A DNA stretch of 48,875 nucleotides from a virus. Below, piece by piece: positions 1 through 48,875 of this stretch (its first letter is position 1; each line of letters opens with the position of its first letter). The notes under the pieces were generated by a model. That model was not told where the DNA came from. It ran no database searches and saw only the letters and a program-made list of their open reading frames with translations. The translations under genes were made by a program, and so were the position numbers. The stretch covers positions 1 through 48,875 of IMG/VR virus record IMGVR_UViG_3300009537_000023. One strand, given 5' to 3'.

Positions 1-99
1 TCGAAAGCGAGGAACAGTGAGCCGAACCCACCCAGTATTTACCAAGCCAAGCTCCATAAAGATGCAAGGCATCTGGGTGAAGCACAAGAGAACCCAAGC
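1..99. repeat. 99-bp terminal direct repeat, identical to 48777..48875; closes the contig into a circle
   Basis: Read base by base: tcgaaagcgaggaacagtgagcc...gaacccaagc occurs at both ends. The ORF ending at 48796 and the ORF starting at 17 both lie inside the repeat. Confidence 0.9.
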
Positions 100-313
100 T
101 GTCGGCTGGATTGCCTACGTTGAGAAACCTGTGGATCCTGATGAGCGCCCACGACTCTGGGTAGTCTATCCGCCAAGCCCCTACAATAAGGAGGTAGCGA
201 ACTTCAAAACCTACTCAGCAGGGTCAGCCTATGCTGACGAAGTAACCCGACTACGAAGGAAGAGAAAGGAGGTGAAATGGCCAATCGCATACGAGCCATC
301 GCAATCGGATTGA
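17..313 (+). CDS. hypothetical protein (98 aa), GTG start
   Basis: ORF track. The GTG overlaps the TGA of the preceding gene (GTGA) inside the conserved junction TCGAAAGCGAGGAACAGTGAG, which supplies a GAGGA ribosome-binding site. Confidence 0.5.
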   Translation: MSRTHPVFTKPSSIKMQGIWVKHKRTQAVGWIAYVEKPVDPDERPRLWVVYPPSPYNKEVANFKTYSAGSAYADEVTRLRRKRKEVKWPIAYEPSQSD

Positions 314-600
314 TTCTTGTCCTATGGGCAGTGTTCCCTGTTCAGGCAGCGGATGATCTGGGCAATGGAGCATGCCAGCAGACGACCGGCGAAGTCGGTC
401 TCTGGAATGGGACAACGGCGGACGATGAGGGGTGCATAACCCCCACAGAATATGCCGTGATGTATCAGTCAGATGACGGAGAGGATCCCTTGGATCAGAT
501 CGTATCTGTAGACCCGGAGCAGTACCCGGGCCCGACAGTTCGAGAAGTCTTTGAGGATCCATTTGTAAGAGCCCAGCTTTCAGGGCTGACCATCGAATAA
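277..600 (+). CDS. secreted or membrane-anchored small protein with an N-terminal signal peptide
   Basis: Strong RBS AAGGAGGTGAA before the ATG. N-terminus MANRIRAIAIGLILVLWAVFPVQA|ADD has a basic n-region, a hydrophobic core and an AxA-like cleavage site. Confidence 0.6.
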   Translation: MANRIRAIAIGLILVLWAVFPVQAADDLGNGACQQTTGEVGLWNGTTADDEGCITPTEYAVMYQSDDGEDPLDQIVSVDPEQYPGPTVREVFEDPFVRAQLSGLTIE

Positions 601-620
601 GGCGAAAAGGTATCTGAGGT

Positions 621-648
621 TTGAGGAACAGATACCAGCGTCTATAAT
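621..648 (+). promoter_or_regulatory. sigma70-like promoter TTGAGG-16 nt-TATAAT
   Basis: TTGAGG at 621-626, a 16-nt spacer, TATAAT at 643-648, in the gap after the stop at 600. Confidence 0.5.
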
Positions 649-687
649 ATGATTGCAAGCAGCACCCAGCCACAGAAAGGAGACCCA

Positions 688-1107
688 GTGGCACGCAAAG
701 CTGCAACCGACGACCTTGACGCCCTCGATCTAGAAGATGAGGACTTTGAGGTAGAAGAAGACGAAGAGGCCAAGGCATCTGCCAAAGGCAAGAAGTCTTC
801 CAAGAAAAGCGAGAAGCCGAAGGGCATCGGCGCTCGTGAGATGGCTGAGCACCTTGGTGCAGAGCCAAAGACCTTCCGTGCCTGGTTGCGTAGGAAGCAA
901 GACGCCGGTGATGTCGAGATGGACCGAGAGGCCAAGACTCGATATGACTTCGGTGCCTCGCTGAACAGCCCCACGGCAAAGACTGTCATCAAGCTCTGGA
1001 ATGAGGATTCCCATGAGAAGGGTGCGGGTCTGAAGAAGGCACAAGCTGCCAACAAGAAGAAGGCAGCGGCGAAAAAGAAGCCAGCCACCAAGAAGAAGTC
1101 TTCCTAG
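688..1107 (+). CDS. Lys/Ala-tailed putative DNA-binding protein; member 1 of a three-gene paralog family
   Basis: The ORF is open from ATG 649, but that ATG abuts the TATAAT box and has no RBS. GTG 688 follows AAAGGAG (676-682) by 5 nt. The C-terminus KKAQAANKKKAAAKKKPATKKKSS is histone-tail-like. The core AREMAEHLGAEPKTFRAWLRRKQ resembles the products of 41601..41858 and 43175..43393. Confidence 0.6.
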   Translation: MARKAATDDLDALDLEDEDFEVEEDEEAKASAKGKKSSKKSEKPKGIGAREMAEHLGAEPKTFRAWLRRKQDAGDVEMDREAKTRYDFGASLNSPTAKTVIKLWNEDSHEKGAGLKKAQAANKKKAAAKKKPATKKKSS

Positions 1108-1135
1108 ACCGCCCTAACGGGCTGGCATGGGAGGT

Positions 1136-1200
1136 AGCTCCGGGAGAGCAGCCCACATACCGCACCCAACGGTAAACTCCCTCTCCCGGGGCTTTCTTCT
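1136..1200 (+). terminator. candidate intrinsic terminator or long stem-loop
   Basis: AGCTCCGGGAGAG (1136-1148) pairs with CTCTCCCGGGGCT (1181-1193): 13 bp including one G.U, with a 32-nt loop. It is followed by TTCTTCTT. Confidence 0.4.
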
Positions 1201-1202
1201 TG

Positions 1203-1211
1203 TGATACAAT
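1203..1211 (+). promoter_or_regulatory. extended -10 promoter element TGaTACAAT
   Basis: TG at 1203-1204 and TACAAT at 1206-1211, about 28 nt upstream of ATG 1239. I found no convincing -35. Confidence 0.35.
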
Positions 1212-1238
1212 TCATAATATACCGATGTCAGGAGACTC

Positions 1239-1421
1239 ATGACTACGACCAAAGAGCCTGACCTCTCTGACTTTATGACCACAAAGGAAGTGGCAGAGCT
1301 TTATGGGGTCACTCAAGTAGAGGTTCAGAAGGCCGTTAAAAAGGGACTGCTTCAGGCCCAAAAGATCGGCTATTTCTACGTTCTTTTTGGGCCTAAATTG
1401 CCCATCAAATTCCCATCGTAG
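1239..1421 (+). CDS. small helix-turn-helix DNA-binding protein (excisionase/MerR-like HTH)
   Basis: MTTKEVAELYGVTQVEVQKAVKKGLLQAQKIG has the helix-turn-helix pattern seen in Xis/MerR-type small phage regulators. RBS CAGGAG lies upstream. Confidence 0.55.
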   Translation: MTTTKEPDLSDFMTTKEVAELYGVTQVEVQKAVKKGLLQAQKIGYFYVLFGPKLPIKFPS

Positions 1422-1430
1422 TAGTCCAAA

Positions 1431-3386
1431 TTGGAGCCTATAGATTTCCTCAAGCTCGTCTGGAACGGGCAAGAGGGCTTTGTCTTTCTTCCACGAAAGG
1501 CTAAGCGTTGGTCAGAAGGCTCGGCCTTCGAGTGGCCGCAGGATGCTGACAAGATAGAGGCCCACATTGAACGACATTCATCAAAAGCCGACCTGTACTA
1601 CACGCCAAATACTTTCAGTCAACCTGATAGACGGCGTGAGTATGTCAAGAACCCTCATTGGCTCTACGCCGATCTTGATACAGTATCGCCATCGAAACTG
1701 GCGGTCAGGCCCCAGCTTGCGGTACAGTCATCGCCTGGAAGGTTTCAATCTTTATGGCGCCTCGCTAGAGCTATCGACCCGGGTAAACATGAGACCTACA
1801 ACCAAAGGCTGACATATGCCACAGGAGCAGACAGGGGTGGATGGGATCTTACACAGGTACTTCGTATACCCGGGACAATCAACCACAAGTATCCGGGTCG
1901 AGTTAAGGTTCGACTTGCCTGGAGCGAGCCAGATAAAACATCGCTTACCAAGGTCAAGAAGTTCCTTGACGGTGTTGAGGCTAATCTTGAGAGCTTGGGT
2001 CCCATTGTACCGCCTGATCTTCGCTTACCAGCAGAGTCAAGTAAGGATTTACGCAAGCGGTTCAGCGGAGCTTTTGATGCCCGAACCAAAGAGCTCCTCG
2101 ATCAGACAGAAGAACCACCAGTAGGTGAAAGATCAGACAGGCTGTGGGAGTTAGAGTGCCGCCTGCTAGAGATTGGCCTCGAGCCCGAGGAGGTTTTCGT
2201 TGTCGTTAAGAATTCGGTCTGGAACAAATACATACAACGCCCAGATGGTGACTTGGCACTATGGCGGGAGGTGCAGAAGGCTCATCTTCATGTTGGCATT
2301 GTCATCCAAGAGAGCGTGGCACCAGTTAGTAATGGGCCTACACGTGCCCGACCAAGAGTGCTTAGTTACGCCGACATTCTGGGATCCGCAATTCGAGAAC
2401 CAGATTGGGCAATTGAGGAGTGGTGGACGTTGGGCTCGCACGGTATTCTGGCTGGACTTCCAAAATCATTCAAGAGCCTGGTCGCTACAGATATGGCCGT
2501 TTCTCTTGCAAGTGAAACGCCATTCCTGGGTCAGTTCAGCGTTAACCCAAGAGCGGTGGGTCCGGTTCTCATGGTCCAGCAGGAGAATAGCCTCGCACTG
2601 GTCCGTGATCGCCTCCTTAAAATCAGCCATAGCCGGGGGTTGCAGACAGGTACTGCATCCTTACACGATGCCTCGATAGATTTCAAGCCGCCGCCATCAA
2701 TACCGATCCTGTTTTACAACGACTTCGGTTTTGATATGACCAATGGAGATGACCGAGAATCCATAGAAGAAGTTATCCGTAATAATGGTGTGAAGACGGT
2801 GTTCTTTGATCCATTATATTTGATGATTGGTGGTGCAGATGAGAACGTGGCTAAGGAAATGCGTCCGATACTCACATGGCTCCTACGGATTAGGAACCTA
2901 TACAACTGTGCGGTGGTGGTCATTCACCACTGGGGTAAGAGTCAACCGGGCAGGGGTGGTCGTGGAGTTGGAGGCACCCGACTCCTCGGGTCTACGACGA
3001 TTTACGGCTGGCTCGAAGCAGCCTTATACCTGGAGGCAAGACACTCTACCTTGGACGGCGGGGGAGTACAGGTGGTGGTTGAGCGTGAGTTTCGGGAGAG
3101 ACCCTCAGCGCCGCCTATGGCTTTCGATTTGTCGATGGCCGACGTGGGCAAACTCGGATATGAGTGGTCAGGCGTGGGCGCAGTTGGTACAACCAACCGA
3201 CTCATTGAGGCAATTCAGAAGGCGGGGCCGAAGGGAGCAACTCTAGCCTTCGTTAGAGGTCAACTCGAATGGGGGCAGAAGAAAGCCAGAAAGGAGATAG
3301 ATGCCCTGATAGAAGAAGGAATTGTGTATGAGGAGCAGACGGGGAAGAGCAAGCGTGTCTTCCTGAGACCAGGATTTGGAGACTAA
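1431..3386 (+). CDS. bifunctional primase-polymerase (prim-pol/RepB-like) plus RepA/RecA-like helicase ATPase
   Basis: The N-terminal half has LYADLD (acidic metal motif), QSSPGRFQSLW and LRIPGTINHKY (prim-pol motifs). The C-terminal half has GLPKSFKS (Walker-A-like), VFFDPLYLM (Walker B) and VVVIHHWGKS, as in AAA_25/RepA-type proteins. TTG start. Confidence 0.8.
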   Translation: MEPIDFLKLVWNGQEGFVFLPRKAKRWSEGSAFEWPQDADKIEAHIERHSSKADLYYTPNTFSQPDRRREYVKNPHWLYADLDTVSPSKLAVRPQLAVQSSPGRFQSLWRLARAIDPGKHETYNQRLTYATGADRGGWDLTQVLRIPGTINHKYPGRVKVRLAWSEPDKTSLTKVKKFLDGVEANLESLGPIVPPDLRLPAESSKDLRKRFSGAFDARTKELLDQTEEPPVGERSDRLWELECRLLEIGLEPEEVFVVVKNSVWNKYIQRPDGDLALWREVQKAHLHVGIVIQESVAPVSNGPTRARPRVLSYADILGSAIREPDWAIEEWWTLGSHGILAGLPKSFKSLVATDMAVSLASETPFLGQFSVNPRAVGPVLMVQQENSLALVRDRLLKISHSRGLQTGTASLHDASIDFKPPPSIPILFYNDFGFDMTNGDDRESIEEVIRNNGVKTVFFDPLYLMIGGADENVAKEMRPILTWLLRIRNLYNCAVVVIHHWGKSQPGRGGRGVGGTRLLGSTTIYGWLEAALYLEARHSTLDGGGVQVVVEREFRERPSAPPMAFDLSMADVGKLGYEWSGVGAVGTTNRLIEAIQKAGPKGATLAFVRGQLEWGQKKARKEIDALIEEGIVYEEQTGKSKRVFLRPGFGD

Positions 3387-3849
3387 CGTGCCAAGAAGCC
3401 CAGCACTGGCTATCAACCGAGAGACAGGGGAGCCCTCAGTCGTGCCGTCTACTTACGAAAAGTATGAGGCATGGAAAGTTGTGATCCTTGACATCGAAAC
3501 CAACCAGAGAAGGTCCAAGAAGTTTTTTTCCTATAAGAAGGCTAAGAAAGCAGCCATCAAATATTCGGAGAAGCTCGGACCAGCGTATCTAGTAGGTGTG
3601 GTCTCGAGGCAGATGGGCTATGGTCCCCCACAGTCAAAGGTACCTGACCTGATGCTTGTGGAGAAGAACGACCTCGGGTATTTATGGTGCCCGTACTGCC
3701 GTAACTTTCGCACATTCCTCTACAACGCCTGGAGAGAGCGCAGGCTCTGTGAGTTCTGCGGCTGCGTGGAGTCAGACTTCCATGTGGTAGTGAACAATCC
3801 CATGTTTTGGGACCCCGAGAGAGTAAAAAGGATTAGAGAAAATGGCTAG
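3376..3849 (+). CDS. zinc-ribbon protein, function unknown
   Basis: CPYCRNF...CEFCGC gives a CxxC...CxxC pattern. The start is uncertain: TTG 3376 or GTG 3388. Confidence 0.5.
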   Translation: METNVPRSPALAINRETGEPSVVPSTYEKYEAWKVVILDIETNQRRSKKFFSYKKAKKAAIKYSEKLGPAYLVGVVSRQMGYGPPQSKVPDLMLVEKNDLGYLWCPYCRNFRTFLYNAWRERRLCEFCGCVESDFHVVVNNPMFWDPERVKRIRENG

Positions 3850-4258
3850 TCAGTTTGAGGTATTGAGACAGCACCTGGAAAGAATGGAGGGCAAGCTGAA
3901 CCAGATACTTGACCATCTGGGAGCAGACCTTGACTTGAGTGAGGAGGCTGACCCCGGACCAGGAAAGAATCCTGTACCTCGCAAAAACCCAGCGGCAACT
4001 AGAACCCATGTTGAGGTTCATACCGTAAGCGGAGATGTAGAGATGGTGCCATGGACCGAGATAGATGATCGGATTATCGAAGCCGTTAGGCTTAGCTCCG
4101 AACGTCAGACTCAGTGGGAGCTTTACCGTGATCCCAATGGCATGATTCGAGTCTCTGTGGACGCCGCCATAGCTCAGGAATTGCGTACGATCGATCGATC
4201 AGATCAAGCTCCTGTGCCTAACGTTCAGGGCTTCGATGCTCTGGGTGTGGATGAGTAA
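3842..4258 (+). CDS. hypothetical protein (138 aa)
   Basis: ORF track. Tightly packed, with its ATG overlapping the end of the previous gene. Confidence 0.5.
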   Translation: MASQFEVLRQHLERMEGKLNQILDHLGADLDLSEEADPGPGKNPVPRKNPAATRTHVEVHTVSGDVEMVPWTEIDDRIIEAVRLSSERQTQWELYRDPNGMIRVSVDAAIAQELRTIDRSDQAPVPNVQGFDALGVDE

Positions 4259-5723
4259 GTTCAAGCCCAAGGTCAAGTCTTATGACCATCAGAGGAAGTT
4301 TGTAAAGTGGGTATGGAACAAAACAAAGTACCCTGGCGTTGGGGATTCGGGTGGTGGCGCCTTCTTCGACCCAGGTACTGGGAAAACCAAGACTGCCTAC
4401 GACTTTATATCTGCTTCCTACGTCCACAGGAAGATGAGGCGGGTCCTAGTGATCTGCCCGATCAATGCGATCCAAGTCTGGGACGCTCAGGCGGATGAGC
4501 ATATCCGAGATGAGATTCCATTTCGAGTGATGATCCCCGAGGGAACCATTGCAGAGAAGACCGAAACCGTGAGCAACTGGAAAAGCATTGCGGATGATGA
4601 TGACCTGATGATTGTGGTCTTGAACTATGCAGCCGTGATAAAGCGAGACAAGAAGTGGGCCATCATGAAAACCCTCGAGGCCTATAACCCAGACCTTGTC
4701 GTGGTCGATGAAAGCCACCATATTAAGAACGCCACCGCCAAACAGAGCAAGGCTGTTCACAGGGTGTGTGAGAAAGCCGAGCATGTGATGATCCTGACAG
4801 GTACACCGATAGGCAAGAATTATCTGGATCTTTACAGCCAGCTGAAAGCCATAGATCCTGACATCTGGAAAGCAGACTGGACTAAGACAGGTACTATGTC
4901 ATGGACCAATTTCAGGAACGAGTACGGCATCTTCGGGGGCAGAACTGGTTACGAACTGAAGGGCTATCGCAACCTCGATGATCTGCGAGACCGCTACATG
5001 CCTCATATTCGTACCGCTCGCAAAGAGGACATACACGATATGCCGAAGGTCACAGACACCATTGTTCCTGTGGAGATAGGTGCCTCCGCTCGCCGGGTCT
5101 ATGATGTCCTCGCTGAAGAAGGTTTAGTAGTCCACAAAAGACACCTTATAGATGCGCCGATACCGCTCACCAAGCTGTTGAGGCTACAGCAGATCACAGG
5201 AGGATGGGTACATGACGAACACGGTGAGGTCGTGGAAGTTCAGAGGGACAAGTTATCCATACTGGCCGATTTACTTTCAGACCTCCACTCCGCTGGCCAG
5301 TCGGTTGTCGTGTTTGCTCGGTTCCTCGCCGAGCTTGAAGCGATTTCCGCAGTTAGTCCTTATAAGTGGGTTCAGTCGATACAAGGAGGTGTATCTCAGC
5401 AGCAGAGAAAGTCCCGGGTTGTTGCCTTTTCAGGAAGCAATGATCCGAAGATGTTGGCCATCCAAATATCCGCAGCAGAGGCCTTAGATGGATTACAAAC
5501 CAATTGCTCCTACGGGGTTTTTTATTCGACGGATTACAGTCTCATCCACTGGAACCAAGCGAGAGGACGTATCGATAGAGTTGGACAGAGAAGGCCGGTT
5601 ACTTTCTATCACCTGCAGGTCAAAGAAAGCGTTGATAGCCTCATATTTCAGGCCCTTAGGGACAAAAAAAACATCGAAAGGATCGTGATGAATGATCCGG
5701 CCGTACTTCTCAGGGGTTTGTAG
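4236..5723 (+). CDS. SNF2-family DNA-dependent ATPase/helicase
   Basis: DPGTGKTKTA (motif I), VVVDESHHIKN (motif II, DExH), LTGTPIGKNYLDLYSQL (motif III), QARGRIDRVGQ (motif VI). An alternative start is ATG 4251. Confidence 0.85.
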   Translation: MLWVWMSKFKPKVKSYDHQRKFVKWVWNKTKYPGVGDSGGGAFFDPGTGKTKTAYDFISASYVHRKMRRVLVICPINAIQVWDAQADEHIRDEIPFRVMIPEGTIAEKTETVSNWKSIADDDDLMIVVLNYAAVIKRDKKWAIMKTLEAYNPDLVVVDESHHIKNATAKQSKAVHRVCEKAEHVMILTGTPIGKNYLDLYSQLKAIDPDIWKADWTKTGTMSWTNFRNEYGIFGGRTGYELKGYRNLDDLRDRYMPHIRTARKEDIHDMPKVTDTIVPVEIGASARRVYDVLAEEGLVVHKRHLIDAPIPLTKLLRLQQITGGWVHDEHGEVVEVQRDKLSILADLLSDLHSAGQSVVVFARFLAELEAISAVSPYKWVQSIQGGVSQQQRKSRVVAFSGSNDPKMLAIQISAAEALDGLQTNCSYGVFYSTDYSLIHWNQARGRIDRVGQRRPVTFYHLQVKESVDSLIFQALRDKKNIERIVMNDPAVLLRGL

Positions 5724-5745
5724 GAGCTTTCCGATCTGTTATAAT
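5718..5745 (+). promoter_or_regulatory. sigma70-like promoter TTGTAG-16 nt-TATAAT
   Basis: In the 53-nt gap before ATG 5777. TATAAT lies at 5740-5745, in the same TATAATATG context as the promoter at 643. Confidence 0.45.
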
Positions 5746-5776
5746 ATGCCCGTCACTAATTTCTATTGGGAGCATT

Positions 5777-6376
5777 ATGCCAATCATTGTTCTTGAGGGA
5801 CCCGACGAATCCGGGAAGACAACCCTCGCCACAAAGCTTCGAGACACCTTGGAGCCTGTGATTGATACCGAATACCAGCGCAGTCCTGTTCGTGAGCATG
5901 GCTGGTCTGAGCAGTACAACAACTACCTCATCAACCAGTCCAGAGCAATAGGTCATCTGCTTGTTCAGGACAGGATCCCAGAGATAAGCGAGTCGGTCTA
6001 TGGCTTCATGCGAGGTGAGCCTCGTACTCATGGCTGGGTTTATGAAGCAGGCGACTGGTTTCATCAGCCGATATTCATGGTCTTTTGTGAGGGGCCAGGT
6101 ATCCTTCAAACCACACACAAGGATGCAGAAGGTCTTGCAATAGCCCACGCTGAGGTGGCCTTGTTATATGACTACACCTATTGGCTACTTGAACAGACCT
6201 CCATCATGGCACGGATGACTGAGTTCAAGGTGGTCAAGTACAACCGCTTCAGTGATGACCAGTCGGAGTTCTTCTGGAGTCTTCTCCAGTGGCTGACGTT
6301 CTGCTTCCCGCACCGTAGGGTTGAGTTCGTCAAAGCAGTAGCGCCTCTCATAGAAAGGAACCCAAATGAGCTTTGA
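5777..6376 (+). CDS. thymidylate-kinase-fold (d)NMP kinase
   Basis: P-loop IVLEGPDESGKTTLA at the N-terminus. VQDRIPEISESVYG resembles the TMK DR..S..AYQ motif. Confidence 0.7.
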   Translation: MPIIVLEGPDESGKTTLATKLRDTLEPVIDTEYQRSPVREHGWSEQYNNYLINQSRAIGHLLVQDRIPEISESVYGFMRGEPRTHGWVYEAGDWFHQPIFMVFCEGPGILQTTHKDAEGLAIAHAEVALLYDYTYWLLEQTSIMARMTEFKVVKYNRFSDDQSEFFWSLLQWLTFCFPHRRVEFVKAVAPLIERNPNEL

Positions 6377-6722
6377 AGGCGAGGCATGGTTGCCGGGCGA
6401 TATGCTCAACACCTTCCAGAATGTATGCCATAAGCCTTGGCTGGAGCACAACTTCCCACAGCAGCAGCCGCATGATGCCCTGCTTGGGCTAGTTGAGGAA
6501 GTAGGCGAGCTAGCTCATGCCCATTTGAAGATGGAGCAGGGGATTAGAGGCATGGATGATGAAATCAGGTTTAGAACCGATGCTTATGATGCCATCGGAG
6601 ATATCCTGATCTACCTTGCCAGCTACTGCAACACCAACGGCTTCGAGATGGACACAGCCCTTTACCGAGCATGGGAGGAGGTACGCAAACGTGACTGGCA
6701 AGAGCGACCAACTACGGGATGA
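6366..6722 (+). CDS. MazG-like all-alpha nucleoside triphosphate pyrophosphohydrolase
   Basis: LLGLVEEVGELAHAHLK...DAIGDILIYLASYC matches the paired EExxE / DxxxD helices typical of MazG/HisE-type NTP-PPases. Confidence 0.8.
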   Translation: MSFEGEAWLPGDMLNTFQNVCHKPWLEHNFPQQQPHDALLGLVEEVGELAHAHLKMEQGIRGMDDEIRFRTDAYDAIGDILIYLASYCNTNGFEMDTALYRAWEEVRKRDWQERPTTG

Positions 6723-6987
6723 TCGAGGAATATACCCGAAGTATGTGGTTTTCAAGCACCCAGCCTTTATAGCCGCTAGTTACACCGCAGTAGCCAGGGA
6801 GTTTTCAGAGGAGTTCAGCCCGGCCGTAGAACTTGTAGAAGTCGAGGACTTTGTGTTTGTCCTGAAGCCCCTGAAAGATCGAGCCGCCCGGTTAGCTATG
6901 GCTGTCTACGCAGAGGCAGTCCGTCACGAGAAGCCACGACTTGCTGCGGAGTTGAACGAGATTCTGGACGACTTCGATGGATCCTAA
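6691..6987 (+). CDS. hypothetical protein (~98 aa), GTG start
   Basis: The frame is open from 6616 but overlaps the MazG gene. GTG 6691 is the first plausible start. The body reads YVVFKHPAF...DFVFVLKPLKDRAARLAMAVYAEA. Confidence 0.45.
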   Translation: MTGKSDQLRDDRGIYPKYVVFKHPAFIAASYTAVAREFSEEFSPAVELVEVEDFVFVLKPLKDRAARLAMAVYAEAVRHEKPRLAAELNEILDDFDGS

Positions 6988-7201
6988 TACCGAGAAACTC
7001 TACACCCAGGAAGATGTGGAGAAGATGACAAATGAGGAGAAGTCAAAGCTCCTCTGGATTTCTCGCCGGGAGTATGAAGTCCTGAAGCATATTGAGGAGG
7101 GCAAGAGAAGAAAGGCTCTTGACAAGATGAGGCGTAAGGCAGAGAAGTCCAAAAGGCAGAAGCGTAAGGCCCAAAGACAAGCGAGGAAAAAGAACCGATG
7201 A
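6977..7201 (+). CDS. Lys/Arg-rich coiled-coil protein (74 aa)
   Basis: ORF track. C-terminus RRKAEKSKRQKRKAQRQARKKNR. Tightly packed between its neighbours. Confidence 0.45.
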   Translation: MDPNTEKLYTQEDVEKMTNEEKSKLLWISRREYEVLKHIEEGKRRKALDKMRRKAEKSKRQKRKAQRQARKKNR

Positions 7202-7380
7202 GGAAACCAAAACACATAAAGTCACCCCCACATCGGTGGGGTGATGGGAAGGTTCATCTACTAATCAAGGCCTCCGGCGGCTTCTATAAAGCCTGTGAAG
7301 GGATTACTAAAACTACTCCTTACCATCGAGGAGAAGAAACAACAGATCCCATCACCTGTAAAAGGTGCTTGAAAGGATGA
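7198..7380 (+). CDS. small Cys-containing protein (60 aa)
   Basis: ORF track. ATGA overlap with the previous gene. C..(n)..CKRC. Confidence 0.4.
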   Translation: MRKPKHIKSPPHRWGDGKVHLLIKASGGFYKACEGITKTTPYHRGEETTDPITCKRCLKG

Positions 7381-8225
7381 GCTTCAAGGTACTTAGAGCC
7401 CCAGACCTCACACAGCTATGGCATGATGTAGTCAGATGGCATCTATACAAGGAAGAAGTAGACCTTGATCTGAGCATCGGTACCAATCTGTACAACGTCA
7501 TCCTAGAAGCGGACTCGGCTGAGTACGACTTCAACCTGCAAGAGGTGTGGTTGAATAGTGCCCGATGGACCAGGCTCATCCGTGAGTACATCGATCCCTT
7601 GGACGCATCAGATTTTGTCCGCAATGCGAGGATCATCTTCGAGACAAAGGGAAAAAATGGAGTCATTACGAATATGCCTTTCCGGCCGGTTGAGCGTCGA
7701 GCGGATCTACGAAGGCACAAGTGGGGGAACTGCCTTTTGGCAGCGACATTTCGAGGCACACCACAGAGTGACGTCCGGCCCACACTTACCCTCCATTCCA
7801 GAGTTTCGTATAATGGGTATATGCTCGGACTCGACATGGGAATTGCTAATGTCCTTGCTAGAGAAATCACCGAAGGAGTACCGTCTGAGGTTAGAGTTCA
7901 ATGGCATCTTGATGTCACTCAACTCCACTCATTCAAATCCTTGCCCTATCTCTACACCCAGCCGGACTTGATGGAGGTGCTTGAGTCACGCCCTTCTGAG
8001 ATGGCAATGGTTGCTATGAAGTACCCTACTTGGGCTCGCATTCTGAAATGGTGGGAGAAGGTTCTTGAGTTCGACGGCACGAAGTCTGTGGAGGCAGAGT
8101 TGTATGGGCCCTTCCGACGCATCCGCAAACGTTATGCCGAGTACAAAGACGGCAAGCTAGTGCCGAGTGTTCACATCTCGGAACTGGACTTCAGCAAACT
8201 TGGAGAAAGCTATGACCCTAATTAA
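7377..8225 (+). CDS. divergent thymidylate-synthase-fold protein (paralog 1)
   Basis: WGNCLLAATFRG...PTLTLHSRVSYNGYMLGLDMGIANVL...VQWHLDVTQLH parallels the ThyA layout PCH..FQFYV...L.CQLYQRS.DVFLG.PFNIASYALL...GD.H.Y. The Cys is kept but the RS.D signature is degenerate. ATG 7377 overlaps the previous stop (ATGA); GTG 7365 is an alternative start. Confidence 0.55.
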   Translation: MSFKVLRAPDLTQLWHDVVRWHLYKEEVDLDLSIGTNLYNVILEADSAEYDFNLQEVWLNSARWTRLIREYIDPLDASDFVRNARIIFETKGKNGVITNMPFRPVERRADLRRHKWGNCLLAATFRGTPQSDVRPTLTLHSRVSYNGYMLGLDMGIANVLAREITEGVPSEVRVQWHLDVTQLHSFKSLPYLYTQPDLMEVLESRPSEMAMVAMKYPTWARILKWWEKVLEFDGTKSVEAELYGPFRRIRKRYAEYKDGKLVPSVHISELDFSKLGESYDPN

Positions 8226-8982
8226 GACCAACAATGTCAAGTATGCCTTGCACAACCTGAGGACAGAGTTCCTTCAGATGGGCAAGACAGTGGATCGAGG
8301 TGAATGGCAGAGTCTCAAAGACAGACCACAGAGCCAGGTCTTTGAGGTCCATGATGCGTCTTTCCGAGTCGTTGTTCCAGAAAGCGTGATCGGTTGGCAG
8401 AACGAGTGCAAGCCAAATCTTCCATGGGCTGAGGATCATTTTCAAGAGCGGGTCAGTGGTAAGCCATTGAACCCGGGCGAGCAGTACAAGAATTGGCCTT
8501 GGTACGAGCAAGGGGTCGAGGATCACAAACCCGGGGGCAAGTTCAGTCACACCTACATGGAAAGATTCTGGCCGTCTGGGTCTTTTGGAAATCTTGACCA
8601 TGTAGTTGAACTCCTAATTGATCGACCATTTACCCGACAGGCATACCTCACTGTATGGTGGCCCCACGATGCTCGTATAGCCCTTGAAGGTGAACGTGTG
8701 CCTTGTACGTTGGGCTATCACTTCCTTGCTTATCCGGGGCCGGACGATCGTCCCTTGCTACGGGCCACATACTTCATGCGGTCATGTGACTGGTTCCGTT
8801 ACCTGCGTGATGATCTTTACATGGCTGGCAGATTGCTTCAATGGGTGGCAAAGCAAACGAACATGGATCCTACCATGTTGACGATGCACATTGCCAATCT
8901 CCACATCTTCAACCAAGAAGTTCCTCGACTTCGCCAAGAACATGCGGATGCAGAGAAAGAGAGGTTGTCCCATGCTTTCTGA
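8212..8982 (+). CDS. thymidylate-synthase-family pyrimidine methylase/hydroxymethylase (dCMP-hydroxymethylase-like, paralog 2)
   Basis: LIDRPFTRQAYLTVWWP (the ..SRR...saWnp equivalent), VPCTLGYHFL (catalytic Cys strand), YFMRSCDWFRYLRDDLYMAGRL (QRS.D....PFN equivalent, with Asp where ThyA has Asn), MHIANLHIF (GD.H.Y equivalent). RBS GGAGAAAG lies before ATG 8212. Confidence 0.75.
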   Translation: MTLIKTNNVKYALHNLRTEFLQMGKTVDRGEWQSLKDRPQSQVFEVHDASFRVVVPESVIGWQNECKPNLPWAEDHFQERVSGKPLNPGEQYKNWPWYEQGVEDHKPGGKFSHTYMERFWPSGSFGNLDHVVELLIDRPFTRQAYLTVWWPHDARIALEGERVPCTLGYHFLAYPGPDDRPLLRATYFMRSCDWFRYLRDDLYMAGRLLQWVAKQTNMDPTMLTMHIANLHIFNQEVPRLRQEHADAEKERLSHAF

Positions 8983-9532
8983 CCATCATTTCTTAGCAGT
9001 GGCTCATATCGTCGCCGACGCCGGGACTTGTTCGAGGCTCAAAGTAGGGGCAGTCCTGGTATATGCCCGGCGCATTATTTCCACAGGATACAACGGGGCA
9101 CCTGCGGGAATGCAGCATTGTGACCATATCCATGCGGATAAACAAATGTGGGATCAAGGAGGAAAGGGATGCGATACCGCAGTCCATGCCGAGGTCAATG
9201 CCATTGCGTTCGCTGCGAAGCACGGAGTAGCGACCACTGGGTCCACTTTGTATACCACAGATTCGCCGTGCGTATCGTGCGCCCAACTAATCATCAATGC
9301 TGGCATAAAGGAGGTGAAGTATGGCAGAGAGTATCGAATCCCCGCAGGCATCATTCTCCTTGAAAGAGCTAGCATCAGAACTGAAAGGCTTGGCGAACCC
9401 CAACTGCAACTTGTGTCCGTTACATCAGGAGACGGAGAGGGTGTGCATCCCAGTCAACATGCCGACGAGGCGTTTGACCAAGGATGGTCAGAGTATGCGG
9501 CTTCTCGTCGTGGGGGAAGCGCCCGGATATAA
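8972..9532 (+). CDS. dCMP deaminase (zinc-dependent cytidine/deoxycytidylate deaminase family)
   Basis: VHAEVNAI (H-A-E zinc/catalytic motif), TDSPCVSCAQLIINAGIKEV (PCxxC), STGYNGAPAG. I chose ATG 8972 (MLSDHH...) over ATG 8891. The last 212 nt overlap the polymerase gene. Confidence 0.85.
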   Translation: MLSDHHFLAVAHIVADAGTCSRLKVGAVLVYARRIISTGYNGAPAGMQHCDHIHADKQMWDQGGKGCDTAVHAEVNAIAFAAKHGVATTGSTLYTTDSPCVSCAQLIINAGIKEVKYGREYRIPAGIILLERASIRTERLGEPQLQLVSVTSGDGEGVHPSQHADEAFDQGWSEYAASRRGGSARI

Positions 9533-11801
9533 TGAGGAACAAACGGGTCGTCTATTCTCAGGCAATGCCGGGCAACTACTTGATCAGGCTCTAGGGGAAG
9601 TAGGGCTTAAACGTGATTGGTTCTTCGTAACCAATGCGGTCAAGTGTCGCCCGGCAGAGAACCGAACTCCATCAGCGAAGGAGGTTCGGACTTGCTCATC
9701 GACCTACCTCAGCCAGGAAATCGCTGCCATTGAACCACAGTACGGGTTGGTATTGGGCAACAGTGGGTGCCAAGCGGTCTTCGGCAAGAAAGGTATAACG
9801 AGACTCAATGGACAGGTGATCGAGAAGTACGGTGTGAAGTGGGTCGCCGCATTCCACCCGGCTGCTGTCTTGAGGAACCCTCGCTATCGCAAGTCCTTCA
9901 TGGGGGCCCTGTTAGTATTGGCCCGCTTGATCCGTGATGAAGAAGGTGCACCTAATACCGATACGGTTCTAGTCAATGACAAGGAGACCCTCAGACAACT
10001 CCTTACTGAGTTGGAAAATGGTGAGGTAGCTTCGGTTGACGTAGAAACCTGGTCTTCTCATCCAAAGGTGGGGAGATTCAAGGGCGGTGGTCTAGCGTGG
10101 TGGGCTGATGACTTCTGTGTGACCACTATCAACTTCTCCTTTAAGCCGGGCTATGCCTATGTTCTACCCCTAGCCCATGATAAGGCAAGATGGAAAGACT
10201 GGACTAAAGTCCGTGACATCATCAAGCCATACATGGAAGCTCTGCCTTACTGGGTGATGCACAATGGCAAATATGACTCCAAATGCCTAGAGATGATTGG
10301 CATTCACATGCGCCACAGTTTTGATACGATGGGAGCCGAGTATGCGCTGGATGAGAACAACGTCAAAGACCTGGGTTTCCTTAGCCAAGTATATCTTGCG
10401 GCCCCCGAGTACAAGGAGTTGGTCGACAAGACCAATCTCAAGTCAGAGGATCTCGACCTCATGGCAGAGTACGGAGGAAAAGACGCCGACTACACCTATC
10501 GGCTGCGACCGCTACAGATTCGACGGCTGAAGACAGAGGGTCTATCACGACGGCTTTACGAGAAGCTACTGCACCCCTCAGATTTAGTCCTGACAAACGT
10601 GGAGCTCCGAGGCATGCCAGTGGATCATTCCAAGCTTGTGGAACGAGCAAGAGAGTGTGACCAGAACATAGCCGAAGCGAAGGAGAAGATTTATGCCACC
10701 ACAGGTTGGGAATTTAACATTAATTCCCCAGCCCAACTCGGTGATATCCTTTTCAACCGACTGGACTTCCCAGTTCTGGAAACAACAAAAACCGGTGCTC
10801 CTTCAACCAGAGAAGGCGTACTTATCGCTCTCAAAACCCTTGATGATGAGGGACTCATTGAGCGGATCCTTGACTATCGAAAGTGGAAAGGTTACCGTTC
10901 ACGATACCTCAACCCGTGGCCGGAACTGGCTGATAGTGAATGGCGGCTGCATCCTCACTTCAAACCGTTTCATACTGTCACTGGGAGGCTATCCTGCGAG
11001 CATCCTAATATGCAACAAGTCCCTAGAGATACATTTATCCGTGGGATTATTGGGGGTAATCCTGGTTGGGTGATTCTCGAAGCGGACTACAGCCAAGCCG
11101 AGATGCGCCTGGCGGGTCACTACTCACAGGATTCAACCATGCTGAGGGTCTTCAATACAGGTCGTGACGTTCACATGGAGACGGCAATGTCTATCACAGG
11201 TCTGGCTCAACATGAGGTGACATCTGAGCAGAGAAAGATGGCGAAGGCTGTTAACTTCGGCTTCTTGTATGGCATGGGCTGGCACAAGTTCATGGACTAT
11301 GCAAAGGAGAACTATGAGTTGGACGTTTCTGAAGCTGAAGCGAAGGTGGCTCGCAAGGAGTTCTTCCGACAGTTCCGTAGTTTACCTGGGTGGCATGATC
11401 GTCAACGTAAGAAGGCCCGCAAGAACGGTTATGTACTATCCGCTATCGGTAGAAAGCGTCACCTACATGATATTCGGTCCACAAATGAGGGCATACGTCA
11501 AGAGGCTGAACGCCAGGCCATCAACTCACCAGTTCAAAGCCTTGCATCGGATATGATGCTCCTCGCCATGATACAACTGGAAGAGCAGCTTGACCCAAAC
11601 GAGTGCCGCATCATCTCCACAGTACATGACTCCATTCTGTTCGAGGTGAGAGAGGATCTGGTCTACAAGTACATTCCGATAGTTAAGGCTGGTCTCGAGG
11701 AGGTGCCGCTAGAAAAGGAATTTGAATGTATACTCACCGTGCCTATTGTGGCTGACATCAAATATGGTTCCCACTGGTCAGAGGGAGCAGTTGAGGTTTG
11801 A
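9321..11801 (+). CDS. family A DNA polymerase with 3'-5' exonuclease and an N-terminal family-4 uracil-DNA glycosylase domain
   Basis: UDG4: CNLCPLH, VVGEAPGYNEEQTGRLFSGNAGQLL, VKCRP, AFHPAAVLRNP. Exonuclease: VDVETWS, HNGKYDSKCL, YGGKDADYTYRL. Polymerase: ILEADYSQAEMRLAGHYS (motif A), RKMAKAVNFGFLYGM (motif B), VHDSILFEV (motif C). Strong RBS AAGGAGGTGAAGT before the ATG. Confidence 0.9.
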   Translation: MAESIESPQASFSLKELASELKGLANPNCNLCPLHQETERVCIPVNMPTRRLTKDGQSMRLLVVGEAPGYNEEQTGRLFSGNAGQLLDQALGEVGLKRDWFFVTNAVKCRPAENRTPSAKEVRTCSSTYLSQEIAAIEPQYGLVLGNSGCQAVFGKKGITRLNGQVIEKYGVKWVAAFHPAAVLRNPRYRKSFMGALLVLARLIRDEEGAPNTDTVLVNDKETLRQLLTELENGEVASVDVETWSSHPKVGRFKGGGLAWWADDFCVTTINFSFKPGYAYVLPLAHDKARWKDWTKVRDIIKPYMEALPYWVMHNGKYDSKCLEMIGIHMRHSFDTMGAEYALDENNVKDLGFLSQVYLAAPEYKELVDKTNLKSEDLDLMAEYGGKDADYTYRLRPLQIRRLKTEGLSRRLYEKLLHPSDLVLTNVELRGMPVDHSKLVERARECDQNIAEAKEKIYATTGWEFNINSPAQLGDILFNRLDFPVLETTKTGAPSTREGVLIALKTLDDEGLIERILDYRKWKGYRSRYLNPWPELADSEWRLHPHFKPFHTVTGRLSCEHPNMQQVPRDTFIRGIIGGNPGWVILEADYSQAEMRLAGHYSQDSTMLRVFNTGRDVHMETAMSITGLAQHEVTSEQRKMAKAVNFGFLYGMGWHKFMDYAKENYELDVSEAEAKVARKEFFRQFRSLPGWHDRQRKKARKNGYVLSAIGRKRHLHDIRSTNEGIRQEAERQAINSPVQSLASDMMLLAMIQLEEQLDPNECRIISTVHDSILFEVREDLVYKYIPIVKAGLEEVPLEKEFECILTVPIVADIKYGSHWSEGAVEV

Positions 11802-11825
11802 GTCAAGAACCAGGCATATTACAAT
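11798..11825 (+). promoter_or_regulatory. sigma70-like promoter TTGAGT-16 nt-TACAAT
   Basis: TTGAGT at 11798-11803 and TACAAT at 11820-11825, spanning the polymerase stop at 11801 and the gap that follows. Confidence 0.4.
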
Positions 11826-11855
11826 CTGATTAGCTAGAGCAAGCTGCGGTAGAGG

Positions 11856-11885
11856 CTACGGGGTTTTCTCGCTTTCTCCCCGTAG
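11856..11885 (+). promoter_or_regulatory. stem-loop in the 5' leader of the exonuclease gene
   Basis: CTACGGGG (11856-11863) pairs with CCCCGTAG (11878-11885), with a 14-nt U-rich loop. There is no downstream T tract, so it is not a classic terminator. Confidence 0.4.
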
Positions 11886-11908
11886 TCTCACCGTTTGATA
11901 GGAGCAAC

Positions 11909-12919
11909 GTGCCACTGAATATATCCCACTCGGAACTGAAAACGTTCCGCCGATGTAAGCGCCAGTATTTTTATAAGGTAGTTGAGGGGCTAGAGCCCCG
12001 CCTTACAGACCCCAAACTCAAGTTCGGTATTTGGTTCCATGAATTGATGCGAGCCTATTACGAAGGCAAAGACTGGAAGAAGGCACATGAACAGGAACTC
12101 AAGAAATTCAACAACCTTTTCCTAGAGGAGAGAGAGTTCTACGGCGATCTACCTGACCTGGCCGAGCGCATGATGTTCTCCTACCTGTGGACATATCGCA
12201 ACGAAGACCCCGAGTGGGAGGTTCTCTATGTGGAGGAGAACTTCAAGGTCAAATTTACCGAAGGTGATGTATTCGGGTTCAAACCTGACTTGATTGTTGC
12301 CGACAAGCGTGGCGATGTATGGGTAGTGGATCACAAGACCACTCGATCTATACCCAGTAGTGAATGGCGACTGGTCGATCTGCAATCCACGCTGTATCCC
12401 TGGGCATTGAGAGAGGGGATGGACTTAGATATAAAGGGGTTCATCTTCAACTATATCCGTCGCAAAGCACCGAGCATCCCCAAGATCAACAAGGACGGCT
12501 CAATTAGTCGGGCAAGAGTCGATACCGATTATCCAACAATGGCTAAGTTCCTCATCGAATACTTCGAGGTTGAGACGGTGAAAGAACTGCCCACAGAGTG
12601 GAAGAAGCGCCTGGCTAATCTCAAATTGGAATCAAAGTTTTTCAAGAGGACTCGTATTACCAAAGATGATGCCCTCATCAATCGCCAGATCGAGGAGTTC
12701 TCATACACCGCTCAGGAACTTGAATCGTGGCTTGAGCTATCAGAGGAACAAGACATCGACCCGTGGGTACGCACGATGATCCCGTCCTGTGAATGGGACT
12801 GTGAGTTCTATGACCTATGCACCCTTGAATTACTAGGCCAGGACAGCAAGTTCATGCGGCGTAGTAAATACCAGCCGAGTCAATACCAGAAGGAGAGAAG
12901 GCGTGGCAGCGAAGACTAA
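11909..12919 (+). CDS. PD-(D/E)XK exonuclease with a Cas4/AddB-like Fe-S cysteine set
   Basis: FKPDLIVADKRGDVWVVDHKT (D...D-x-K nuclease core). One N-terminal Cys (FRRCKRQY) plus the C-terminal CEWDCEFYDLC. GTG start. Confidence 0.8.
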   Translation: MPLNISHSELKTFRRCKRQYFYKVVEGLEPRLTDPKLKFGIWFHELMRAYYEGKDWKKAHEQELKKFNNLFLEEREFYGDLPDLAERMMFSYLWTYRNEDPEWEVLYVEENFKVKFTEGDVFGFKPDLIVADKRGDVWVVDHKTTRSIPSSEWRLVDLQSTLYPWALREGMDLDIKGFIFNYIRRKAPSIPKINKDGSISRARVDTDYPTMAKFLIEYFEVETVKELPTEWKKRLANLKLESKFFKRTRITKDDALINRQIEEFSYTAQELESWLELSEEQDIDPWVRTMIPSCEWDCEFYDLCTLELLGQDSKFMRRSKYQPSQYQKERRRGSED

Positions 12920-13739
12920 GGGTAAGATCGACAAGCCCATGAAGGCTAGTGCTAAGCAATTGGCTAGACTTAAAGCCATTGAATCCATGATGCAGCCTGT
13001 GGGCTCAATCGTGGAGCTTCTTCACAGCCTGATCTGGGGTCGAGTCAAGTCTGGCAAGACTAAGTTCATTGCCTCTGGTCCCAAACCTGTAATTTTCGCC
13101 GCAGAAGATGGCACACGAACCATTCGTGACTTTCCTGATGTAACCGTTTTCCCTGTCACTGGCGATGGTAAGTATATTCCGCCAAGATGGAAGCACGCTC
13201 GGGATTTCATCTGGTACCTAGACAAAGCCGATCACGACTTTGGCACAGTAGGCGTGGACACAATGACTGCCCTGTCTCGTATTGCCATTCGATTCGTTAC
13301 CAAAGATGAGGAGTTGAGGGATGATCTGAGAGCCAAGGGCACCATGGATTATCGGGTGTGGAATCGAGTGACCCGCCTGATTACCGAGTTCATGGAAGAC
13401 TTGGAGGGAGTGTGCAAGGCCAGAGGAATGCACCTGGTGTATACCTGCCAAGAATTATCTTTGGATGAGGAGAAAGCATTGCGTGAGGGTTCATCAATTG
13501 TGCCTGATCTAACACCTAAATTGAGAGGAGCCATTCTTGAAAAGCCCGACATCATCGCAAGGACAATTATAGAGGAGGAAGAAAGTGAGGATCTCAGCAA
13601 AGCCACCCTGAAGTATGGCATGGTGTTCAAGCACCACGAATGGCCCGTAGGTTTACGGGAACCAGCAAGCAAGAAACCGATGCCCGCCAGAGTTTATGGC
13701 GACATCACAATCCCCAAGCTCCTAAGGAGGCTTAGTTAA
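12903..13739 (+). CDS. RecA-fold ATPase, Sak4/AAA_24-like recombination protein
   Basis: Walker A GRVKSGKTKF and Walker B GTVGVDTM. It sits between the exonuclease and the SSB-like gene. Confidence 0.65.
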   Translation: MAAKTKGKIDKPMKASAKQLARLKAIESMMQPVGSIVELLHSLIWGRVKSGKTKFIASGPKPVIFAAEDGTRTIRDFPDVTVFPVTGDGKYIPPRWKHARDFIWYLDKADHDFGTVGVDTMTALSRIAIRFVTKDEELRDDLRAKGTMDYRVWNRVTRLITEFMEDLEGVCKARGMHLVYTCQELSLDEEKALREGSSIVPDLTPKLRGAILEKPDIIARTIIEEEESEDLSKATLKYGMVFKHHEWPVGLREPASKKPMPARVYGDITIPKLLRRLS

Positions 13740-14333
13740 ATGGCCAAAAAGCCAAAGATCACGAAGGAAAGCCTTGAGATTGACCTCACTGGCGTAGAGG
13801 CGTCAGAACGTAGGCGTAAGCAGCGCATTCCCGAGGGTGTGTACCTTGCCAAGGTTCTTGAGGTTGGACCCCACAAGTTCAACACTGGCAGCAAAGGCGT
13901 TCAGTGGGTCTTCTCCATTACTACGAACGGCAAGGGCAAGGGTGCCAGATTCTGGTACAACAATGCCTTGATTGATACAGATGGCAATGTCATGGAGAAT
14001 TCTCTGTGGTCTCTGCGTGGCGTTCTCCAGGCTCTTGAGCCCAAGGTGAAGATTCCCGACAAGCTGATGAAGATCCCATACGCCAAGCTGGTCGATCGAA
14101 CGGTCGCTCTGGAGATAGGCGACGATGAGTATGACGAGAAGATCCGCTCAACCATCATCGATGTGTTCCACCCATCTCTCATCGAGGACGAGACCGAAGA
14201 AGAGGATGAGGAAGAGAGCGAGGACGAAGAATGGGATGAAGATGAAGAGGAGGATGAAGACGAAGACGAGGATGAAGAAGAGGAGGAAGATGAAGAAGAG
14301 GAAGAATGGGATCTTGATGAGGACGAGCTATAG
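13740..14333 (+). CDS. putative ssDNA-binding protein with a very long acidic C-terminal tail
   Basis: A beta-rich N-terminal body (GVYLAKVLEVGPHKFNTGSKGVQWVFSI) is followed by about 45 residues that are almost entirely D/E, ending EWDLDEDEL. It lies in the recombination block. Confidence 0.55.
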   Translation: MAKKPKITKESLEIDLTGVEASERRRKQRIPEGVYLAKVLEVGPHKFNTGSKGVQWVFSITTNGKGKGARFWYNNALIDTDGNVMENSLWSLRGVLQALEPKVKIPDKLMKIPYAKLVDRTVALEIGDDEYDEKIRSTIIDVFHPSLIEDETEEEDEEESEDEEWDEDEEEDEDEDEDEEEEEDEEEEEWDLDEDEL

Positions 14334-14373
14334 TTGTGCTGGCTGGCAATAGGCACGTTGCTCACCAAGGAGG

Positions 14374-14406
14374 GAGGGCGGGAGAGATCCTGCCCTCTCT
14401 TTTTTC
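14374..14406 (+). terminator. candidate intrinsic terminator
   Basis: GAGGGC (14374-14379) pairs with GCCCTC (14392-14397), with a 12-nt loop. It is followed by TCTCTTTTTT. Confidence 0.4.
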
Positions 14407-14407
14407 C

Positions 14408-14725
14408 ATGACTGAAGCACGAATTACCACACAGATAATCAAAGCCCTAAAGAAACGTGGTGGCTGGTGGGTGAAGATTCACGGCTCAGCATTTCAGTCC
14501 GCAGGTATACCAGATATTATCGGCTGCTATCGTGGTATATTAGTGGCACTGGAAGTCAAGACTCCCGATACAGCGAAGAACGTCTCCGAGCGTCAACGGC
14601 ATGTTATGTCTCGTATCAGACAAGCAGGGGGGGTGCCACGAGTTGTGACGAGCGCCAAGGCAGCCTTAGAGGTCATTCGTGACGTAGACACAAGACTCGA
14701 CAAGTACGAAGGATGGTCATCATGA
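14408..14725 (+). CDS. VRR-NUC / Holliday-junction-resolvase-like PD-(D/E)XK nuclease
   Basis: IIKALKKRGGWWVKIHGS...GIPDIIGCYRGILVALEVKTP (D...E-x-K). The frame is open from GTG 14336. I prefer ATG 14408, although it has no clear RBS. Confidence 0.65.
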   Translation: MTEARITTQIIKALKKRGGWWVKIHGSAFQSAGIPDIIGCYRGILVALEVKTPDTAKNVSERQRHVMSRIRQAGGVPRVVTSAKAALEVIRDVDTRLDKYEGWSS

Positions 14726-14901
14726 AGTTCCAAGACAATGATCCATTGAAGTATCTCCATGTACCTCGCCGCAAACGATTGAGTGAAGACAAAGGCTCAG
14801 ACTCCGATGCTCTGGATGACAAGACCGGGGACGATGGAAACTTTGATAGGGATGAGATTAGAACCCGAGGCGAGGTCGTAAGTAAAGAGGACCTCACATG
14901 A
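14713..14901 (+). CDS. hypothetical acidic protein (62 aa)
   Basis: ORF track. Overlaps both neighbouring genes by a few nt. Confidence 0.4.
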   Translation: MVIMKFQDNDPLKYLHVPRRKRLSEDKGSDSDALDDKTGDDGNFDRDEIRTRGEVVSKEDLT

Positions 14902-15680
14902 ACTTTGCTCCCTATCAACCAGCCACAGGCTGCACTAAGTACGGACCAGCAGGCGCCCAATCTCTGTTGACCTTTACCGAAGATGTCTTCGATGAACTCC
15001 ACCATTCCCTAGGCATCTGTAACTGCCGGCCAGTTAACGGTGGTTCATCATGGTCTCATCATGCCGAGTGTCGAGCCCTGGATATGGGCTTTGTCATAAT
15101 CGTTGGCAGAACATTTGCCTATGATTATGCAGTACTTCTTGGAGAGCATGGAGCTAGGGTCGGTATAGATCACATCATTACCAACCGCAGACCATGGGCA
15201 TCTGACCGAGGGGATCCCAGAATCTTTTCCGCAATAAACCCCAATGGCAGAATGTACACCGGAGCCCATCCCCACAAAGATCACAACCATGTTGGCTTAA
15301 CTCGAAGCGCCGGGGTCAATTTGACATACGCCACTTTAGTAGCCGTGTATGGAACACCCGCACAAGTAGCCGCCAGGCTTCTTGGTCAACAACTACCACA
15401 GGAGGACGAAATGATAATGCGATGGATCGATGAGCCAAATCTCCGGAAGCTTTACCAAGAGGGAGCAGTAGGCGGAGCCTCAGAAGAGGCTGTGGTTCAA
15501 TACTGGATCCGAGAACGTCATCTGAGAAGCGATGCCGAAACAATCACGGCCAGTATCAATGTGCTGAAGGCTTTGGGAAGCGGAAACGCGGCTGATACTA
15601 CGGCTAGGCAGCAAGCTGCTCAGGCACAAGCTAAGGCGGACAATGCACATGCCCGCCTTAACAAGTTGCACCAGGTTTAG
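14898..15680 (+). CDS. endolysin candidate: zinc peptidase of the M15 / Hedgehog-DD-peptidase fold
   Basis: SWSHHAECRALDM (S.H..G.A.D-like) and HPHKDHNHVG (H.H) zinc-ligand pattern. It is the last gene of the + arm and faces the membrane-protein genes. Confidence 0.65.
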   Translation: MNFAPYQPATGCTKYGPAGAQSLLTFTEDVFDELHHSLGICNCRPVNGGSSWSHHAECRALDMGFVIIVGRTFAYDYAVLLGEHGARVGIDHIITNRRPWASDRGDPRIFSAINPNGRMYTGAHPHKDHNHVGLTRSAGVNLTYATLVAVYGTPAQVAARLLGQQLPQEDEMIMRWIDEPNLRKLYQEGAVGGASEEAVVQYWIRERHLRSDAETITASINVLKALGSGNAADTTARQQAAQAQAKADNAHARLNKLHQV

Positions 15681-15994
15681 CTACTACCTATAGAGGCCAG
15701 TTTTACCTCTGTGGGTGTACCTTCCCAGAAGTTGCGATAGAGGACCGATGAGGCAATGTAAATGTCAATGATGGAGAATACCGCTAGAGACACAAAGTCC
15801 CCGGCCGAAACAAACTCCCAGCCTGCTTCTACTCCTACATTGACAACACCTGCAAGACCAGCCATGAAGAAGGCAAAGACCCTCTTTAGCTGAGTCGACC
15901 AGGCCTGCCTCTTTACGAAGCTGATGACCAGCGGGAGGAAGAAGCCTATAACTCCTCCTAGCCACGCTAGATCAAAGACCGTCTGTGTGTCCAT
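15677..15994 (-). CDS. holin-like multi-pass membrane protein
   Basis: 105 aa with 3-4 hydrophobic spans (LAWLGGVIGFFLPLVISFV, VFAFFMAGLAGVVNVGV, FVSLAVFSIIDIYIASSVL). It is adjacent to the endolysin. Confidence 0.55.
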   Translation of the reverse strand: MDTQTVFDLAWLGGVIGFFLPLVISFVKRQAWSTQLKRVFAFFMAGLAGVVNVGVEAGWEFVSAGDFVSLAVFSIIDIYIASSVLYRNFWEGTPTEVKLASIGSS

Positions 15995-16006
15995 ATTCCT
16001 TCCTTT

Positions 16007-16309
16007 CTACTGACCCTCTTCCACGAGGATCTGGCAGTTGTCGATATCCGTTTGTGATCTTTCGGTATCTGGAATGAGAAGAAGGCAAAACATGGTATCA
16101 AGAAGGACCCTAGTTTGCTCATCAACCGAAACAATTAAATCCGCATTTCGATCAATCAATTCGGCATTTACTTGGGATTGATGAGTAGCTGTTTGGGCCT
16201 GTTGGTTCACCGAATAAACCATTATGCCCAAGAGAATTATTACGGCTACAGACATACCAACAACCATCCAGAAAGTAGCCCTCAAGTAATTCTCCGTTTC
16301 CGATCTCAT
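16007..16309 (-). CDS. membrane-anchored protein with an N-terminal TM helix
   Basis: The internal Met (MRSETENYLRATFWMVVGMSVAVIILLGIMVY) gives an ATGA overlap with the upstream gene. The longer version (to 16414) would overlap that gene by 109 nt. Confidence 0.5.
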   Translation of the reverse strand: MRSETENYLRATFWMVVGMSVAVIILLGIMVYSVNQQAQTATHQSQVNAELIDRNADLIVSVDEQTRVLLDTMFCLLLIPDTERSQTDIDNCQILVEEGQ

Positions 16310-16569
16310 GGCGTTAATCCTGTACTGGCGGAGGTAGAAAGAATCCGTATAATCAGAGTGACCACGGATACTAGGGTCGTAAGTGCCGTGGCGGCTAACA
16401 GTCGGGCTAACCATTGATGGTTACCTTCGTGCTTCTCTTGCCAGTCATCATGACCTTGTAGTTCATTATCAACGGTCCCTTGACGAACATCATATTCTCG
16501 CCTACGAACCAGGTCTTCTTCAATAGCTCTAATCCTTCTATGGAGCTCTGCATTGGTAATGTCCTCCAT
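16306..16569 (-). CDS. tail-anchored membrane protein (charged N-terminal helix, C-terminal TM)
   Basis: ELHRRIRAIEEDLVRRRE... is followed by WLARLLAATALTTLVSVVTLIIRIL. It lies in the lysis neighbourhood. Confidence 0.5.
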   Translation of the reverse strand: MEDITNAELHRRIRAIEEDLVRRREYDVRQGTVDNELQGHDDWQEKHEGNHQWLARLLAATALTTLVSVVTLIIRILSTSASTGLTP

Positions 16570-18476
16570 TACCTAACCTCTCGCATGACCGCCAATGCGA
16601 TACCACCAAATCCCCTTCCGCCTGGTGCAGGAGGAGCATATGATTTGAACCGTAGATCCTCCATCCTTACCTCAATTGCATCCCTACCACCAGGAACTGA
16701 AGTCTCAGGTGTTTGGAAAAAGAAATCCTGGTCGCTCCTGTAAAGATCCTCTAGGTGTTTCAACAGATCCCAAGCTTTTCCTATCTTCCCTTCCTCACGT
16801 TCATTGAGCAAGGTTACAAAGTCATAGACCATGACAGGCACAAGATATCGGAATCTACCTGTGGATTTAGGCTCTGCTCGAAGTCTCCATTCCTTGAGAG
16901 TAGGACCTGACGTAGCATCACCCGGATCAGGTTTCAGAACTAAAGCCACACAGAATCTAGTGGCCTCTACATCCACTATCTCCTCAGTATAGCCACCCAC
17001 AAGGTTATCGGTGGAATAGGCAATGAATCCAGAACCATCTAAATCAAGCTCTAAAGACCACAACCCATCACCTGTAATGAGATTATCAAAAAACCTAACC
17101 ACTTTGCGCTCAGTAGTACCAAAGCGGATTTCACAATTCTGAAGCCGCCCAGACGGTACTAGGTTAGTAGCATGTTCCTTGATAATTCTAGCCGTAGCAC
17201 CTTCATCATGAACCCAATACATACGGTTATTGTACTGGACAACTTCCTTCACTTGGGCCTGACCAGCAAACATCAAATCCGAAGCATAGGCTAGATCACC
17301 AAGATGAACTCGACCTAAACCAGAACTGGAAGAGTCGTAGTTACTCCAACCAAACCAGGCGAACTCAAGCTGAGGTTCAAACCACAGAACGGGTTGAGGC
17401 GTTTCTACAATCAATTGGCTTACCCGAAGGTCTCCCTCATCGGTAACGATTGTGCCAATACGAACTCCCAAGGAAGTGCCAATCAAGACTTGTTGGCCAA
17501 TATACCCCCGAATGGTATGTATCTTTTCACCTTCCGGGGCTGTCCATACGTTCCTAGGTGCTCCCAGTGTAGCCACAGAAGCAAACGGAATATCTTGTGC
17601 AGTAAGTCGTGCAGCGAGAATCTCCGAGCGATCACCAACAGCACCAGAGATATAGATGGCTGGCCCGGATTCTGTGATAGCAGTGAAGCGGAAGCCTGAG
17701 GCTCGGTCTGTATAGAAAGGTTCAGGTGCAGTAGTTACGGCTAGGTCATATTCGTAGAGGCTGTTGGTCTTTGCTCCAAGCAGGCGACCCTTTACAAAGG
17801 CAATTATTTCCACTTCTGTCTGAACATTGACATCAGACCAAGCCAGAGCTCCAACTAAGGGTGTTTTCTTTACCCCTAAGGTTACACCTGAGAAAGCAGC
17901 ATAAAGGCTTTCACCATCGGAGGTAATAGAGTTAATCGGAGTACCGCTGTGGGTAGAAAGAGTAGCCTCATTAGCCTCAGCTGAGGCATCCGGGTCTGGA
18001 TCCCTCTCTACATTGCCATCATGGGTATAAAACAAGGCATTAGGAGCAGCTAATAGGTGAATATCATTGTCCGTATACGAAGTTAGCTGAGCCGTATCCT
18101 TTAACAGAGATGCCTCACCTATCTCCCAGGGATTAATACCCTTGGACCGCTCATACCTAAAACGACTGGAGAACGGTGAGTCAAACACCTCTTGACCCGC
18201 ACCTTCGTGCCAGGAGTGTTGGGCTCTTGCCCACCATGGAAAGAGGGTTTGCTCTCCAGGTTCCTCAGCATCATCGATTCGTGGTTTTGACCTGGGTAGA
18301 GCTTGCACTTCATAGGATCTGAACTCAAAAGGACTCTCTTGATCTAAGGTTGAGAGAACAAATCCTATCCCGCCTATCCCCACAGAGTAAATACTCCCTA
18401 TACCTATAGCGGTAACTGGACTAAAAGCAGGTGAGAGAGTATTTGGAAGAGTTGCTGGAAGCTGAGGACCAGCCAT
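16569..18476 (-). CDS. large tail-associated structural protein (635 aa)
   Basis: Called on position (last large gene of the virion arm, next to the fibre) and beta-rich composition. I recognised no motif. Confidence 0.45.
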   Translation of the reverse strand: MAGPQLPATLPNTLSPAFSPVTAIGIGSIYSVGIGGIGFVLSTLDQESPFEFRSYEVQALPRSKPRIDDAEEPGEQTLFPWWARAQHSWHEGAGQEVFDSPFSSRFRYERSKGINPWEIGEASLLKDTAQLTSYTDNDIHLLAAPNALFYTHDGNVERDPDPDASAEANEATLSTHSGTPINSITSDGESLYAAFSGVTLGVKKTPLVGALAWSDVNVQTEVEIIAFVKGRLLGAKTNSLYEYDLAVTTAPEPFYTDRASGFRFTAITESGPAIYISGAVGDRSEILAARLTAQDIPFASVATLGAPRNVWTAPEGEKIHTIRGYIGQQVLIGTSLGVRIGTIVTDEGDLRVSQLIVETPQPVLWFEPQLEFAWFGWSNYDSSSSGLGRVHLGDLAYASDLMFAGQAQVKEVVQYNNRMYWVHDEGATARIIKEHATNLVPSGRLQNCEIRFGTTERKVVRFFDNLITGDGLWSLELDLDGSGFIAYSTDNLVGGYTEEIVDVEATRFCVALVLKPDPGDATSGPTLKEWRLRAEPKSTGRFRYLVPVMVYDFVTLLNEREEGKIGKAWDLLKHLEDLYRSDQDFFFQTPETSVPGGRDAIEVRMEDLRFKSYAPPAPGGRGFGGIALAVMREVR

Positions 18477-18480
18477 GGGG

Positions 18481-19533
18481 TTATGCCGGACCTAGATAAG
18501 TAACACCTACAAAGGTTCCTCGATTGTTATCGATAGGTAGATTCAACCCGTCAGAGATTACCAGAACACTGAAGGTTACGGATGAGGTAAATCTGGCAGT
18601 CATAGAAACACCCAAAGCTAAGCCCCTATTAGATTCTGGATGGAAGTTCATGGACGGCGCTTCGTTGTAAGCTATCTGGCCATCTGAAGCGCTAATAAAG
18701 ATCCCAACAGGGGCAGCTTGGACCGTATCCTCGAAAACAACCCCTCCCGTAATGATATAGACACCTGACCCTAATGAAACAACCCCTGTTGAGGTATTGA
18801 GGGACATTTTGTTATATGGATCATTCTCATAAACAAGGCTATTGAAGATGATGGCTGTGGGATTTTCAATCACTGCCGTTTGGCCGCTAGTAATCCTTTC
18901 CCCTCTGAGGATAGATGGGGCAGCAAGAACCCCTCCTTGAGCAGCGGATAGGTGAGTATGTTCTGGTACCTCCGCAGCTAACCCACCACTTGCCTTCTCT
19001 TTCAGATACTGGGTATGGTCGTCATCGGTAAGACCCAATATAGCCCCATGATCGTGCTTGTGCAGGCTATCAGCAATGGATCCATCGGTTAGGGTATCAA
19101 GCTCGGGTCCAGTTGCATCGGTATCTGAGTGGGAGGCGACTGTATGAGCCTCAGAGTGGTGATCGTCAACCCCAATACCTAGAAGATTGGCATGAGTAAC
19201 CTTGGCTGTGTCATCTCCACCTGCACCCGTATGAACATGATCCCAAATCAGGGCCAAATCTTCAGCAGTAATCGCCAACTCAACCACAGCGCCGCCAGAG
19301 TGAGCAACGCCAGAAGTGCCTCCGAAGCCCCGAGTAAGGGAACTGAAGGTGGTTCCTGATTTATTACCGACAAGAACAAGCTCCTCATCACCAGTATCCC
19401 TTTCAAGAACCAGAATAAATGGAGCGGATGGCCAACCTACAGCACTAGCAACCTGAAGACTTGAATCCGTAGGATTTATTGAGGACTGAAGGGTGGTCTG
19501 AATTGCAATATTGGAATAGTTTCTCTTAGCCAT
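18481..19533 (-). CDS. tail fibre / receptor-binding protein with repeated His motifs
   Basis: LLGIGVDDHHSEAHTVASHSD, LHKHDHGAILGLTDDDHTQYL and EHTHLSAAQGG are repeated HxH / DDH motifs of fibre type, followed by a beta-rich C-terminal domain. Confidence 0.6.
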   Translation of the reverse strand: MAKRNYSNIAIQTTLQSSINPTDSSLQVASAVGWPSAPFILVLERDTGDEELVLVGNKSGTTFSSLTRGFGGTSGVAHSGGAVVELAITAEDLALIWDHVHTGAGGDDTAKVTHANLLGIGVDDHHSEAHTVASHSDTDATGPELDTLTDGSIADSLHKHDHGAILGLTDDDHTQYLKEKASGGLAAEVPEHTHLSAAQGGVLAAPSILRGERITSGQTAVIENPTAIIFNSLVYENDPYNKMSLNTSTGVVSLGSGVYIITGGVVFEDTVQAAPVGIFISASDGQIAYNEAPSMNFHPESNRGLALGVSMTARFTSSVTFSVLVISDGLNLPIDNNRGTFVGVTYLGPA

Positions 19534-20417
19534 TAGCTACCGTACCCTGCTAGTGCGAGCCTCTTGGTTTCCTTGAGGAGTGTGGCTCTCGATGTGTTCA
19601 CCCGATCAGCATAGCGAGCCTGATACCACTCCCCTGTTCGGAGAGCTAAGAATGGCGGAGAGTCCTGGGCTCTCTGATGCTGCTCCGCAGCCTTCATCTT
19701 GCTTCGAGACCTCTCCGAATCAACCATAAGTCTGTTCATGGCATAGTAGAACGGTAGGTCTGTCATGTATGGTCTCAATCCGCCTACAGCCTCAAGATCG
19801 TCAGCTTCAGCTACTTGAGTAAACCTCTCAGAGTAGACCACCCGGAATTCACCCGGAGGCAAAGCAGTCCTAAGCATGAGAGCCTTGCCAGTAGAAAAGT
19901 CCCCGGTGTCCGCATTGTCTACATAGATCCAATCGGCTATGGGCAGCCAGTATAGAGCAGCAGAATCCTGAAGGGCGTCTACTCTAAGGACATCAATAAC
20001 CTCATCAGGGAGACTGTACCCTATGATGGCAGGATTATATATAATGGTAGTAGCATTAACGGCATAGAGATCCCTACCAAACATATCTTCAAGGCACTCA
20101 TTAACCAGAGTGAGGACGTCGGACCTCAACATCCTCGGGTTTATGTAGATGGGGGCATTTTGAGCATGGGTAGTTGCAGTAGTACCTAACCATCCTCTTA
20201 TTACTGTGGCTATCTTATTGGTATCGTCTACCTCAGTTACCAGCATTAGTTCACTGCCTACCTCAGCAATAGTGGAGGGTCCCCAGGCATTGAGAATTCC
20301 TTGAAAGTTAAGGGCTGTAACGGAACTATTCATTGCTGTGGCCAGCACATCTGGCTGGTCAAGAATCCTAAAACCCTTCAGGACTCGATCAATTACCGTT
20401 GAGGTCAAGGTCGGCAT
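19533..20417 (-). CDS. virion structural protein (294 aa), possibly an adaptor or tail component
   Basis: Position only. Its stop codon overlaps the start codon of the downstream fibre gene. Confidence 0.4.
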   Translation of the reverse strand: MPTLTSTVIDRVLKGFRILDQPDVLATAMNSSVTALNFQGILNAWGPSTIAEVGSELMLVTEVDDTNKIATVIRGWLGTTATTHAQNAPIYINPRMLRSDVLTLVNECLEDMFGRDLYAVNATTIIYNPAIIGYSLPDEVIDVLRVDALQDSAALYWLPIADWIYVDNADTGDFSTGKALMLRTALPPGEFRVVYSERFTQVAEADDLEAVGGLRPYMTDLPFYYAMNRLMVDSERSRSKMKAAEQHQRAQDSPPFLALRTGEWYQARYADRVNTSRATLLKETKRLALAGYGS

Positions 20418-21132
20418 TTACCATCTTTCGGTAAATCGGAACGTTTTCCCGCTCAGCATAGTGCGGGTGGGACGGATCCATCAACGAGGTAACGTAATCC
20501 TCTTCCCCTACTATATGGAGTTTGATATGACCTATGACTAGGCTGGTATCTACGAAGGTAGGTATGCCTAATTTACCAGCGGTAAGACAGAAGGCAATAT
20601 CTTCTCCTATTGGCACATTGTTGTGCATTCCGAATGCGAACCAAGGCATGGGGTGATCTTTGCCCCTGGCCTCTCTTACAGCTAATGCTGCCCTGCGGGT
20701 TACAAGCAAACAGCCACCACCCGTACCATTAACCTCAACCAGGCTATTGGGCGGGTAATTCCACAGGACTTCCATCTGTGGAGTGCCTTCCTCACTTTCA
20801 CCTATGACGTACAGGTGAGGCCGCTTTGGGGAGTTAAAGCCACCAGTGAAATAAAGACCCCCCACAATCTCCTTACGATGGGCCATGAGTCTCTCGACCA
20901 TATCAACCCGAAGAACCTGATCTGTGTCGACCATCATCATGTAGTCAGCCGAAGTCTCATCGAGCCATACCTTAAAGAGACTGTTGCGACCATCATCTAC
21001 CTTAGGCCCACAGTGAATACCTATGGTAGACTGAATCCGTCGCTCCTCACGCATCAGCCGATCCTTAGCTGCCATGAAGATGCTGTCCACTTGGTCATCG
21101 TGGACGTACCCGAGTACTACTTGGTCATTCAA
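20389..21132 (-). CDS. GT-A fold (family-2-like) glycosyltransferase
   Basis: GPKVDDGRNSLFKVWLDETSADYMMMVDTDQVLRVDMVERLMAHRKEIVGGLYF has the R-N helix, a DxD motif (DTD) and the typical downstream vvgG.y segment. Confidence 0.65.
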   Translation of the reverse strand: MNDQVVLGYVHDDQVDSIFMAAKDRLMREERRIQSTIGIHCGPKVDDGRNSLFKVWLDETSADYMMMVDTDQVLRVDMVERLMAHRKEIVGGLYFTGGFNSPKRPHLYVIGESEEGTPQMEVLWNYPPNSLVEVNGTGGGCLLVTRRAALAVREARGKDHPMPWFAFGMHNNVPIGEDIAFCLTAGKLGIPTFVDTSLVIGHIKLHIVGEEDYVTSLMDPSHPHYAERENVPIYRKMVNADLDLNGN

Positions 21133-21418
21133 TGGGAGTCTTGTATCCTGAATAGAGATCCATCGCCAAGAAGCTCTTAACCTCTGGCTCTAGTTCTGGC
21201 TCGGGTTCTGCATCGGGATCGTAGACCTCTCCTTCTAGGAGCTCCTCGATGCTCATTCCCTCAACGATCCCGGATAGAAAAGCCCAGTTTTCATCCACAA
21301 TGTCCTTGAGATTGCCCTTGGTCTCATCGTCTTCTATGCCATCGAAGTGGATCTGAAGAAAGGTTCTCAGATCAACTACTGGCATGTTTTTGATGTCGGT
21401 TTTGGTTGCCATAGGCAC
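21125..21418 (-). CDS. acidic hypothetical protein (97 aa)
   Basis: ORF track. D/E-rich (YDPDAEPEPELEPEV). It lies directly downstream of the capsid gene. Confidence 0.45.
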   Translation of the reverse strand: MPMATKTDIKNMPVVDLRTFLQIHFDGIEDDETKGNLKDIVDENWAFLSGIVEGMSIEELLEGEVYDPDAEPEPELEPEVKSFLAMDLYSGYKTPIE

Positions 21419-21439
21419 TCCTTTCAGGCATATAACATA

Positions 21440-21465
21440 GCAGAACGGGGAGCCGAAGCTCCCCG
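21440..21465 (-). terminator. stem-loop after the major capsid gene (candidate partial terminator)
   Basis: CGGGGAGC (21446-21453) and GCTCCCCG (21458-21465) form a perfect 8-bp stem with a 4-nt loop. On the - strand it is followed by TTCTGCTATGTT. Confidence 0.45.
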
Positions 21466-21487
21466 CTCCACCTCTAGCGCCTCAAGA

Positions 21488-22600
21488 TCAGGTCAATGCC
21501 GTGAACTTGAAGTGGGCCTTTTCGTTGCGGACTCTCATGGTTATCTCACCTATGAGTTCCCACTGCTGCCTGTCTCCGGTCTTGGCCAGCATCTCAACGA
21601 AGAATGGATCGAACCAAACCAAGTCGATGTACTGCTTCTCCAAGCCGAAGGCAAATCTAGTGGGCACCCATCGGTTGAGCACCATGAAGATTCTGCCGAA
21701 GTCCGAGTCGTACCAGTCGACCACAGCCCCTCGGATATTCTCATCCCGAGAGAGCCTGATGTCATCCTCACTGAAAGCCGAAATTCGCCGCTTCTGGGTT
21801 CCACCCACCGCAAGCAGGTCCACCATGCCACCCCTGTCGAAGGAGTTCTGAAGCTGGTCTAGCAGCAGAGCCTCCGTGATGAGGGTGGACGATGAGTTCA
21901 CGCCTGTGGTGATGTAGAAGTCCAGACCGCCATGCGAACGCCGGCGATTGGTGAGGTCCTGATTTCGGGTACCAAGGATCAAGTTCCGCTCCAGCTTGAT
22001 GGCGTTCTCCTTGAGACGCTTCCCAATCTGGTAGCTCGACTCGCTCCTTACACCGTACTTAGCCGCCTTCTCCTCGGTACGAGTGACCTCCACCTCATCC
22101 TGATAAATCTGGGTGTAGTTGAACGGCTGCGTCCGCTGGAAGTTGATACCCGAAACCGGGTCGTCACCTTCCTGGGGCAGTGTTCCCAGAATCAGGACGG
22201 TAGCCGCATTCGCAATGGTGCCAGCAGCGGGAGTACCCCACGACCGCTCAACGATGAGCGTAGCCGCAGTTGTCCCGTACTGAACCACACGAAGGAACTC
22301 GTCCCCCACACGCAGGAGGTCGTTGGTCTTGAAGTATTCCCGGTTGTTCACGGTCATCACCGTGTCACCTGTGGTCATAGTGCCGTTGACGGCATCCGAC
22401 CCAGGAACCAGTTCATCTTCCAACCATTCGACCTTCACTGAAGTGGTGGTATCTCGGCCAAGCACAGAGCCACGATCTGGTCCGTAAGTGCCCAAGAATG
22501 GAACATCAAACGGGGAGATCATGTATATGGCATCCTCGACATCGAGTTTGACACCAACGGTCGACTCGTAGGTTCCCCTACGGCCTACCTGGACAGCCAT
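21488..22600 (-). CDS. major capsid protein (HK97-fold)
   Basis: 370 aa, downstream of the scaffold-like gene. From memory, VEWLEDEL, NYTQIYQDEVEVT, GGLDFYI, DWYDSDFG and MLAKTGDR recall the podovirus SU10/DUF5309-type capsid family. This was not checked by search. Confidence 0.7.
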   Translation of the reverse strand: MAVQVGRRGTYESTVGVKLDVEDAIYMISPFDVPFLGTYGPDRGSVLGRDTTTSVKVEWLEDELVPGSDAVNGTMTTGDTVMTVNNREYFKTNDLLRVGDEFLRVVQYGTTAATLIVERSWGTPAAGTIANAATVLILGTLPQEGDDPVSGINFQRTQPFNYTQIYQDEVEVTRTEEKAAKYGVRSESSYQIGKRLKENAIKLERNLILGTRNQDLTNRRRSHGGLDFYITTGVNSSSTLITEALLLDQLQNSFDRGGMVDLLAVGGTQKRRISAFSEDDIRLSRDENIRGAVVDWYDSDFGRIFMVLNRWVPTRFAFGLEKQYIDLVWFDPFFVEMLAKTGDRQQWELIGEITMRVRNEKAHFKFTALT

Positions 22601-22905
22601 TAGCTGTCACCTCCTGTACTAACCTTTATGGTTTTGTCGCTCCGTCCGTAGGCCTTGGGATTGAACGATTCCTTCATCCTCAAGGGCTGTCCATTTTTAT
22701 CCAGATAAGCGATCCCACGCTCATCGGTACGGACACCCCTCTCAAAGGAATTATTGGGTTGCCGAGGTGGAACATTATTCATCCTTCGAGGATTTACGTC
22801 GTATGAGACTCGGATGGATTGAAGGGTTTCTAGATCAACCCGCCCACACTGACGGCACGAATTGCCGGCCCGGCGTTTCGCTCCACAGTGAGGGCATTCG
22901 ATCAT
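22600..22905 (-). CDS. zinc-ribbon protein (101 aa)
   Basis: MIECPHCGAKRRAGNSCRQCG (CxxC-x10-CxxC). Translationally coupled to the scaffold gene upstream and the capsid gene downstream. Confidence 0.5.
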   Translation of the reverse strand: MIECPHCGAKRRAGNSCRQCGRVDLETLQSIRVSYDVNPRRMNNVPPRQPNNSFERGVRTDERGIAYLDKNGQPLRMKESFNPKAYGRSDKTIKVSTGGDS

Positions 22906-23507
22906 TATTCCTCCGGGGGAGACTGTGCATCGAGAATGGCCTGAACGCTATTCGCCATGGCCCAGTCGTCGGCTCTGCCTTCGTCTTTGGCCGTCTTGAA
23001 CGCCTCTTGACCAATCTCATGCAAGGTCTGTCCCTGACCCGTACCAGGCGCCTCGCCACCACTAGAGGCAACACCTGAAGCCACAATCTCCATGTTGGAC
23101 CTGCGCTGTTCCTGCTGTTGCTTCACGGTTGAGAGTGCCTGCTCGTATTCCTCTACGGACTCGAAGCCCGCAGCCTGGGCGGCTGATTGCTTCGCTGCCT
23201 GAGTAGATTCAACCTTCTGTTTGGCTGCATCTTGAACCTTCTCAAGCGTTAGGTCGTCGGGATCAAAATCGCCAAAGTCTTCGACACCAAGACCAACTGC
23301 CCTCATATCCTCATCTAGACGAGCAACCAGATCATCTAGACGGGCTTTCCTGAGAAGTGGCATACTCTGTTCCAACTTGGTCTTCAGAGCAGCAGCCTCT
23401 TCAGCTTGCTGCCGAAGTGTCGAACCAGAGAACTCCGACTCCAGGGCATTGAGGGCCTCGATATCGCCTTCCTTGGCTTGTTCGATCAGATCCTCGAATC
23501 GTCCCAT
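22905..23507 (-). CDS. scaffolding protein candidate
   Basis: 200 aa, acidic, Ala/Glu/Gln-rich with a helical or coiled-coil character. It lies just upstream of the capsid gene. Confidence 0.55.
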   Translation of the reverse strand: MGRFEDLIEQAKEGDIEALNALESEFSGSTLRQQAEEAAALKTKLEQSMPLLRKARLDDLVARLDEDMRAVGLGVEDFGDFDPDDLTLEKVQDAAKQKVESTQAAKQSAAQAAGFESVEEYEQALSTVKQQQEQRRSNMEIVASGVASSGGEAPGTGQGQTLHEIGQEAFKTAKDEGRADDWAMANSVQAILDAQSPPEE

Positions 23508-23525
23508 TTCCTTCTCCCTCCTACG

Positions 23526-23551
23526 CTCTCAGGACGGGAACTCCCTGAGAG
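23526..23551 (-). promoter_or_regulatory. stem-loop in the 92-nt gap upstream of the scaffold gene
   Basis: CTCTCAGG (23526-23533) pairs with CCTGAGAG (23544-23551), with a 10-nt loop. Confidence 0.35.
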
Positions 23552-23599
23552 GAGTATACGCCGGATTGTTGGCTCCGGGTAGCCACGACTGGAATCATA

Positions 23600-24460
23600 T
23601 CACACGGTCCGGCGACGATCAACAAGCTCTCCCAGCCCGCCTTGCTGAGTGACGTTTCTGGCGCCACCTTCCTGAAACTCTGATATAGCCGTACTGAAGG
23701 TTCTTGCCCTTCTGGCCGCAATGTTGGGGTCTTGATGGAAGAAGAAATCCTCAAGCTCCTCTTGACTGAGCGGCGTAAGTCGGTGAATCTGCGCTAGTCG
23801 AGAGAGTACCGGCTGCTCCCTGGCTACGTCTGCGAAGCCCTCTCTCGCTAGGTCTGCTGTGACACCCTCTCGTCTGAGTATCTCCGCTCTAGTCCTAGTG
23901 ATATTTAGACCAAACCTGAATGCTTCTCCGCCAACCTGGGCAGCGGCAAGCTGATCCTGAATAATGTCAAGACCACGATCCGGGTCTAGGAAGAAAACCA
24001 GCAAAGCGTCTTCGGATACAGGTGCCCCATAGAACTGTCGGAAGGCATCCTGAACGAATGCCGACGAGTCACGGGCAAGGGCCGCACCACGATCAAGCCT
24101 TTGATTAAGCTCCTGCACCGAAACATCTTTACCAATTAGGTCAGATGCCCAGTCTCTGAAAGCCTCTGTGGTATTCAAGCCGAGGGTGCCTGTGATATTG
24201 AAATTCCTCAATTGATTGAGATACCCCGCCTCTACCTGAAGATACTCAGCCTCTGAGATAGCGGGTAAACCTGCCGCTTGTCGGGCAGTAAGACCCTTAA
24301 AACGGGCCCTATAGGTATTAGAGTCACGAACTTGCTGGACTATTACGGAGGTCGGTTGATTCTCAGTAACGCCCCGGACAATGATGTTATAGACCTCATC
24401 CCCTAGCTCACGGAGCCAAGGGAATATGGCTAGAATTTCCTCTACTGCATTAAAAGCCAT
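23600..24460 (-). CDS. hypothetical virion-module protein (286 aa)
   Basis: ORF track. Coupled to the upstream gene: its start codon overlaps that gene's stop by 1 nt. Confidence 0.45.
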   Translation of the reverse strand: MAFNAVEEILAIFPWLRELGDEVYNIIVRGVTENQPTSVIVQQVRDSNTYRARFKGLTARQAAGLPAISEAEYLQVEAGYLNQLRNFNITGTLGLNTTEAFRDWASDLIGKDVSVQELNQRLDRGAALARDSSAFVQDAFRQFYGAPVSEDALLVFFLDPDRGLDIIQDQLAAAQVGGEAFRFGLNITRTRAEILRREGVTADLAREGFADVAREQPVLSRLAQIHRLTPLSQEELEDFFFHQDPNIAARRARTFSTAISEFQEGGARNVTQQGGLGELVDRRRTV

Positions 24461-25905
24461 TATGTAATGAACCCAAATCGACGTCCCATATCCTCTACCG
24501 AGTTGGCTAATTCACTGAACATTCGCCTAGTGGATAGGAATCTCTGATCTTGCCTTATCAATACGTCCAAGTCTACACCTGAAGGATCTTGACTGAGAAT
24601 CTTGCTTAGCAAAGGATCCGAATTATCTAAAGAGCCGAGCTCCAGAGTTTCTTTCACTTGCTGCCGATAGGGGGCAGCCCAGTCTTCCCAAGTAACATCG
24701 GGTGGCTTGAAGGTCCAACGTGAGTTGGAAATTGACTTGAGGTAATTCTGAAGATCAGCCTCGCTCGCAGTAGCCGCAGCTAGATCACGGCCCCAACGTG
24801 TGGCGAACTCGGCGGGCATTGCCACAGGACCAATCCAAGATCGCCATTGCTGCTCAGCAAATGCCGTCAGGTTCTCTATCTGATTGCCTTCTGCCCGCTG
24901 AGCTTCCTGCTCCTCTCGAAGGCGACGAGCTTCTGGGCTTTCAGGTTGTGCGGCTGCGTTGAGTCGGGTGTTGTACTCCCACTCTGCCTCCGTCATCTGG
25001 CCAGAAGCTATCTTGAAAGCCGCATCTCGGATATCATTATGGCCAGAACTGATCGGTTGACCCCAATGGCTCTCATAAATACCCGACAAACGAATGGCTA
25101 TCTCAGCCATAGTCTGGTTCTTCTCAGCCTCTGAGAGACCAACCCACTTCCTCTGAGTATCTGTGGTCTGCTGGAAGTATGGGGTATTGCGGTACTCAAC
25201 GAGGAATTGATTCTGATTCCAATCCTCGAAGTATGCCTGAATCATCAAACGCCGTACGTCTGGCTGATCCATCCCAGGCACGAAGCCAAACTGATTAAAG
25301 ATCCTTTCCTTCAGATCCTCCCAGGGGGTCTCTGCTTTAAGGCTTATCTCGGCAGCATTACCCCAATAGTTATTGCCAAACTGAGACTCAAACTGCCCGA
25401 TGTTCTGTAGGTTGAAATGGGCAGCTGGGGTTGTAGTGCCATAGACATTCTTCAACTGGTCCCCGGTGATGTTATACCAAGCCCAACCTAGATTGTCGCC
25501 TAGAGACCAAACGACTCGATAGGTACCGCCGATATTGACCAGCTTGGCATTACGGGGTAAGGCTTGAGTAGAGCCACCTGCACCTTCTGTGGCGGGAGAG
25601 TAGAAATTGGTGGCGGTTCTAATGAGGTGATTGAACTCATCCACACTGGCCTCACCTCGGGCGTAATAGCCAGCATCTGAATTGGCATCTAGAGCTCCCT
25701 CTTCCTTCAGGAACTCGTAATACTGGGTCTTGATAGTCGGGTTGTTTAGGGCATTGATCCTCTGGGTCGCAAGTCGAAGGGCATTCTCATAGTCAACCGC
25801 TCCCAGCTTTCGGTCTTCATAAAGCTCCCAGTCACCTTGAAGACCTATACCCAGTTGCCATAGCCACTCCCAGAATCCCATCGTTGAGGGAATACCAGCA
25901 GGCAT
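24460..25905 (-). CDS. hypothetical virion-module protein (481 aa)
   Basis: ORF track. Trp/Tyr-rich. Coupled to both neighbouring genes. Confidence 0.45.
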   Translation of the reverse strand: MPAGIPSTMGFWEWLWQLGIGLQGDWELYEDRKLGAVDYENALRLATQRINALNNPTIKTQYYEFLKEEGALDANSDAGYYARGEASVDEFNHLIRTATNFYSPATEGAGGSTQALPRNAKLVNIGGTYRVVWSLGDNLGWAWYNITGDQLKNVYGTTTPAAHFNLQNIGQFESQFGNNYWGNAAEISLKAETPWEDLKERIFNQFGFVPGMDQPDVRRLMIQAYFEDWNQNQFLVEYRNTPYFQQTTDTQRKWVGLSEAEKNQTMAEIAIRLSGIYESHWGQPISSGHNDIRDAAFKIASGQMTEAEWEYNTRLNAAAQPESPEARRLREEQEAQRAEGNQIENLTAFAEQQWRSWIGPVAMPAEFATRWGRDLAAATASEADLQNYLKSISNSRWTFKPPDVTWEDWAAPYRQQVKETLELGSLDNSDPLLSKILSQDPSGVDLDVLIRQDQRFLSTRRMFSELANSVEDMGRRFGFIT

Positions 25906-27788
25906 CAGACACCTTCCTGAAGTAGTCGAGCTATCCCGGCGGCATAGTCGGTGAAGCTCCGCTGTTGAGTTACTTCCTCATGGAACTGGAACTCACCGAG
26001 ACCCTTAACCGATTCCTCGAACTGAGCTTGGACATCAACGGCCGTAGACTCGCCGCCCTTAGCCTGGCGAAGATTGGCGTTGTATGAGGACCGAGCCAAG
26101 GTGTTGATCTTCTCCACACCGGCTGTGAGTTCATTGTCCGTAGGCTTTCTTCCGAGAAGCTCCTGATATACACCACTAATGTATTCCCGACTTTGGGCGG
26201 GGTCGGGCGTTTGGAATGGTGTGAAGCTTGGACCTGTACCAGATACTTCAGTGAAGTCACCCTCATCGAATAGGTAAGAGGCAAGTCCAGATCGGTTAGC
26301 CCGCTTCATAACGTCCGTAACATATGAGGCGGATTTCTTGTTTTGGAAGCTACCAGTATTGGTTAGATGCTGAGCGGCAGCAGGCGAATTATGTGCCGCA
26401 ACAGCAGCATCCCATCTACCAAACTGATTGAACCTTTCACGGAGCTTCTGCGCTGTCCACTCAAGGGCAAAGATAGGGTTGAATGCCTGATTGGGATGAA
26501 TACCAGGCCAGGCAGGTTGGAATATCTGAGCAAGGCCTCGAGAATTACCATTGTCACCTACAGCCTTATGATTCCATCCTGACTCATGGTCTATCACACC
26601 GTACAGAATACTAAGGGGAATATTGTGCCTCTGTGCAGCTACAGACGCCCACTCCAAAAGCGTGCGACCTTGGAAGGTTGCGAAAATACGAGGGGATAGC
26701 TGAGCCCCAGCTGGTACGTCTACACCTTCTTGTGGACTGGGGGTGGTAAAGAGGCGTCTCTCTTGTTCCACAGAACCTGTGAGCGCAGAGATTGGAGCCT
26801 GAGTCCCAGACACAGTTGTAGGACGGATTGTTTCTCCAGTAAGGGCTCTAGTACCCTGAGTCGGACGAATCTGAAAAGGTACGTCGACCCCAATGTTTCC
26901 GAGACTTTCAGGGAATAGAACTTGCCGAACATCACGACCTTGTAGAGGACCCCTAGCTGGCCCCTGAATTCCAGAAACATCTATACCGCTGGCGAGGGCA
27001 AAACTCAGAAGATCAGGACTAAGGTCTGGCTGGCCCTGAAGGAACCCTGTAACCTGAGGATCAGCACTAACACCTATCTCCTTTGAATTGACCAGAGCTA
27101 CAGAACCGGGGGTACCGGTGATGCTGCCATCGTGGTCAATAATCATCATGGCGAACCCGGGATCGGGTTCAGGGAACGGAGTTTCAGGTGTAGGTACCTG
27201 ACCTGATCTAGCCTGTTGCTGAAGCCTCACGTTCAAAGGCAAATTACCTCGGGACTGGAATTGAGTCCCTGTAGGCCCGGATGAACCTGGCGCCTGAGGA
27301 GACTGAGGAGACTGACCAGCAATTCCCTCTTCCAGACCTTGGAATGCAGCTACACCAAAGGGGGCAGCTATCGCACCACCAATAAGGAGTTTCCTCTTGA
27401 ACAAGGTTTGAATAGCCTTGCGAAGTAGAGGCCCAGCCTTCTCTAAGAGGGAAGGAGCTACCTGAACTGTTTTGGTAGCACCAGTTGCCACATCTTTGAT
27501 AACGGCTCTGCTTCCCCCCAAAGGACCGAAGCCTCCCTCGACTCTGCTCTCTGGATCGCCGAAAATGGTATTGAGCAAGGTGGGATCTTCACTACCCCCC
27601 GCTGCGCCACTTTGGTAAGCTCTGGCAAATTCAGGGCCTGCTGCCCTTACTTCCTCAAAAAACCCAAAGGCATCATCTCGTGGAAGATCATTGAGGAAAT
27701 CAATGTGCTTATCCACCAAGCGAGTGACCTCGGCTGTGTCACCTGCCTTGATTGCCTTGCGTATTAATTCTCTTGGATCCGTTGCCAT
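25905..27788 (-). CDS. internal/ejected virion protein with a C-terminal lytic transglycosylase (SLT) domain
   Basis: LSILYGVIDHESGWNHKAVGDNGNSRGLAQI (catalytic Glu-Ser and the GLAQI motif of goose-type/SLT lysozymes). There is a central Pro/Gly-rich linker and a hydrophobic span LLIGGAIAAPFGVAAF. Confidence 0.75.
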   Translation of the reverse strand: MATDPRELIRKAIKAGDTAEVTRLVDKHIDFLNDLPRDDAFGFFEEVRAAGPEFARAYQSGAAGGSEDPTLLNTIFGDPESRVEGGFGPLGGSRAVIKDVATGATKTVQVAPSLLEKAGPLLRKAIQTLFKRKLLIGGAIAAPFGVAAFQGLEEGIAGQSPQSPQAPGSSGPTGTQFQSRGNLPLNVRLQQQARSGQVPTPETPFPEPDPGFAMMIIDHDGSITGTPGSVALVNSKEIGVSADPQVTGFLQGQPDLSPDLLSFALASGIDVSGIQGPARGPLQGRDVRQVLFPESLGNIGVDVPFQIRPTQGTRALTGETIRPTTVSGTQAPISALTGSVEQERRLFTTPSPQEGVDVPAGAQLSPRIFATFQGRTLLEWASVAAQRHNIPLSILYGVIDHESGWNHKAVGDNGNSRGLAQIFQPAWPGIHPNQAFNPIFALEWTAQKLRERFNQFGRWDAAVAAHNSPAAAQHLTNTGSFQNKKSASYVTDVMKRANRSGLASYLFDEGDFTEVSGTGPSFTPFQTPDPAQSREYISGVYQELLGRKPTDNELTAGVEKINTLARSSYNANLRQAKGGESTAVDVQAQFEESVKGLGEFQFHEEVTQQRSFTDYAAGIARLLQEGV

Positions 27789-30700
27789 TATTTCACCGGG
27801 TCACCTTCGAGATAGCGATAATACACGGGACCAAATGCCACGTTGTCCTCTATGATCTTGAAGACCAAAGACTCCCAAAGGAAAGCAAGATCCTGATTAG
27901 CTGTGGCGGTTAGGGTGCTTGCTCCCCCCGCCACCTTACGTCGATTGAGTTCCTGAGCTATAAGAGACCTTAACTCCAGATATTGAGAAAGCCCCGCAAG
28001 ATCAGGTCTATCTTCAATGTCGGAACTAATCGCCTTGAAGGCTTGTATTCTCTTATCCCACTTCAACTTATCCTGAGTATTAAAATCCTCCCACCAAGAT
28101 GGGTATTTAATTGCCAGATTATCGGTGAAGGATCTCTTGAGAGCGGTTAGATCGTCAGCCTCCTTGACTTGAAGATTGGGTAGCCCTCGCCTACGACGCT
28201 CTAGGTCTAGAAGATCAAGGAACTTGATATAATCCTGCCAACCGAGGCGTCTATCTACCTCGATGATACCACCGGTCCTTGAGTCGATTTCGACTCCTCT
28301 ATAGGTTCGTTCAAGCTCGGAGAACGGGTTATCTGGATCAACGGGCCGCTGTAGCTGCGCTGCAAAAGCCGCAGTAGAAAACTCGCCCACCCCTTCATCA
28401 CCAATAATAAGACGCCCATATTCTGGAAACTCCTCGATTAACTCCTCGAACCTACGCCTGGCAAGTTCTGCCTCGACAGTAGGTGGGATACCTGTCTTGC
28501 TTACGGTTCGGCTAACAGTAAGAGCGAAGAATTCTGGACCATATTCATTGAGAAAGACCTCATCTGCCTTTTCAGGTCCCAGGGTCTCGATCATATCACG
28601 GTAAACATCAATGTACGGCTGCATTGGAGACATAAAGATCGGCTGGGCGGGCAAGGCTAATCTGGAAATACCCCTCATAATTTGGAGTTTCCGAGATATA
28701 TCATGGGCTTCAGCCTCTGTGGGTGGGGTGCTTCGCCTACCTGCCCGATACTCGACATCCATCCAAGTAACAGCATCCACGAAGGCTCTTTCATAAGAAG
28801 CATCACCCCTAGTACCTGATAGCTCGGACTGAAGTTGGCGAGCCAGCGGAGAAAGAAAGATACGGCTAGAATCCACAGTAACACCGTGGGGTAGAAGCCA
28901 TTTCAGAGACTCCTCAAGCTCTGGCTTATTCTTCACGACCTCATTAACAGGATACTGAATAGGTGGACCTACCCCAGGCAATGGGTTATTCAAGACGAGG
29001 TTAAAGGAGTTCTTGGCAAACTTCGCACCACCTGTAGCTACATACCTAGTCCAGCCAGTCAATCCCAGTTGATCGGCAGCTTGCTCACTGAGTCGGAACT
29101 GAAGCCATTCCTCACCAGTCTCCTCATCTGTGAAAGTCATACCAGCCTTGTTAGGTGCTTCCCACAGAAGTCGGGCACGACCGATAACCGATGGATCTTG
29201 AATGGCAATCTTGTTCCATACAGTAAGAACCTCTTGCCATGCCGGGTAGAAGGGAGCAATAAACCTGAGTGTATGACCCAACTGAGAGGTCTCCGCCAAG
29301 TCATACAGGAAAGTCTTTACTTCCTTGATACCTGTAGCTCTAGCCTGCCGAGACATCGATTGAATGGCTTCCTCAGTGAGAGGCAAACCTTGGGCTGCCC
29401 TAAGGCGCTCTAGCCGTACCATCTCAGAGGCATAGACTTGCTTGAAGAATGGCTGTCGGCTGAGGGTATCAGTAGGCAACCTACCTAGTAGATCGAAGGC
29501 CTCTGAGAAAATGGAGTTTATAGTTCTGGTAATTTCTGACTGACCAAGAGTCTGAGCCACAATTTCAGAATGCACCGTCTGTGGACGGAAAGCCTCATCA
29601 ATACCTTCCATCATCTTCAAGGTGACTTTACGGTCTAGAGCTCCACGCAAGAGTTCTTCCTTGAAGCCCCCGGTGTAGTCAAATAACTCCTCAATGACGT
29701 TCTCCACCCAACGCTCAGGGTTCTGAGCAAACCACGGGACAGCATTGGCTATCGCCCTACCCTCAGTGGTCCCCTGTAGATAACGGATCCCATCATCGAC
29801 CATGCGCTGCATGGCTGCCTCATCAATGAAGTCCACATCAAAGGCTTTATTTGCCAGGGCTGACTGAATGACCCTACGGCCAAGGCCAGATCGGCCATAC
29901 TGCTCATTGAGAACTCTACCCCATGCGAGATGGAAACCAGGTTCTTCCGGCCCGATAGACATCCACTGCCCAGAGCCTTTTGTTCTGAGATGGTTAAGGT
30001 TACGAAGTTCATCCCTACCCATAAGAGTCTGAAGACTACGGATTGCCTTCTCAGATGGGCCACCAAACCCTGCTCTGGCAGAGACATAGTCCTCTAGACC
30101 AACCTCCCTCATATGCCTTAAAACATCGGGGTCTACCAGTTTCAGCTTCTCAGTTATGGCTGTGGCGAGCTTGGCCCCCCTTACAGCCACAGAGGTCAAG
30201 GGCTGAGTCCCTGTAATGGTAGCAAAACCTGCTGCGGTTCTTTTACCTGCCTTCTCAAAGAGGTCACCGCTAATATCCTTATCAAACAGGTTGGTTAGCT
30301 TAGGCTGTTCACCCAGAGAGACAGCCGCAAGGTGATCTACTAGAGATCCCATCTTGGCGAGGATACGAAGTTGCTCATCCGAAACGACTCGAAGCATCCA
30401 CCCACCACGCAGAAGCACAGATGGCTTCCAATAGCGGTAGAATGAGGATAACATCGCTTCAGGTATTTCACCATATTTCAGTCTGAAGGTACCCATTTTC
30501 TTGGCTTGCCGAACTATTTCCCGAGCATTCGGTAGAGGTACCCAGTTGCCTAACTGAGTCTCCAATAGGGGCATAGCCACTTCAGATATTTCACCAAGAT
30601 CCTCATCAAAGAACCTGTGCATATCTCTGCGGCTCGAAGCATACCTACGACTTTTGAGAATGCTCTTGGCAGTGGCGATGCCAGTTCTACCTTGATTGAT

Positions 30701-33106
30701 CGCCTCCTCGAATTGCTTTCGGCTCATGCCAGCCGTACGAGCAGCCCTCTCAATAATGGTCTCGTTCATCTGGTTGAATATTTTTTCCCGAGAAAATGGG
30801 TCACCTGAGGCTTCGATCCATCTCTGGGTGAAAAGCTCAACCTCACTTTGCTTGATACCCACACCACGAGCTTCCTCAAGCTGACGACGGACCTGAATGT
30901 CCGACATCTCATCATCCAGATTGACCCACTGGTGTGGGCGATGCTCTACCACAACACGAATGGGTCGAGCTAACGGGGACTGCTGGTACCAAGAGGTTCG
31001 ACGTAGCAAGTTGGCTGCCCGTCGGGATGCTGCGGGCATACGAAGCTGGGAGATAACGCCTCGCTGAGAAGCCTCATCTAAGAACCGAACATATGAAGCC
31101 TGATCCGTAAGGGTGGCTATCTCCTCATCAATGAACTCCGACATATATGGAGCAGCCATATCCTTGACCCGATTATTGAATCCAAGCATGGCATTTACTA
31201 TCTCATCGGGATCCTTGCCTGCTGCGATATCCTCACCAGCCTTAAGGAGCTTATCGATCTTGGCTCTCAGCATAGGCTCAAGACCATCAAGCTCTGGCAG
31301 ACGATAGCCCATAGATGACATCAGAACGGTCCTGCGATCCTGATAGGTATTTACCTCAGATAGCCATCGAGAAACTTCAGCGCCGTAGATGGTATCCGGG
31401 AACAGAACTCGGCGAATCTCATCGGTACTTCTACCTCTGCCCTTATTGTCCAACCAGTTCAAAACCCCCTGTACAACCTTATGCTGTGAAGCTCTCTCCG
31501 CTAGGTGATTACCACCTACAAGGGATTGGTTACGTACCGTCTGGCGTCCTGCCAAGAACTTCTCTGCCTCTATGGGAGAGGAGGCAAAGAGCCTAGCTGC
31601 CTCTGTTAGATCCGAACTCAACTCCTCGAAGTTCACCAACAGATCAGGCTCTATAGCAGAACCATCGGGGTTGTAAAGCCGGGAATTCATACTGCCCGGT
31701 GAGTCGACCAGATATGAAGGGGCCCCACCATCTGGCCACAGAGCGTCATCTAAGTCTTCCGGGTCCAGTCTCAGAACTGATGTGGTCTTTTCACCTACAT
31801 CACCTGCAAGCGCAGCAAAGGTAGACTCGTTAGGATCCAAGTCTTTAGAGGCAGCAAGAACGGGGTTGTTGAACTCCTCATATATCACAGGCAGACCGTC
31901 AGGGTCAATCTTGAGGATAATAGGCATATCCGTTGGATCGGCTTTGTAAAGGGAGGATGCGTATCTCTTGGCCTCAGTTAGATCATTGACCAATTGCATA
32001 GGTCTAGAGTTAGACCCTGCATACTTCCTACCCCTCTGACCCTTGCGAGCCTTAGTACCAAGTATGCCCCTGGTAGCCTTGTCGGCATTGATTTGATCTG
32101 AAGCATCCGAGCGAATCACTTGCTCCACGAAATCATCCAACTGATCTTCTGGCAAACCTGACTGACTAGCTAGGTTACGGACTTCCTCTATCTCATCAGG
32201 CGAGTACAGGGCACGCCGCTCATCCACAGCCTCATCTAGGCCCCGAACCCGCATCCCCTCACCCTCAAGCTGATCCATACCTGAGTGTCGAACGACGGTG
32301 TACAACTCCTGAGTTTTTCCCGGCTTGAGCGTAACCATTCTAAAGCCATCGGGGCCTTGAACCTCGTCACCCACTTTCAGCCCGAGTTTACGAAGTGCCG
32401 CAGCATGACCTTTGGGTCTCGAGGCCTTGAAGTCAGTTACGCCAGGCTTAAAGGTCCTACGATTACGAGCTACCTTTAGACCCTTACCAGCTATGACCAG
32501 CGGATCTGTAAACCATCTTGCCCCGGCATCGATAGTACCGGAGGTGATGTTATACCATGCGGTCTCACGAATCAGGTCTTGCTGATCTGGCGTGCGGTTG
32601 TAGAAATCAGGTATGACTGCCTGTTCTACCCACGCCTGACCCGGAGTACGGAACTCGGATTTTTGCCACTGCCGATAGAAGTTGACAGCCTCTGTAGGAT
32701 CCCCCCCATGTAGAGCCCCAATTAGGGAGCCCGAGGCTCCAGAAGCTGTGCCTAACACCCTCTGAAGGCTGAGCGCCCCGGGCTCCTGACCTAGAATACC
32801 TTGACCAGTTTGCCTCTGAAACTCGGTGCTGTAGACCCTTTCGGCCGTATCAAAGACATTCTTGACCGCTACGCCTACAGAAGATTCCCCAACCGCTTGA
32901 CCCGCAGCCTTAGCACCCAAAGCTTCGCCAATACTAGCAAGGCCAGTGACAGCCTGCTCAGTAGCTCCCCCGAACACACCGCCGAAACCTGGGTTGTATT
33001 CATCTGAGGCCCATGCCTTTGCAGTATCGAAGACCAGACCAAAAGGCGCCTGGAATATATCTCCTACGCCCTCTGCTACCTTCTTAAGTCTGTCTCCTAG
33101 TCCCAT
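27788..33106 (-). CDS. giant virion protein (1772 aa), function unknown
   Basis: A single uninterrupted ORF with a Gly-rich N-terminus. I saw no P-loop, polymerase or nuclease motifs. Coupled to the SLT-protein gene. Confidence 0.7.
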   Translation of the reverse strand: MGLGDRLKKVAEGVGDIFQAPFGLVFDTAKAWASDEYNPGFGGVFGGATEQAVTGLASIGEALGAKAAGQAVGESSVGVAVKNVFDTAERVYSTEFQRQTGQGILGQEPGALSLQRVLGTASGASGSLIGALHGGDPTEAVNFYRQWQKSEFRTPGQAWVEQAVIPDFYNRTPDQQDLIRETAWYNITSGTIDAGARWFTDPLVIAGKGLKVARNRRTFKPGVTDFKASRPKGHAAALRKLGLKVGDEVQGPDGFRMVTLKPGKTQELYTVVRHSGMDQLEGEGMRVRGLDEAVDERRALYSPDEIEEVRNLASQSGLPEDQLDDFVEQVIRSDASDQINADKATRGILGTKARKGQRGRKYAGSNSRPMQLVNDLTEAKRYASSLYKADPTDMPIILKIDPDGLPVIYEEFNNPVLAASKDLDPNESTFAALAGDVGEKTTSVLRLDPEDLDDALWPDGGAPSYLVDSPGSMNSRLYNPDGSAIEPDLLVNFEELSSDLTEAARLFASSPIEAEKFLAGRQTVRNQSLVGGNHLAERASQHKVVQGVLNWLDNKGRGRSTDEIRRVLFPDTIYGAEVSRWLSEVNTYQDRRTVLMSSMGYRLPELDGLEPMLRAKIDKLLKAGEDIAAGKDPDEIVNAMLGFNNRVKDMAAPYMSEFIDEEIATLTDQASYVRFLDEASQRGVISQLRMPAASRRAANLLRRTSWYQQSPLARPIRVVVEHRPHQWVNLDDEMSDIQVRRQLEEARGVGIKQSEVELFTQRWIEASGDPFSREKIFNQMNETIIERAARTAGMSRKQFEEAINQGRTGIATAKSILKSRRYASSRRDMHRFFDEDLGEISEVAMPLLETQLGNWVPLPNAREIVRQAKKMGTFRLKYGEIPEAMLSSFYRYWKPSVLLRGGWMLRVVSDEQLRILAKMGSLVDHLAAVSLGEQPKLTNLFDKDISGDLFEKAGKRTAAGFATITGTQPLTSVAVRGAKLATAITEKLKLVDPDVLRHMREVGLEDYVSARAGFGGPSEKAIRSLQTLMGRDELRNLNHLRTKGSGQWMSIGPEEPGFHLAWGRVLNEQYGRSGLGRRVIQSALANKAFDVDFIDEAAMQRMVDDGIRYLQGTTEGRAIANAVPWFAQNPERWVENVIEELFDYTGGFKEELLRGALDRKVTLKMMEGIDEAFRPQTVHSEIVAQTLGQSEITRTINSIFSEAFDLLGRLPTDTLSRQPFFKQVYASEMVRLERLRAAQGLPLTEEAIQSMSRQARATGIKEVKTFLYDLAETSQLGHTLRFIAPFYPAWQEVLTVWNKIAIQDPSVIGRARLLWEAPNKAGMTFTDEETGEEWLQFRLSEQAADQLGLTGWTRYVATGGAKFAKNSFNLVLNNPLPGVGPPIQYPVNEVVKNKPELEESLKWLLPHGVTVDSSRIFLSPLARQLQSELSGTRGDASYERAFVDAVTWMDVEYRAGRRSTPPTEAEAHDISRKLQIMRGISRLALPAQPIFMSPMQPYIDVYRDMIETLGPEKADEVFLNEYGPEFFALTVSRTVSKTGIPPTVEAELARRRFEELIEEFPEYGRLIIGDEGVGEFSTAAFAAQLQRPVDPDNPFSELERTYRGVEIDSRTGGIIEVDRRLGWQDYIKFLDLLDLERRRRGLPNLQVKEADDLTALKRSFTDNLAIKYPSWWEDFNTQDKLKWDKRIQAFKAISSDIEDRPDLAGLSQYLELRSLIAQELNRRKVAGGASTLTATANQDLAFLWESLVFKIIEDNVAFGPVYYRYLEGDPVK

Positions 33107-33599
33107 TTCCGCTCAAATCTGGCATCTGCTCTGGCGCCACAGGTAGATTCGCTCTTATCCGCTGAGCAAGGATCTTAGTCTCTGTGGTTGCGTTCGGGAG
33201 AGTGGCCAGGCGCATGATGAGCGGATAGATAGTCCTCATCTCAGCCGCTGTCATTTGGGCATTCAATTGACCAGGGCCGGGAAGTAGAGCATCGGGACCT
33301 GGACCTGCACCCGCTGAGATACCTGATGTTAGAGGCTCATCTGGCCTAGTAGTACCATCAGTAAGGCCAACTGCTGGGCTTACTTGTTCAAGAGGGATAT
33401 TGCCCAGCATCTCCCGCAATCGCCCAGCTTGACCGTGGGATATCGAAGGCTCTGAAGGATTTGGGGGTAAAGGTGTTCCCGGCGTACCAGGAAGCTCCGC
33501 TAGATCGGATCTATTTGGCCCACGAGCGAAAGGCAGAGAAGCGGGTCTCTGCACTCCATCAGGAACTCTTGCCCCTCCACGATTCTCACGGGTGGTCAT
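33084..33599 (-). CDS. Pro/Gly-rich, probably disordered protein (171 aa)
   Basis: ORF track. Overlaps the giant gene's start by 23 nt. Confidence 0.4.
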   Translation of the reverse strand: MTTRENRGGARVPDGVQRPASLPFARGPNRSDLAELPGTPGTPLPPNPSEPSISHGQAGRLREMLGNIPLEQVSPAVGLTDGTTRPDEPLTSGISAGAGPGPDALLPGPGQLNAQMTAAEMRTIYPLIMRLATLPNATTETKILAQRIRANLPVAPEQMPDLSGNGTRRQT

Positions 33600-33606
33600 C
33601 TAGACC

Positions 33607-33864
33607 TCAGTGAGACGGTTTGGTAGGCAAGGCAGTAGAGATGGTTCGAGCAGTTCCCAAATCAACTGTGGCGGCATCTGTTCGAGGAGTAGAGGTGTAA
33701 TAAGAACCTGACTCTGATCCATCCGCATTGTGCGTGTGGGCCTCAAAGTCAGTTTTTACCTCGTTTAGGAAGTTGATGATCTCATTCACCGTCTCCCACA
33801 ATTCCTCAACCATCGGCCATAGTTGTCTAGGAATGTTCGTTCGGGTTTGAAGTTCGCCGGGCAT
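33607..33864 (-). CDS. hypothetical protein (85 aa)
   Basis: ORF track. Tightly packed. Confidence 0.45.
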   Translation of the reverse strand: MPGELQTRTNIPRQLWPMVEELWETVNEIINFLNEVKTDFEAHTHNADGSESGSYYTSTPRTDAATVDLGTARTISTALPTKPSH

Positions 33865-33872
33865 ACCTACTC

Positions 33873-34079
33873 CTATTCGGGATTGGTAGAACGCCGCTTC
33901 ACTGAACGACCTTTGCCAATGGTCTTCAGATAGGCGTGCTTGTTGTTCCGAGGACCACTCTCTGGACCACCAGCAACTTCCTCACTGGACTTGTGCTTGA
34001 TGTTCCCTGCCGAACCAGTATCGCCCCACTGGGCGCCCTGATTCTGTTTGGATCCTTTGGTTTTCTTGGCTAGTGGCAT
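33873..34079 (-). CDS. small basic protein (68 aa)
   Basis: ORF track. Lys/Arg/Gly/Ser-rich, with no hydrophobic core. Confidence 0.45.
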   Translation of the reverse strand: MPLAKKTKGSKQNQGAQWGDTGSAGNIKHKSSEEVAGGPESGPRNNKHAYLKTIGKGRSVKRRSTNPE

Positions 34080-34156
34080 TAATAACGCCTGCCTTTCTTT
34101 GCTCGGGTCTTCTGCTTCTGTGGTCTACGCTTCTTGGCCTTTTTCTTCTTAGGCAT
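34079..34156 (-). CDS. 25-aa polybasic micro-ORF (MPKKKKAKKRRPQKQKTRAKKGRRY)
   Basis: Translated by hand. Its ATG shares one nt with the portal stop (TGATG), and its TAA shares one nt with the next ATG (TAATG). It is below the ORF-track size cutoff. Confidence 0.4.
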   Translation of the reverse strand: MPKKKKAKKRRPQKQKTRAKKGRRY

Positions 34157-35895
34157 CAGAGACTTCTACCTTGGGCCAGTGAGAGTATTTGCTGGGGGGA
34201 TGGGACCGGGACCTGAGGAGCAGCACCCTCGCCTGCAGGAAGACCCTCTACACCAGGCGGTAATTCACCACCGGGCCCCGGCCCCAATTCTGGTTCGGGT
34301 GAAGGCATCGGATTTTCTATAAGCCACTTGTAAGGATCTGATTTAGTAGTCTGAATGGCTTGATGCCATGAGATGAGGTGATTGACCAGAGGAGTAGGAG
34401 CTCCTCCAGCGATCATCTCAAATATGACCTTCTCAATGCGATCCAGTAGAACCTTACGCTTGGTCTCGGAAACAGACTTGATCCACGGGGCCTGTTCCAT
34501 GACCTCTTGCTCATCGATGTAACCTTGAGCGGCAAATTGCATGAGTTCCACAAACCCCTCAAAGCCACCGATACCAATACCAAAGTCAACCGAAACGGTG
34601 TGGTGACCGTCGATAGTCTTCCTCGGGACGTATTCCTCCTCGAACTGTTCGCCCTTTGCTCGACCCTGCATTGGCTTTTTGATATTGCCATAGAGCTCCT
34701 CATCCATGATGAGGGCAGACGAACGAAGGAACTCCATGTCAGGAGTCATGCGATCCCAGAAGTCCTGGACCGCTGATGTGACGGTCCTGTTCAGTTCCCC
34801 TATCCCGAGACCCGTAACGGTGGAGCCGGGAGCTTCACCCCTAAGACTCTCAGTATCCTGGTTCAGGATGCGAATCAAGCGGTCCAGGACCTCCATGTCC
34901 CGTTCGGCTTGCAGTTCACCCGGGGGCTGGAGGAATCTTGCATCGCCATCACGGTCCATAATCTGTATGACTCGGTTGGCTGGATCCATGTTATAGACAC
35001 CCTTGACAGTCAACCACGGCCAAACAATGTTCTCGTTATAGGTGAGCTTCTGGTTCAGAAGCCTCATATATGCGAGAACCAAACCTATGTTCTGCTCGAA
35101 CATTGACTCCCCGCCAATCTGGTCGGGGACAGACATCGTGGTGTATTTGAACGGCACAAACCCCATACCGTGTTCCACAGTAACAAGAGGGAAGCCGTTG
35201 GCTAAAACTATCCACCAATTCTTGTCCATATAAGTGATGACTTCTACAGGGGCGAAAGGATCCTGTCTGACATCGATCACCGTATTGATAAGGGAAATTA
35301 GGCCAGGATAAGTATCCAAAAGGGCTGAGACAGTCAAGACCTCATCGAAAATCACCCACGGCATAGAGGCGATATCCATGGTAGGTTTAGTCAGGAAGGA
35401 ATAGCCTGACGTTGTGGTCGTCACACTACCAACACCGGGGGCAGGGAACACTGAGCGTGGATCCTTGTACACATACCTGGGTCCCTGAAGTGTTCTATCT
35501 GGAACCACCCCTACGACCCCTGCCCCAAAACCTACAAGGTAAAAGGCATACTGCTTCATGAGGGAAGGCATACCTGAAGACTCATCGTAGTGGGCAAGGA
35601 CCTTCTCTATCTTGTCAGCCTTGGACTGCGATACACGCTTTATCCGACTGGGACGCACATGACTGGAAGGAACCTTGCCCACCATCGCTGCATAGCGCTT
35701 CCACCCCAACCGGATCCAGTTAGCAATTTTTGGTGCCTCGCCTCTACGAAACTCTCCGGGCCACAAATTCTGATAGTTGCCATGATAGGCAGACATCAGG
35801 ATATTGAAGCGGTCTACCGCTTCGTGCCAATAAGAATTAGCCTTGTGCCTAAGCTCAAGGATTTCGTCGGCATTGGGTGGGGCTACGTCAGCCAT
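34156..35895 (-). CDS. portal protein candidate
   Basis: 579 aa, the largest non-terminase gene at the head of the morphogenesis arm, with a Pro/Gly/Glu-rich C-terminal tail. I verified no diagnostic motif. Confidence 0.55.
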   Translation of the reverse strand: MADVAPPNADEILELRHKANSYWHEAVDRFNILMSAYHGNYQNLWPGEFRRGEAPKIANWIRLGWKRYAAMVGKVPSSHVRPSRIKRVSQSKADKIEKVLAHYDESSGMPSLMKQYAFYLVGFGAGVVGVVPDRTLQGPRYVYKDPRSVFPAPGVGSVTTTTSGYSFLTKPTMDIASMPWVIFDEVLTVSALLDTYPGLISLINTVIDVRQDPFAPVEVITYMDKNWWIVLANGFPLVTVEHGMGFVPFKYTTMSVPDQIGGESMFEQNIGLVLAYMRLLNQKLTYNENIVWPWLTVKGVYNMDPANRVIQIMDRDGDARFLQPPGELQAERDMEVLDRLIRILNQDTESLRGEAPGSTVTGLGIGELNRTVTSAVQDFWDRMTPDMEFLRSSALIMDEELYGNIKKPMQGRAKGEQFEEEYVPRKTIDGHHTVSVDFGIGIGGFEGFVELMQFAAQGYIDEQEVMEQAPWIKSVSETKRKVLLDRIEKVIFEMIAGGAPTPLVNHLISWHQAIQTTKSDPYKWLIENPMPSPEPELGPGPGGELPPGVEGLPAGEGAAPQVPVPSPQQILSLAQGRSL

Positions 35896-35939
35896 TTAGA
35901 CGAGTCTATCAGAACCCTACCGAGATGAAACAAATGGGC

Positions 35940-36521
35940 TCACATATTCTCGCCACGCTTCGGTGGCGGCGGTACCCATCCCCTTGCTCGGCGCTGTCTG
36001 CCACGGGGAAATACAGGCTCAATTAGTACCTCCAAAGGTGGCCAAGTCTCTACTGTCCATATTGCCGGTTGAGCCTCGATAATCACAGCCACATTGCCTT
36101 GGGAGTTCTGCGGGTTGAGCCCAAGATTGGCAGGCCCGGCGGCAATATCCACAGAAAGATTGACTCTGGCTCTTGGGATCTGAAAACGAATGCGAGCGTT
36201 ACCAACAGGCGCATTGTACGGTAAAGGTACAGGAACAACACCCGGGGTCTGAAATGATAGCGGTGCCACACCAGCCAAAATAGCCTTAGCTGCGGTGGTA
36301 ATTGTAGGTGCTTGGGCCGAGAATATCATAGGAGCCGGAGAAGCTAAAACCTCAACAGTGGTAGACACCGTATTGGCAAGAACCATTACAGAGATACGGC
36401 TCAACTGAGAATCAGGAACTGTAGTCTCTAGGACCAGAGCAGTTTCTCGTGAGAGCCTAGACTCTGCTCCGCCAGTCTCAAGAACTAAGGCTGTCTCTCT
36501 AGACAGCCTGGCATCGGTCAT
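35940..36521 (-). CDS. structural-module protein with N-terminal tandem peptide repeats
   Basis: ARLSRETALVLETGGAESRLSRETALVLETTVPDSQLSRISVMVLANTV gives three copies of an LSR(E/I)(T/S)..VL repeat. Confidence 0.5.
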   Translation of the reverse strand: MTDARLSRETALVLETGGAESRLSRETALVLETTVPDSQLSRISVMVLANTVSTTVEVLASPAPMIFSAQAPTITTAAKAILAGVAPLSFQTPGVVPVPLPYNAPVGNARIRFQIPRARVNLSVDIAAGPANLGLNPQNSQGNVAVIIEAQPAIWTVETWPPLEVLIEPVFPRGRQRRARGWVPPPPKRGENM

Positions 36522-37546
36522 GGTCTTACTTCAAAACCGAACTCAGAAGCATTGACCTTTGCTATAGACCATGCCGAAGAATCTGTAGGATCTTGTTCCC
36601 ACATTTGATCATACATGGCATAGGAAGTTATCAAGGTTTTATCGGCCCCCGCTGCGTCTACACCGGCCCTACGGGCTATTATCCTAGACTGTTTGACACC
36701 AGAATCAGACTTAGCGGCATATATTGAGGGCATAACTCCAAAAACAGTTCCGGAGCCCAAGGCTAGATCATCAAAACTGTAAGTATCCTTCTGACCATTA
36801 GTAGGCGACCCGACGTAATCGGTAGTATTGACAGCGGCCTCATCAACTAGTAGGTAGTTGTCTACGGAATTCCCATCAGATCCCAACAACTGCGAATAGT
36901 TGCCATTTCCATTGGGAAACAAAGTCTCAACCCTACAATCACCAAGGAAGTCATTGTGAATAGATCCCGCACCATTACAGATGTAAACATCGTCATACAC
37001 AGGTTTATTACCGTTGGTGCTAGCAGTAAACCACACAGTGTCGAAAACTGTGGCAGTTCCCCCGGACTTGGTATCTACACCAGAGAGATCAGACCAACCA
37101 GCGGGAACCAGCCCGTCCAGGCGCAATTTAACTACCCCTACCGTATCACTTAAGGTAACATAAATCTCCAAATAATGCCAGGCACCTAAGGTAAGAATAC
37201 CGGCCGAGGTTCTACCCAACTCCGTCGAGCCCCTCTGGACTATTAACTCATTGAGGGTGCTAAAGGAAATATCAATATGGCTGGTGGCTGAGTTGTCACC
37301 ATAAAGCCTAAAAAAGTCGTTGGCAGGGAAGGAAATGTTAGGAATATTGAGCGCAAACCCCACTATGAGTGTGGCATGACGATCAGCCGCAGGAAGAAGC
37401 CATCTATGGATTGATGAAGCCCCATTTTCAGGCCGAGCACCAGTGCCAAATCTCCCATTCTGTGCTGTCATACCCACAGACAAGGCAGCCCTTCCCGCCC
37501 AAGCAGTTGCCCCGTCGTCAAACCCCTCTATGCGAAGGAGACTCAT
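36518..37546 (-). CDS. beta-rich (jelly-roll/lectin-like) structural-module protein (342 aa)
   Basis: Called on composition and position. ATGA-type coupling to both neighbours. I verified no motif. Confidence 0.45.
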   Translation of the reverse strand: MSLLRIEGFDDGATAWAGRAALSVGMTAQNGRFGTGARPENGASSIHRWLLPAADRHATLIVGFALNIPNISFPANDFFRLYGDNSATSHIDISFSTLNELIVQRGSTELGRTSAGILTLGAWHYLEIYVTLSDTVGVVKLRLDGLVPAGWSDLSGVDTKSGGTATVFDTVWFTASTNGNKPVYDDVYICNGAGSIHNDFLGDCRVETLFPNGNGNYSQLLGSDGNSVDNYLLVDEAAVNTTDYVGSPTNGQKDTYSFDDLALGSGTVFGVMPSIYAAKSDSGVKQSRIIARRAGVDAAGADKTLITSYAMYDQMWEQDPTDSSAWSIAKVNASEFGFEVRP

Positions 37547-37965
37547 GCTGCCCTTATCACATCATTCGGCCAAGTGACTGTGTAACCCGCCCCGTTAGAT
37601 GGCACACCAAAGCCTGAATCATGTAAGCTCAGGGGTATGGAGCTCGCATCATCGGTGATGAACTTGTAAATCAGAACGGCTGTAGGGGTCTCATTGTCCA
37701 AGGCACCATAATCAAGAGTCGCCATATCAAAGTTTGCCCGGTTATTGGCATCGTCCTGAGTCACTGTCAAGCCCGTAGCTGCAACCCGAGCATATGAACC
37801 ATCAGAGGCTTCAGTGTTAGCGGCAAGAACAGCAGCCACTGTGGCATGATCTGGCTCGATTGTCAGGGCACCTGTTAGAAGTAAAGACCTTATATCGTCG
37901 TTGACCAGATCAATACTGCCCCGAAGCAACTCTGCCTTTGCCACGTTGTAGACAATCTCAGCCAT
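37543..37965 (-). CDS. hypothetical structural-module protein (140 aa)
   Basis: ORF track. Coupled to the downstream gene. Confidence 0.45.
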   Translation of the reverse strand: MAEIVYNVAKAELLRGSIDLVNDDIRSLLLTGALTIEPDHATVAAVLAANTEASDGSYARVAATGLTVTQDDANNRANFDMATLDYGALDNETPTAVLIYKFITDDASSIPLSLHDSGFGVPSNGAGYTVTWPNDVIRAA

Positions 37966-38042
37966 CTTCAGCCTCTAATCCAATGTCGGCAGGCTCGGCG
38001 GTTATTACCACAGGGTCTGCGGGGTCAGAATCCGAGCCAGGG

Positions 38043-38381
38043 CTAGTACTCCACATAAGACAGGTATCCGGCTTGCTTGTTGGAGCCTGACAAGGTGAGA
38101 ACCAGAGCCTCACCACTCTCGGTCTCGAAGACCCCAGTTTCTGAGGTGCGGTCGTTGAAGATGGTGTTATTGGCCACGTCCATCGGGCCTGTTATGGCAT
38201 TACTACCTGATTTCCATGTCAGAGTGTTGTTGCCAGAAGAGGCAATAAACCAGCCGATGACCACGATCTTGTGACCCGGCACAGCGGCAACGATCGGGTG
38301 ATCGGCTGCTGTGGCGACGTTGATGATGGCTCGCTTTACTGGATAGCGGCCTCGGATACTTGCGCCTGCACCTTGTGTCAT
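38043..38381 (-). CDS. small beta-rich protein (112 aa)
   Basis: ORF track. Its pattern resembles that of the product of 38422..38715 (alternating hydrophobic strands, Gly/Ser/Asn turns). Confidence 0.45.
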   Translation of the reverse strand: MTQGAGASIRGRYPVKRAIINVATAADHPIVAAVPGHKIVVIGWFIASSGNNTLTWKSGSNAITGPMDVANNTIFNDRTSETGVFETESGEALVLTLSGSNKQAGYLSYVEY

Positions 38382-38421
38382 TTATCCAAACCTTTCGGAA
38401 TAGCAGTATAACGCTTCCAAC

Positions 38422-38715
38422 TCAGACATTTATCCGACCCTGTATAAGAACCCTCACATCTATGGGACCCGTAGCAGCGATACCATAAAGCCTCTCACCC
38501 GATTTGCCCTGAAAGCTTCTGTGGAACAAGTCAGTGGGGCTGAAAGTGGCACCCGCAGCAACTGGAAAGCCATTAGCGGTTGTCACTGCCGAGTCACCTA
38601 TGTAAAGAGCCTCTGAGGCATGGGTGTTCTTCAGGATGAAGCCCGAATACTGAGTTCCCGCCAGGGCAACAGCTGAGGTACTAACTGTGGTCTGATGCTG
38701 TCGTGCTACTGCCAT
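38422..38715 (-). CDS. small beta-rich protein (97 aa)
   Basis: ORF track. Its start overlaps the terminase stop region. Confidence 0.45.
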   Translation of the reverse strand: MAVARQHQTTVSTSAVALAGTQYSGFILKNTHASEALYIGDSAVTTANGFPVAAGATFSPTDLFHRSFQGKSGERLYGIAATGPIDVRVLIQGRINV

Positions 38716-41096
38716 GGGTTTTCTCGACGCTGAACTCTAGCTGAGCGATGTCCTGAATCTCGTGATGGTCTACGATCAGGCCGCTGGTATATATTGTCCT
38801 CTGCCAATCGTGGGGGCATCGAGTCTCCAAATGGGTGTTTAACCCCGGACTGAGCTACCTCCACTTTAAGACCCTTAGGAATCTTGTAGCGGTTGTTCTC
38901 CAGGAACCAGTGGCCATTAACCATGTCGTCAGTCTGCGAGTCAGGCCACTCAGTCAACTCCATCTTGAACTCATTGATAGAGGCCCTCGTCCTCATATCC
39001 CTCTGATCGTACGGCAAATCAACCCTGCCCTGTCGATACCGTGGTCTCAGGGTCTGCACACCATACTCCTCGAGCGCCTTACGGGGATCAGACTCATGCC
39101 CCTTTATATGAGTCTGGTTCAACTGCATCCACTCATTTACATAGGTGTGCTGGAACAGATACCGCTGTGCGGCATTCTCCTCAATGATCCACATAGATAT
39201 AGGCCAGCCCATATCTTTACTGCGCTGCTGCCACTGATCCATGATGCCGTGGTACTCGTTTGTTCGAGTGGAAACGGACAAAAAACTGTCGGCGGTCAGT
39301 CTTGCCCGAACGATGTCTATCAGGTAGTCGTGGTCATCCCGGTCGTGCCAAATCCACCACTGCACAGACCAATAGTTAACTGCCGACGGGTCAACTGTGG
39401 CTATTGAGAAACAGTCCTGGCGTGGCAGGTACCCATTCTTCTCCACAGAGAGGTGTTCAGGTATCTCCAGTAGAGTGCGGCCGTAGTTGTAGCAGCCGGG
39501 GTAGATGATGTTGTTCTCGTCCGTGCCCCCGGTCAGCCAGACCTCTTGAATCAGGTTGTCCTCTGTGGACTCATCCTCCTGCTGATATGTCAGGGCATAT
39601 TTCCTGGGGTTCGACTCCTTGGCTCTCAGCAGATCGTGCCACTTAAACCTCACCGGATCCAGTAGGCAGTTCATGTGATCTATCGACTTCAAAGATCCAG
39701 GAGCCGGGCAAGCCTCATCGTTGTGGGCCGGATACTTAACATAGCGGTAGACCTTGTGCTGCATCCTCTGTGGCGTGATTACCGGGTCACCGTGGGCATC
39801 TTTAGGACCGTCGGGGTCAGATGTCCAGTCTACCTCCATGAGCCCTTCACCGGCCATTTGAGATGAGGAGGTTTGGGCGTCGTATATCTCCCGCATCAAG
39901 TCTTCCCTAATCGCAGCAATGGTCTCATCATCCATGGTGCTGGTAATGCGGTCCAGCAGCAGGCTCTCGATGTCCTCATCTGTGGTGTAGGTCATATCCC
40001 GACAGTGACGAAACAGGTCATACTTGCCAAAGCGTGTGCCCACCAGAGCGATGATACCACCAGGCTCCGCTCTCGATACGGCATACTCCTCCCACCACTC
40101 ATGAAGGCTATTCCTCTGGTCAGGAGTCTTACTGTTCTTGTCATCCACAAGATCGTCCCACAGGTTCAGATCGAACCTGCCGCCCAGGAAGCCCATCTGC
40201 TGGGACAGAGCCTTGACAGTTGGCTCTTTCTCACCAGCCACGAAGACCGATTCAATAGCCTTGAGAAGCTGATGGATCTCATCATCCGAGTCTTGCATTC
40301 TGGCTTGCGTTCTCGGATCCATATAGTCCAGCCCTGCCAGTGCCAGTCTGAACTCAATAGAGGCTTCTGAGCCAGTCACCCCATCAACAATGAACTCGTC
40401 CTGTCTCCAGACCTCTGTCTCCTCAGGCTTGAATCTGCCGAAGTCCACAGCAAGCAAGGTGTTACGCTCCAGGGTGTTGCGTAGGCGTCTGCTATAGGCT
40501 GTCGCCTGACTCGTAGTGCGGCTTCCCAGCCCAATTCTTATGTTCCTATCTCTCGAAATAACCCACCCAGGGAAGTCGTGCGTGACCGTCGTGGTTTTTC
40601 CTCCCCCGGGTGGGGTATTCAACACGCCACGGACTCGTTCAGACCGTCTGCGTGCTTCCTCCAGCCAACTCATAATGAGAAGGCACATCTCCAACTGCCA
40701 CTCGATGTTTCTGCGGCCTAGATAACGTCTTCGCCAGTACCCCAACTCTTTATGGGCTTGCTGCGCCGGCTTGCTCAGATCCTCGAACTTCGTGATAGGA
40801 TCTGGGATCTCCATCATCAGAAGCGGCTTATCGGGCATGTGCCCTTCATCATCCGTCTCCTGATACAACCGCTCGGCGATCTGTTTGGGACTCAGCTTGA
40901 AACCATCAGCCCACTGTTCCTGCAAGGCTTTCATCAGATTACGCACTGTAGGCCTCGAGAACCCTACGGACTCCCCAACCTTGAAGGGGTTTCTACCCGA
41001 TCTACGAACCTCTGCATAGAACCAGGCTTTAGCTTCCTCCGTCAAATGCCCACCAGGCGTGCGTAAGTTATCCGGGGGCTTTAGCTTCTTGGCCAC
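38706..41096 (-). CDS. terminase large subunit with an N-terminal HTH extension
   Basis: NTPPGGGKTT (Walker A), FDLNLWDDLVDD (Walker B), ALVGTRFG (coupling motif). C-terminal RNaseH-like nuclease acidic motifs SIATVDPS and MWIIEENAAQ. The first ~150 aa contain KVGESVGFSRPTVRNLMKAL (HTH). Confidence 0.85.
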   Translation of the reverse strand: MAKKLKPPDNLRTPGGHLTEEAKAWFYAEVRRSGRNPFKVGESVGFSRPTVRNLMKALQEQWADGFKLSPKQIAERLYQETDDEGHMPDKPLLMMEIPDPITKFEDLSKPAQQAHKELGYWRRRYLGRRNIEWQLEMCLLIMSWLEEARRRSERVRGVLNTPPGGGKTTTVTHDFPGWVISRDRNIRIGLGSRTTSQATAYSRRLRNTLERNTLLAVDFGRFKPEETEVWRQDEFIVDGVTGSEASIEFRLALAGLDYMDPRTQARMQDSDDEIHQLLKAIESVFVAGEKEPTVKALSQQMGFLGGRFDLNLWDDLVDDKNSKTPDQRNSLHEWWEEYAVSRAEPGGIIALVGTRFGKYDLFRHCRDMTYTTDEDIESLLLDRITSTMDDETIAAIREDLMREIYDAQTSSSQMAGEGLMEVDWTSDPDGPKDAHGDPVITPQRMQHKVYRYVKYPAHNDEACPAPGSLKSIDHMNCLLDPVRFKWHDLLRAKESNPRKYALTYQQEDESTEDNLIQEVWLTGGTDENNIIYPGCYNYGRTLLEIPEHLSVEKNGYLPRQDCFSIATVDPSAVNYWSVQWWIWHDRDDHDYLIDIVRARLTADSFLSVSTRTNEYHGIMDQWQQRSKDMGWPISMWIIEENAAQRYLFQHTYVNEWMQLNQTHIKGHESDPRKALEEYGVQTLRPRYRQGRVDLPYDQRDMRTRASINEFKMELTEWPDSQTDDMVNGHWFLENNRYKIPKGLKVEVAQSGVKHPFGDSMPPRLAEDNIYQRPDRRPSRDSGHRSARVQRRENPWQ

Positions 41097-41317
41097 TACT
41101 TCTTCTTTTTGGGCTTAGGCTTCTCAGAGCGACGCTGTATCTCCGCACAATACGCCTTGGGATTGCGCTTCTTCTGGTTCTTCTGGACACAGTCCTCGAA
41201 GTTCTTGTACCCTGCGAACGGCATAGCTCGGAGTGTAATAGATCCGAATGCTTTGGATACTCCCACGAGGAACCTCATGGTCCTCAGCCATGCCGCCCGC
41301 AAGCATCCCCGTGTCAA
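41096..41317 (-). CDS. small basic protein at the head of the late arm (73 aa, or 42 aa from the internal Met)
   Basis: ORF track. The plausible core is MPFAGYKNFEDCVQKNQKKRNPKAYCAEIQRRSEKPKPKKKK. The N-terminal 31 aa may not be translated. Confidence 0.4.
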   Translation of the reverse strand: MTRGCLRAAWLRTMRFLVGVSKAFGSITLRAMPFAGYKNFEDCVQKNQKKRNPKAYCAEIQRRSEKPKPKKKK

Positions 41318-41600
41318 ACCCAGCCTGAGCCGAGCCGACCCACCCCCTGCCGCTCCTGCCAGCCTGCCTCCTGCCGCCTCGCCGTGCTCCGCACCTTGAC
41401 CGCCCCTCCTTGATCCGCCCGCCGCCAGCGACAGATGCGAGTCAGCAAGCGAGCGAGCGAGTCGTACAATAAGCTTAACATTCTCTTAACACTTTCTTGA
41501 GATGCTCTTAACATAGCATGATGCATGATTACAGCATTGACAAGTGAATCATGAGAGATGCGAGACTCGCAGAAACGATTGAATCGATTGAAAGCGAGTC
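41318..41600. promoter_or_regulatory. divergent control region between the late (-) and early (+) arms
   Basis: There is no credible ORF. It contains a CTGCC-repeat GC-rich tract (41330-41400), GCGAGTC at 41437, 41457 and 41594, (GCGA)n at 41449-41460, CTTAACA at 41474, 41485 and 41505, TTGACA at 41537, and the 11-bp palindrome GCGAGACTCGC at 41560-41570. Confidence 0.6.
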
Positions 41601-41858
41601 ATGATGAGTGCGAAGAAGACAACGACGTTTGCTGACACTTTCGCAGCGATCGCAGACGCAGACGAATGCATTAGTGCAGACGACTTGCGCGATCTAGTCG
41701 AAAGCGAAACTGGCAAGTCGCTCAACTCAAAGACAGTAAGAGCGAAGTTGCGAGCGATGCAAGCAAGAGATCAGAAAACACTCAAGAACGCAAGATGGCG
41801 AATCGACGAAACGCTCGCTGAGACTTTCGTTGAAAGCTATCGAACGAAAGCAAGCTAG
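41601..41858 (+). CDS. small putative DNA-binding protein; paralog family member 2
   Basis: SADDLRDLVESETGKSLNSKTVRAKLRAMQARDQKTLKNARWRIDE aligns by eye with the product of 43175..43393. It is flanked by the palindromes GCGAGACTCGC (41560) and GCGAGTCTCGC (41881). Confidence 0.55.
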   Translation: MMSAKKTTTFADTFAAIADADECISADDLRDLVESETGKSLNSKTVRAKLRAMQARDQKTLKNARWRIDETLAETFVESYRTKAS

Positions 41859-41919
41859 CAGCTAAGTAGCTTGTCAATAAGCGAGTCTCGCAATTCTCTC
41901 ACAAGCAAGAAAGCGAGTA

Positions 41920-42006
41920 ATGATGCGAGTCATTCCAACGATCCCAGCGATGATCCTCATGATTGTCCTGTTCCTGATCGCCGCCGCCGTCGACCTGCCC
42001 ACCTAG
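41920..42006 (+). CDS. 28-aa hydrophobic micro-ORF (MMRVIPTIPAMILMIVLFLIAAAVDLPT)
   Basis: Translated by hand. Its leader and start, GAAAGCGAGTAATGATG, is nearly identical to that of the neighbouring gene (GAAAGCGAGTCATGATG at 41590). It would encode one TM helix. Confidence 0.35.
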   Translation: MMRVIPTIPAMILMIVLFLIAAAVDLPT

Positions 42007-42440
42007 ATCCCAGCGCACGCAGTCCCCACAAGACGTAAGCCGTGCGCTACACCTTTGCCCCGCCCACCCACCGACCCTCCCGAGGCCAACTGTGGTAGCG
42101 GTCCGCCCCCGGAGGTCCTCCTACGGCCAACTGGAGTAGCGGTGCGGTTGGTGCTTGGTGTTGGTCCTCTCGGAGGTCCTCCATGCCTCACCAATGCTCG
42201 AGGCCAGCCATACCCTGGTACGGAGGCGTCATAGTCCCACAGAACGGCCGGGGCGTGGTTCGGAGGTCCGCCGCAAGCTCTGGACGGCCATTCCGCATTA
42301 ATCCGCTCCATATCCAAGCCCTGGACGGATATCCTCGTCCTAATGGCGGCTGAGGTAGGCCTTGAGGCCTAATAGGATCGGTCCTCCCTTTATACCGCCG
42401 TAGCCTTAGGGTTGTCCTCGCTATTCCTGCTAGCTAGCAT
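42007..42440 (+). other. GC-rich ORF-free segment with internal repeats: candidate structured RNA or replication origin
   Basis: Two tandem units begin with GGCCAACTGnnGTAGCGGT and end with CGGAGGTCCTCC (42084-42121 and 42125-42182). A third CGGAGGTCC lies at 42261. CTGGACGG occurs at 42280 and 42321. Several 5-8 bp stems are present. The only ORF is an antisense Gly/Pro/Arg-rich artefact. Confidence 0.3.
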
Positions 42441-42492
42441 GTGCGTGTGAGCAACGTGCAAAAGCCCAGCACAGAAAGCGAGGTTCGAGGCT

Positions 42493-42708
42493 TTGAACGA
42501 CGAGCAACGTATGAGGATCGAGGAGTACAGATCCGCCTTCAGCTTCGAGGACAACGACAAGCGTGTGGCGGAACAGCGCTACTCGTTAGGCCACTCCTCA
42601 AGCAGACAGCGAGCAATGACAAGGAGGAACAGATCCATCAAGCACGAGAAGCAGTGGCGCACCTCCCAGCAAGAGCGCAGCGTCCTTCGATACAGCACTG
42701 GAGGTTGA
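42493..42708 (+). CDS. hypothetical basic protein (71 aa), TTG start (or ATG 42511)
   Basis: ORF track. GAAAGCGAGG lies 11 nt upstream. I preferred it over the overlapping ORF 42441..42857 for its composition. Confidence 0.4.
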   Translation: MNDEQRMRIEEYRSAFSFEDNDKRVAEQRYSLGHSSSRQRAMTRRNRSIKHEKQWRTSQQERSVLRYSTGG

Positions 42709-42710
42709 CA

Positions 42711-42857
42711 GTGATACGCAGTTTCCTCAATGAGTTCAAGGCACTCCCTCCCCAAGAGAGAATAGCCTACAAACTCATTATGTTCCTTACACGTTTTCTC
42801 AGTCCTCTGGGACTTGAGAGTATCCTCGAAGAAATAGAGGAGGAGTACACACGATGA
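42711..42857 (+). CDS. hypothetical protein (48 aa), GTG start
   Basis: GGAGG lies 6 nt before GTG 42711, directly after the stop of the previous gene. Its stop overlaps the next ATG (ATGA). Confidence 0.35.
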   Translation: MIRSFLNEFKALPPQERIAYKLIMFLTRFLSPLGLESILEEIEEEYTR

Positions 42858-43072
42858 AAACCTTCATGCAGGAACTAAGTGAACGGGGAGAGGGCTTCAT
42901 AGATGACATGGAGAACCGCCTTCAGCAAGTGCGTGACCTTGCGGAGCTCCTCTACAACGACTCTGTACACGATGCGGAGTACGAGCTAGCGGAGGAAGCA
43001 GCACAGACACTTGCGGCCGTCCTTCGTGTTGAGAACTTCGTCCTCGAACACACTCCGCAGTTTGGAGGCTAA
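42854..43072 (+). CDS. hypothetical acidic helical protein (72 aa)
   Basis: ORF track. Confidence 0.5.
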   Translation: MKTFMQELSERGEGFIDDMENRLQQVRDLAELLYNDSVHDAEYELAEEAAQTLAAVLRVENFVLEHTPQFGG

Positions 43073-43174
43073 GGATCATTTCAGAAATCGTGCGCAGAAC
43101 GGAGGGCCAGTTGACTCGCTTTCAGGCCCTCCCTTGTACGCACAGCAGCGTACGGAACGAAAAGTGGAAAGGAG

Positions 43175-43393
43175 GTGAGCAACGGAATGAGCAATACCAG
43201 CACAGTGACCCCGAACGAGCTAGCGGATAGCGTGAACCGCGATCCCAAAGCCGTAAGGGCGTTCCTGCGTGCGAACTTCGGTCGGCCAGCCGATCAGAAG
43301 AACGCAAGGTGGGAAGTTGATGCAAAGACGCAGAAGGCCGTCAAGGATCATTATGCGTCCATCGACAAGGCTAGGAGTGCGAAAGCCTCTTAG
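43175..43393 (+). CDS. small putative DNA-binding protein; paralog family member 3
   Basis: TPNELADSVNRDPKAVRAFLRANFGRPADQKNARWEVDAKTQKAVKDHY. RBS GGAGGTGAG lies upstream. Confidence 0.55.
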   Translation: MSNGMSNTSTVTPNELADSVNRDPKAVRAFLRANFGRPADQKNARWEVDAKTQKAVKDHYASIDKARSAKAS

Positions 43394-43464
43394 CCCATCC
43401 GGGTCTGGGGATCAGAAAGCGAGAGCCTTCAATCCCCAGGCCCCCAACAAAGCGAGAAAGGAAA

Positions 43465-43980
43465 ATGACAGATCAAGGAAAGAAAGACCTGAGAAGGATC
43501 GAACAAGAGTTGATCCGCACTCTGCAACCTGCCTTGAACGTGGCCCATACTCAAGTGCCCCTTGAGGAGTACTTAGACCGTCAGGATCGACTGTACTCCG
43601 CATACGAGAACCTGTTAGAGATTCTCAAGGAGTGCGTGGAGACTGGAACAGCGTTCTGGGGAAACGACGATGAGGACTATCTGAATGTGAGGGCTGAGCA
43701 TGCAGCGGCCTACCATCTTCATGTAGTCAACGGAGACACACAATCCGCCAAAGAGGCCCTTCAAGACAGCCTCTACTGGATGGGGCATGAGGAGAATTGC
43801 CCCGCGGAACAAGAGACCATTGATGAAACAGGCCACTACAAAGATGGAGGGGATCAGAACCCCGAAAGACTGAGCCAGTATCTCCAGCAATGTCACTGCC
43901 AGTCCCTGTACGAGCGTGACCTGCCTGATGAGTTCACCTTGTTCGCTCGGGACTTTTTCCTCTCTGAGGAGGAAGAATGA
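43465..43980 (+). CDS. hypothetical acidic protein (171 aa)
   Basis: ORF track. RBS AAAGGAAAA. Confidence 0.5.
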   Translation: MTDQGKKDLRRIEQELIRTLQPALNVAHTQVPLEEYLDRQDRLYSAYENLLEILKECVETGTAFWGNDDEDYLNVRAEHAAAYHLHVVNGDTQSAKEALQDSLYWMGHEENCPAEQETIDETGHYKDGGDQNPERLSQYLQQCHCQSLYERDLPDEFTLFARDFFLSEEEE

Positions 43981-44174
43981 ACTTTGAGGAACATCTGCCT
44001 CTAGACCCGTCCTGCCCGGACAACCCGCTACAGGACTTCCTAGAGGACCCCATGACAGCCCATTATGGCATGGGGGCGGAAATGAGCCCGCTGATTGAGA
44101 GAAACCACCGCCAGAAGTGCGAACGTTGCCTCAACTACGGACTAGAGAACCTTGAGATACAGGAGGCAATATGA
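43977..44174 (+). CDS. hypothetical protein (65 aa)
   Basis: ORF track. ATGA overlap with the previous gene. Confidence 0.5.
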   Translation: MNFEEHLPLDPSCPDNPLQDFLEDPMTAHYGMGAEMSPLIERNHRQKCERCLNYGLENLEIQEAI

Positions 44175-44452
44175 CCGCTCCAACAATCCTAGACATTGCT
44201 CTCCATTGGGGGGCACAAGAGGATGAAAACGGCGGCATTAATGGCGGGGAGTTCGAGCGTCTGGGCCTACCCATAATGGGAGGCTGTCAGAACTGCGAGG
44301 CCAGTATCGCTGCCTACAATGCCTATCCAGGCCTAAACGGATATCTGCTCGGGGCTGAGTGTGTTGATCCAGAGTCCCCCGCAGAATCGGGAATCTATCC
44401 CACAATTGCCGCATTCGAGACTGACTATCCACAAGAGGAGGTAGGAGAATGA
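44171..44452 (+). CDS. hypothetical acidic protein (93 aa)
   Basis: ORF track. ATGA overlap with the previous gene. Confidence 0.5.
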   Translation: MTAPTILDIALHWGAQEDENGGINGGEFERLGLPIMGGCQNCEASIAAYNAYPGLNGYLLGAECVDPESPAESGIYPTIAAFETDYPQEEVGE

Positions 44453-44604
44453 CAACCCGAGCCGACTACGAACACCACAACGAGGATGCAGATCGCATCT
44501 GGTGGGAGGAAGTGGGAAGACACGAAGAACCTGATGAAGGGATGTCCAAAGAGGACTACATGCAGGCCATGACGGACGACCCCGATCACGAACTCTGGAG
44601 GTAG
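44449..44604 (+). CDS. hypothetical acidic protein (51 aa), below the ORF-track cutoff
   Basis: Translated by hand: MTTRADYEHHNEDADRIWWEEVGRHEEPDEGMSKEDYMQAMTDDPDHELWR. ATGA overlap with the previous gene. It fills the gap exactly up to the RBS of the next gene. Confidence 0.4.
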   Translation: MTTRADYEHHNEDADRIWWEEVGRHEEPDEGMSKEDYMQAMTDDPDHELWR

Positions 44605-44607
44605 ACA

Positions 44608-44940
44608 ATGGATAAGGCCCTCTACGAACGCCTCAACAAGATCGACCGTGACATGGATCTTGTGAGGATGGCTGTCAAGTTCGACCAAGTCCTGAAACCT
44701 TCAGAGGTAACAGAAATCTGGAACGATGCATTCCTCACGAACGTCGTGGTTCCAGTCCTCGAACATGTCAAGACCATATACAGAGGCATGGAGACTGACT
44801 TCCTGACAAAGATCGGAGACCGCCAACAAACCGAGAACAAAGGAGCAACAGCCATCGAGGTCGCAGAGTTCCAGGACCTCCTCAACCGCACCAACGCCAT
44901 CACACGCACAATCCACATTCTTCGGGAGTGGCGAGGATGA
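44608..44940 (+). CDS. hypothetical protein (110 aa)
   Basis: ORF track. RBS GGAGG lies 6 nt upstream. Confidence 0.55.
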   Translation: MDKALYERLNKIDRDMDLVRMAVKFDQVLKPSEVTEIWNDAFLTNVVVPVLEHVKTIYRGMETDFLTKIGDRQQTENKGATAIEVAEFQDLLNRTNAITRTIHILREWRG

Positions 44941-45254
44941 AGTTCGACACGGAGTGGATAGACGGTTACTGGAGATGGGCTCCTCCCAGCAAATCAGCAG
45001 GAAAGCCTATCCGTTGCAGTCATTGTTCAAAGCCCGCCATCTTCAAGGACGTTCAAACAGACCCTCCACGAACCTTCTATAAATGCGAGGATCATGCTCC
45101 ACCACCGCCAATCCCACCAATCCCACCAACCCCGCCGGGGTTCCACGAGCAACGGAAAGAGAAGTGCGACCACATACTCTCAATCTTCCATAACCAAAAC
45201 TGCAACAGAAAGGAGGATAATGCCCAACCCGAAGTATATCCCGAGGATGAATGA
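44937..45254 (+). CDS. Cys- and Pro-rich hypothetical protein (105 aa)
   Basis: ATGA overlap at 44937. CSHCSK...YKCEDH is followed by PPPPIPPIPPTPPG. Confidence 0.45.
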   Translation: MKFDTEWIDGYWRWAPPSKSAGKPIRCSHCSKPAIFKDVQTDPPRTFYKCEDHAPPPPIPPIPPTPPGFHEQRKEKCDHILSIFHNQNCNRKEDNAQPEVYPEDE

Positions 45255-45579
45255 TCCAGAGCTTCTCAACCGAGCGATGGTTCAAGTAAATGTCCGATTA
45301 CCAGTACGGCTTCGAGACCGCATGGAGCGCTATTTGCAAGGCATGGACATGCCTTCCCAAAAGCGGGCTCCCGAAACTGAAGACTGGCCCGACACAATGC
45401 AAGGCCTCGTTGCACAAGCCGTGGACGAGTTCCTGCTGACACACAAGCCAGAAGGAAGGAAAGGCCCTGACGCCAAACCACCGCTGACCAAACAACAGAA
45501 AGCCAAAATCAAGCCGGCTCCCGAGCCTCGCAAGCCCGTAAAGCCCAAACACCCATACAGAACTGATCCCAACGCCTAA
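45220..45579 (+). CDS. ribbon-helix-helix (CopG/Arc-like) DNA-binding protein with a basic Pro/Lys tail
   Basis: RBS AGGAGGATA before ATG 45220. VQVNVRLPVRLRDRMERYLQG fits the RHH beta-strand plus helix pattern. Confidence 0.5.
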   Translation: MPNPKYIPRMNDPELLNRAMVQVNVRLPVRLRDRMERYLQGMDMPSQKRAPETEDWPDTMQGLVAQAVDEFLLTHKPEGRKGPDAKPPLTKQQKAKIKPAPEPRKPVKPKHPYRTDPNA

Positions 45580-45633
45580 CCCCAACCAACACAACCAGCA
45601 CCCGACCAAAATACCCAAGAAAGGAAACAACGA

Positions 45634-45906
45634 ATGGCTGAAACACTCAAGGAGTTCAACTTCGGCAGATTGCGAAGCCGAGGTTCCGACTACACCGCCT
45701 ACATGGACGGACAGATCTGGATGCTGACATCAGAGGATTCACCTTCTGGCACAGCAGCCCTGACCTCGATGCAGACCAGACTGGCCAACATCGCCCGTGA
45801 AATGGGCCTTAACTTCAGGTCCAACATAGCAACCAATCCCGATGATCCAGACCAAGAAGTTCTGGTCATCCAAGCAACAACACCAACAGAAACGGAGGAA
45901 AAATGA
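45634..45906 (+). CDS. hypothetical protein (90 aa)
   Basis: ORF track. RBS AAAGGAAAC. Confidence 0.5.
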   Translation: MAETLKEFNFGRLRSRGSDYTAYMDGQIWMLTSEDSPSGTAALTSMQTRLANIAREMGLNFRSNIATNPDDPDQEVLVIQATTPTETEEK

Positions 45907-46115
45907 ACAACCCGGACCTTATGCATCTGGCTGAGAAAAACCTTGAAAAAGCAGAGTTCCTGCTCAATCAGGTACTACAGCAGCCATTCGCCTACAGAGA
46001 TTGGTTAGGCGAGAACGCTGCCTTTTTTACCAGAGAGAACATCATCCAGTTGGGTCAGGCAAGGGCAAACCTTGCAGTGGCTTATCTGGAACTAGTAGAT
46101 ATGAGGACAAAATGA
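45903..46115 (+). CDS. hypothetical protein (70 aa)
   Basis: ORF track. ATGA overlap with the previous gene. Confidence 0.5.
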   Translation: MNNPDLMHLAEKNLEKAEFLLNQVLQQPFAYRDWLGENAAFFTRENIIQLGQARANLAVAYLELVDMRTK

Positions 46116-46432
46116 CCCAAGGAGTATTCATCAACGGCTCACGCCCAAAGACCAAGAAAGCCCTCAAGGAGCAGATAGACGGCATCAACGTCTTCCTAGA
46201 TCATGGAGGAGACCCAGAATCTCCTACCTCAGCTAAAGACCCATACTCGGTAGTCATCGAGGCTACGAGCCTCTTTGGCAACGAGTTTGACGGCTCTCTT
46301 GCCGAGGCCAGACGACAGTCTCCTCCTCAGAATGGTCCGTTCTACATAGTGGGCCCGGATCCGTATAACTCACGGAAGTGGTATGCCAGCCTTGAGTACG
46401 ACACCTCGAAGCACAAGTGGATCCTCAAGTAA
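46112..46432 (+). CDS. hypothetical protein (106 aa)
   Basis: ATGA overlap at 46112. The longer ORF-track version from 46001 would overlap the previous gene. Confidence 0.5.
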   Translation: MTQGVFINGSRPKTKKALKEQIDGINVFLDHGGDPESPTSAKDPYSVVIEATSLFGNEFDGSLAEARRQSPPQNGPFYIVGPDPYNSRKWYASLEYDTSKHKWILK

Positions 46433-46536
46433 CACAACCAACACAACGAAAAGGAGGAAAAATCAGAGAGCCTGTAGTACCGACCACCTGTGGCTACGCC
46501 CGCAGGGAGATTTGCCTACGTTGTGCGGCACAGAGA

Positions 46537-46578
46537 TTGCTGGAGCAGCTGCGGGGTGCAATCCCGCTGCTCCTGCAA
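46537..46578 (+). terminator. strong stem-loop in a 260-nt intergenic gap (candidate terminator or regulatory hairpin)
   Basis: TTGCTGGAGCAGCTGCGGG gtgcaat CCCGCTGCTCCTGCAA gives about 13-16 paired positions. Only a weak T tract (TTCT) follows. Confidence 0.35.
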
Positions 46579-46627
46579 TTCTAGCACAACAAGGCAAATC
46601 CGGTCAAACAGGCGGGGGATCCTAGAA

Positions 46628-46656
46628 TTGACTAGGCTTACTAGGCTCATTAGACT
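46628..46656 (+). promoter_or_regulatory. sigma70-like promoter TTGACT-17 nt-TAGACT
   Basis: TTGACT at 46628-46633, a spacer containing the direct repeat ACTAGGCT x2, and TAGACT at 46651-46656, about 37 nt before ATG 46693. Confidence 0.4.
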
Positions 46657-46692
46657 GTACTAATCACAAGAAACGCTGAAAGGAGCCACTAA

Positions 46693-46914
46693 ATGGTCAA
46701 AATGACCTACAGTCTATACCAGCACCAGTTCGAGATATTGGCGGAGGTTCTGGCCTTGAGGGAGATAGGTCTAACCCAGCAGTCCAACCAGAAGTTAATA
46801 CGGGCCTTGAAGAAGGACCGGGGAGACTTCTTCGATGCCAAAGAGTTCTGGCAGAAGGTGGCGGAAAAGAAAAAGGAGTACCAGTTACTAGGTCTCGGAG
46901 AAAGTGAGGAGTAA
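46693..46914 (+). CDS. hypothetical protein (73 aa)
   Basis: ORF track. RBS AAAGGAG. Confidence 0.5.
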   Translation: MVKMTYSLYQHQFEILAEVLALREIGLTQQSNQKLIRALKKDRGDFFDAKEFWQKVAEKKKEYQLLGLGESEE

Positions 46915-47150
46915 TGGAGAATTTTGTTATAGGTCTGTTGATAACCAATCTGGTCACTCTGACCATTACCTATAGATATGCCACCAAGGCGGGCATTCTG
47001 ATGGAGTTGATCGAGAAAAGTCCGTCTATTTGCTTCGAGTGCGGGGCCAATCACCAGCGAATAGCTGTTGCGGCATTTGCTCATAGGTTCACCCCTATAA
47101 AGGCCGTGATAGACCCCGGGTACCTCCGGCATGCCCAGGACCAAGAGTGA
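46914..47150 (+). CDS. small protein with an N-terminal TM helix (78 aa)
   Basis: MENFVIGLLITNLVTLTITY. Start and stop codons overlap (TAATG). Confidence 0.45.
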   Translation: MENFVIGLLITNLVTLTITYRYATKAGILMELIEKSPSICFECGANHQRIAVAAFAHRFTPIKAVIDPGYLRHAQDQE

Positions 47151-47179
47151 CCGTCACAAACACCCAGATAGGAGCATAT

Positions 47180-47530
47180 ATGGCCAAAGAAAGCGAGGAG
47201 CATCTCACCTTGACAAGATACCTATCCCTGACCTCGGATGCCCAGTTCATAGCATTGCTGTGGAAAAATAAGGCCGAGTGTACCCGGCGGATAGAAGCCC
47301 ATCCTGAGCATTACCGGGCTATGGATTGGTTCCCTATTGCCACAGGGGAGGTTCCATTTCATGTGCAGGAGGTATGTAATGTGTGCCCCGTTAGGGTTGA
47401 ATGCCTGGCGTATGCCGTCTTTACCCATCAATCCGACGGGATATGGGGAGGAAGATCTGTAAAGTCCATAAAGCGAATCCGAAGAAAGATACAGGCCGCA
47501 ATAAGGAGGCAAAATGTCCGACCGAGATGA
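47180..47530 (+). CDS. whiB: WhiB-like (Wbl) Fe-S transcription factor
   Basis: Four Cys in Wbl spacing (AEC ... VCNVCPVRVEC), followed by the signature GIWGG turn and a basic C-terminal tail (KRIRRKIQAAIRRQ). RBS AGGAG lies 6 nt before ATG 47180. Confidence 0.8.
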   Translation: MAKESEEHLTLTRYLSLTSDAQFIALLWKNKAECTRRIEAHPEHYRAMDWFPIATGEVPFHVQEVCNVCPVRVECLAYAVFTHQSDGIWGGRSVKSIKRIRRKIQAAIRRQNVRPR

Positions 47531-47897
47531 GAAATTCCAAGCCCAGCCAAGAGTGATCCACATTCCTTCAGATGAGGACGTACCGTCTGGTTGGCCGGCT
47601 CTGGAACAGGAGTGGCCATCTGAGAGCAAGAAAGCCCCACTCATTGGACCCACTCAGGACTTTCCACGGGCAGAGGTCATTCGGGGGGAGTTCATGGATA
47701 TGGGTCCAGAGGAGCTTCGGATCTACATGCTCAGAGCGGCTCTGGATCTGACTACAGATGGGTACCACATACTCAAGAGGGCTATTGGGTTCCTGAGGGT
47801 CGTAGCTCCTGATACCTATGACAGGTACAAGGGCCTGTCCGAGAAGGTGTTCGCTATGCTGGAGTCAATTGAGTTCATCTTGGAGGAACAGGAATGA
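47514..47897 (+). CDS. hypothetical protein (127 aa)
   Basis: ORF track. It ends ...LEEQE inside the conserved junction. Confidence 0.5.
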   Translation: MSDRDEKFQAQPRVIHIPSDEDVPSGWPALEQEWPSESKKAPLIGPTQDFPRAEVIRGEFMDMGPEELRIYMLRAALDLTTDGYHILKRAIGFLRVVAPDTYDRYKGLSEKVFAMLESIEFILEEQE

Positions 47898-47899
47898 GC
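47882..47899 (+). repeat. gene-junction repeat, copy 1 (GGAGGAACAGGAATGAGC)
   Basis: It shares GAGGAACAGGAATGAG with the copies at 48359 and 48544, and contains both the stop of one gene and the start of the next. Confidence 0.7.
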
Positions 47900-48352
47900 A
47901 CCTATGACAGCCTTGAAGACACGTTGGCCCACGGAGATCGGGTCAACGAATTAATGCAAGACCTGATAGACGATCTGGTTGTTCGTGGAGAGACACACGA
48001 CCTCTCCAAAACTCATCCGCCCGAGAAGGCCACCTTTGACGAGTACACGCCGAAGCTGAAGCACTCCACCTACGGGTCAGAAGAGTACAAGGGCTTCTTG
48101 AAAGCAATGGGTGAAGCGCTAGAACACCATTACGCCAACAACCGTCACCATCCCGAACATTTCGAGAACGGCATCAACGACATGACCCTTGTTGACCTGA
48201 TCGAGATGCTGGCCGATTGGAAGGCTGCAACTGAGAGACACGACGACGGCTCGCTTCCTCGCAGTTTGGAGATACAGCAGGAACGATTCGGAATCTCAGA
48301 GCAGCTAATCAAGGTTCTCAACAACACGGCGTCGCATTATGGGTGGCTGTGA
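47894..48352 (+). CDS. His-rich putative metal-dependent (HD-like) protein (152 aa)
   Basis: HDLSK...LEHHYANNRHHPEHF...EMLADWKAA has conserved-looking His/Asp clusters. The family assignment comes from memory of uncharacterised phage/Firmicute proteins and was not verified. Confidence 0.45.
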   Translation: MSTYDSLEDTLAHGDRVNELMQDLIDDLVVRGETHDLSKTHPPEKATFDEYTPKLKHSTYGSEEYKGFLKAMGEALEHHYANNRHHPEHFENGINDMTLVDLIEMLADWKAATERHDDGSLPRSLEIQQERFGISEQLIKVLNNTASHYGWL

Positions 48353-48358
48353 TGCCGC

Positions 48359-48382
48359 TCGAAAGCGAGGAACAGGAATGAG
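48359..48382 (+). repeat. gene-junction repeat, copy 2 (TCGAAAGCGAGGAACAGGAATGAG)
   Basis: Its 24 nt are identical to 48544-48567, and it differs from 48777-48799 only around the start codon. Confidence 0.8.
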
Positions 48383-48566
48383 CGACCTGAGTTGGGTGAA
48401 ACGAATCAGTGTTGTGGACGCCATAGACAAGACTCCCGTCAAGGCCATGATGGATAACCCTGGCTGGCACCTACTCCATGTCGGATTAGGTGAGGGCGGG
48501 CAGACAACACTGACGTTTGGGTGGGGCAACAAGCCAGAGATGATCGAAAGCGAGGAACAGGAATGA
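48378..48566 (+). CDS. hypothetical protein (62 aa), ends ...IESEEQE
   Basis: ATG within junction copy 2. I preferred it over the ORF-track start at 48339, which lacks an RBS. Confidence 0.45.
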   Translation: MSDLSWVKRISVVDAIDKTPVKAMMDNPGWHLLHVGLGEGGQTTLTFGWGNKPEMIESEEQE

Positions 48567-48567
48567 G
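48544..48567 (+). repeat. gene-junction repeat, copy 3
   Basis: TCGAAAGCGAGGAACAGGAATGAG. It encodes ESEEQE-stop and the overlapping ATG (ATGA). Confidence 0.8.
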
Positions 48568-48796
48568 GCTGCTACGAGTGACAGAGGACTCCTACCTGGA
48601 CAAGATCAATACCGATACTTGGAAGTTCGAATCGCAGCGGGTCGCCAAGGCTGACGATCTGGTCTACGAATACACTGGCCCGACCTACGGCTGCATTACC
48701 CCGCTCGGGTTGGCCGTCACTAAAGAGCCAGGACAGACGCCGTTCTTTGAGGTTCCACTTTCGCACCTGGTCGCGGTCGAAAGCGAGGAACAGTGA
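48563..48796 (+). CDS. hypothetical protein (77 aa), ends ...VESEEQ
   Basis: ATG within junction copy 3. Its stop lies within copy 4. Confidence 0.45.
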   Translation: MRLLRVTEDSYLDKINTDTWKFESQRVAKADDLVYEYTGPTYGCITPLGLAVTKEPGQTPFFEVPLSHLVAVESEEQ

Positions 48797-48875
48797 GCCG
48801 AACCCACCCAGTATTTACCAAGCCAAGCTCCATAAAGATGCAAGGCATCTGGGTGAAGCACAAGAGAACCCAAGC
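48777..48875. repeat. 99-bp terminal direct repeat (= 1..99); also contains junction repeat copy 4 (TCGAAAGCGAGGAACAGTGAG)
   Basis: Identical to the first 99 nt of the window. Confidence 0.9.

Follow-up and report, generated by a model that had tools for sequence, protein, structure and literature searches.

Phage Xp12, whose DNA carries 5-methylcytosine (5mC) in place of C, encodes a PRA-PH protein, a thymidylate synthase (TS) homolog with Asp at the position of Asn177 (E. coli ThyA numbering) and a deaminase side by side. According to literature cited in PMC8670742, the N177D replacement switches TS to dCMP, strongly disfavouring dUMP. In metagenomes, the neighbourhood of TS(Asp177), pyrophosphatase, NMP kinase and deaminase is associated with modified-cytosine DNA (PMC8670742; bioRxiv 10.1101/2024.12.05.627091), and Asp177 combined with a residue other than His at 147 marks the TS homologs on modified-cytosine contigs (PMC8670742; PMC13326640). 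The deaminase neighbourhood on such contigs comprises TS(Asp177), a PRA-PH/MazG-type pyrophosphatase, PolA and an exonuclease; a phage deaminase encoded beside TS(Asp177) was demonstrated to convert 5-methyl-dCTP to dTTP, as is also proposed for Xp12, and in vivo conversion of 5hmdC to 5hmdU is known for some phage deaminases (bioRxiv 10.1101/2024.12.05.627091).

Here, we analysed a viral locus within a window of 48,875 nucleotides (IMGVR_UViG_3300009537_000023, positions 1 to 48,875). Positions 5777-9532 carry on the plus strand genes for a kinase, a MazG-type protein, three small ORFs, two TS-fold proteins (TSa and TSb) and a dCMP deaminase, with overlapping stop and start codons (Table 1). 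All five enzymes that a preceding sequence-only reading had described as a co-oriented block were found at the coordinates it gave, with the motifs it had named in the kinase, MazG and deaminase, and the three small genes were indeed present between MazG and the TS-fold genes.

Table 1. Features of the module and its neighbours in the window.
Feature	Coordinates	Strand	Basis
SNF2-family DNA helicase, upstream neighbour, outside the pathway	4236..5723	+	Pfam SNF2-rel_dom 3.9e-23, Helicase_C; phrog_62 4e-93
P-loop NMP kinase, thymidylate-kinase-like	5777..6376	+	P-loop GPDESGKTT, phrog_761, ortholog profile
MazG-type all-alpha NTP pyrophosphatase	6366..6722	+	PF03819, phrog_715, motifs EEVGELAHAH and DAIGDILIYL
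Small ORF 1	6691..6987	+	start GTG at 6691 or TTG at 6616
Small ORF 2, lysine/arginine-rich, 74 aa	6977..7201	+	ORF call
Small ORF 3, Cys-containing, 60 aa	7198..7380	+	ORF call
TSa, highly diverged TS-fold protein, uncharacterised family phrog_13667, extra C-terminal helical domain	7377..8225	+	AlphaFold2, Foldseek
TSb, thymidylate-synthase/dCMP-hydroxymethylase superfamily, predicted dCMP substrate	8212..8982	+	PF00303, alignments, AlphaFold2, Foldseek
Zinc-dependent dCMP/dCTP-family deaminase	8972..9532	+	PF00383, phrog_174, HAE and PCxxC
DNA polymerase I fused to family-4 UDG domain and 3'-5' exonuclease	9321..11801	+	Pfam

The TS fold of TSb is supported both by its match to PF00303 (E 3.7e-10) and by its AlphaFold2 model (pLDDT 87.9; Foldseek E about 1e-14, TM 0.64-0.75). 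Its Cys165, Asp193 and Asp201 correspond to C146, D169 and N177 of E. coli ThyA, and Arg162 and Thr166 to L143 and H147, so that the catalytic Cys and Asp169 are kept while Asn177 is replaced by Asp. The sequence-only reading had placed this Asp by eye at the uracil-discriminating position, and the assignment holds in profile alignments, where Asp201 pairs with the Asn of E. faecalis TS and with the Asp of MilA and AfhB, as well as in multiple alignments with E. coli ThyA, T4 gp42 and Xp12 TS. The Asp is invariant in 40 metagenomic TSb homologs and occurs in the TSb proteins of Muddy, NoShow, JacoRen57, Triscuit, PMBT14 and P744; of the 55 IMG/VR orthologs, 54 have Arg-x-Pro-Cys and RS-x-D-x7-D and the remaining one is truncated, and position 147 is Thr or Ser, never His, in the orthologs examined. 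From the Asp at N177 we infer that TSb acts on dCMP.

By sequence comparison, TSb is distant from every characterised enzyme: in the scores of its profile, the Xp12 dCMP methylase leads with 48 bits, followed by AfhB (39), MilA (37) and, lowest, T4 gp42 (16), and its best curated family is the thymidylate synthase TIGR03283 at 42 bits, far under the cut-off. TSb carries Arg at position 143, where methylation goes with a hydrophobic residue and hydroxymethylation with Asp/Glu. The cofactor is uncertain, because TSb places charged residues (Arg162, Arg196, Asp200) at several sites where the folate pocket of ThyA is hydrophobic. The long C-terminal segment common to ThyA and Xp12 TS is missing from TSb in the multiple alignment.

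TSa had no match in Pfam or NCBIfam and no TS signature at the sequence level; its TS fold, also proposed earlier, is supported by its confident AlphaFold2 model (pLDDT 94.6). All 50 PDB matches listed by Foldseek were TS-family proteins, the best among them being the HY126 dCMP hydroxylase 9iqu (E 6.5e-7, TM 0.42/0.53), and BFVD likewise gave TS-family matches, including gp48 of PMBT14 (E 8.9e-10, TM 0.61/0.65). Y71, G117, C119, S141, R142, W176 and R248 are invariant across the wide TSa family, and D153 is kept in at least 90% of it. Through hhalign, TSa matches the profile of TSb weakly (E 0.08), with C119, R142 and D153 paired with C165, R190 and D201 of TSb, which suggests that TSa has kept counterparts of these three residues. 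Of 56 IMG/VR loci, 55 have the two genes side by side and the 56th is cut by the contig end; they are neighbours in cultured phages as well, in PMBT14 as structural homologs.

The remaining enzymes were assigned as follows. The kinase taken as a single sequence matched Pfam Thymidylate_kin (E 0.016) and TIGR00041 (E 0.0015) under their cut-offs, and phrog_761 at 5.6e-9; an NMP-kinase fold is supported because a profile of eight orthologs finds the SPbeta YorR kinase-like protein 2AXP (E 4e-7, about 160 residues), followed by the thymidylate kinase of vaccinia and by guanylate kinases. The module slot lacks the kinase in L012-L016, the closest relatives in IMG/VR. MazG scored 22.4 bits against PF03819, just over the cut-off of 22, and 7e-11 against phrog_715; its nearest solved relative is dCTP pyrophosphatase 1 (DCTPP1), a weak match (E 0.006). 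The pyrophosphatase slot is occupied by a dUTPase_2-family protein in Muddy, Triscuit and P744, and by PRA-PH in PMBT14 and Xp12. The deaminase, which starts at ATG 8972 rather than at 8969, matched PF00383 (E 1.2e-22), phrog_174 (3e-50) and, under the cut-off, TIGR02571 ComEB (6e-31); one subgroup of IMG/VR relatives lacks it, yet keeps TSa and TSb. Small ORF 1 gave only a partial match, to phrog_9572, and in Pfam, PHROG and NCBIfam-type profile searches small ORF 2 gave no significant family and small ORF 3 none. The slot between MazG and TSa varies in length and content among relatives, the three small ORFs being non-conserved.

The helicase is a conserved upstream neighbour of the module: Muddy, NoShow, Triscuit and the majority of IMG/VR loci have it at the same place. 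A UDG-exonuclease-PolA polymerase (Pfam UDG 3.6e-28, DNA_pol_A_exo1 1.9e-12, DNA_pol_A 5e-100) follows the module, and its placement is unchanged in all relatives. The ORFs scanned contained no evident DNA glycosyltransferase, no DNA-level tailoring enzyme or DHFR, and neither a 5-HMU DNA kinase nor any other gene for thymidine hypermodification; the window has no canonical TS.

The sequence-only reading knew of no such module in WhiB-encoding actinophages, which sequence comparison showed to be wrong: 85 phage GenBank records, all with actinobacterial hosts, contain TSa homologs, and 123 contain TSb homologs, about 90 of these 123 coming from actinophages. The module is syntenic in Muddy, a therapeutic mycobacteriophage, and in Gordonia CT-cluster, Streptomyces, Microbacterium, Pseudomonas and Yersinia phages, where it is annotated as dTMP synthesis. 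In Microbacterium phage Triscuit, a canonical Asn-type ThyA (PCH, PFN) adjoins the TSb ortholog, which indicates that in this phage TSb does not serve as the dTMP synthase.

What the analysis shows is which genes are present, their folds and active-site residues, and that they strictly occur together; the reading we favour, with a probability of roughly 0.55, is a pre-replicative pathway modifying deoxycytidine nucleotides at C5. MazG would act as a dCTPase/dUTPase, hydrolysing dCTP (and dUTP) to the monophosphate, thereby feeding dCMP into the pathway and depleting the canonical dCTP pool. Cys165 of TSb would attack C6 of dCMP, with Asp201 reading the N3/N4 face of cytosine, and a one-carbon unit would be moved from methylene-tetrahydrofolate to C5, yielding 5-hydroxymethyl-dCMP or 5-methyl-dCMP. 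The P-loop kinase, which would phosphorylate the modified dNMP and/or dTMP, and then the host NDP kinase would produce the triphosphate for insertion into phage DNA by the adjacent PolA. The deaminase would supply thymidylate by converting dCMP to dUMP for host ThyA/ThyX or, alternatively, by turning 5-methyl-dC nucleotides into dT nucleotides in one direct step, as shown for Xp12-type phages. TSa, which always lies immediately upstream of TSb and keeps the Cys/Arg/Asp set, would be a second cytosine-nucleotide enzyme, forming a heteromer with TSb or performing a further step at C5/C6.

As the TS-like core of this co-transcribed set appears suited to cytosine and not to uracil, the DNA of this actinobacterial phage probably contains modified cytosine; the product may be 5-hydroxymethyl-dC, 5-methyl-dC as in Xp12, or another derivative. 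We infer this product, the sequence in which the enzymes act and, most importantly, that virion DNA is modified. The invariant Asp at N177 with Thr at 147, the analogous Xp12 gene set and the dCTP pyrophosphatase relative of MazG all point to cytosine. Against it stand the deaminase-less subgroup, the closest relatives devoid of the kinase, the lack of a tailoring enzyme or DHFR, and the dUTPase_2 protein in the Muddy-type slot, which fits ordinary dUTP control as well. Our literature search found no chemical or sequencing-signal data on the DNA of any relative, and no report of unusual DNA for Muddy and its relatives, sequenced and handled for years.

It is unlikely, though the best of the alternatives, that the block serves a uracil-free thymidylate route, in which TSb would convert dCMP to 5-methyl-dCMP, the deaminase would produce dT nucleotides for the Tmk-like kinase acting on dTMP, and little or no 5mC would enter a largely unmodified DNA. 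The deaminase activity on 5-methyl-dCTP (bioRxiv 10.1101/2024.12.05.627091), the lack of a canonical TS in the window, the thymidylate-kinase-like kinase, the top score of the Xp12 methylase and the UDG domain fused to the polymerase would fit; however, the same logic in Xp12 coexists with complete 5mC substitution, TSa and TSb persist where the deaminase is missing, Triscuit has its own ThyA, TSb lacks the long C-terminal segment, and the ORFs scanned show no DHFR. Less likely still is an ordinary thymidylate-supply operon, the current GenBank/SEA-PHAGES reading, raising dTTP for a phage of lower G+C than its host: dUTP and dCMP would yield dUMP through the pyrophosphatase and deaminase, TSb would make dTMP, and the kinase dTDP. 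The four families fit this canonical pathway, so annotated in Muddy, NoShow and Gordonia CT phages, a further TS is absent from most genomes, the dUTPase_2 protein is found in Muddy-type phages, and TIGR03283 is the best curated family of TSb; but every complete TSb ortholog has Asp at N177, disfavouring dUMP strongly according to literature cited in PMC8670742, 147 is Thr/Ser and not His, Triscuit carries ThyA beside TSb, and the obligate second TS-fold enzyme is left unexplained.

The least probable reading is 5-hydroxymethyl-dU (hmU) in place of thymine, formed from dUMP by a hydroxymethylase like that of SPO1 or from 5-hydroxymethyl-dC nucleotides by a deaminase, the latter known from the phage deaminases mentioned above; at the discriminating position, both TSa and TSb have Asp where this reading would call for Asn, and the ORFs scanned hold none of the hypermodification genes, although classical hmU phages share a deaminase, a dUTPase/dTTPase-type pyrophosphatase, a kinase and a TS homolog with this block.

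Thus, of the modified-pyrimidine proposal made earlier, a cytosine-specific C5 pathway stands as the best reading, whereas T4-style hydroxymethylation is not supported, TSb having Arg instead of Asp/Glu at 143 and scoring lowest with gp42. MazG has no pairwise similarity to gp56, no DNA glycosyltransferase is evident in the ORFs scanned, and TSa is not a td-like dTMP synthase. What is new here is that TSa and TSb form an obligate pair, in which TSa represents an uncharacterised TS-fold family. The ThyA gene beside the TSb ortholog in Triscuit resembles td beside gp42 in T4, and the gene neighbourhood in the window matches the published deaminase neighbourhood of modified-cytosine contigs.

The window is a metagenomic phage contig of 48,875 bp (~51% G+C), in which eight co-oriented ORFs, overlapping or abutting one another, fill the space between the genes for the SNF2 helicase and the PolA polymerase. 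We conclude that this module probably encodes a cytosine-modifying pathway, where TSb, the second of its two thymidylate synthase (TS)-fold proteins, would add a one-carbon unit to C5 of dCMP, the product being incorporated by PolA; our estimate of the probability of this reading is about 0.55.

Coordinates of the module (plus strand), its flanks, the UDG sites compared and genes near the right contig end
Feature	Position	Remarks
SNF2 helicase	4236-5723	upstream flank of the module
Kinase	5777-6376	co-oriented with the module
MazG	6366-6722	PF03819, phrog_715
Three small ORFs	6691-7380	between MazG and TSa
TSa	7377-8225	AlphaFold2 model and Foldseek
TSb	8212-8982	PF00303, 3.7e-10
Deaminase	8972-9532	PF00383, 1.2e-22
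UDG-exonuclease-PolA polymerase	9321-11801	downstream flank of the module
UDG domain sites compared	window 9321-9900; L001 7219-7550; L002 7231-7560	L001 and L002, compared loci
WhiB-family regulator	47147-47530	PF02467, 3.8e-10; near the right contig end
DUF5662 protein	47894-48352	2.5e-37; near the right contig end

TSb exceeded the cut-off of PF00303 (39.9 vs. 24.3 bits), and Foldseek related it to many TS, MilA and AfhB structures with E about 1e-14. The catalytic P-C165 (C146 in E. coli ThyA) and the R190-S-C-D193 motif, in which R190 corresponds to the phosphate-binding R166, are invariant in the orthologs. In the reference alignments, for which a profile was built from 40 homologs, Asp201 was aligned to the Asn of the E. 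faecalis TS (PFNIAS), the Asp of MilA and the Asp of the HY126 hydroxylase, and MAFFT with E. coli ThyA, T4 gp42 and the Xp12 TS gave the same register, thus bearing out the sequence-only reading, which had placed an Asp at the position of the uracil-discriminating Asn in this protein. The gp42 (NC_000866) and Xp12 TS sequences were taken from GenBank records; the sequence that we take to be that of E. coli ThyA can be aligned closely from end to end with the canonical gp67 of Microbacterium phage Triscuit.

In ThyA numbering, TSb has Cys146, Asp169 and Tyr94, with Asp at 177, Thr at 147 and Arg at 143. The motifs R-x-P-C-[TS] and RS-x-D-x7-D were found in 54 of the 55 IMG/VR orthologs, the remaining one being truncated. 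In place of the Asn177 and His147 of a canonical ThyA, which Triscuit gp67 retains (PFN, PCH), TSb bears Asp201 and Thr166, and it shares with T4-type dCMP hydroxymethylases both the Asp at 177 (T4 D179) and the catalytic Cys (C148). The N177D exchange shifts TS to dCMP, and Asp177 together with a non-His residue at 147 best separates the TS homologs found on modified-cytosine contigs from all others (PMC8670742). The D169N exchange, a mark of the flavin-dependent 5-hydroxy-dCMP synthases (PMC13326640), is absent from TSb (RSCD, with Asp193 invariant), so that its assignment to these synthases was rejected. Also absent is an acidic residue at 143, with which hydroxymethyl products correlate (PMC13326640), Arg162 being invariant in all orthologs. 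With Asp177, Thr147 and the retained Asp169, TSb thus reads as a cytosine-specific enzyme and not as a 5-hydroxylase. Residues 70-90 form a strongly conserved insert, LPWAE(D/E)HFxERVxGxPxNPG, which all orthologs share, the Pseudomonas and Yersinia phage proteins included, and which is missing in ThyA, T4 gp42 and the Xp12 TS; Arg or Asp also occupies several hydrophobic folate-pocket positions of ThyA (143, 172, 176).

Among the other enzymes, the deaminase matched PF00383 with 80 bits and carries zinc motifs in VHAEVNAI (H-A-E) and SPCVSCAQ (P-C-x-x-C). MazG matched PF03819 at threshold (22.4 vs. a cut-off of 22; phrog_715, 7e-11) and carries the acidic metal-binding helices EExxE...D (EEVGELAHAH and DAIGD); its best PDB match, a weak one, is DCTPP1, and a dCTP specificity would be putative. 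Its pairwise comparison with T4 gp56 and the Xp12 PRA-PH pyrophosphatase revealed no significant similarity (best E 0.02, Xp12 PRA-PH), and its orthology with gp48 of Mycobacterium phage Muddy was rejected, gp48 being a dUTPase_2. The kinase stays below the thymidylate kinase cut-offs (Pfam, 15.4 vs. 27; TIGR00041, 18.2 vs. 83), its single sequence appearing weakly thymidylate-kinase-like. An eight-ortholog profile gave a full-length match (E 4e-7) to the kinase-like YorR structure of SPbeta, ahead of thymidylate and guanylate kinases; a predicted NMP-kinase fold, and nothing narrower, is supported. In the first small ORF (6616-6987), residues 75-119 give a partial match to phrog_9572 ('sulfatase-modifying factor enzyme', E 1.2e-8), and its TTG start would give a ~107-nt overlap with the 3′ end of MazG.

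At the nucleotide level the module matched none of the 50,697 phage records searched, and its relatives emerge only when proteins are compared. TSb homologs were found in 123 phage records (E ≤ 1e-5) and homologs of TSa, the first TS-fold protein, in 85, all of actinobacterial hosts, the identity to the actinophage relatives being 35-44% for TSb and 29-33% for TSa. The earlier reading knew of no such module in actinophages, and at the sequence level this did not hold: the order helicase, kinase, pyrophosphatase, TSa, TSb, deaminase, PolA is kept in Mycobacterium phages Muddy, NoShow and JacoRen57 (the last with an unannotated ORF at the deaminase position) and in Triscuit, as well as in metagenomic contigs, Pseudomonas phage PMBT14 and Yersinia phage P744. 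At the TSa position, PMBT14 encodes a protein that is structurally homologous to TSa (Foldseek BFVD, E 8.9e-10, TM 0.61/0.65) and has the TSa motifs G-x-C-M, Y-R-S and A-D-L. A TSb ortholog lies directly downstream of TSa in 55 of the 56 IMG/VR loci retrieved using TSa, the remaining locus ending at TSa.

The other slots proved inconstant. No zinc deaminase is detectable between TSb and PolA in IMG/VR loci L022-L030, L047 and L058; these loci combine TSa with a more divergent TSb (motif RSCDFYKHWAKD) and a dUTPase_2-type pyrophosphatase. The closest relatives, loci L012-L016 (TSa 70-74% identical), miss a kinase homolog between the helicase and MazG, the space in L012 being too small for one. 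The pyrophosphatase slot is filled by a MazG, dUTPase_2 or PRA-PH protein, and the small ORFs separating MazG from TSa differ in number. Thus, the invariant core consists of TSa and TSb beside PolA, with the kinase and the three small ORFs accessory to it.

In Triscuit (locus L004, 5977-9054; genes 64, 66 and 67), TSa occurs together with both an Asp177-bearing TSb ortholog and a canonical, Asn177-bearing ThyA, which speaks strongly against either TSa or TSb being the dTMP synthase. Both the Asp177 and the Asn177 protein of Triscuit are annotated 'thymidylate synthase'. The genes of the relatives currently appear as thymidylate kinase, dUTPase, hypothetical protein, thymidylate synthase and dCMP deaminase, and a genome announcement calls them 'thymine synthesis' (PMC10353413). 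Our literature search turned up nothing on DNA modification in Muddy, the Gordonia CT phages, PMBT14 or P744, and no paper on the TSb Asp or testing the DNA of these phages; the P744 paper holds no restriction or modification data.

TSa gave nothing in Pfam or NCBIfam profile searches. Its AlphaFold2 model is confident (pLDDT 94.6), and all 50 PDB matches listed by Foldseek are thymidylate synthases, MilA, T4 dCMP hydroxymethylase or HY126 dCMP hydroxylase, at TM values of only 0.4-0.5; on this model and these matches we base the TS-fold call, so that the initial description of two TS-fold enzymes stands. Of 1.84 billion representative clusters, the small TSa family accounts for 283. Among members sharing only 23-37% identity, Y71, G117, C119, S141, R142, W176 and R248 are invariant, D153 is conserved in at least 90% of members, and C119, R142 and D153 are kept across 31 diverse members. 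By secondary-structure position and by hhalign (a weak alignment, E 0.08), these three fall on the TSb residues for catalysis (Cys), phosphate binding (Arg) and base reading (Asp), with a gap at the position of Asp169, where TSa has neither Asp nor Asn. Only the more diverse TSa profile aligned with the TSb profile, and that weakly, the close-homolog profile giving no meaningful alignment; the only matches of the TSa profile among PDB sequences, to A20/TNFAIP3, were discarded as spurious. Given the Cys/Arg/Asp register and no evident Asp169 equivalent, TSa has the look of an active cytosine-nucleotide enzyme, perhaps one that does without folate.

In the pathway we favour, the pyrophosphatase would supply dCMP, TSb would place a one-carbon unit at its C5, the kinase would activate the product and PolA would put it into DNA; the deaminase would balance the thymidylate supply, and TSa would act with TSb or after it. 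Two candidates were weighed for the TSb product. A hydroxymethyl product is favoured by the polar residue 143, by Thr147, common to gp42 and MilA, by the failure to find a DHFR, by the Triscuit arrangement, which mirrors that of T4, and by a gp42-like short C-terminus: TSb stops ~23 residues past the H-x-F motif vs. at least 55 in ThyA and the Xp12 methylase, which have a long closing segment. In the TS mechanism, the ThyA-like C-terminal closing segment is needed for hydride transfer. The argument from the C-terminus is weakened by the best curated match of TSb, TIGR03283, which is a short methanogen-type TS, and the position-143 rule is not clean, since the 5mC-forming Xp12 TS has Asn there in an ungapped alignment. 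A methyl product is favoured by the scores (Xp12 TS 48, AfhB 39, MilA 37, E. coli ThyA 24 and gp42 16 bits), by the like arrangement of pyrophosphatase, TS and deaminase in the Xp12 cluster and by the lack of an evident glycosyltransferase. Moreover, conversion of 5-methyl-dCTP to dTTP by the deaminase would explain the missing dTMP synthase, and phage deaminases adjoining TS(Asp177) can perform this reaction (bioRxiv 10.1101/2024.12.05.627091).

The same chemistry might instead serve a uracil-free route from dCMP through 5-methyl-dCMP to dTMP, without substantial DNA modification, which we consider improbable. Ordinary dTMP synthesis, the function suggested by current annotations, is contradicted by the invariant Asp of TSb and by the coexistence of TSa, TSb and a canonical ThyA in Triscuit, and is somewhat less probable still. 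An hmU route seems the least probable of all.

Beyond the cytosine-modifying pathway as such, a bolder proposal, which we hold to be doubtful, is that TSa founds a new TS-fold catalytic class, with a Cys nucleophile, a cytosine-reading Asp, no evident Asp169 equivalent and an extra helical domain at the C-terminus. Together with TSb, in a heteromer or in successive steps, it would produce a deoxycytidine with a C5 substituent different from those of the known 5-methyl, 5-hydroxymethyl and 5-hydroxy forms, and a widespread phage lineage that includes the therapeutic phage Muddy would carry this base in its DNA.

Elsewhere in the window, the PolA ORF, when started at its first ATG, shares 212 nt (9321-9532) with the 3′ end of the deaminase gene in a different frame, the corresponding overlap being 26 nt in Muddy and 59 nt in NoShow. 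The overlapped N-terminus contains the CxxC motif (CNLCPLH) of a family-4 UDG domain, also seen in the metagenomic relative L010, and the long overlap may therefore be real. GEAPG and the Cys motif of this domain are both intact in the window and L010; in locus L009, as called, GEAPG is present and the start lies downstream of the Cys motif. A 247-aa protein encoded among virion genes (20389-21132, minus strand) matched phrog_34859 'glycosyltransferase' weakly (2.2e-8) and phrog_1574, an unknown family, more strongly, with nothing matched in Pfam; it may be a glycosyltransferase of virion proteins or of DNA, or neither of the two, and in view of its location and the lack of Pfam support it was not counted as a DNA-tailoring enzyme. 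The remaining replication module (1431-3386 and 11909-14725), common to Muddy-like and PMBT14-like phages, also has RepB-primase/AAA_25, a Cas4-like PD-(D/E)XK nuclease, AAA_24 (Sak4-like), DUF669 and an Hjc-type resolvase. The WhiB gene is consistent with an actinobacterial host.

The combination of TS(Asp177), deaminase, pyrophosphatase and PolA is already known as a signature of modified-cytosine phages. New are the obligate, uncharacterised TS-fold partner TSa, a distinct TSb clade with Arg143 and the conserved LPWAE(D/E)HFxERV insert, and what this implies for many cultured phages, including Muddy. If the prediction is true, the DNA of a large, well-sampled phage set (Gordonia CT, Mycobacterium AB including Muddy, Streptomyces and Microbacterium phages, with Pseudomonas, Serratia and Yersinia relatives) contains an unreported modified cytosine, and dozens of 'thymidylate synthase' annotations are wrong. 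This would bear on host range, restriction and CRISPR evasion in phage therapy of mycobacterial disease, and on the cloning, rebooting and nanopore sequencing of these genomes. The question can be tested directly, as there are phages in culture and E. coli co-expression assays already in use, and TSa is a compact, experimentally tractable protein in one of the best-understood enzyme folds.

Among known systems, the hydroxymethyl-dC pathway of T4 (gp56 dCTPase/dUTPase, gp42 dCMP hydroxymethylase, gp1 dNMP kinase, cd dCMP deaminase and td) has four enzyme classes in common with the module. Like TSb, gp42 combines the catalytic Cys with Asp at ThyA N177 and has a short C-terminus, and T4 has td just as Triscuit has a canonical TS in addition. 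However, gp42 bears Asp145 (ThyA L143) where TSb has Arg and is the weakest match to the TSb profile, the window kinase is Tmk/YorR-like, the window has no glucosyltransferase, and T4 has no TSa equivalent. The 5-methyl-dC pathway of the Xanthomonas Xp12/PaMx74 type (PRA-PH pyrophosphatase, dCMP-methylase TS homolog, 5mC-nucleotide deaminase and DHFR) likewise has pyrophosphatase, TS(Asp177) and deaminase adjacent; the Xp12 TS is the best-scoring characterised relative of TSb, and a separate dTMP synthase is unneeded if the deaminase acts on 5-methyl-dC nucleotides. In contrast to TSb, the Xp12 TS retains the long ThyA-like C-terminal segment and has Pro147 and Asn143 instead of Thr147 and Arg143; a DHFR lies beside the Xp12 cluster, and Xp12 has no TSa.

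The flavin-dependent 5-hydroxy-dCMP synthases (RB69 gp48, DLP3 gp80 and HY126 AfhB, PDB 9iqc/9iqu) provide the top structural match among those listed for TSa and TSb and share the Cys, Asp177 and a short protein, but their diagnostic D169N (PMC13326640) is found neither in TSb nor in TSa, and the window has no arabinose or glycosyl genes. MilA, the CMP 5-hydroxymethylase of the mildiomycin pathway (PDB 5b6d), is a cytosine-specific TS fold with Cys, Asp177 and Thr147 (ACT) as in TSb, and scores similarly to AfhB against the TSb profile; it differs in Asp at 143, a ribonucleotide substrate and its place in bacterial secondary metabolism. The orthologous modules are those of Muddy (gp50-gp44), NoShow, the Gordonia CT cluster (GTE2, Azira), Streptomyces phage Zuko, Triscuit, PMBT14 and P744, which share the gene order from helicase to PolA given above. 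Across them the pyrophosphatase family varies, the UDG motif set intact in the window is degenerate in Muddy and NoShow (FMGCAPS/FMGVAPS), and the window adds three extra small ORFs.

Follow-up and report, generated by a model that had tools for sequence, protein, structure and literature searches.

A conserved two-gene cassette of a divergent thymidylate synthase homologue and a predicted thymidylate-synthase-fold partner in an apparent phage deoxypyrimidine module

Two overlapping genes in the virus record IMGVR_UViG_3300009537_000023, analysed here as one stretch of 48,875 nt (the window), raise the question of why a phage would carry, side by side, two proteins resembling thymidylate synthase (TS), one of which has lost part of the enzyme's signature. 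The original prediction read them as tandem, diverged TS-fold paralogs, the first with a degenerate active site, and offered two explanations: a heterodimer of a catalytic and a regulatory or specificity subunit, or a different C5 chemistry carried out by the first protein on the same nucleotide. The evidence favours the second. The genes concerned are the following:

5777..6376, plus strand: P-loop dNMP/thymidylate-kinase-like protein of 199 aa, the module's first gene (phrog_761 'thymidylate kinase', 5.6e-9)
6366..6722, plus strand: MazG-type nucleoside-triphosphate pyrophosphohydrolase of 118 aa (PF03819 at 1.5e-4, 22.4 bits against a cutoff of 22; phrog_715 at 7e-11)
7198..7380, plus strand: small ORF of 60 aa, its TGA stop overlapping the protein 1 start codon (ATGA)
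7377..8225, plus strand: protein 1, 282 aa, of a predicted TS-fold family, 'fam1' (phrog_13667 at 1.1e-39; AF2 pLDDT 94.7; Foldseek)
8212..8982, plus strand: protein 2, 256 aa, a divergent TS-family enzyme, 'fam2' (PF00303, E=3.7e-10; structure model)
8972..9532, plus strand: dCMP-deaminase-family zinc deaminase of 186 aa (PF00383 at 1.6e-22; phrog_174 at 2.2e-50)
9321..11801, plus strand: DNA polymerase I with an N-terminal family-4 uracil-DNA-glycosylase domain (UDG-PolA), 826 aa (NCBIfam)

The module thus runs from the kinase through MazG, the protein 1/protein 2 cassette and the dCMP-deaminase-family gene to UDG-PolA. The kinase gene also has weak Pfam matches (Thymidylate_kin and KTI12), and a gene is found at the same position in Triscuit, Zuko, FF47, PMBT14, Serbin and P744. 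The MazG slot is occupied in relatives by a MazG, PRA-PH or dUTPase-type enzyme, and the UDG plus PolA architecture (NCBIfam PolA at 6e-124; UDG_fam4 at 1.1e-36, 126.2 bits against a cutoff of 125.3) is common to metagenomic relatives. The 60-aa ORF matched no family in Pfam or PHROGs. Protein 1 is 282 aa long when counted from its ATG (an alternative open start is the GTG at 7365) and ends with a TAA at 8223-8225, while protein 2 starts with the ATG at 8212, preceded at 5 nt by GGAGA; the 14-nt overlap reported in the original prediction is real, and the two genes are translationally coupled here. The deaminase ATG at 8972 gives a further 11-nt overlap with protein 2, and the 3' tail of the deaminase gene overlaps the polymerase ORF. 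No DHFR gene was found in the window, no glycosyltransferase or other tailoring enzyme was found among the window ORFs scanned, and a megablast search with positions 6000-10000 returned no nucleotide match to known phages.

Protein 2 can be placed among TS homologues by profile as well as by structure. It matches PF00303 with 39.9 bits (cutoff 24.3) over residues 121-243 and phrog_160 'thymidylate synthase' at 6e-31, and its model matches TS-fold PDB structures with E=1.9e-13 and TM scores of 0.6-0.73, the best match being the dCMP hydroxylase AfhB. Residue equivalences, read from a HMMER alignment to P. carinii TS, identify C165 (8704-8706), R190-S191-C192-D193 (8779-8790) and Asp201 (8812-8814), the last at the position of E. 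coli Asn177, which is the cytosine-specificity switch. P164-C165 and R190-S191-C192-D193 are invariant in 31 fam2 members, and Asp201 and Asp200 are invariant in the family at the Asn177 site.

For protein 1, the original prediction's proposal of separate profile searches gave a different outcome: protein 2 retrieves TS, whereas no TS profile was found for protein 1 in Pfam, NCBIfam or PDB phmmer/profile searches, and none of 136 fam1 members scanned individually matched PF00303, even at E<=10. The PHROG to which it belongs is annotated as function unknown, and neither Pfam, PHROGs, NCBIfam nor most GenBank records give the family a function. Nevertheless, the AF2 model (pTM 0.91) points to TS. 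The best 50 Foldseek PDB matches are all TS-family chains, headed by AfhB (9iqu, E=2.5e-6) and followed by MilA, TS and the T4 dCMP hydroxymethylase (6l18), with Foldseek probability 1.00 and modest TM scores of 0.35-0.53, and most of the significant BFVD matches are TS or dCMP-hydroxymethylase proteins. The TS alpha/beta fold is seen in the model as a central sheet with the Cys strand, the Arg strand and helix J. The helical segment corresponding to TS 66-110 has no counterpart, the N-terminal folate-binding helices, with Trp80/Trp83 in TS, are missing, and there is a C-terminal helical extension (residues ~189-257) with a conserved R248. Protein 1 is therefore TS-like in its predicted fold, and it is the predicted structure that carries the link, so that the claim of two TS folds stands for protein 2 by PF00303 and model and for protein 1 by model.

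Within this predicted fold, the putative active-site residues of protein 1 are Y71 (7587-7589), C119 (7731-7733, in WGNC(119)LLAATF), R142 (7800-7802) and D153 (7833-7835), the latter two in LHS-R142-V-S-Y145...D153; the motifs that the original prediction quoted are thus there. Their proposed equivalence to Y94, Cys146, Arg166 and N177 of TS rests on the spacing and on the order of secondary-structure elements rather than on a superposition. The Arg-to-Asp spacing of 11 is that of R166-N177 in E. coli TS and of R190-D201 in protein 2, and the succession of strand-Cys, strand-Arg, helix-Asp(+11) and strand-His-x-Phe is as in TS. At the Ser167 and Asp169 positions protein 1 has Val143 and Tyr145 (Val/Thr and Tyr/Phe across the family). 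The pattern goes beyond chance: in an alignment of 136 fam1 sequences, which are 13-43% identical to the query, none departs from Y71, G117, C119 or R142, and at least 90% have D153; in 119 representatives (one per 50%-identity cluster, the larger set adding a PMBT14-like subfamily) C119, R142, G117 and W176 are conserved in 100%, and R63, S141 and D153 in at least 97%. Judged from these alignments, protein 1 keeps putative equivalents of Tyr94, Cys146 and Arg166 and is acidic where TS has Asn177, without the Ser167/Asp169 folate-side signature. The original prediction was thus right that the Cys is kept while the Ser and the folate-side Asp are lost, and wrong to call the site degenerate, as conservation of the putative Tyr, Cys, Arg and Asp(177) set across fam1 argues for an active enzyme rather than a regulatory pseudo-enzyme. 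The PMBT14-like subfamily ties fam1 to TS motifs: it has a TS-like GFC...YYRSTE...D with the Asp at +11, aligns with fam1 in hhalign with the Cys, Arg and Asp in register (66% probability, E=5.6e-5), and gives a structural match with TM scores of 0.62-0.66. Members of this subfamily are labelled 'pyrimidine hmase synthase' in two GenBank records; we found no literature on fam1 or on this label.

We surveyed related phages for conservation of the pair, and the survey bore out that it is conserved. All 58 fam1-seeded loci have a fam2 gene downstream, and 69 of the 75 fam2-seeded IMG/VR loci (~92%) have a fam1-like ORF upstream; in the other six, no recognisable partner was found within 4 kb with unfiltered HMMs on both strands. 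The order of protein 1 followed by protein 2 recurs in phages of Microbacterium, Gordonia, Streptomyces, Mycobacterium, Pseudomonas, Serratia, Yersinia, Brevundimonas and Clostridium. Proteins 1 and 2 form a conserved two-gene cassette with near-universal co-occurrence and fixed order, and theirs is an ancient pairing, with carriers among phages from three bacterial phyla (Actinobacteria, Proteobacteria and Clostridium hosts). Spacing is variable: the genes overlap or lie at most 20 nt apart in 45 of 103 cassettes, and spacers exceed 200 nt, often with inserted ORFs, in 40. The word paralogs, taken to mean a recognisable tandem duplication, did not hold up, as fam1 and fam2 have no detectable sequence similarity (hhalign probability below 1% with 42 and then with 119 sequences). 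No account of this arrangement turned up in the literature, in keeping with its having been called undescribed.

The interpretation we favour, which we give about an even chance of being right, is that the cassette sits inside a deoxypyrimidine-pool module in which protein 2 places a one-carbon unit on dCMP while protein 1 acts on a cytosine nucleotide as a second enzyme, dependent on its Cys and independent of folate. N177D makes TS prefer dCMP, and contigs with modified cytosine show an enrichment of D177 homologues, along with PRA-PH and dCMP deaminase (PMC8670742). On modified contigs, 70% of deaminases have a TS homologue no more than 3 kb away; 5mdCMP was produced by five of seven such homologues, and a linked deaminase, B5 (mSCD-B5), converted 5mdCTP to dTTP (bioRxiv 10.1101/2024.12.05.627091). 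A D177 TS homologue with a deaminase, an NTP pyrophosphatase and PolA marks phages in which C is replaced by 5mC or 5hmC; by the criteria of the same preprint, protein 2 belongs here, having Asp at position 177 and a linked dCMP-deaminase-family gene, NTP pyrophosphatase and PolA. Because of the N177D precedent and this D177 context in 5mC/5hmC phages, we propose that protein 2 would use methylene-tetrahydrofolate as donor to place a one-carbon unit on C5 of dCMP, giving 5-methyl- or 5-hydroxymethyl-dCMP, that the kinase would carry the modified product toward the triphosphate, that MazG would remove the competing canonical dNTP, and that the deaminase would supply the thymidine branch. Methyl and hydroxymethyl products of dCMP-directed TS homologues are separated by the residue at the L143 position, which in protein 2 could be Arg162 (by position) or Leu158 (by the HMMER alignment), there being a 3-4-residue insertion before the Cys. 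Protein 1 would attack C6 of a cytosine mononucleotide, most plausibly the substrate or product of protein 2, with Cys119 and carry out folate-independent chemistry at C5.

A bolder extension is possible, but we would lean against it: fam1 may be a new folate-independent class of TS-fold enzyme that works in two steps with the D177 TS homologue, perhaps in a heteromeric or channelled manner, protein 2 installing a one-carbon group on dCMP and Cys119 of protein 1 re-attacking C6, so that this group, or the base itself, would become a cytosine derivative undescribed in phage DNA. Our literature searches for DNA modification in FF47, Muddy, GTE2 or PMBT14 returned nothing.

TS is an obligate dimer, each active site being completed by Arg126'/Arg127' of the other subunit, and the first explanation of the original prediction, an obligate heterodimer with protein 2 catalytic and protein 1 regulatory or conferring specificity, builds on this. 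At the donated-Arg position protein 2 has an invariant Arg142, while protein 1 has Gly/Lys/Asn there (G92-K93-N94-G95), and the segment 85-125 of protein 2 combines high conservation with low model confidence, a pattern that fits a surface becoming ordered on a partner or ligand. The strict co-occurrence and gene order, and the 45 overlapping or closely abutting cassettes, would also suit such a complex. Nevertheless, we consider it unlikely. The six partnerless fam2 genes and the 40 widely spaced cassettes speak against an obligate 1:1 complex, no natural fusion occurs among the best 150 family representatives (maximum length 371 aa), and conservation of Cys, Arg, Asp and Tyr in protein 1 over deep divergence would be unexpected in a purely regulatory subunit.

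The genes might instead serve ordinary thymidylate supply, with protein 2 a divergent dTMP synthase fed by the deaminase and the dUTPase or MazG, the kinase a thymidylate kinase, and protein 1 an accessory. Cultured relatives are all annotated in this sense (thymidylate kinase, dUTPase or MazG, thymidylate synthase, dCMP deaminase), the Azira announcement mentions four thymine-synthesis genes (PMC10353413), and protein 2 keeps R-S-C-D and weakly matches the archaeal TS model TIGR03283 (5e-11). We regard this as quite improbable, because the residue that switches TS to dCMP is invariant in fam2, His147 and Tyr209 are replaced in protein 2, and D177 homologues in exactly such a context track with modified-cytosine DNA. 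Moreover, in Triscuit a fam1 gene, a fam2 gene and a canonical ThyA (PF00303 at 3.8e-123) lie side by side, and with a separate ThyA present protein 2 is probably not an ordinary dTMP synthase. The idea that protein 2 is simply ThyA was rejected on Asp201, on the replacement of His147, Tyr209 and Arg127, and on the additional ThyA of Triscuit.

A flavin-dependent pyrimidine C5 hydroxylase, similar to the 5-hydroxy-dCMP synthases RB69 gp48 and HY126 AfhB, is a very improbable identity for protein 1. AfhB is its best PDB match, and the combination of Asp at the 177 position with loss of the folate-binding Asp169 is suggestive, the published 5hodCMP synthases having D169N (with N177D) and flavin in place of folate (PMC13326640). 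However, the protein 1 family has Tyr/Phe and not the diagnostic Asn at position 169, on which ground protein 1 was rejected as a 5-hydroxy-dCMP synthase. AfhB is also the best match of protein 2, which probably reflects compact TS cores and not a shared function, and its TM score with protein 1 is only 0.42/0.53. No known 5hoC system has TS-fold genes in a pair, and no glycosyltransferase that could use the 5-hydroxyl was detected among the scanned ORFs. It is scarcely credible that protein 1 is unrelated to TS, its fold likeness convergent or a modelling artefact and its Cys...Arg...Asp coincidental: the lack of any profile link, TM scores below 0.55 against PDB TS entries and the altered helical regions would allow it, but the TS-family structural matches (all of the best 50 in the PDB and most of the significant ones in BFVD), the exactly TS order of strands and residues, the YYRSTE of the PMBT14-like intermediates and the fact that over 100 loci have a fam1 gene directly next to a bona fide TS homologue all oppose it.

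Returning to an enzymatic protein 1 beside a dCMP-directed protein 2, the closest known systems include the dCMP C5-methyltransferases (5mdCMP synthases) of Xanthomonas phage Xp12 and Pseudomonas phage PaMx74 with their linked 5mC-selective deaminases. They have in common with protein 2 the TS fold, the Cys nucleophile, R-S-x-D and Asp at Asn177, and their genes lie in a similar context of NTP pyrophosphatase, TS homologue, dCMP-deaminase-family gene and PolA. In contrast to these enzymes, protein 2 has its own, fam2-specific N-terminal motifs (NLPWAEDHF and FSHTYMERFWP) and T166, F233 and Q143 in place of His147, Tyr209 and Arg127. The TS homologues that serve as precedent may be of another type than fam2, and protein 2 forms a clade separate from the 5mC-type enzyme of PaMx74 (gp52), to which it is 25% identical over about 106 core residues. 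PaMx74 has a DHFR and no protein-1-like gene, whereas in the window a further TS-fold gene is present and a DHFR was not found; known 5mC phages thus manage without protein 1. The T-even scheme of T4 (dCTPase, the hydroxymethylase gp42, dNMP kinase, dCMP deaminase and td) replaces the pool by the same logic, at the level of mononucleotides, and likewise has two TS-fold enzymes per phage, with Asp at the 177 position. Its second enzyme, td, is canonical, folate-dependent, dUMP-specific and unlinked to gp42, whereas protein 1 has no folate Asp, Asp and not Asn at 177, no TS profile and a gene coupled to that of its partner. RB69 gp48, DLP3 gp80 and HY126 AfhB are compact TS folds and the best PDB matches of both proteins; they have N177D and a replaced Asp169, and their folate site serves another cofactor. 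Protein 1 (Tyr145 and D153) and protein 2 (Asp193 and D201) both lack their D169N, those systems have a single TS-fold gene, and no glycosyltransferase partner was detected among the window ORFs scanned.

Nearly every pre-replicative modification of pyrimidines in phage DNA begins with a TS-fold enzyme, and each new TS-fold chemistry of the past (hydroxymethylation, dCMP methylation and, recently, flavin-dependent hydroxylation) has brought to light a new DNA base as well as new tools. Fam1 keeps putative covalent-catalysis residues, has no folate site, and stands upstream of one D177 TS clade in most sampled loci, yet gene surveys that rely on PF00303, such as MetaGPA neighbourhood analyses, would miss it. 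Carriers of the cassette include cultured, experimentally tractable phages, some of them related to the therapeutic phage Muddy. If the bolder extension were true, a large and therapeutically relevant lineage (Muddy-like mycobacteriophages and Emalyn-like Gordonia phages) would carry a new cytosine derivative, and an unsuspected base modification there would matter for restriction evasion, sequencing and engineering.

For the chemistry of protein 1, the clade 2 aGPT-Pplases of thymidine-hypermodifying phages (M6 gp51, ViI gp247) offer a mechanistic analogy only. Their conserved Cys adds to C6 of a pyrimidine with a one-carbon group already in place at C5, and that group is remodelled without folate; their fold is of the helix-hairpin-helix glycosylase type, their substrate is DNA rather than nucleotides, and they depend on a 5-hmdU DNA kinase (PMC8989533). 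By analogy, this chemistry is a possible model for protein 1 acting on the product of protein 2. As an actual aGPT-Pplase protein 1 was rejected, given its TS-like fold as against the helix-hairpin-helix family and the lack of an aGPT-Pplase Pfam match. The comparison was prompted by an Ackermannviridae protein, which is among the best BFVD matches of protein 1.

The window is an entire phage-like contig of 48,875 bp, the left arm of which (about 0.3-15.7 kb) carries plus-strand genes, as follows:

1431-3386, plus strand: primase/helicase
4236-5723, plus strand: SNF2 helicase
5777-6376, plus strand: P-loop "thymidylate kinase"-like protein
6366-6722, plus strand: MazG pyrophosphatase
between the MazG gene and the protein 1 gene, plus strand: small ORFs
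7377-8225, plus strand: protein 1
8212-8982, plus strand: protein 2
8972-9532, plus strand: dCMP-deaminase-family protein
9321-11801, plus strand: family-4 UDG fused to DNA polymerase I
11909-12919, plus strand: Cas4-like exonuclease
12903-13739, plus strand: Sak4-like annealing protein

The original prediction of two overlapping genes with a thymidylate synthase (TS) fold was borne out by a PF00303 match and a structural model for protein 2 (256 aa) and by AF2/PDB matches for protein 1 (282 aa). The predicted 14-nt overlap is likewise present, with the protein 1 stop codon TAA at 8223-8225 and the protein 2 ATG at 8212, 5 nt after a GGAGA. Read from the DNA, an upstream 60-aa ORF is joined to the protein 1 gene by an ATGA overlap, and the deaminase ATG at 8972 creates an 11-nt overlap with the protein 2 gene.

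Protein 2 scores above the Pfam threshold for PF00303 (E=3.7e-10), and its AF2 model (pLDDT 85.3) resembles AfhB, MilA, and numerous TS structures (E~1e-13 to 1e-11, TM 0.6-0.73). Residue equivalences to E. coli TS were derived from a HMMER alignment to P. carinii TS together with the family alignment:

protein 2 C165: E. coli TS C146
protein 2 R190-S191-C192-D193: E. coli TS R166-S167-C168-D169
protein 2 R142: E. coli TS R126
protein 2 H231: E. coli TS H207
protein 2 D201 (invariant, directly preceded by the invariant D200): E. coli TS N177
protein 2 T166: E. coli TS H147
protein 2 F233: E. coli TS Y209
protein 2 Q143: E. coli TS R127

The N177D substitution is the classical switch of TS from dUMP to dCMP (PMC13326640, PMC8670742), and in the MetaGPA study position 177, together with 147, had the strongest residue link to modified-cytosine contigs (PMC8670742). 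Judging by these residues, protein 2 belongs with the cytosine-type members of the TS family. A role as an ordinary dTMP synthase is unlikely, since the Microbacterium phage Triscuit encodes a canonical ThyA (PF00303, 3.8e-123) directly after its protein 2 homologue. Triscuit carries three consecutive TS-fold genes (locus L001, 4977-8054), namely gp64 (protein 1 homologue), gp66 (protein 2 homologue, PF00303 3.3e-7), and gp67 (the canonical ThyA), a set which offers a natural test case for non-redundancy. Residues ~85-125 of protein 2 (window 8464-8586; PLNPGEQYKNWPWY...FSHTYMERFWP) include many of the family's invariant residues, yet AF2 models them with the lowest confidence in the whole protein (pLDDT 49-67); a segment so conserved and so poorly modelled could be a lid or an interface, becoming ordered only with a ligand or partner.

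In two NEB studies, the co-localisation of D177 TS homologues with genes for dCMP-deaminase-family enzymes, PRA-PH/MazG-type pyrophosphatases, and PolA was specific to modified-cytosine contigs (PMC8670742, bioRxiv 10.1101/2024.12.05.627091). A TS homologue lies no more than 3 kb away from 70% of the deaminases on modified contigs and from 6% of those on unmodified ones. When seven such TS homologues were examined in E. coli, five produced 5mdCMP, and the linked deaminase B5 (mSCD-B5) turned 5mdCTP into dTTP, a conversion also proposed for Xp12 and PaMx74 (bioRxiv 10.1101/2024.12.05.627091). The module in the window fits this context gene for gene, and no canonical ThyA, ThyX, DHFR, glycosyltransferase, or other tailoring enzyme was found among the window ORFs scanned. 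By this precedent, from enzymes not placed in its own clade, protein 2 would be a dCMP C5 one-carbon transferase, and its product could be either methyl or hydroxymethyl, as the residue equivalent to L143 is ambiguous. The PaMx74 enzyme shares only 25% identity with protein 2 over the core, and PaMx74 has a DHFR and lacks a protein-1-like gene, whereas the window carries protein 1 and no DHFR among the ORFs scanned. Cultured carriers of the two-gene cassette include Mycobacterium phages Muddy and FF47, Gordonia phages GTE2 and Emalyn, Pseudomonas phage PMBT14, and Serratia phage Serbin; no DNA-composition data for such carriers were found in the published literature.

No sequence or profile method tried linked protein 1 to TS, and a reading of the two genes as recent paralogs is not supported. 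Its family (phrog_13667) is of "unknown function", and all 85 matching GenBank phage records are annotated as "hypothetical protein". Nevertheless, the AF2 model of protein 1, built with 42 homologues, is confident (pLDDT 94.7, pTM 0.91), and its top 50 PDB matches are all TS-family chains, with modest TM scores of 0.35-0.53. The best of these is AfhB, the dCMP hydroxylase of phage HY126 (E=2.5e-6); MilA, TS, and T4 dCMP hydroxymethylase come next. A search of a viral structure library ranked three uncharacterised proteins first (TM 0.62-0.72), among them A0A2I6PI74 of Pseudomonas phage PMBT14, and placed annotated TS and dCMP-hydroxymethylase proteins after them. The core elements follow the TS order: a strand starting at Cys119, a strand with Arg142, a helix with Asp153, and a strand ending in H184-x-F186. 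Asp153 sits in the first turns of its helix, 11 residues past Arg142, as N177 follows R166 in TS and D201 follows R190 in protein 2. The TS helical segment bearing Trp80 and Trp83 is missing from the model, which adds a C-terminal helical extension of roughly 70 residues. The predicted fold of protein 1 is thus TS-like and invisible to sequence methods.

Protein 1 had been described as degenerate, having lost the Ser and folate-side Asp of the TS motif. That reading of the motif is correct, because the Ser167 position is Val/Thr and the Asp169 position Tyr/Phe; the inference of degeneracy, however, did not hold. Among 119 representatives of 50%-identity clusters, G117, C119, R142, and W176 are 100% conserved, R63, S141, and D153 at least 97%, and R248 90%. 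When the PMBT14-like subfamily is included (n=136, 13-43% identity to protein 1), Y71, G117, C119, and R142 remain invariant and D153 is at least 90% conserved. Protein 1 therefore retains the putative set for Michael addition at C6, comprising the Cys, a positioning/phosphate Arg, a Tyr, and an acidic residue as putative cytosine reader; its active site is different, not degenerate. The PMBT14-like motif GFC...YYRSTE...D(+11) is visibly nearer to the TS QRSxD, and hhalign of this subfamily against the protein 1 family (probability 66%, E=5.6e-5) aligned Cys with Cys, Arg with Arg, and Asp with Asp. Two GenBank records label PMBT14-like members "pyrimidine hmase synthase", which probably derives from a superfamily-level domain hit.

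The original prediction had called for a survey of related phages, and the gene pair proved to be conserved. With protein 1 as bait, a same-strand protein 2 homologue lies downstream in 58/58 loci with downstream sequence. Starting instead from protein 2, 80 loci were retrieved from IMG/VR, 75 with upstream sequence; 59 of these have an HMM-detectable protein-1-like partner, one more was found by unfiltered HMMs, and nine have a further divergent 254-aa subfamily (signature R..Y / Cys / FRNTE..D(+11)), for a total of 69/75 (92%). In the remaining six no recognisable partner was found within 4 kb. Spacing varies, with 45/103 cassettes overlapping or within 20 nt and 40/103 more than 200 nt apart. 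Cultured phages have the order kinase, NTP pyrophosphatase/dUTPase, protein-1-like, protein-2-like "thymidylate synthase", usually deaminase, then PolA; it is kept, for example, in Triscuit, SteamedHams, Zuko, FF47, Azira, NoShow, PMBT14, and Serbin, and also in Yersinia P744, Brevundimonas Polewnik, and Clostridium CPD4. The protein 1 family comprises 282 clusters at 50% identity among 1.84 billion representatives, and the protein 2 search yielded 3509 proteins.

The 254-aa subfamily (L134 2493-3254, L105 2861-3646, L131 846-1607, L140 1312-2076) shows the motifs LSRLRESY, LKC, and VFRNTE....YMD, and its genes lie ~700 nt 5' of protein-2-type genes with a 131-143-aa ORF in between. It is barely seen by HMMs (E~0.003), which suggests a superfamily beyond the 282 counted clusters. 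At L086, L100, and L101, three of the six loci with no recognisable partner, the ORF directly 5' of the protein-2-type gene, in the protein-1-like slot, has an extremely acidic, Asp/Glu-rich C-terminal tail and resembles ssDNA-binding or DNA-mimic proteins.

The TS-like predicted fold of protein 1, its invariant putative Cys/Arg/Tyr/Asp, the lack of a folate-Asp signature, and its near-obligate linkage upstream of protein 2 point to an active enzyme that would attach to C6 of a cytosine mononucleotide through a thioether and carry out folate-independent chemistry at C5, most plausibly within the stream of nucleotides that protein 2 also handles. Of the two interpretations offered originally, a different C5 chemistry is thus favoured over a regulatory subunit, as protein 1 appears to keep a catalytic set. 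Clade 2 aGPT-Pplases, which remodel a pre-installed C5 one-carbon group in a Cys-dependent, folate-free manner (PMC8989533), provide a mechanistic precedent, but their fold is unrelated and their substrate is DNA. It is possible that proteins 1 and 2 form a heterodimer, since the donated Arg is kept in protein 2 and absent from protein 1, and the highly conserved, poorly modelled segment 85-125 could be the interface; the variable cassette spacing, the six partner-less protein 2 loci, and the complete putative catalytic set of protein 1 itself argue against this. The cassette is a variant among the TS-fold enzymes of phage pyrimidine-pool remodelling, a kind already known, and includes a family to which no function is assigned. 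Its wide distribution, which takes in cultivable phages, makes it readily testable; if the product were a new base, the cassette would be more interesting still.

Several further features of the contig were observed. A 123-aa ORF with a putative TTG start (6616-6987, plus strand) runs in a different frame across the 3' end of the MazG gene and weakly matches phrog_9572, "sulfatase-modifying factor enzyme" (1.2e-8, residues 75-119). The N-terminus of the DNA polymerase I matches UDG_fam4 at 126.2 bits, barely over the 125.3 cutoff, with a GEAPG motif, and metagenomic relatives share the UDG+PolA architecture. The polymerase ORF (9321-11801) covers the final ~212 nt of the deaminase ORF (8972-9532) in a different frame, so either the deaminase C-terminal tail is non-conserved or the polymerase starts further downstream. 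A WhiB-family transcription factor (47147-47530, plus strand; PF02467, 3.8e-10) suggests an actinobacterial host despite a G+C content of only ~51%, and a DUF5662 protein (47894-48352, plus strand; 2.5e-37) is encoded shortly 3' of it. Cumulative GC skew climbs as far as ~16 kb, declines until ~42-46 kb, and then rises again, turns which match the change from plus-strand early genes to a minus-strand structural block and back.
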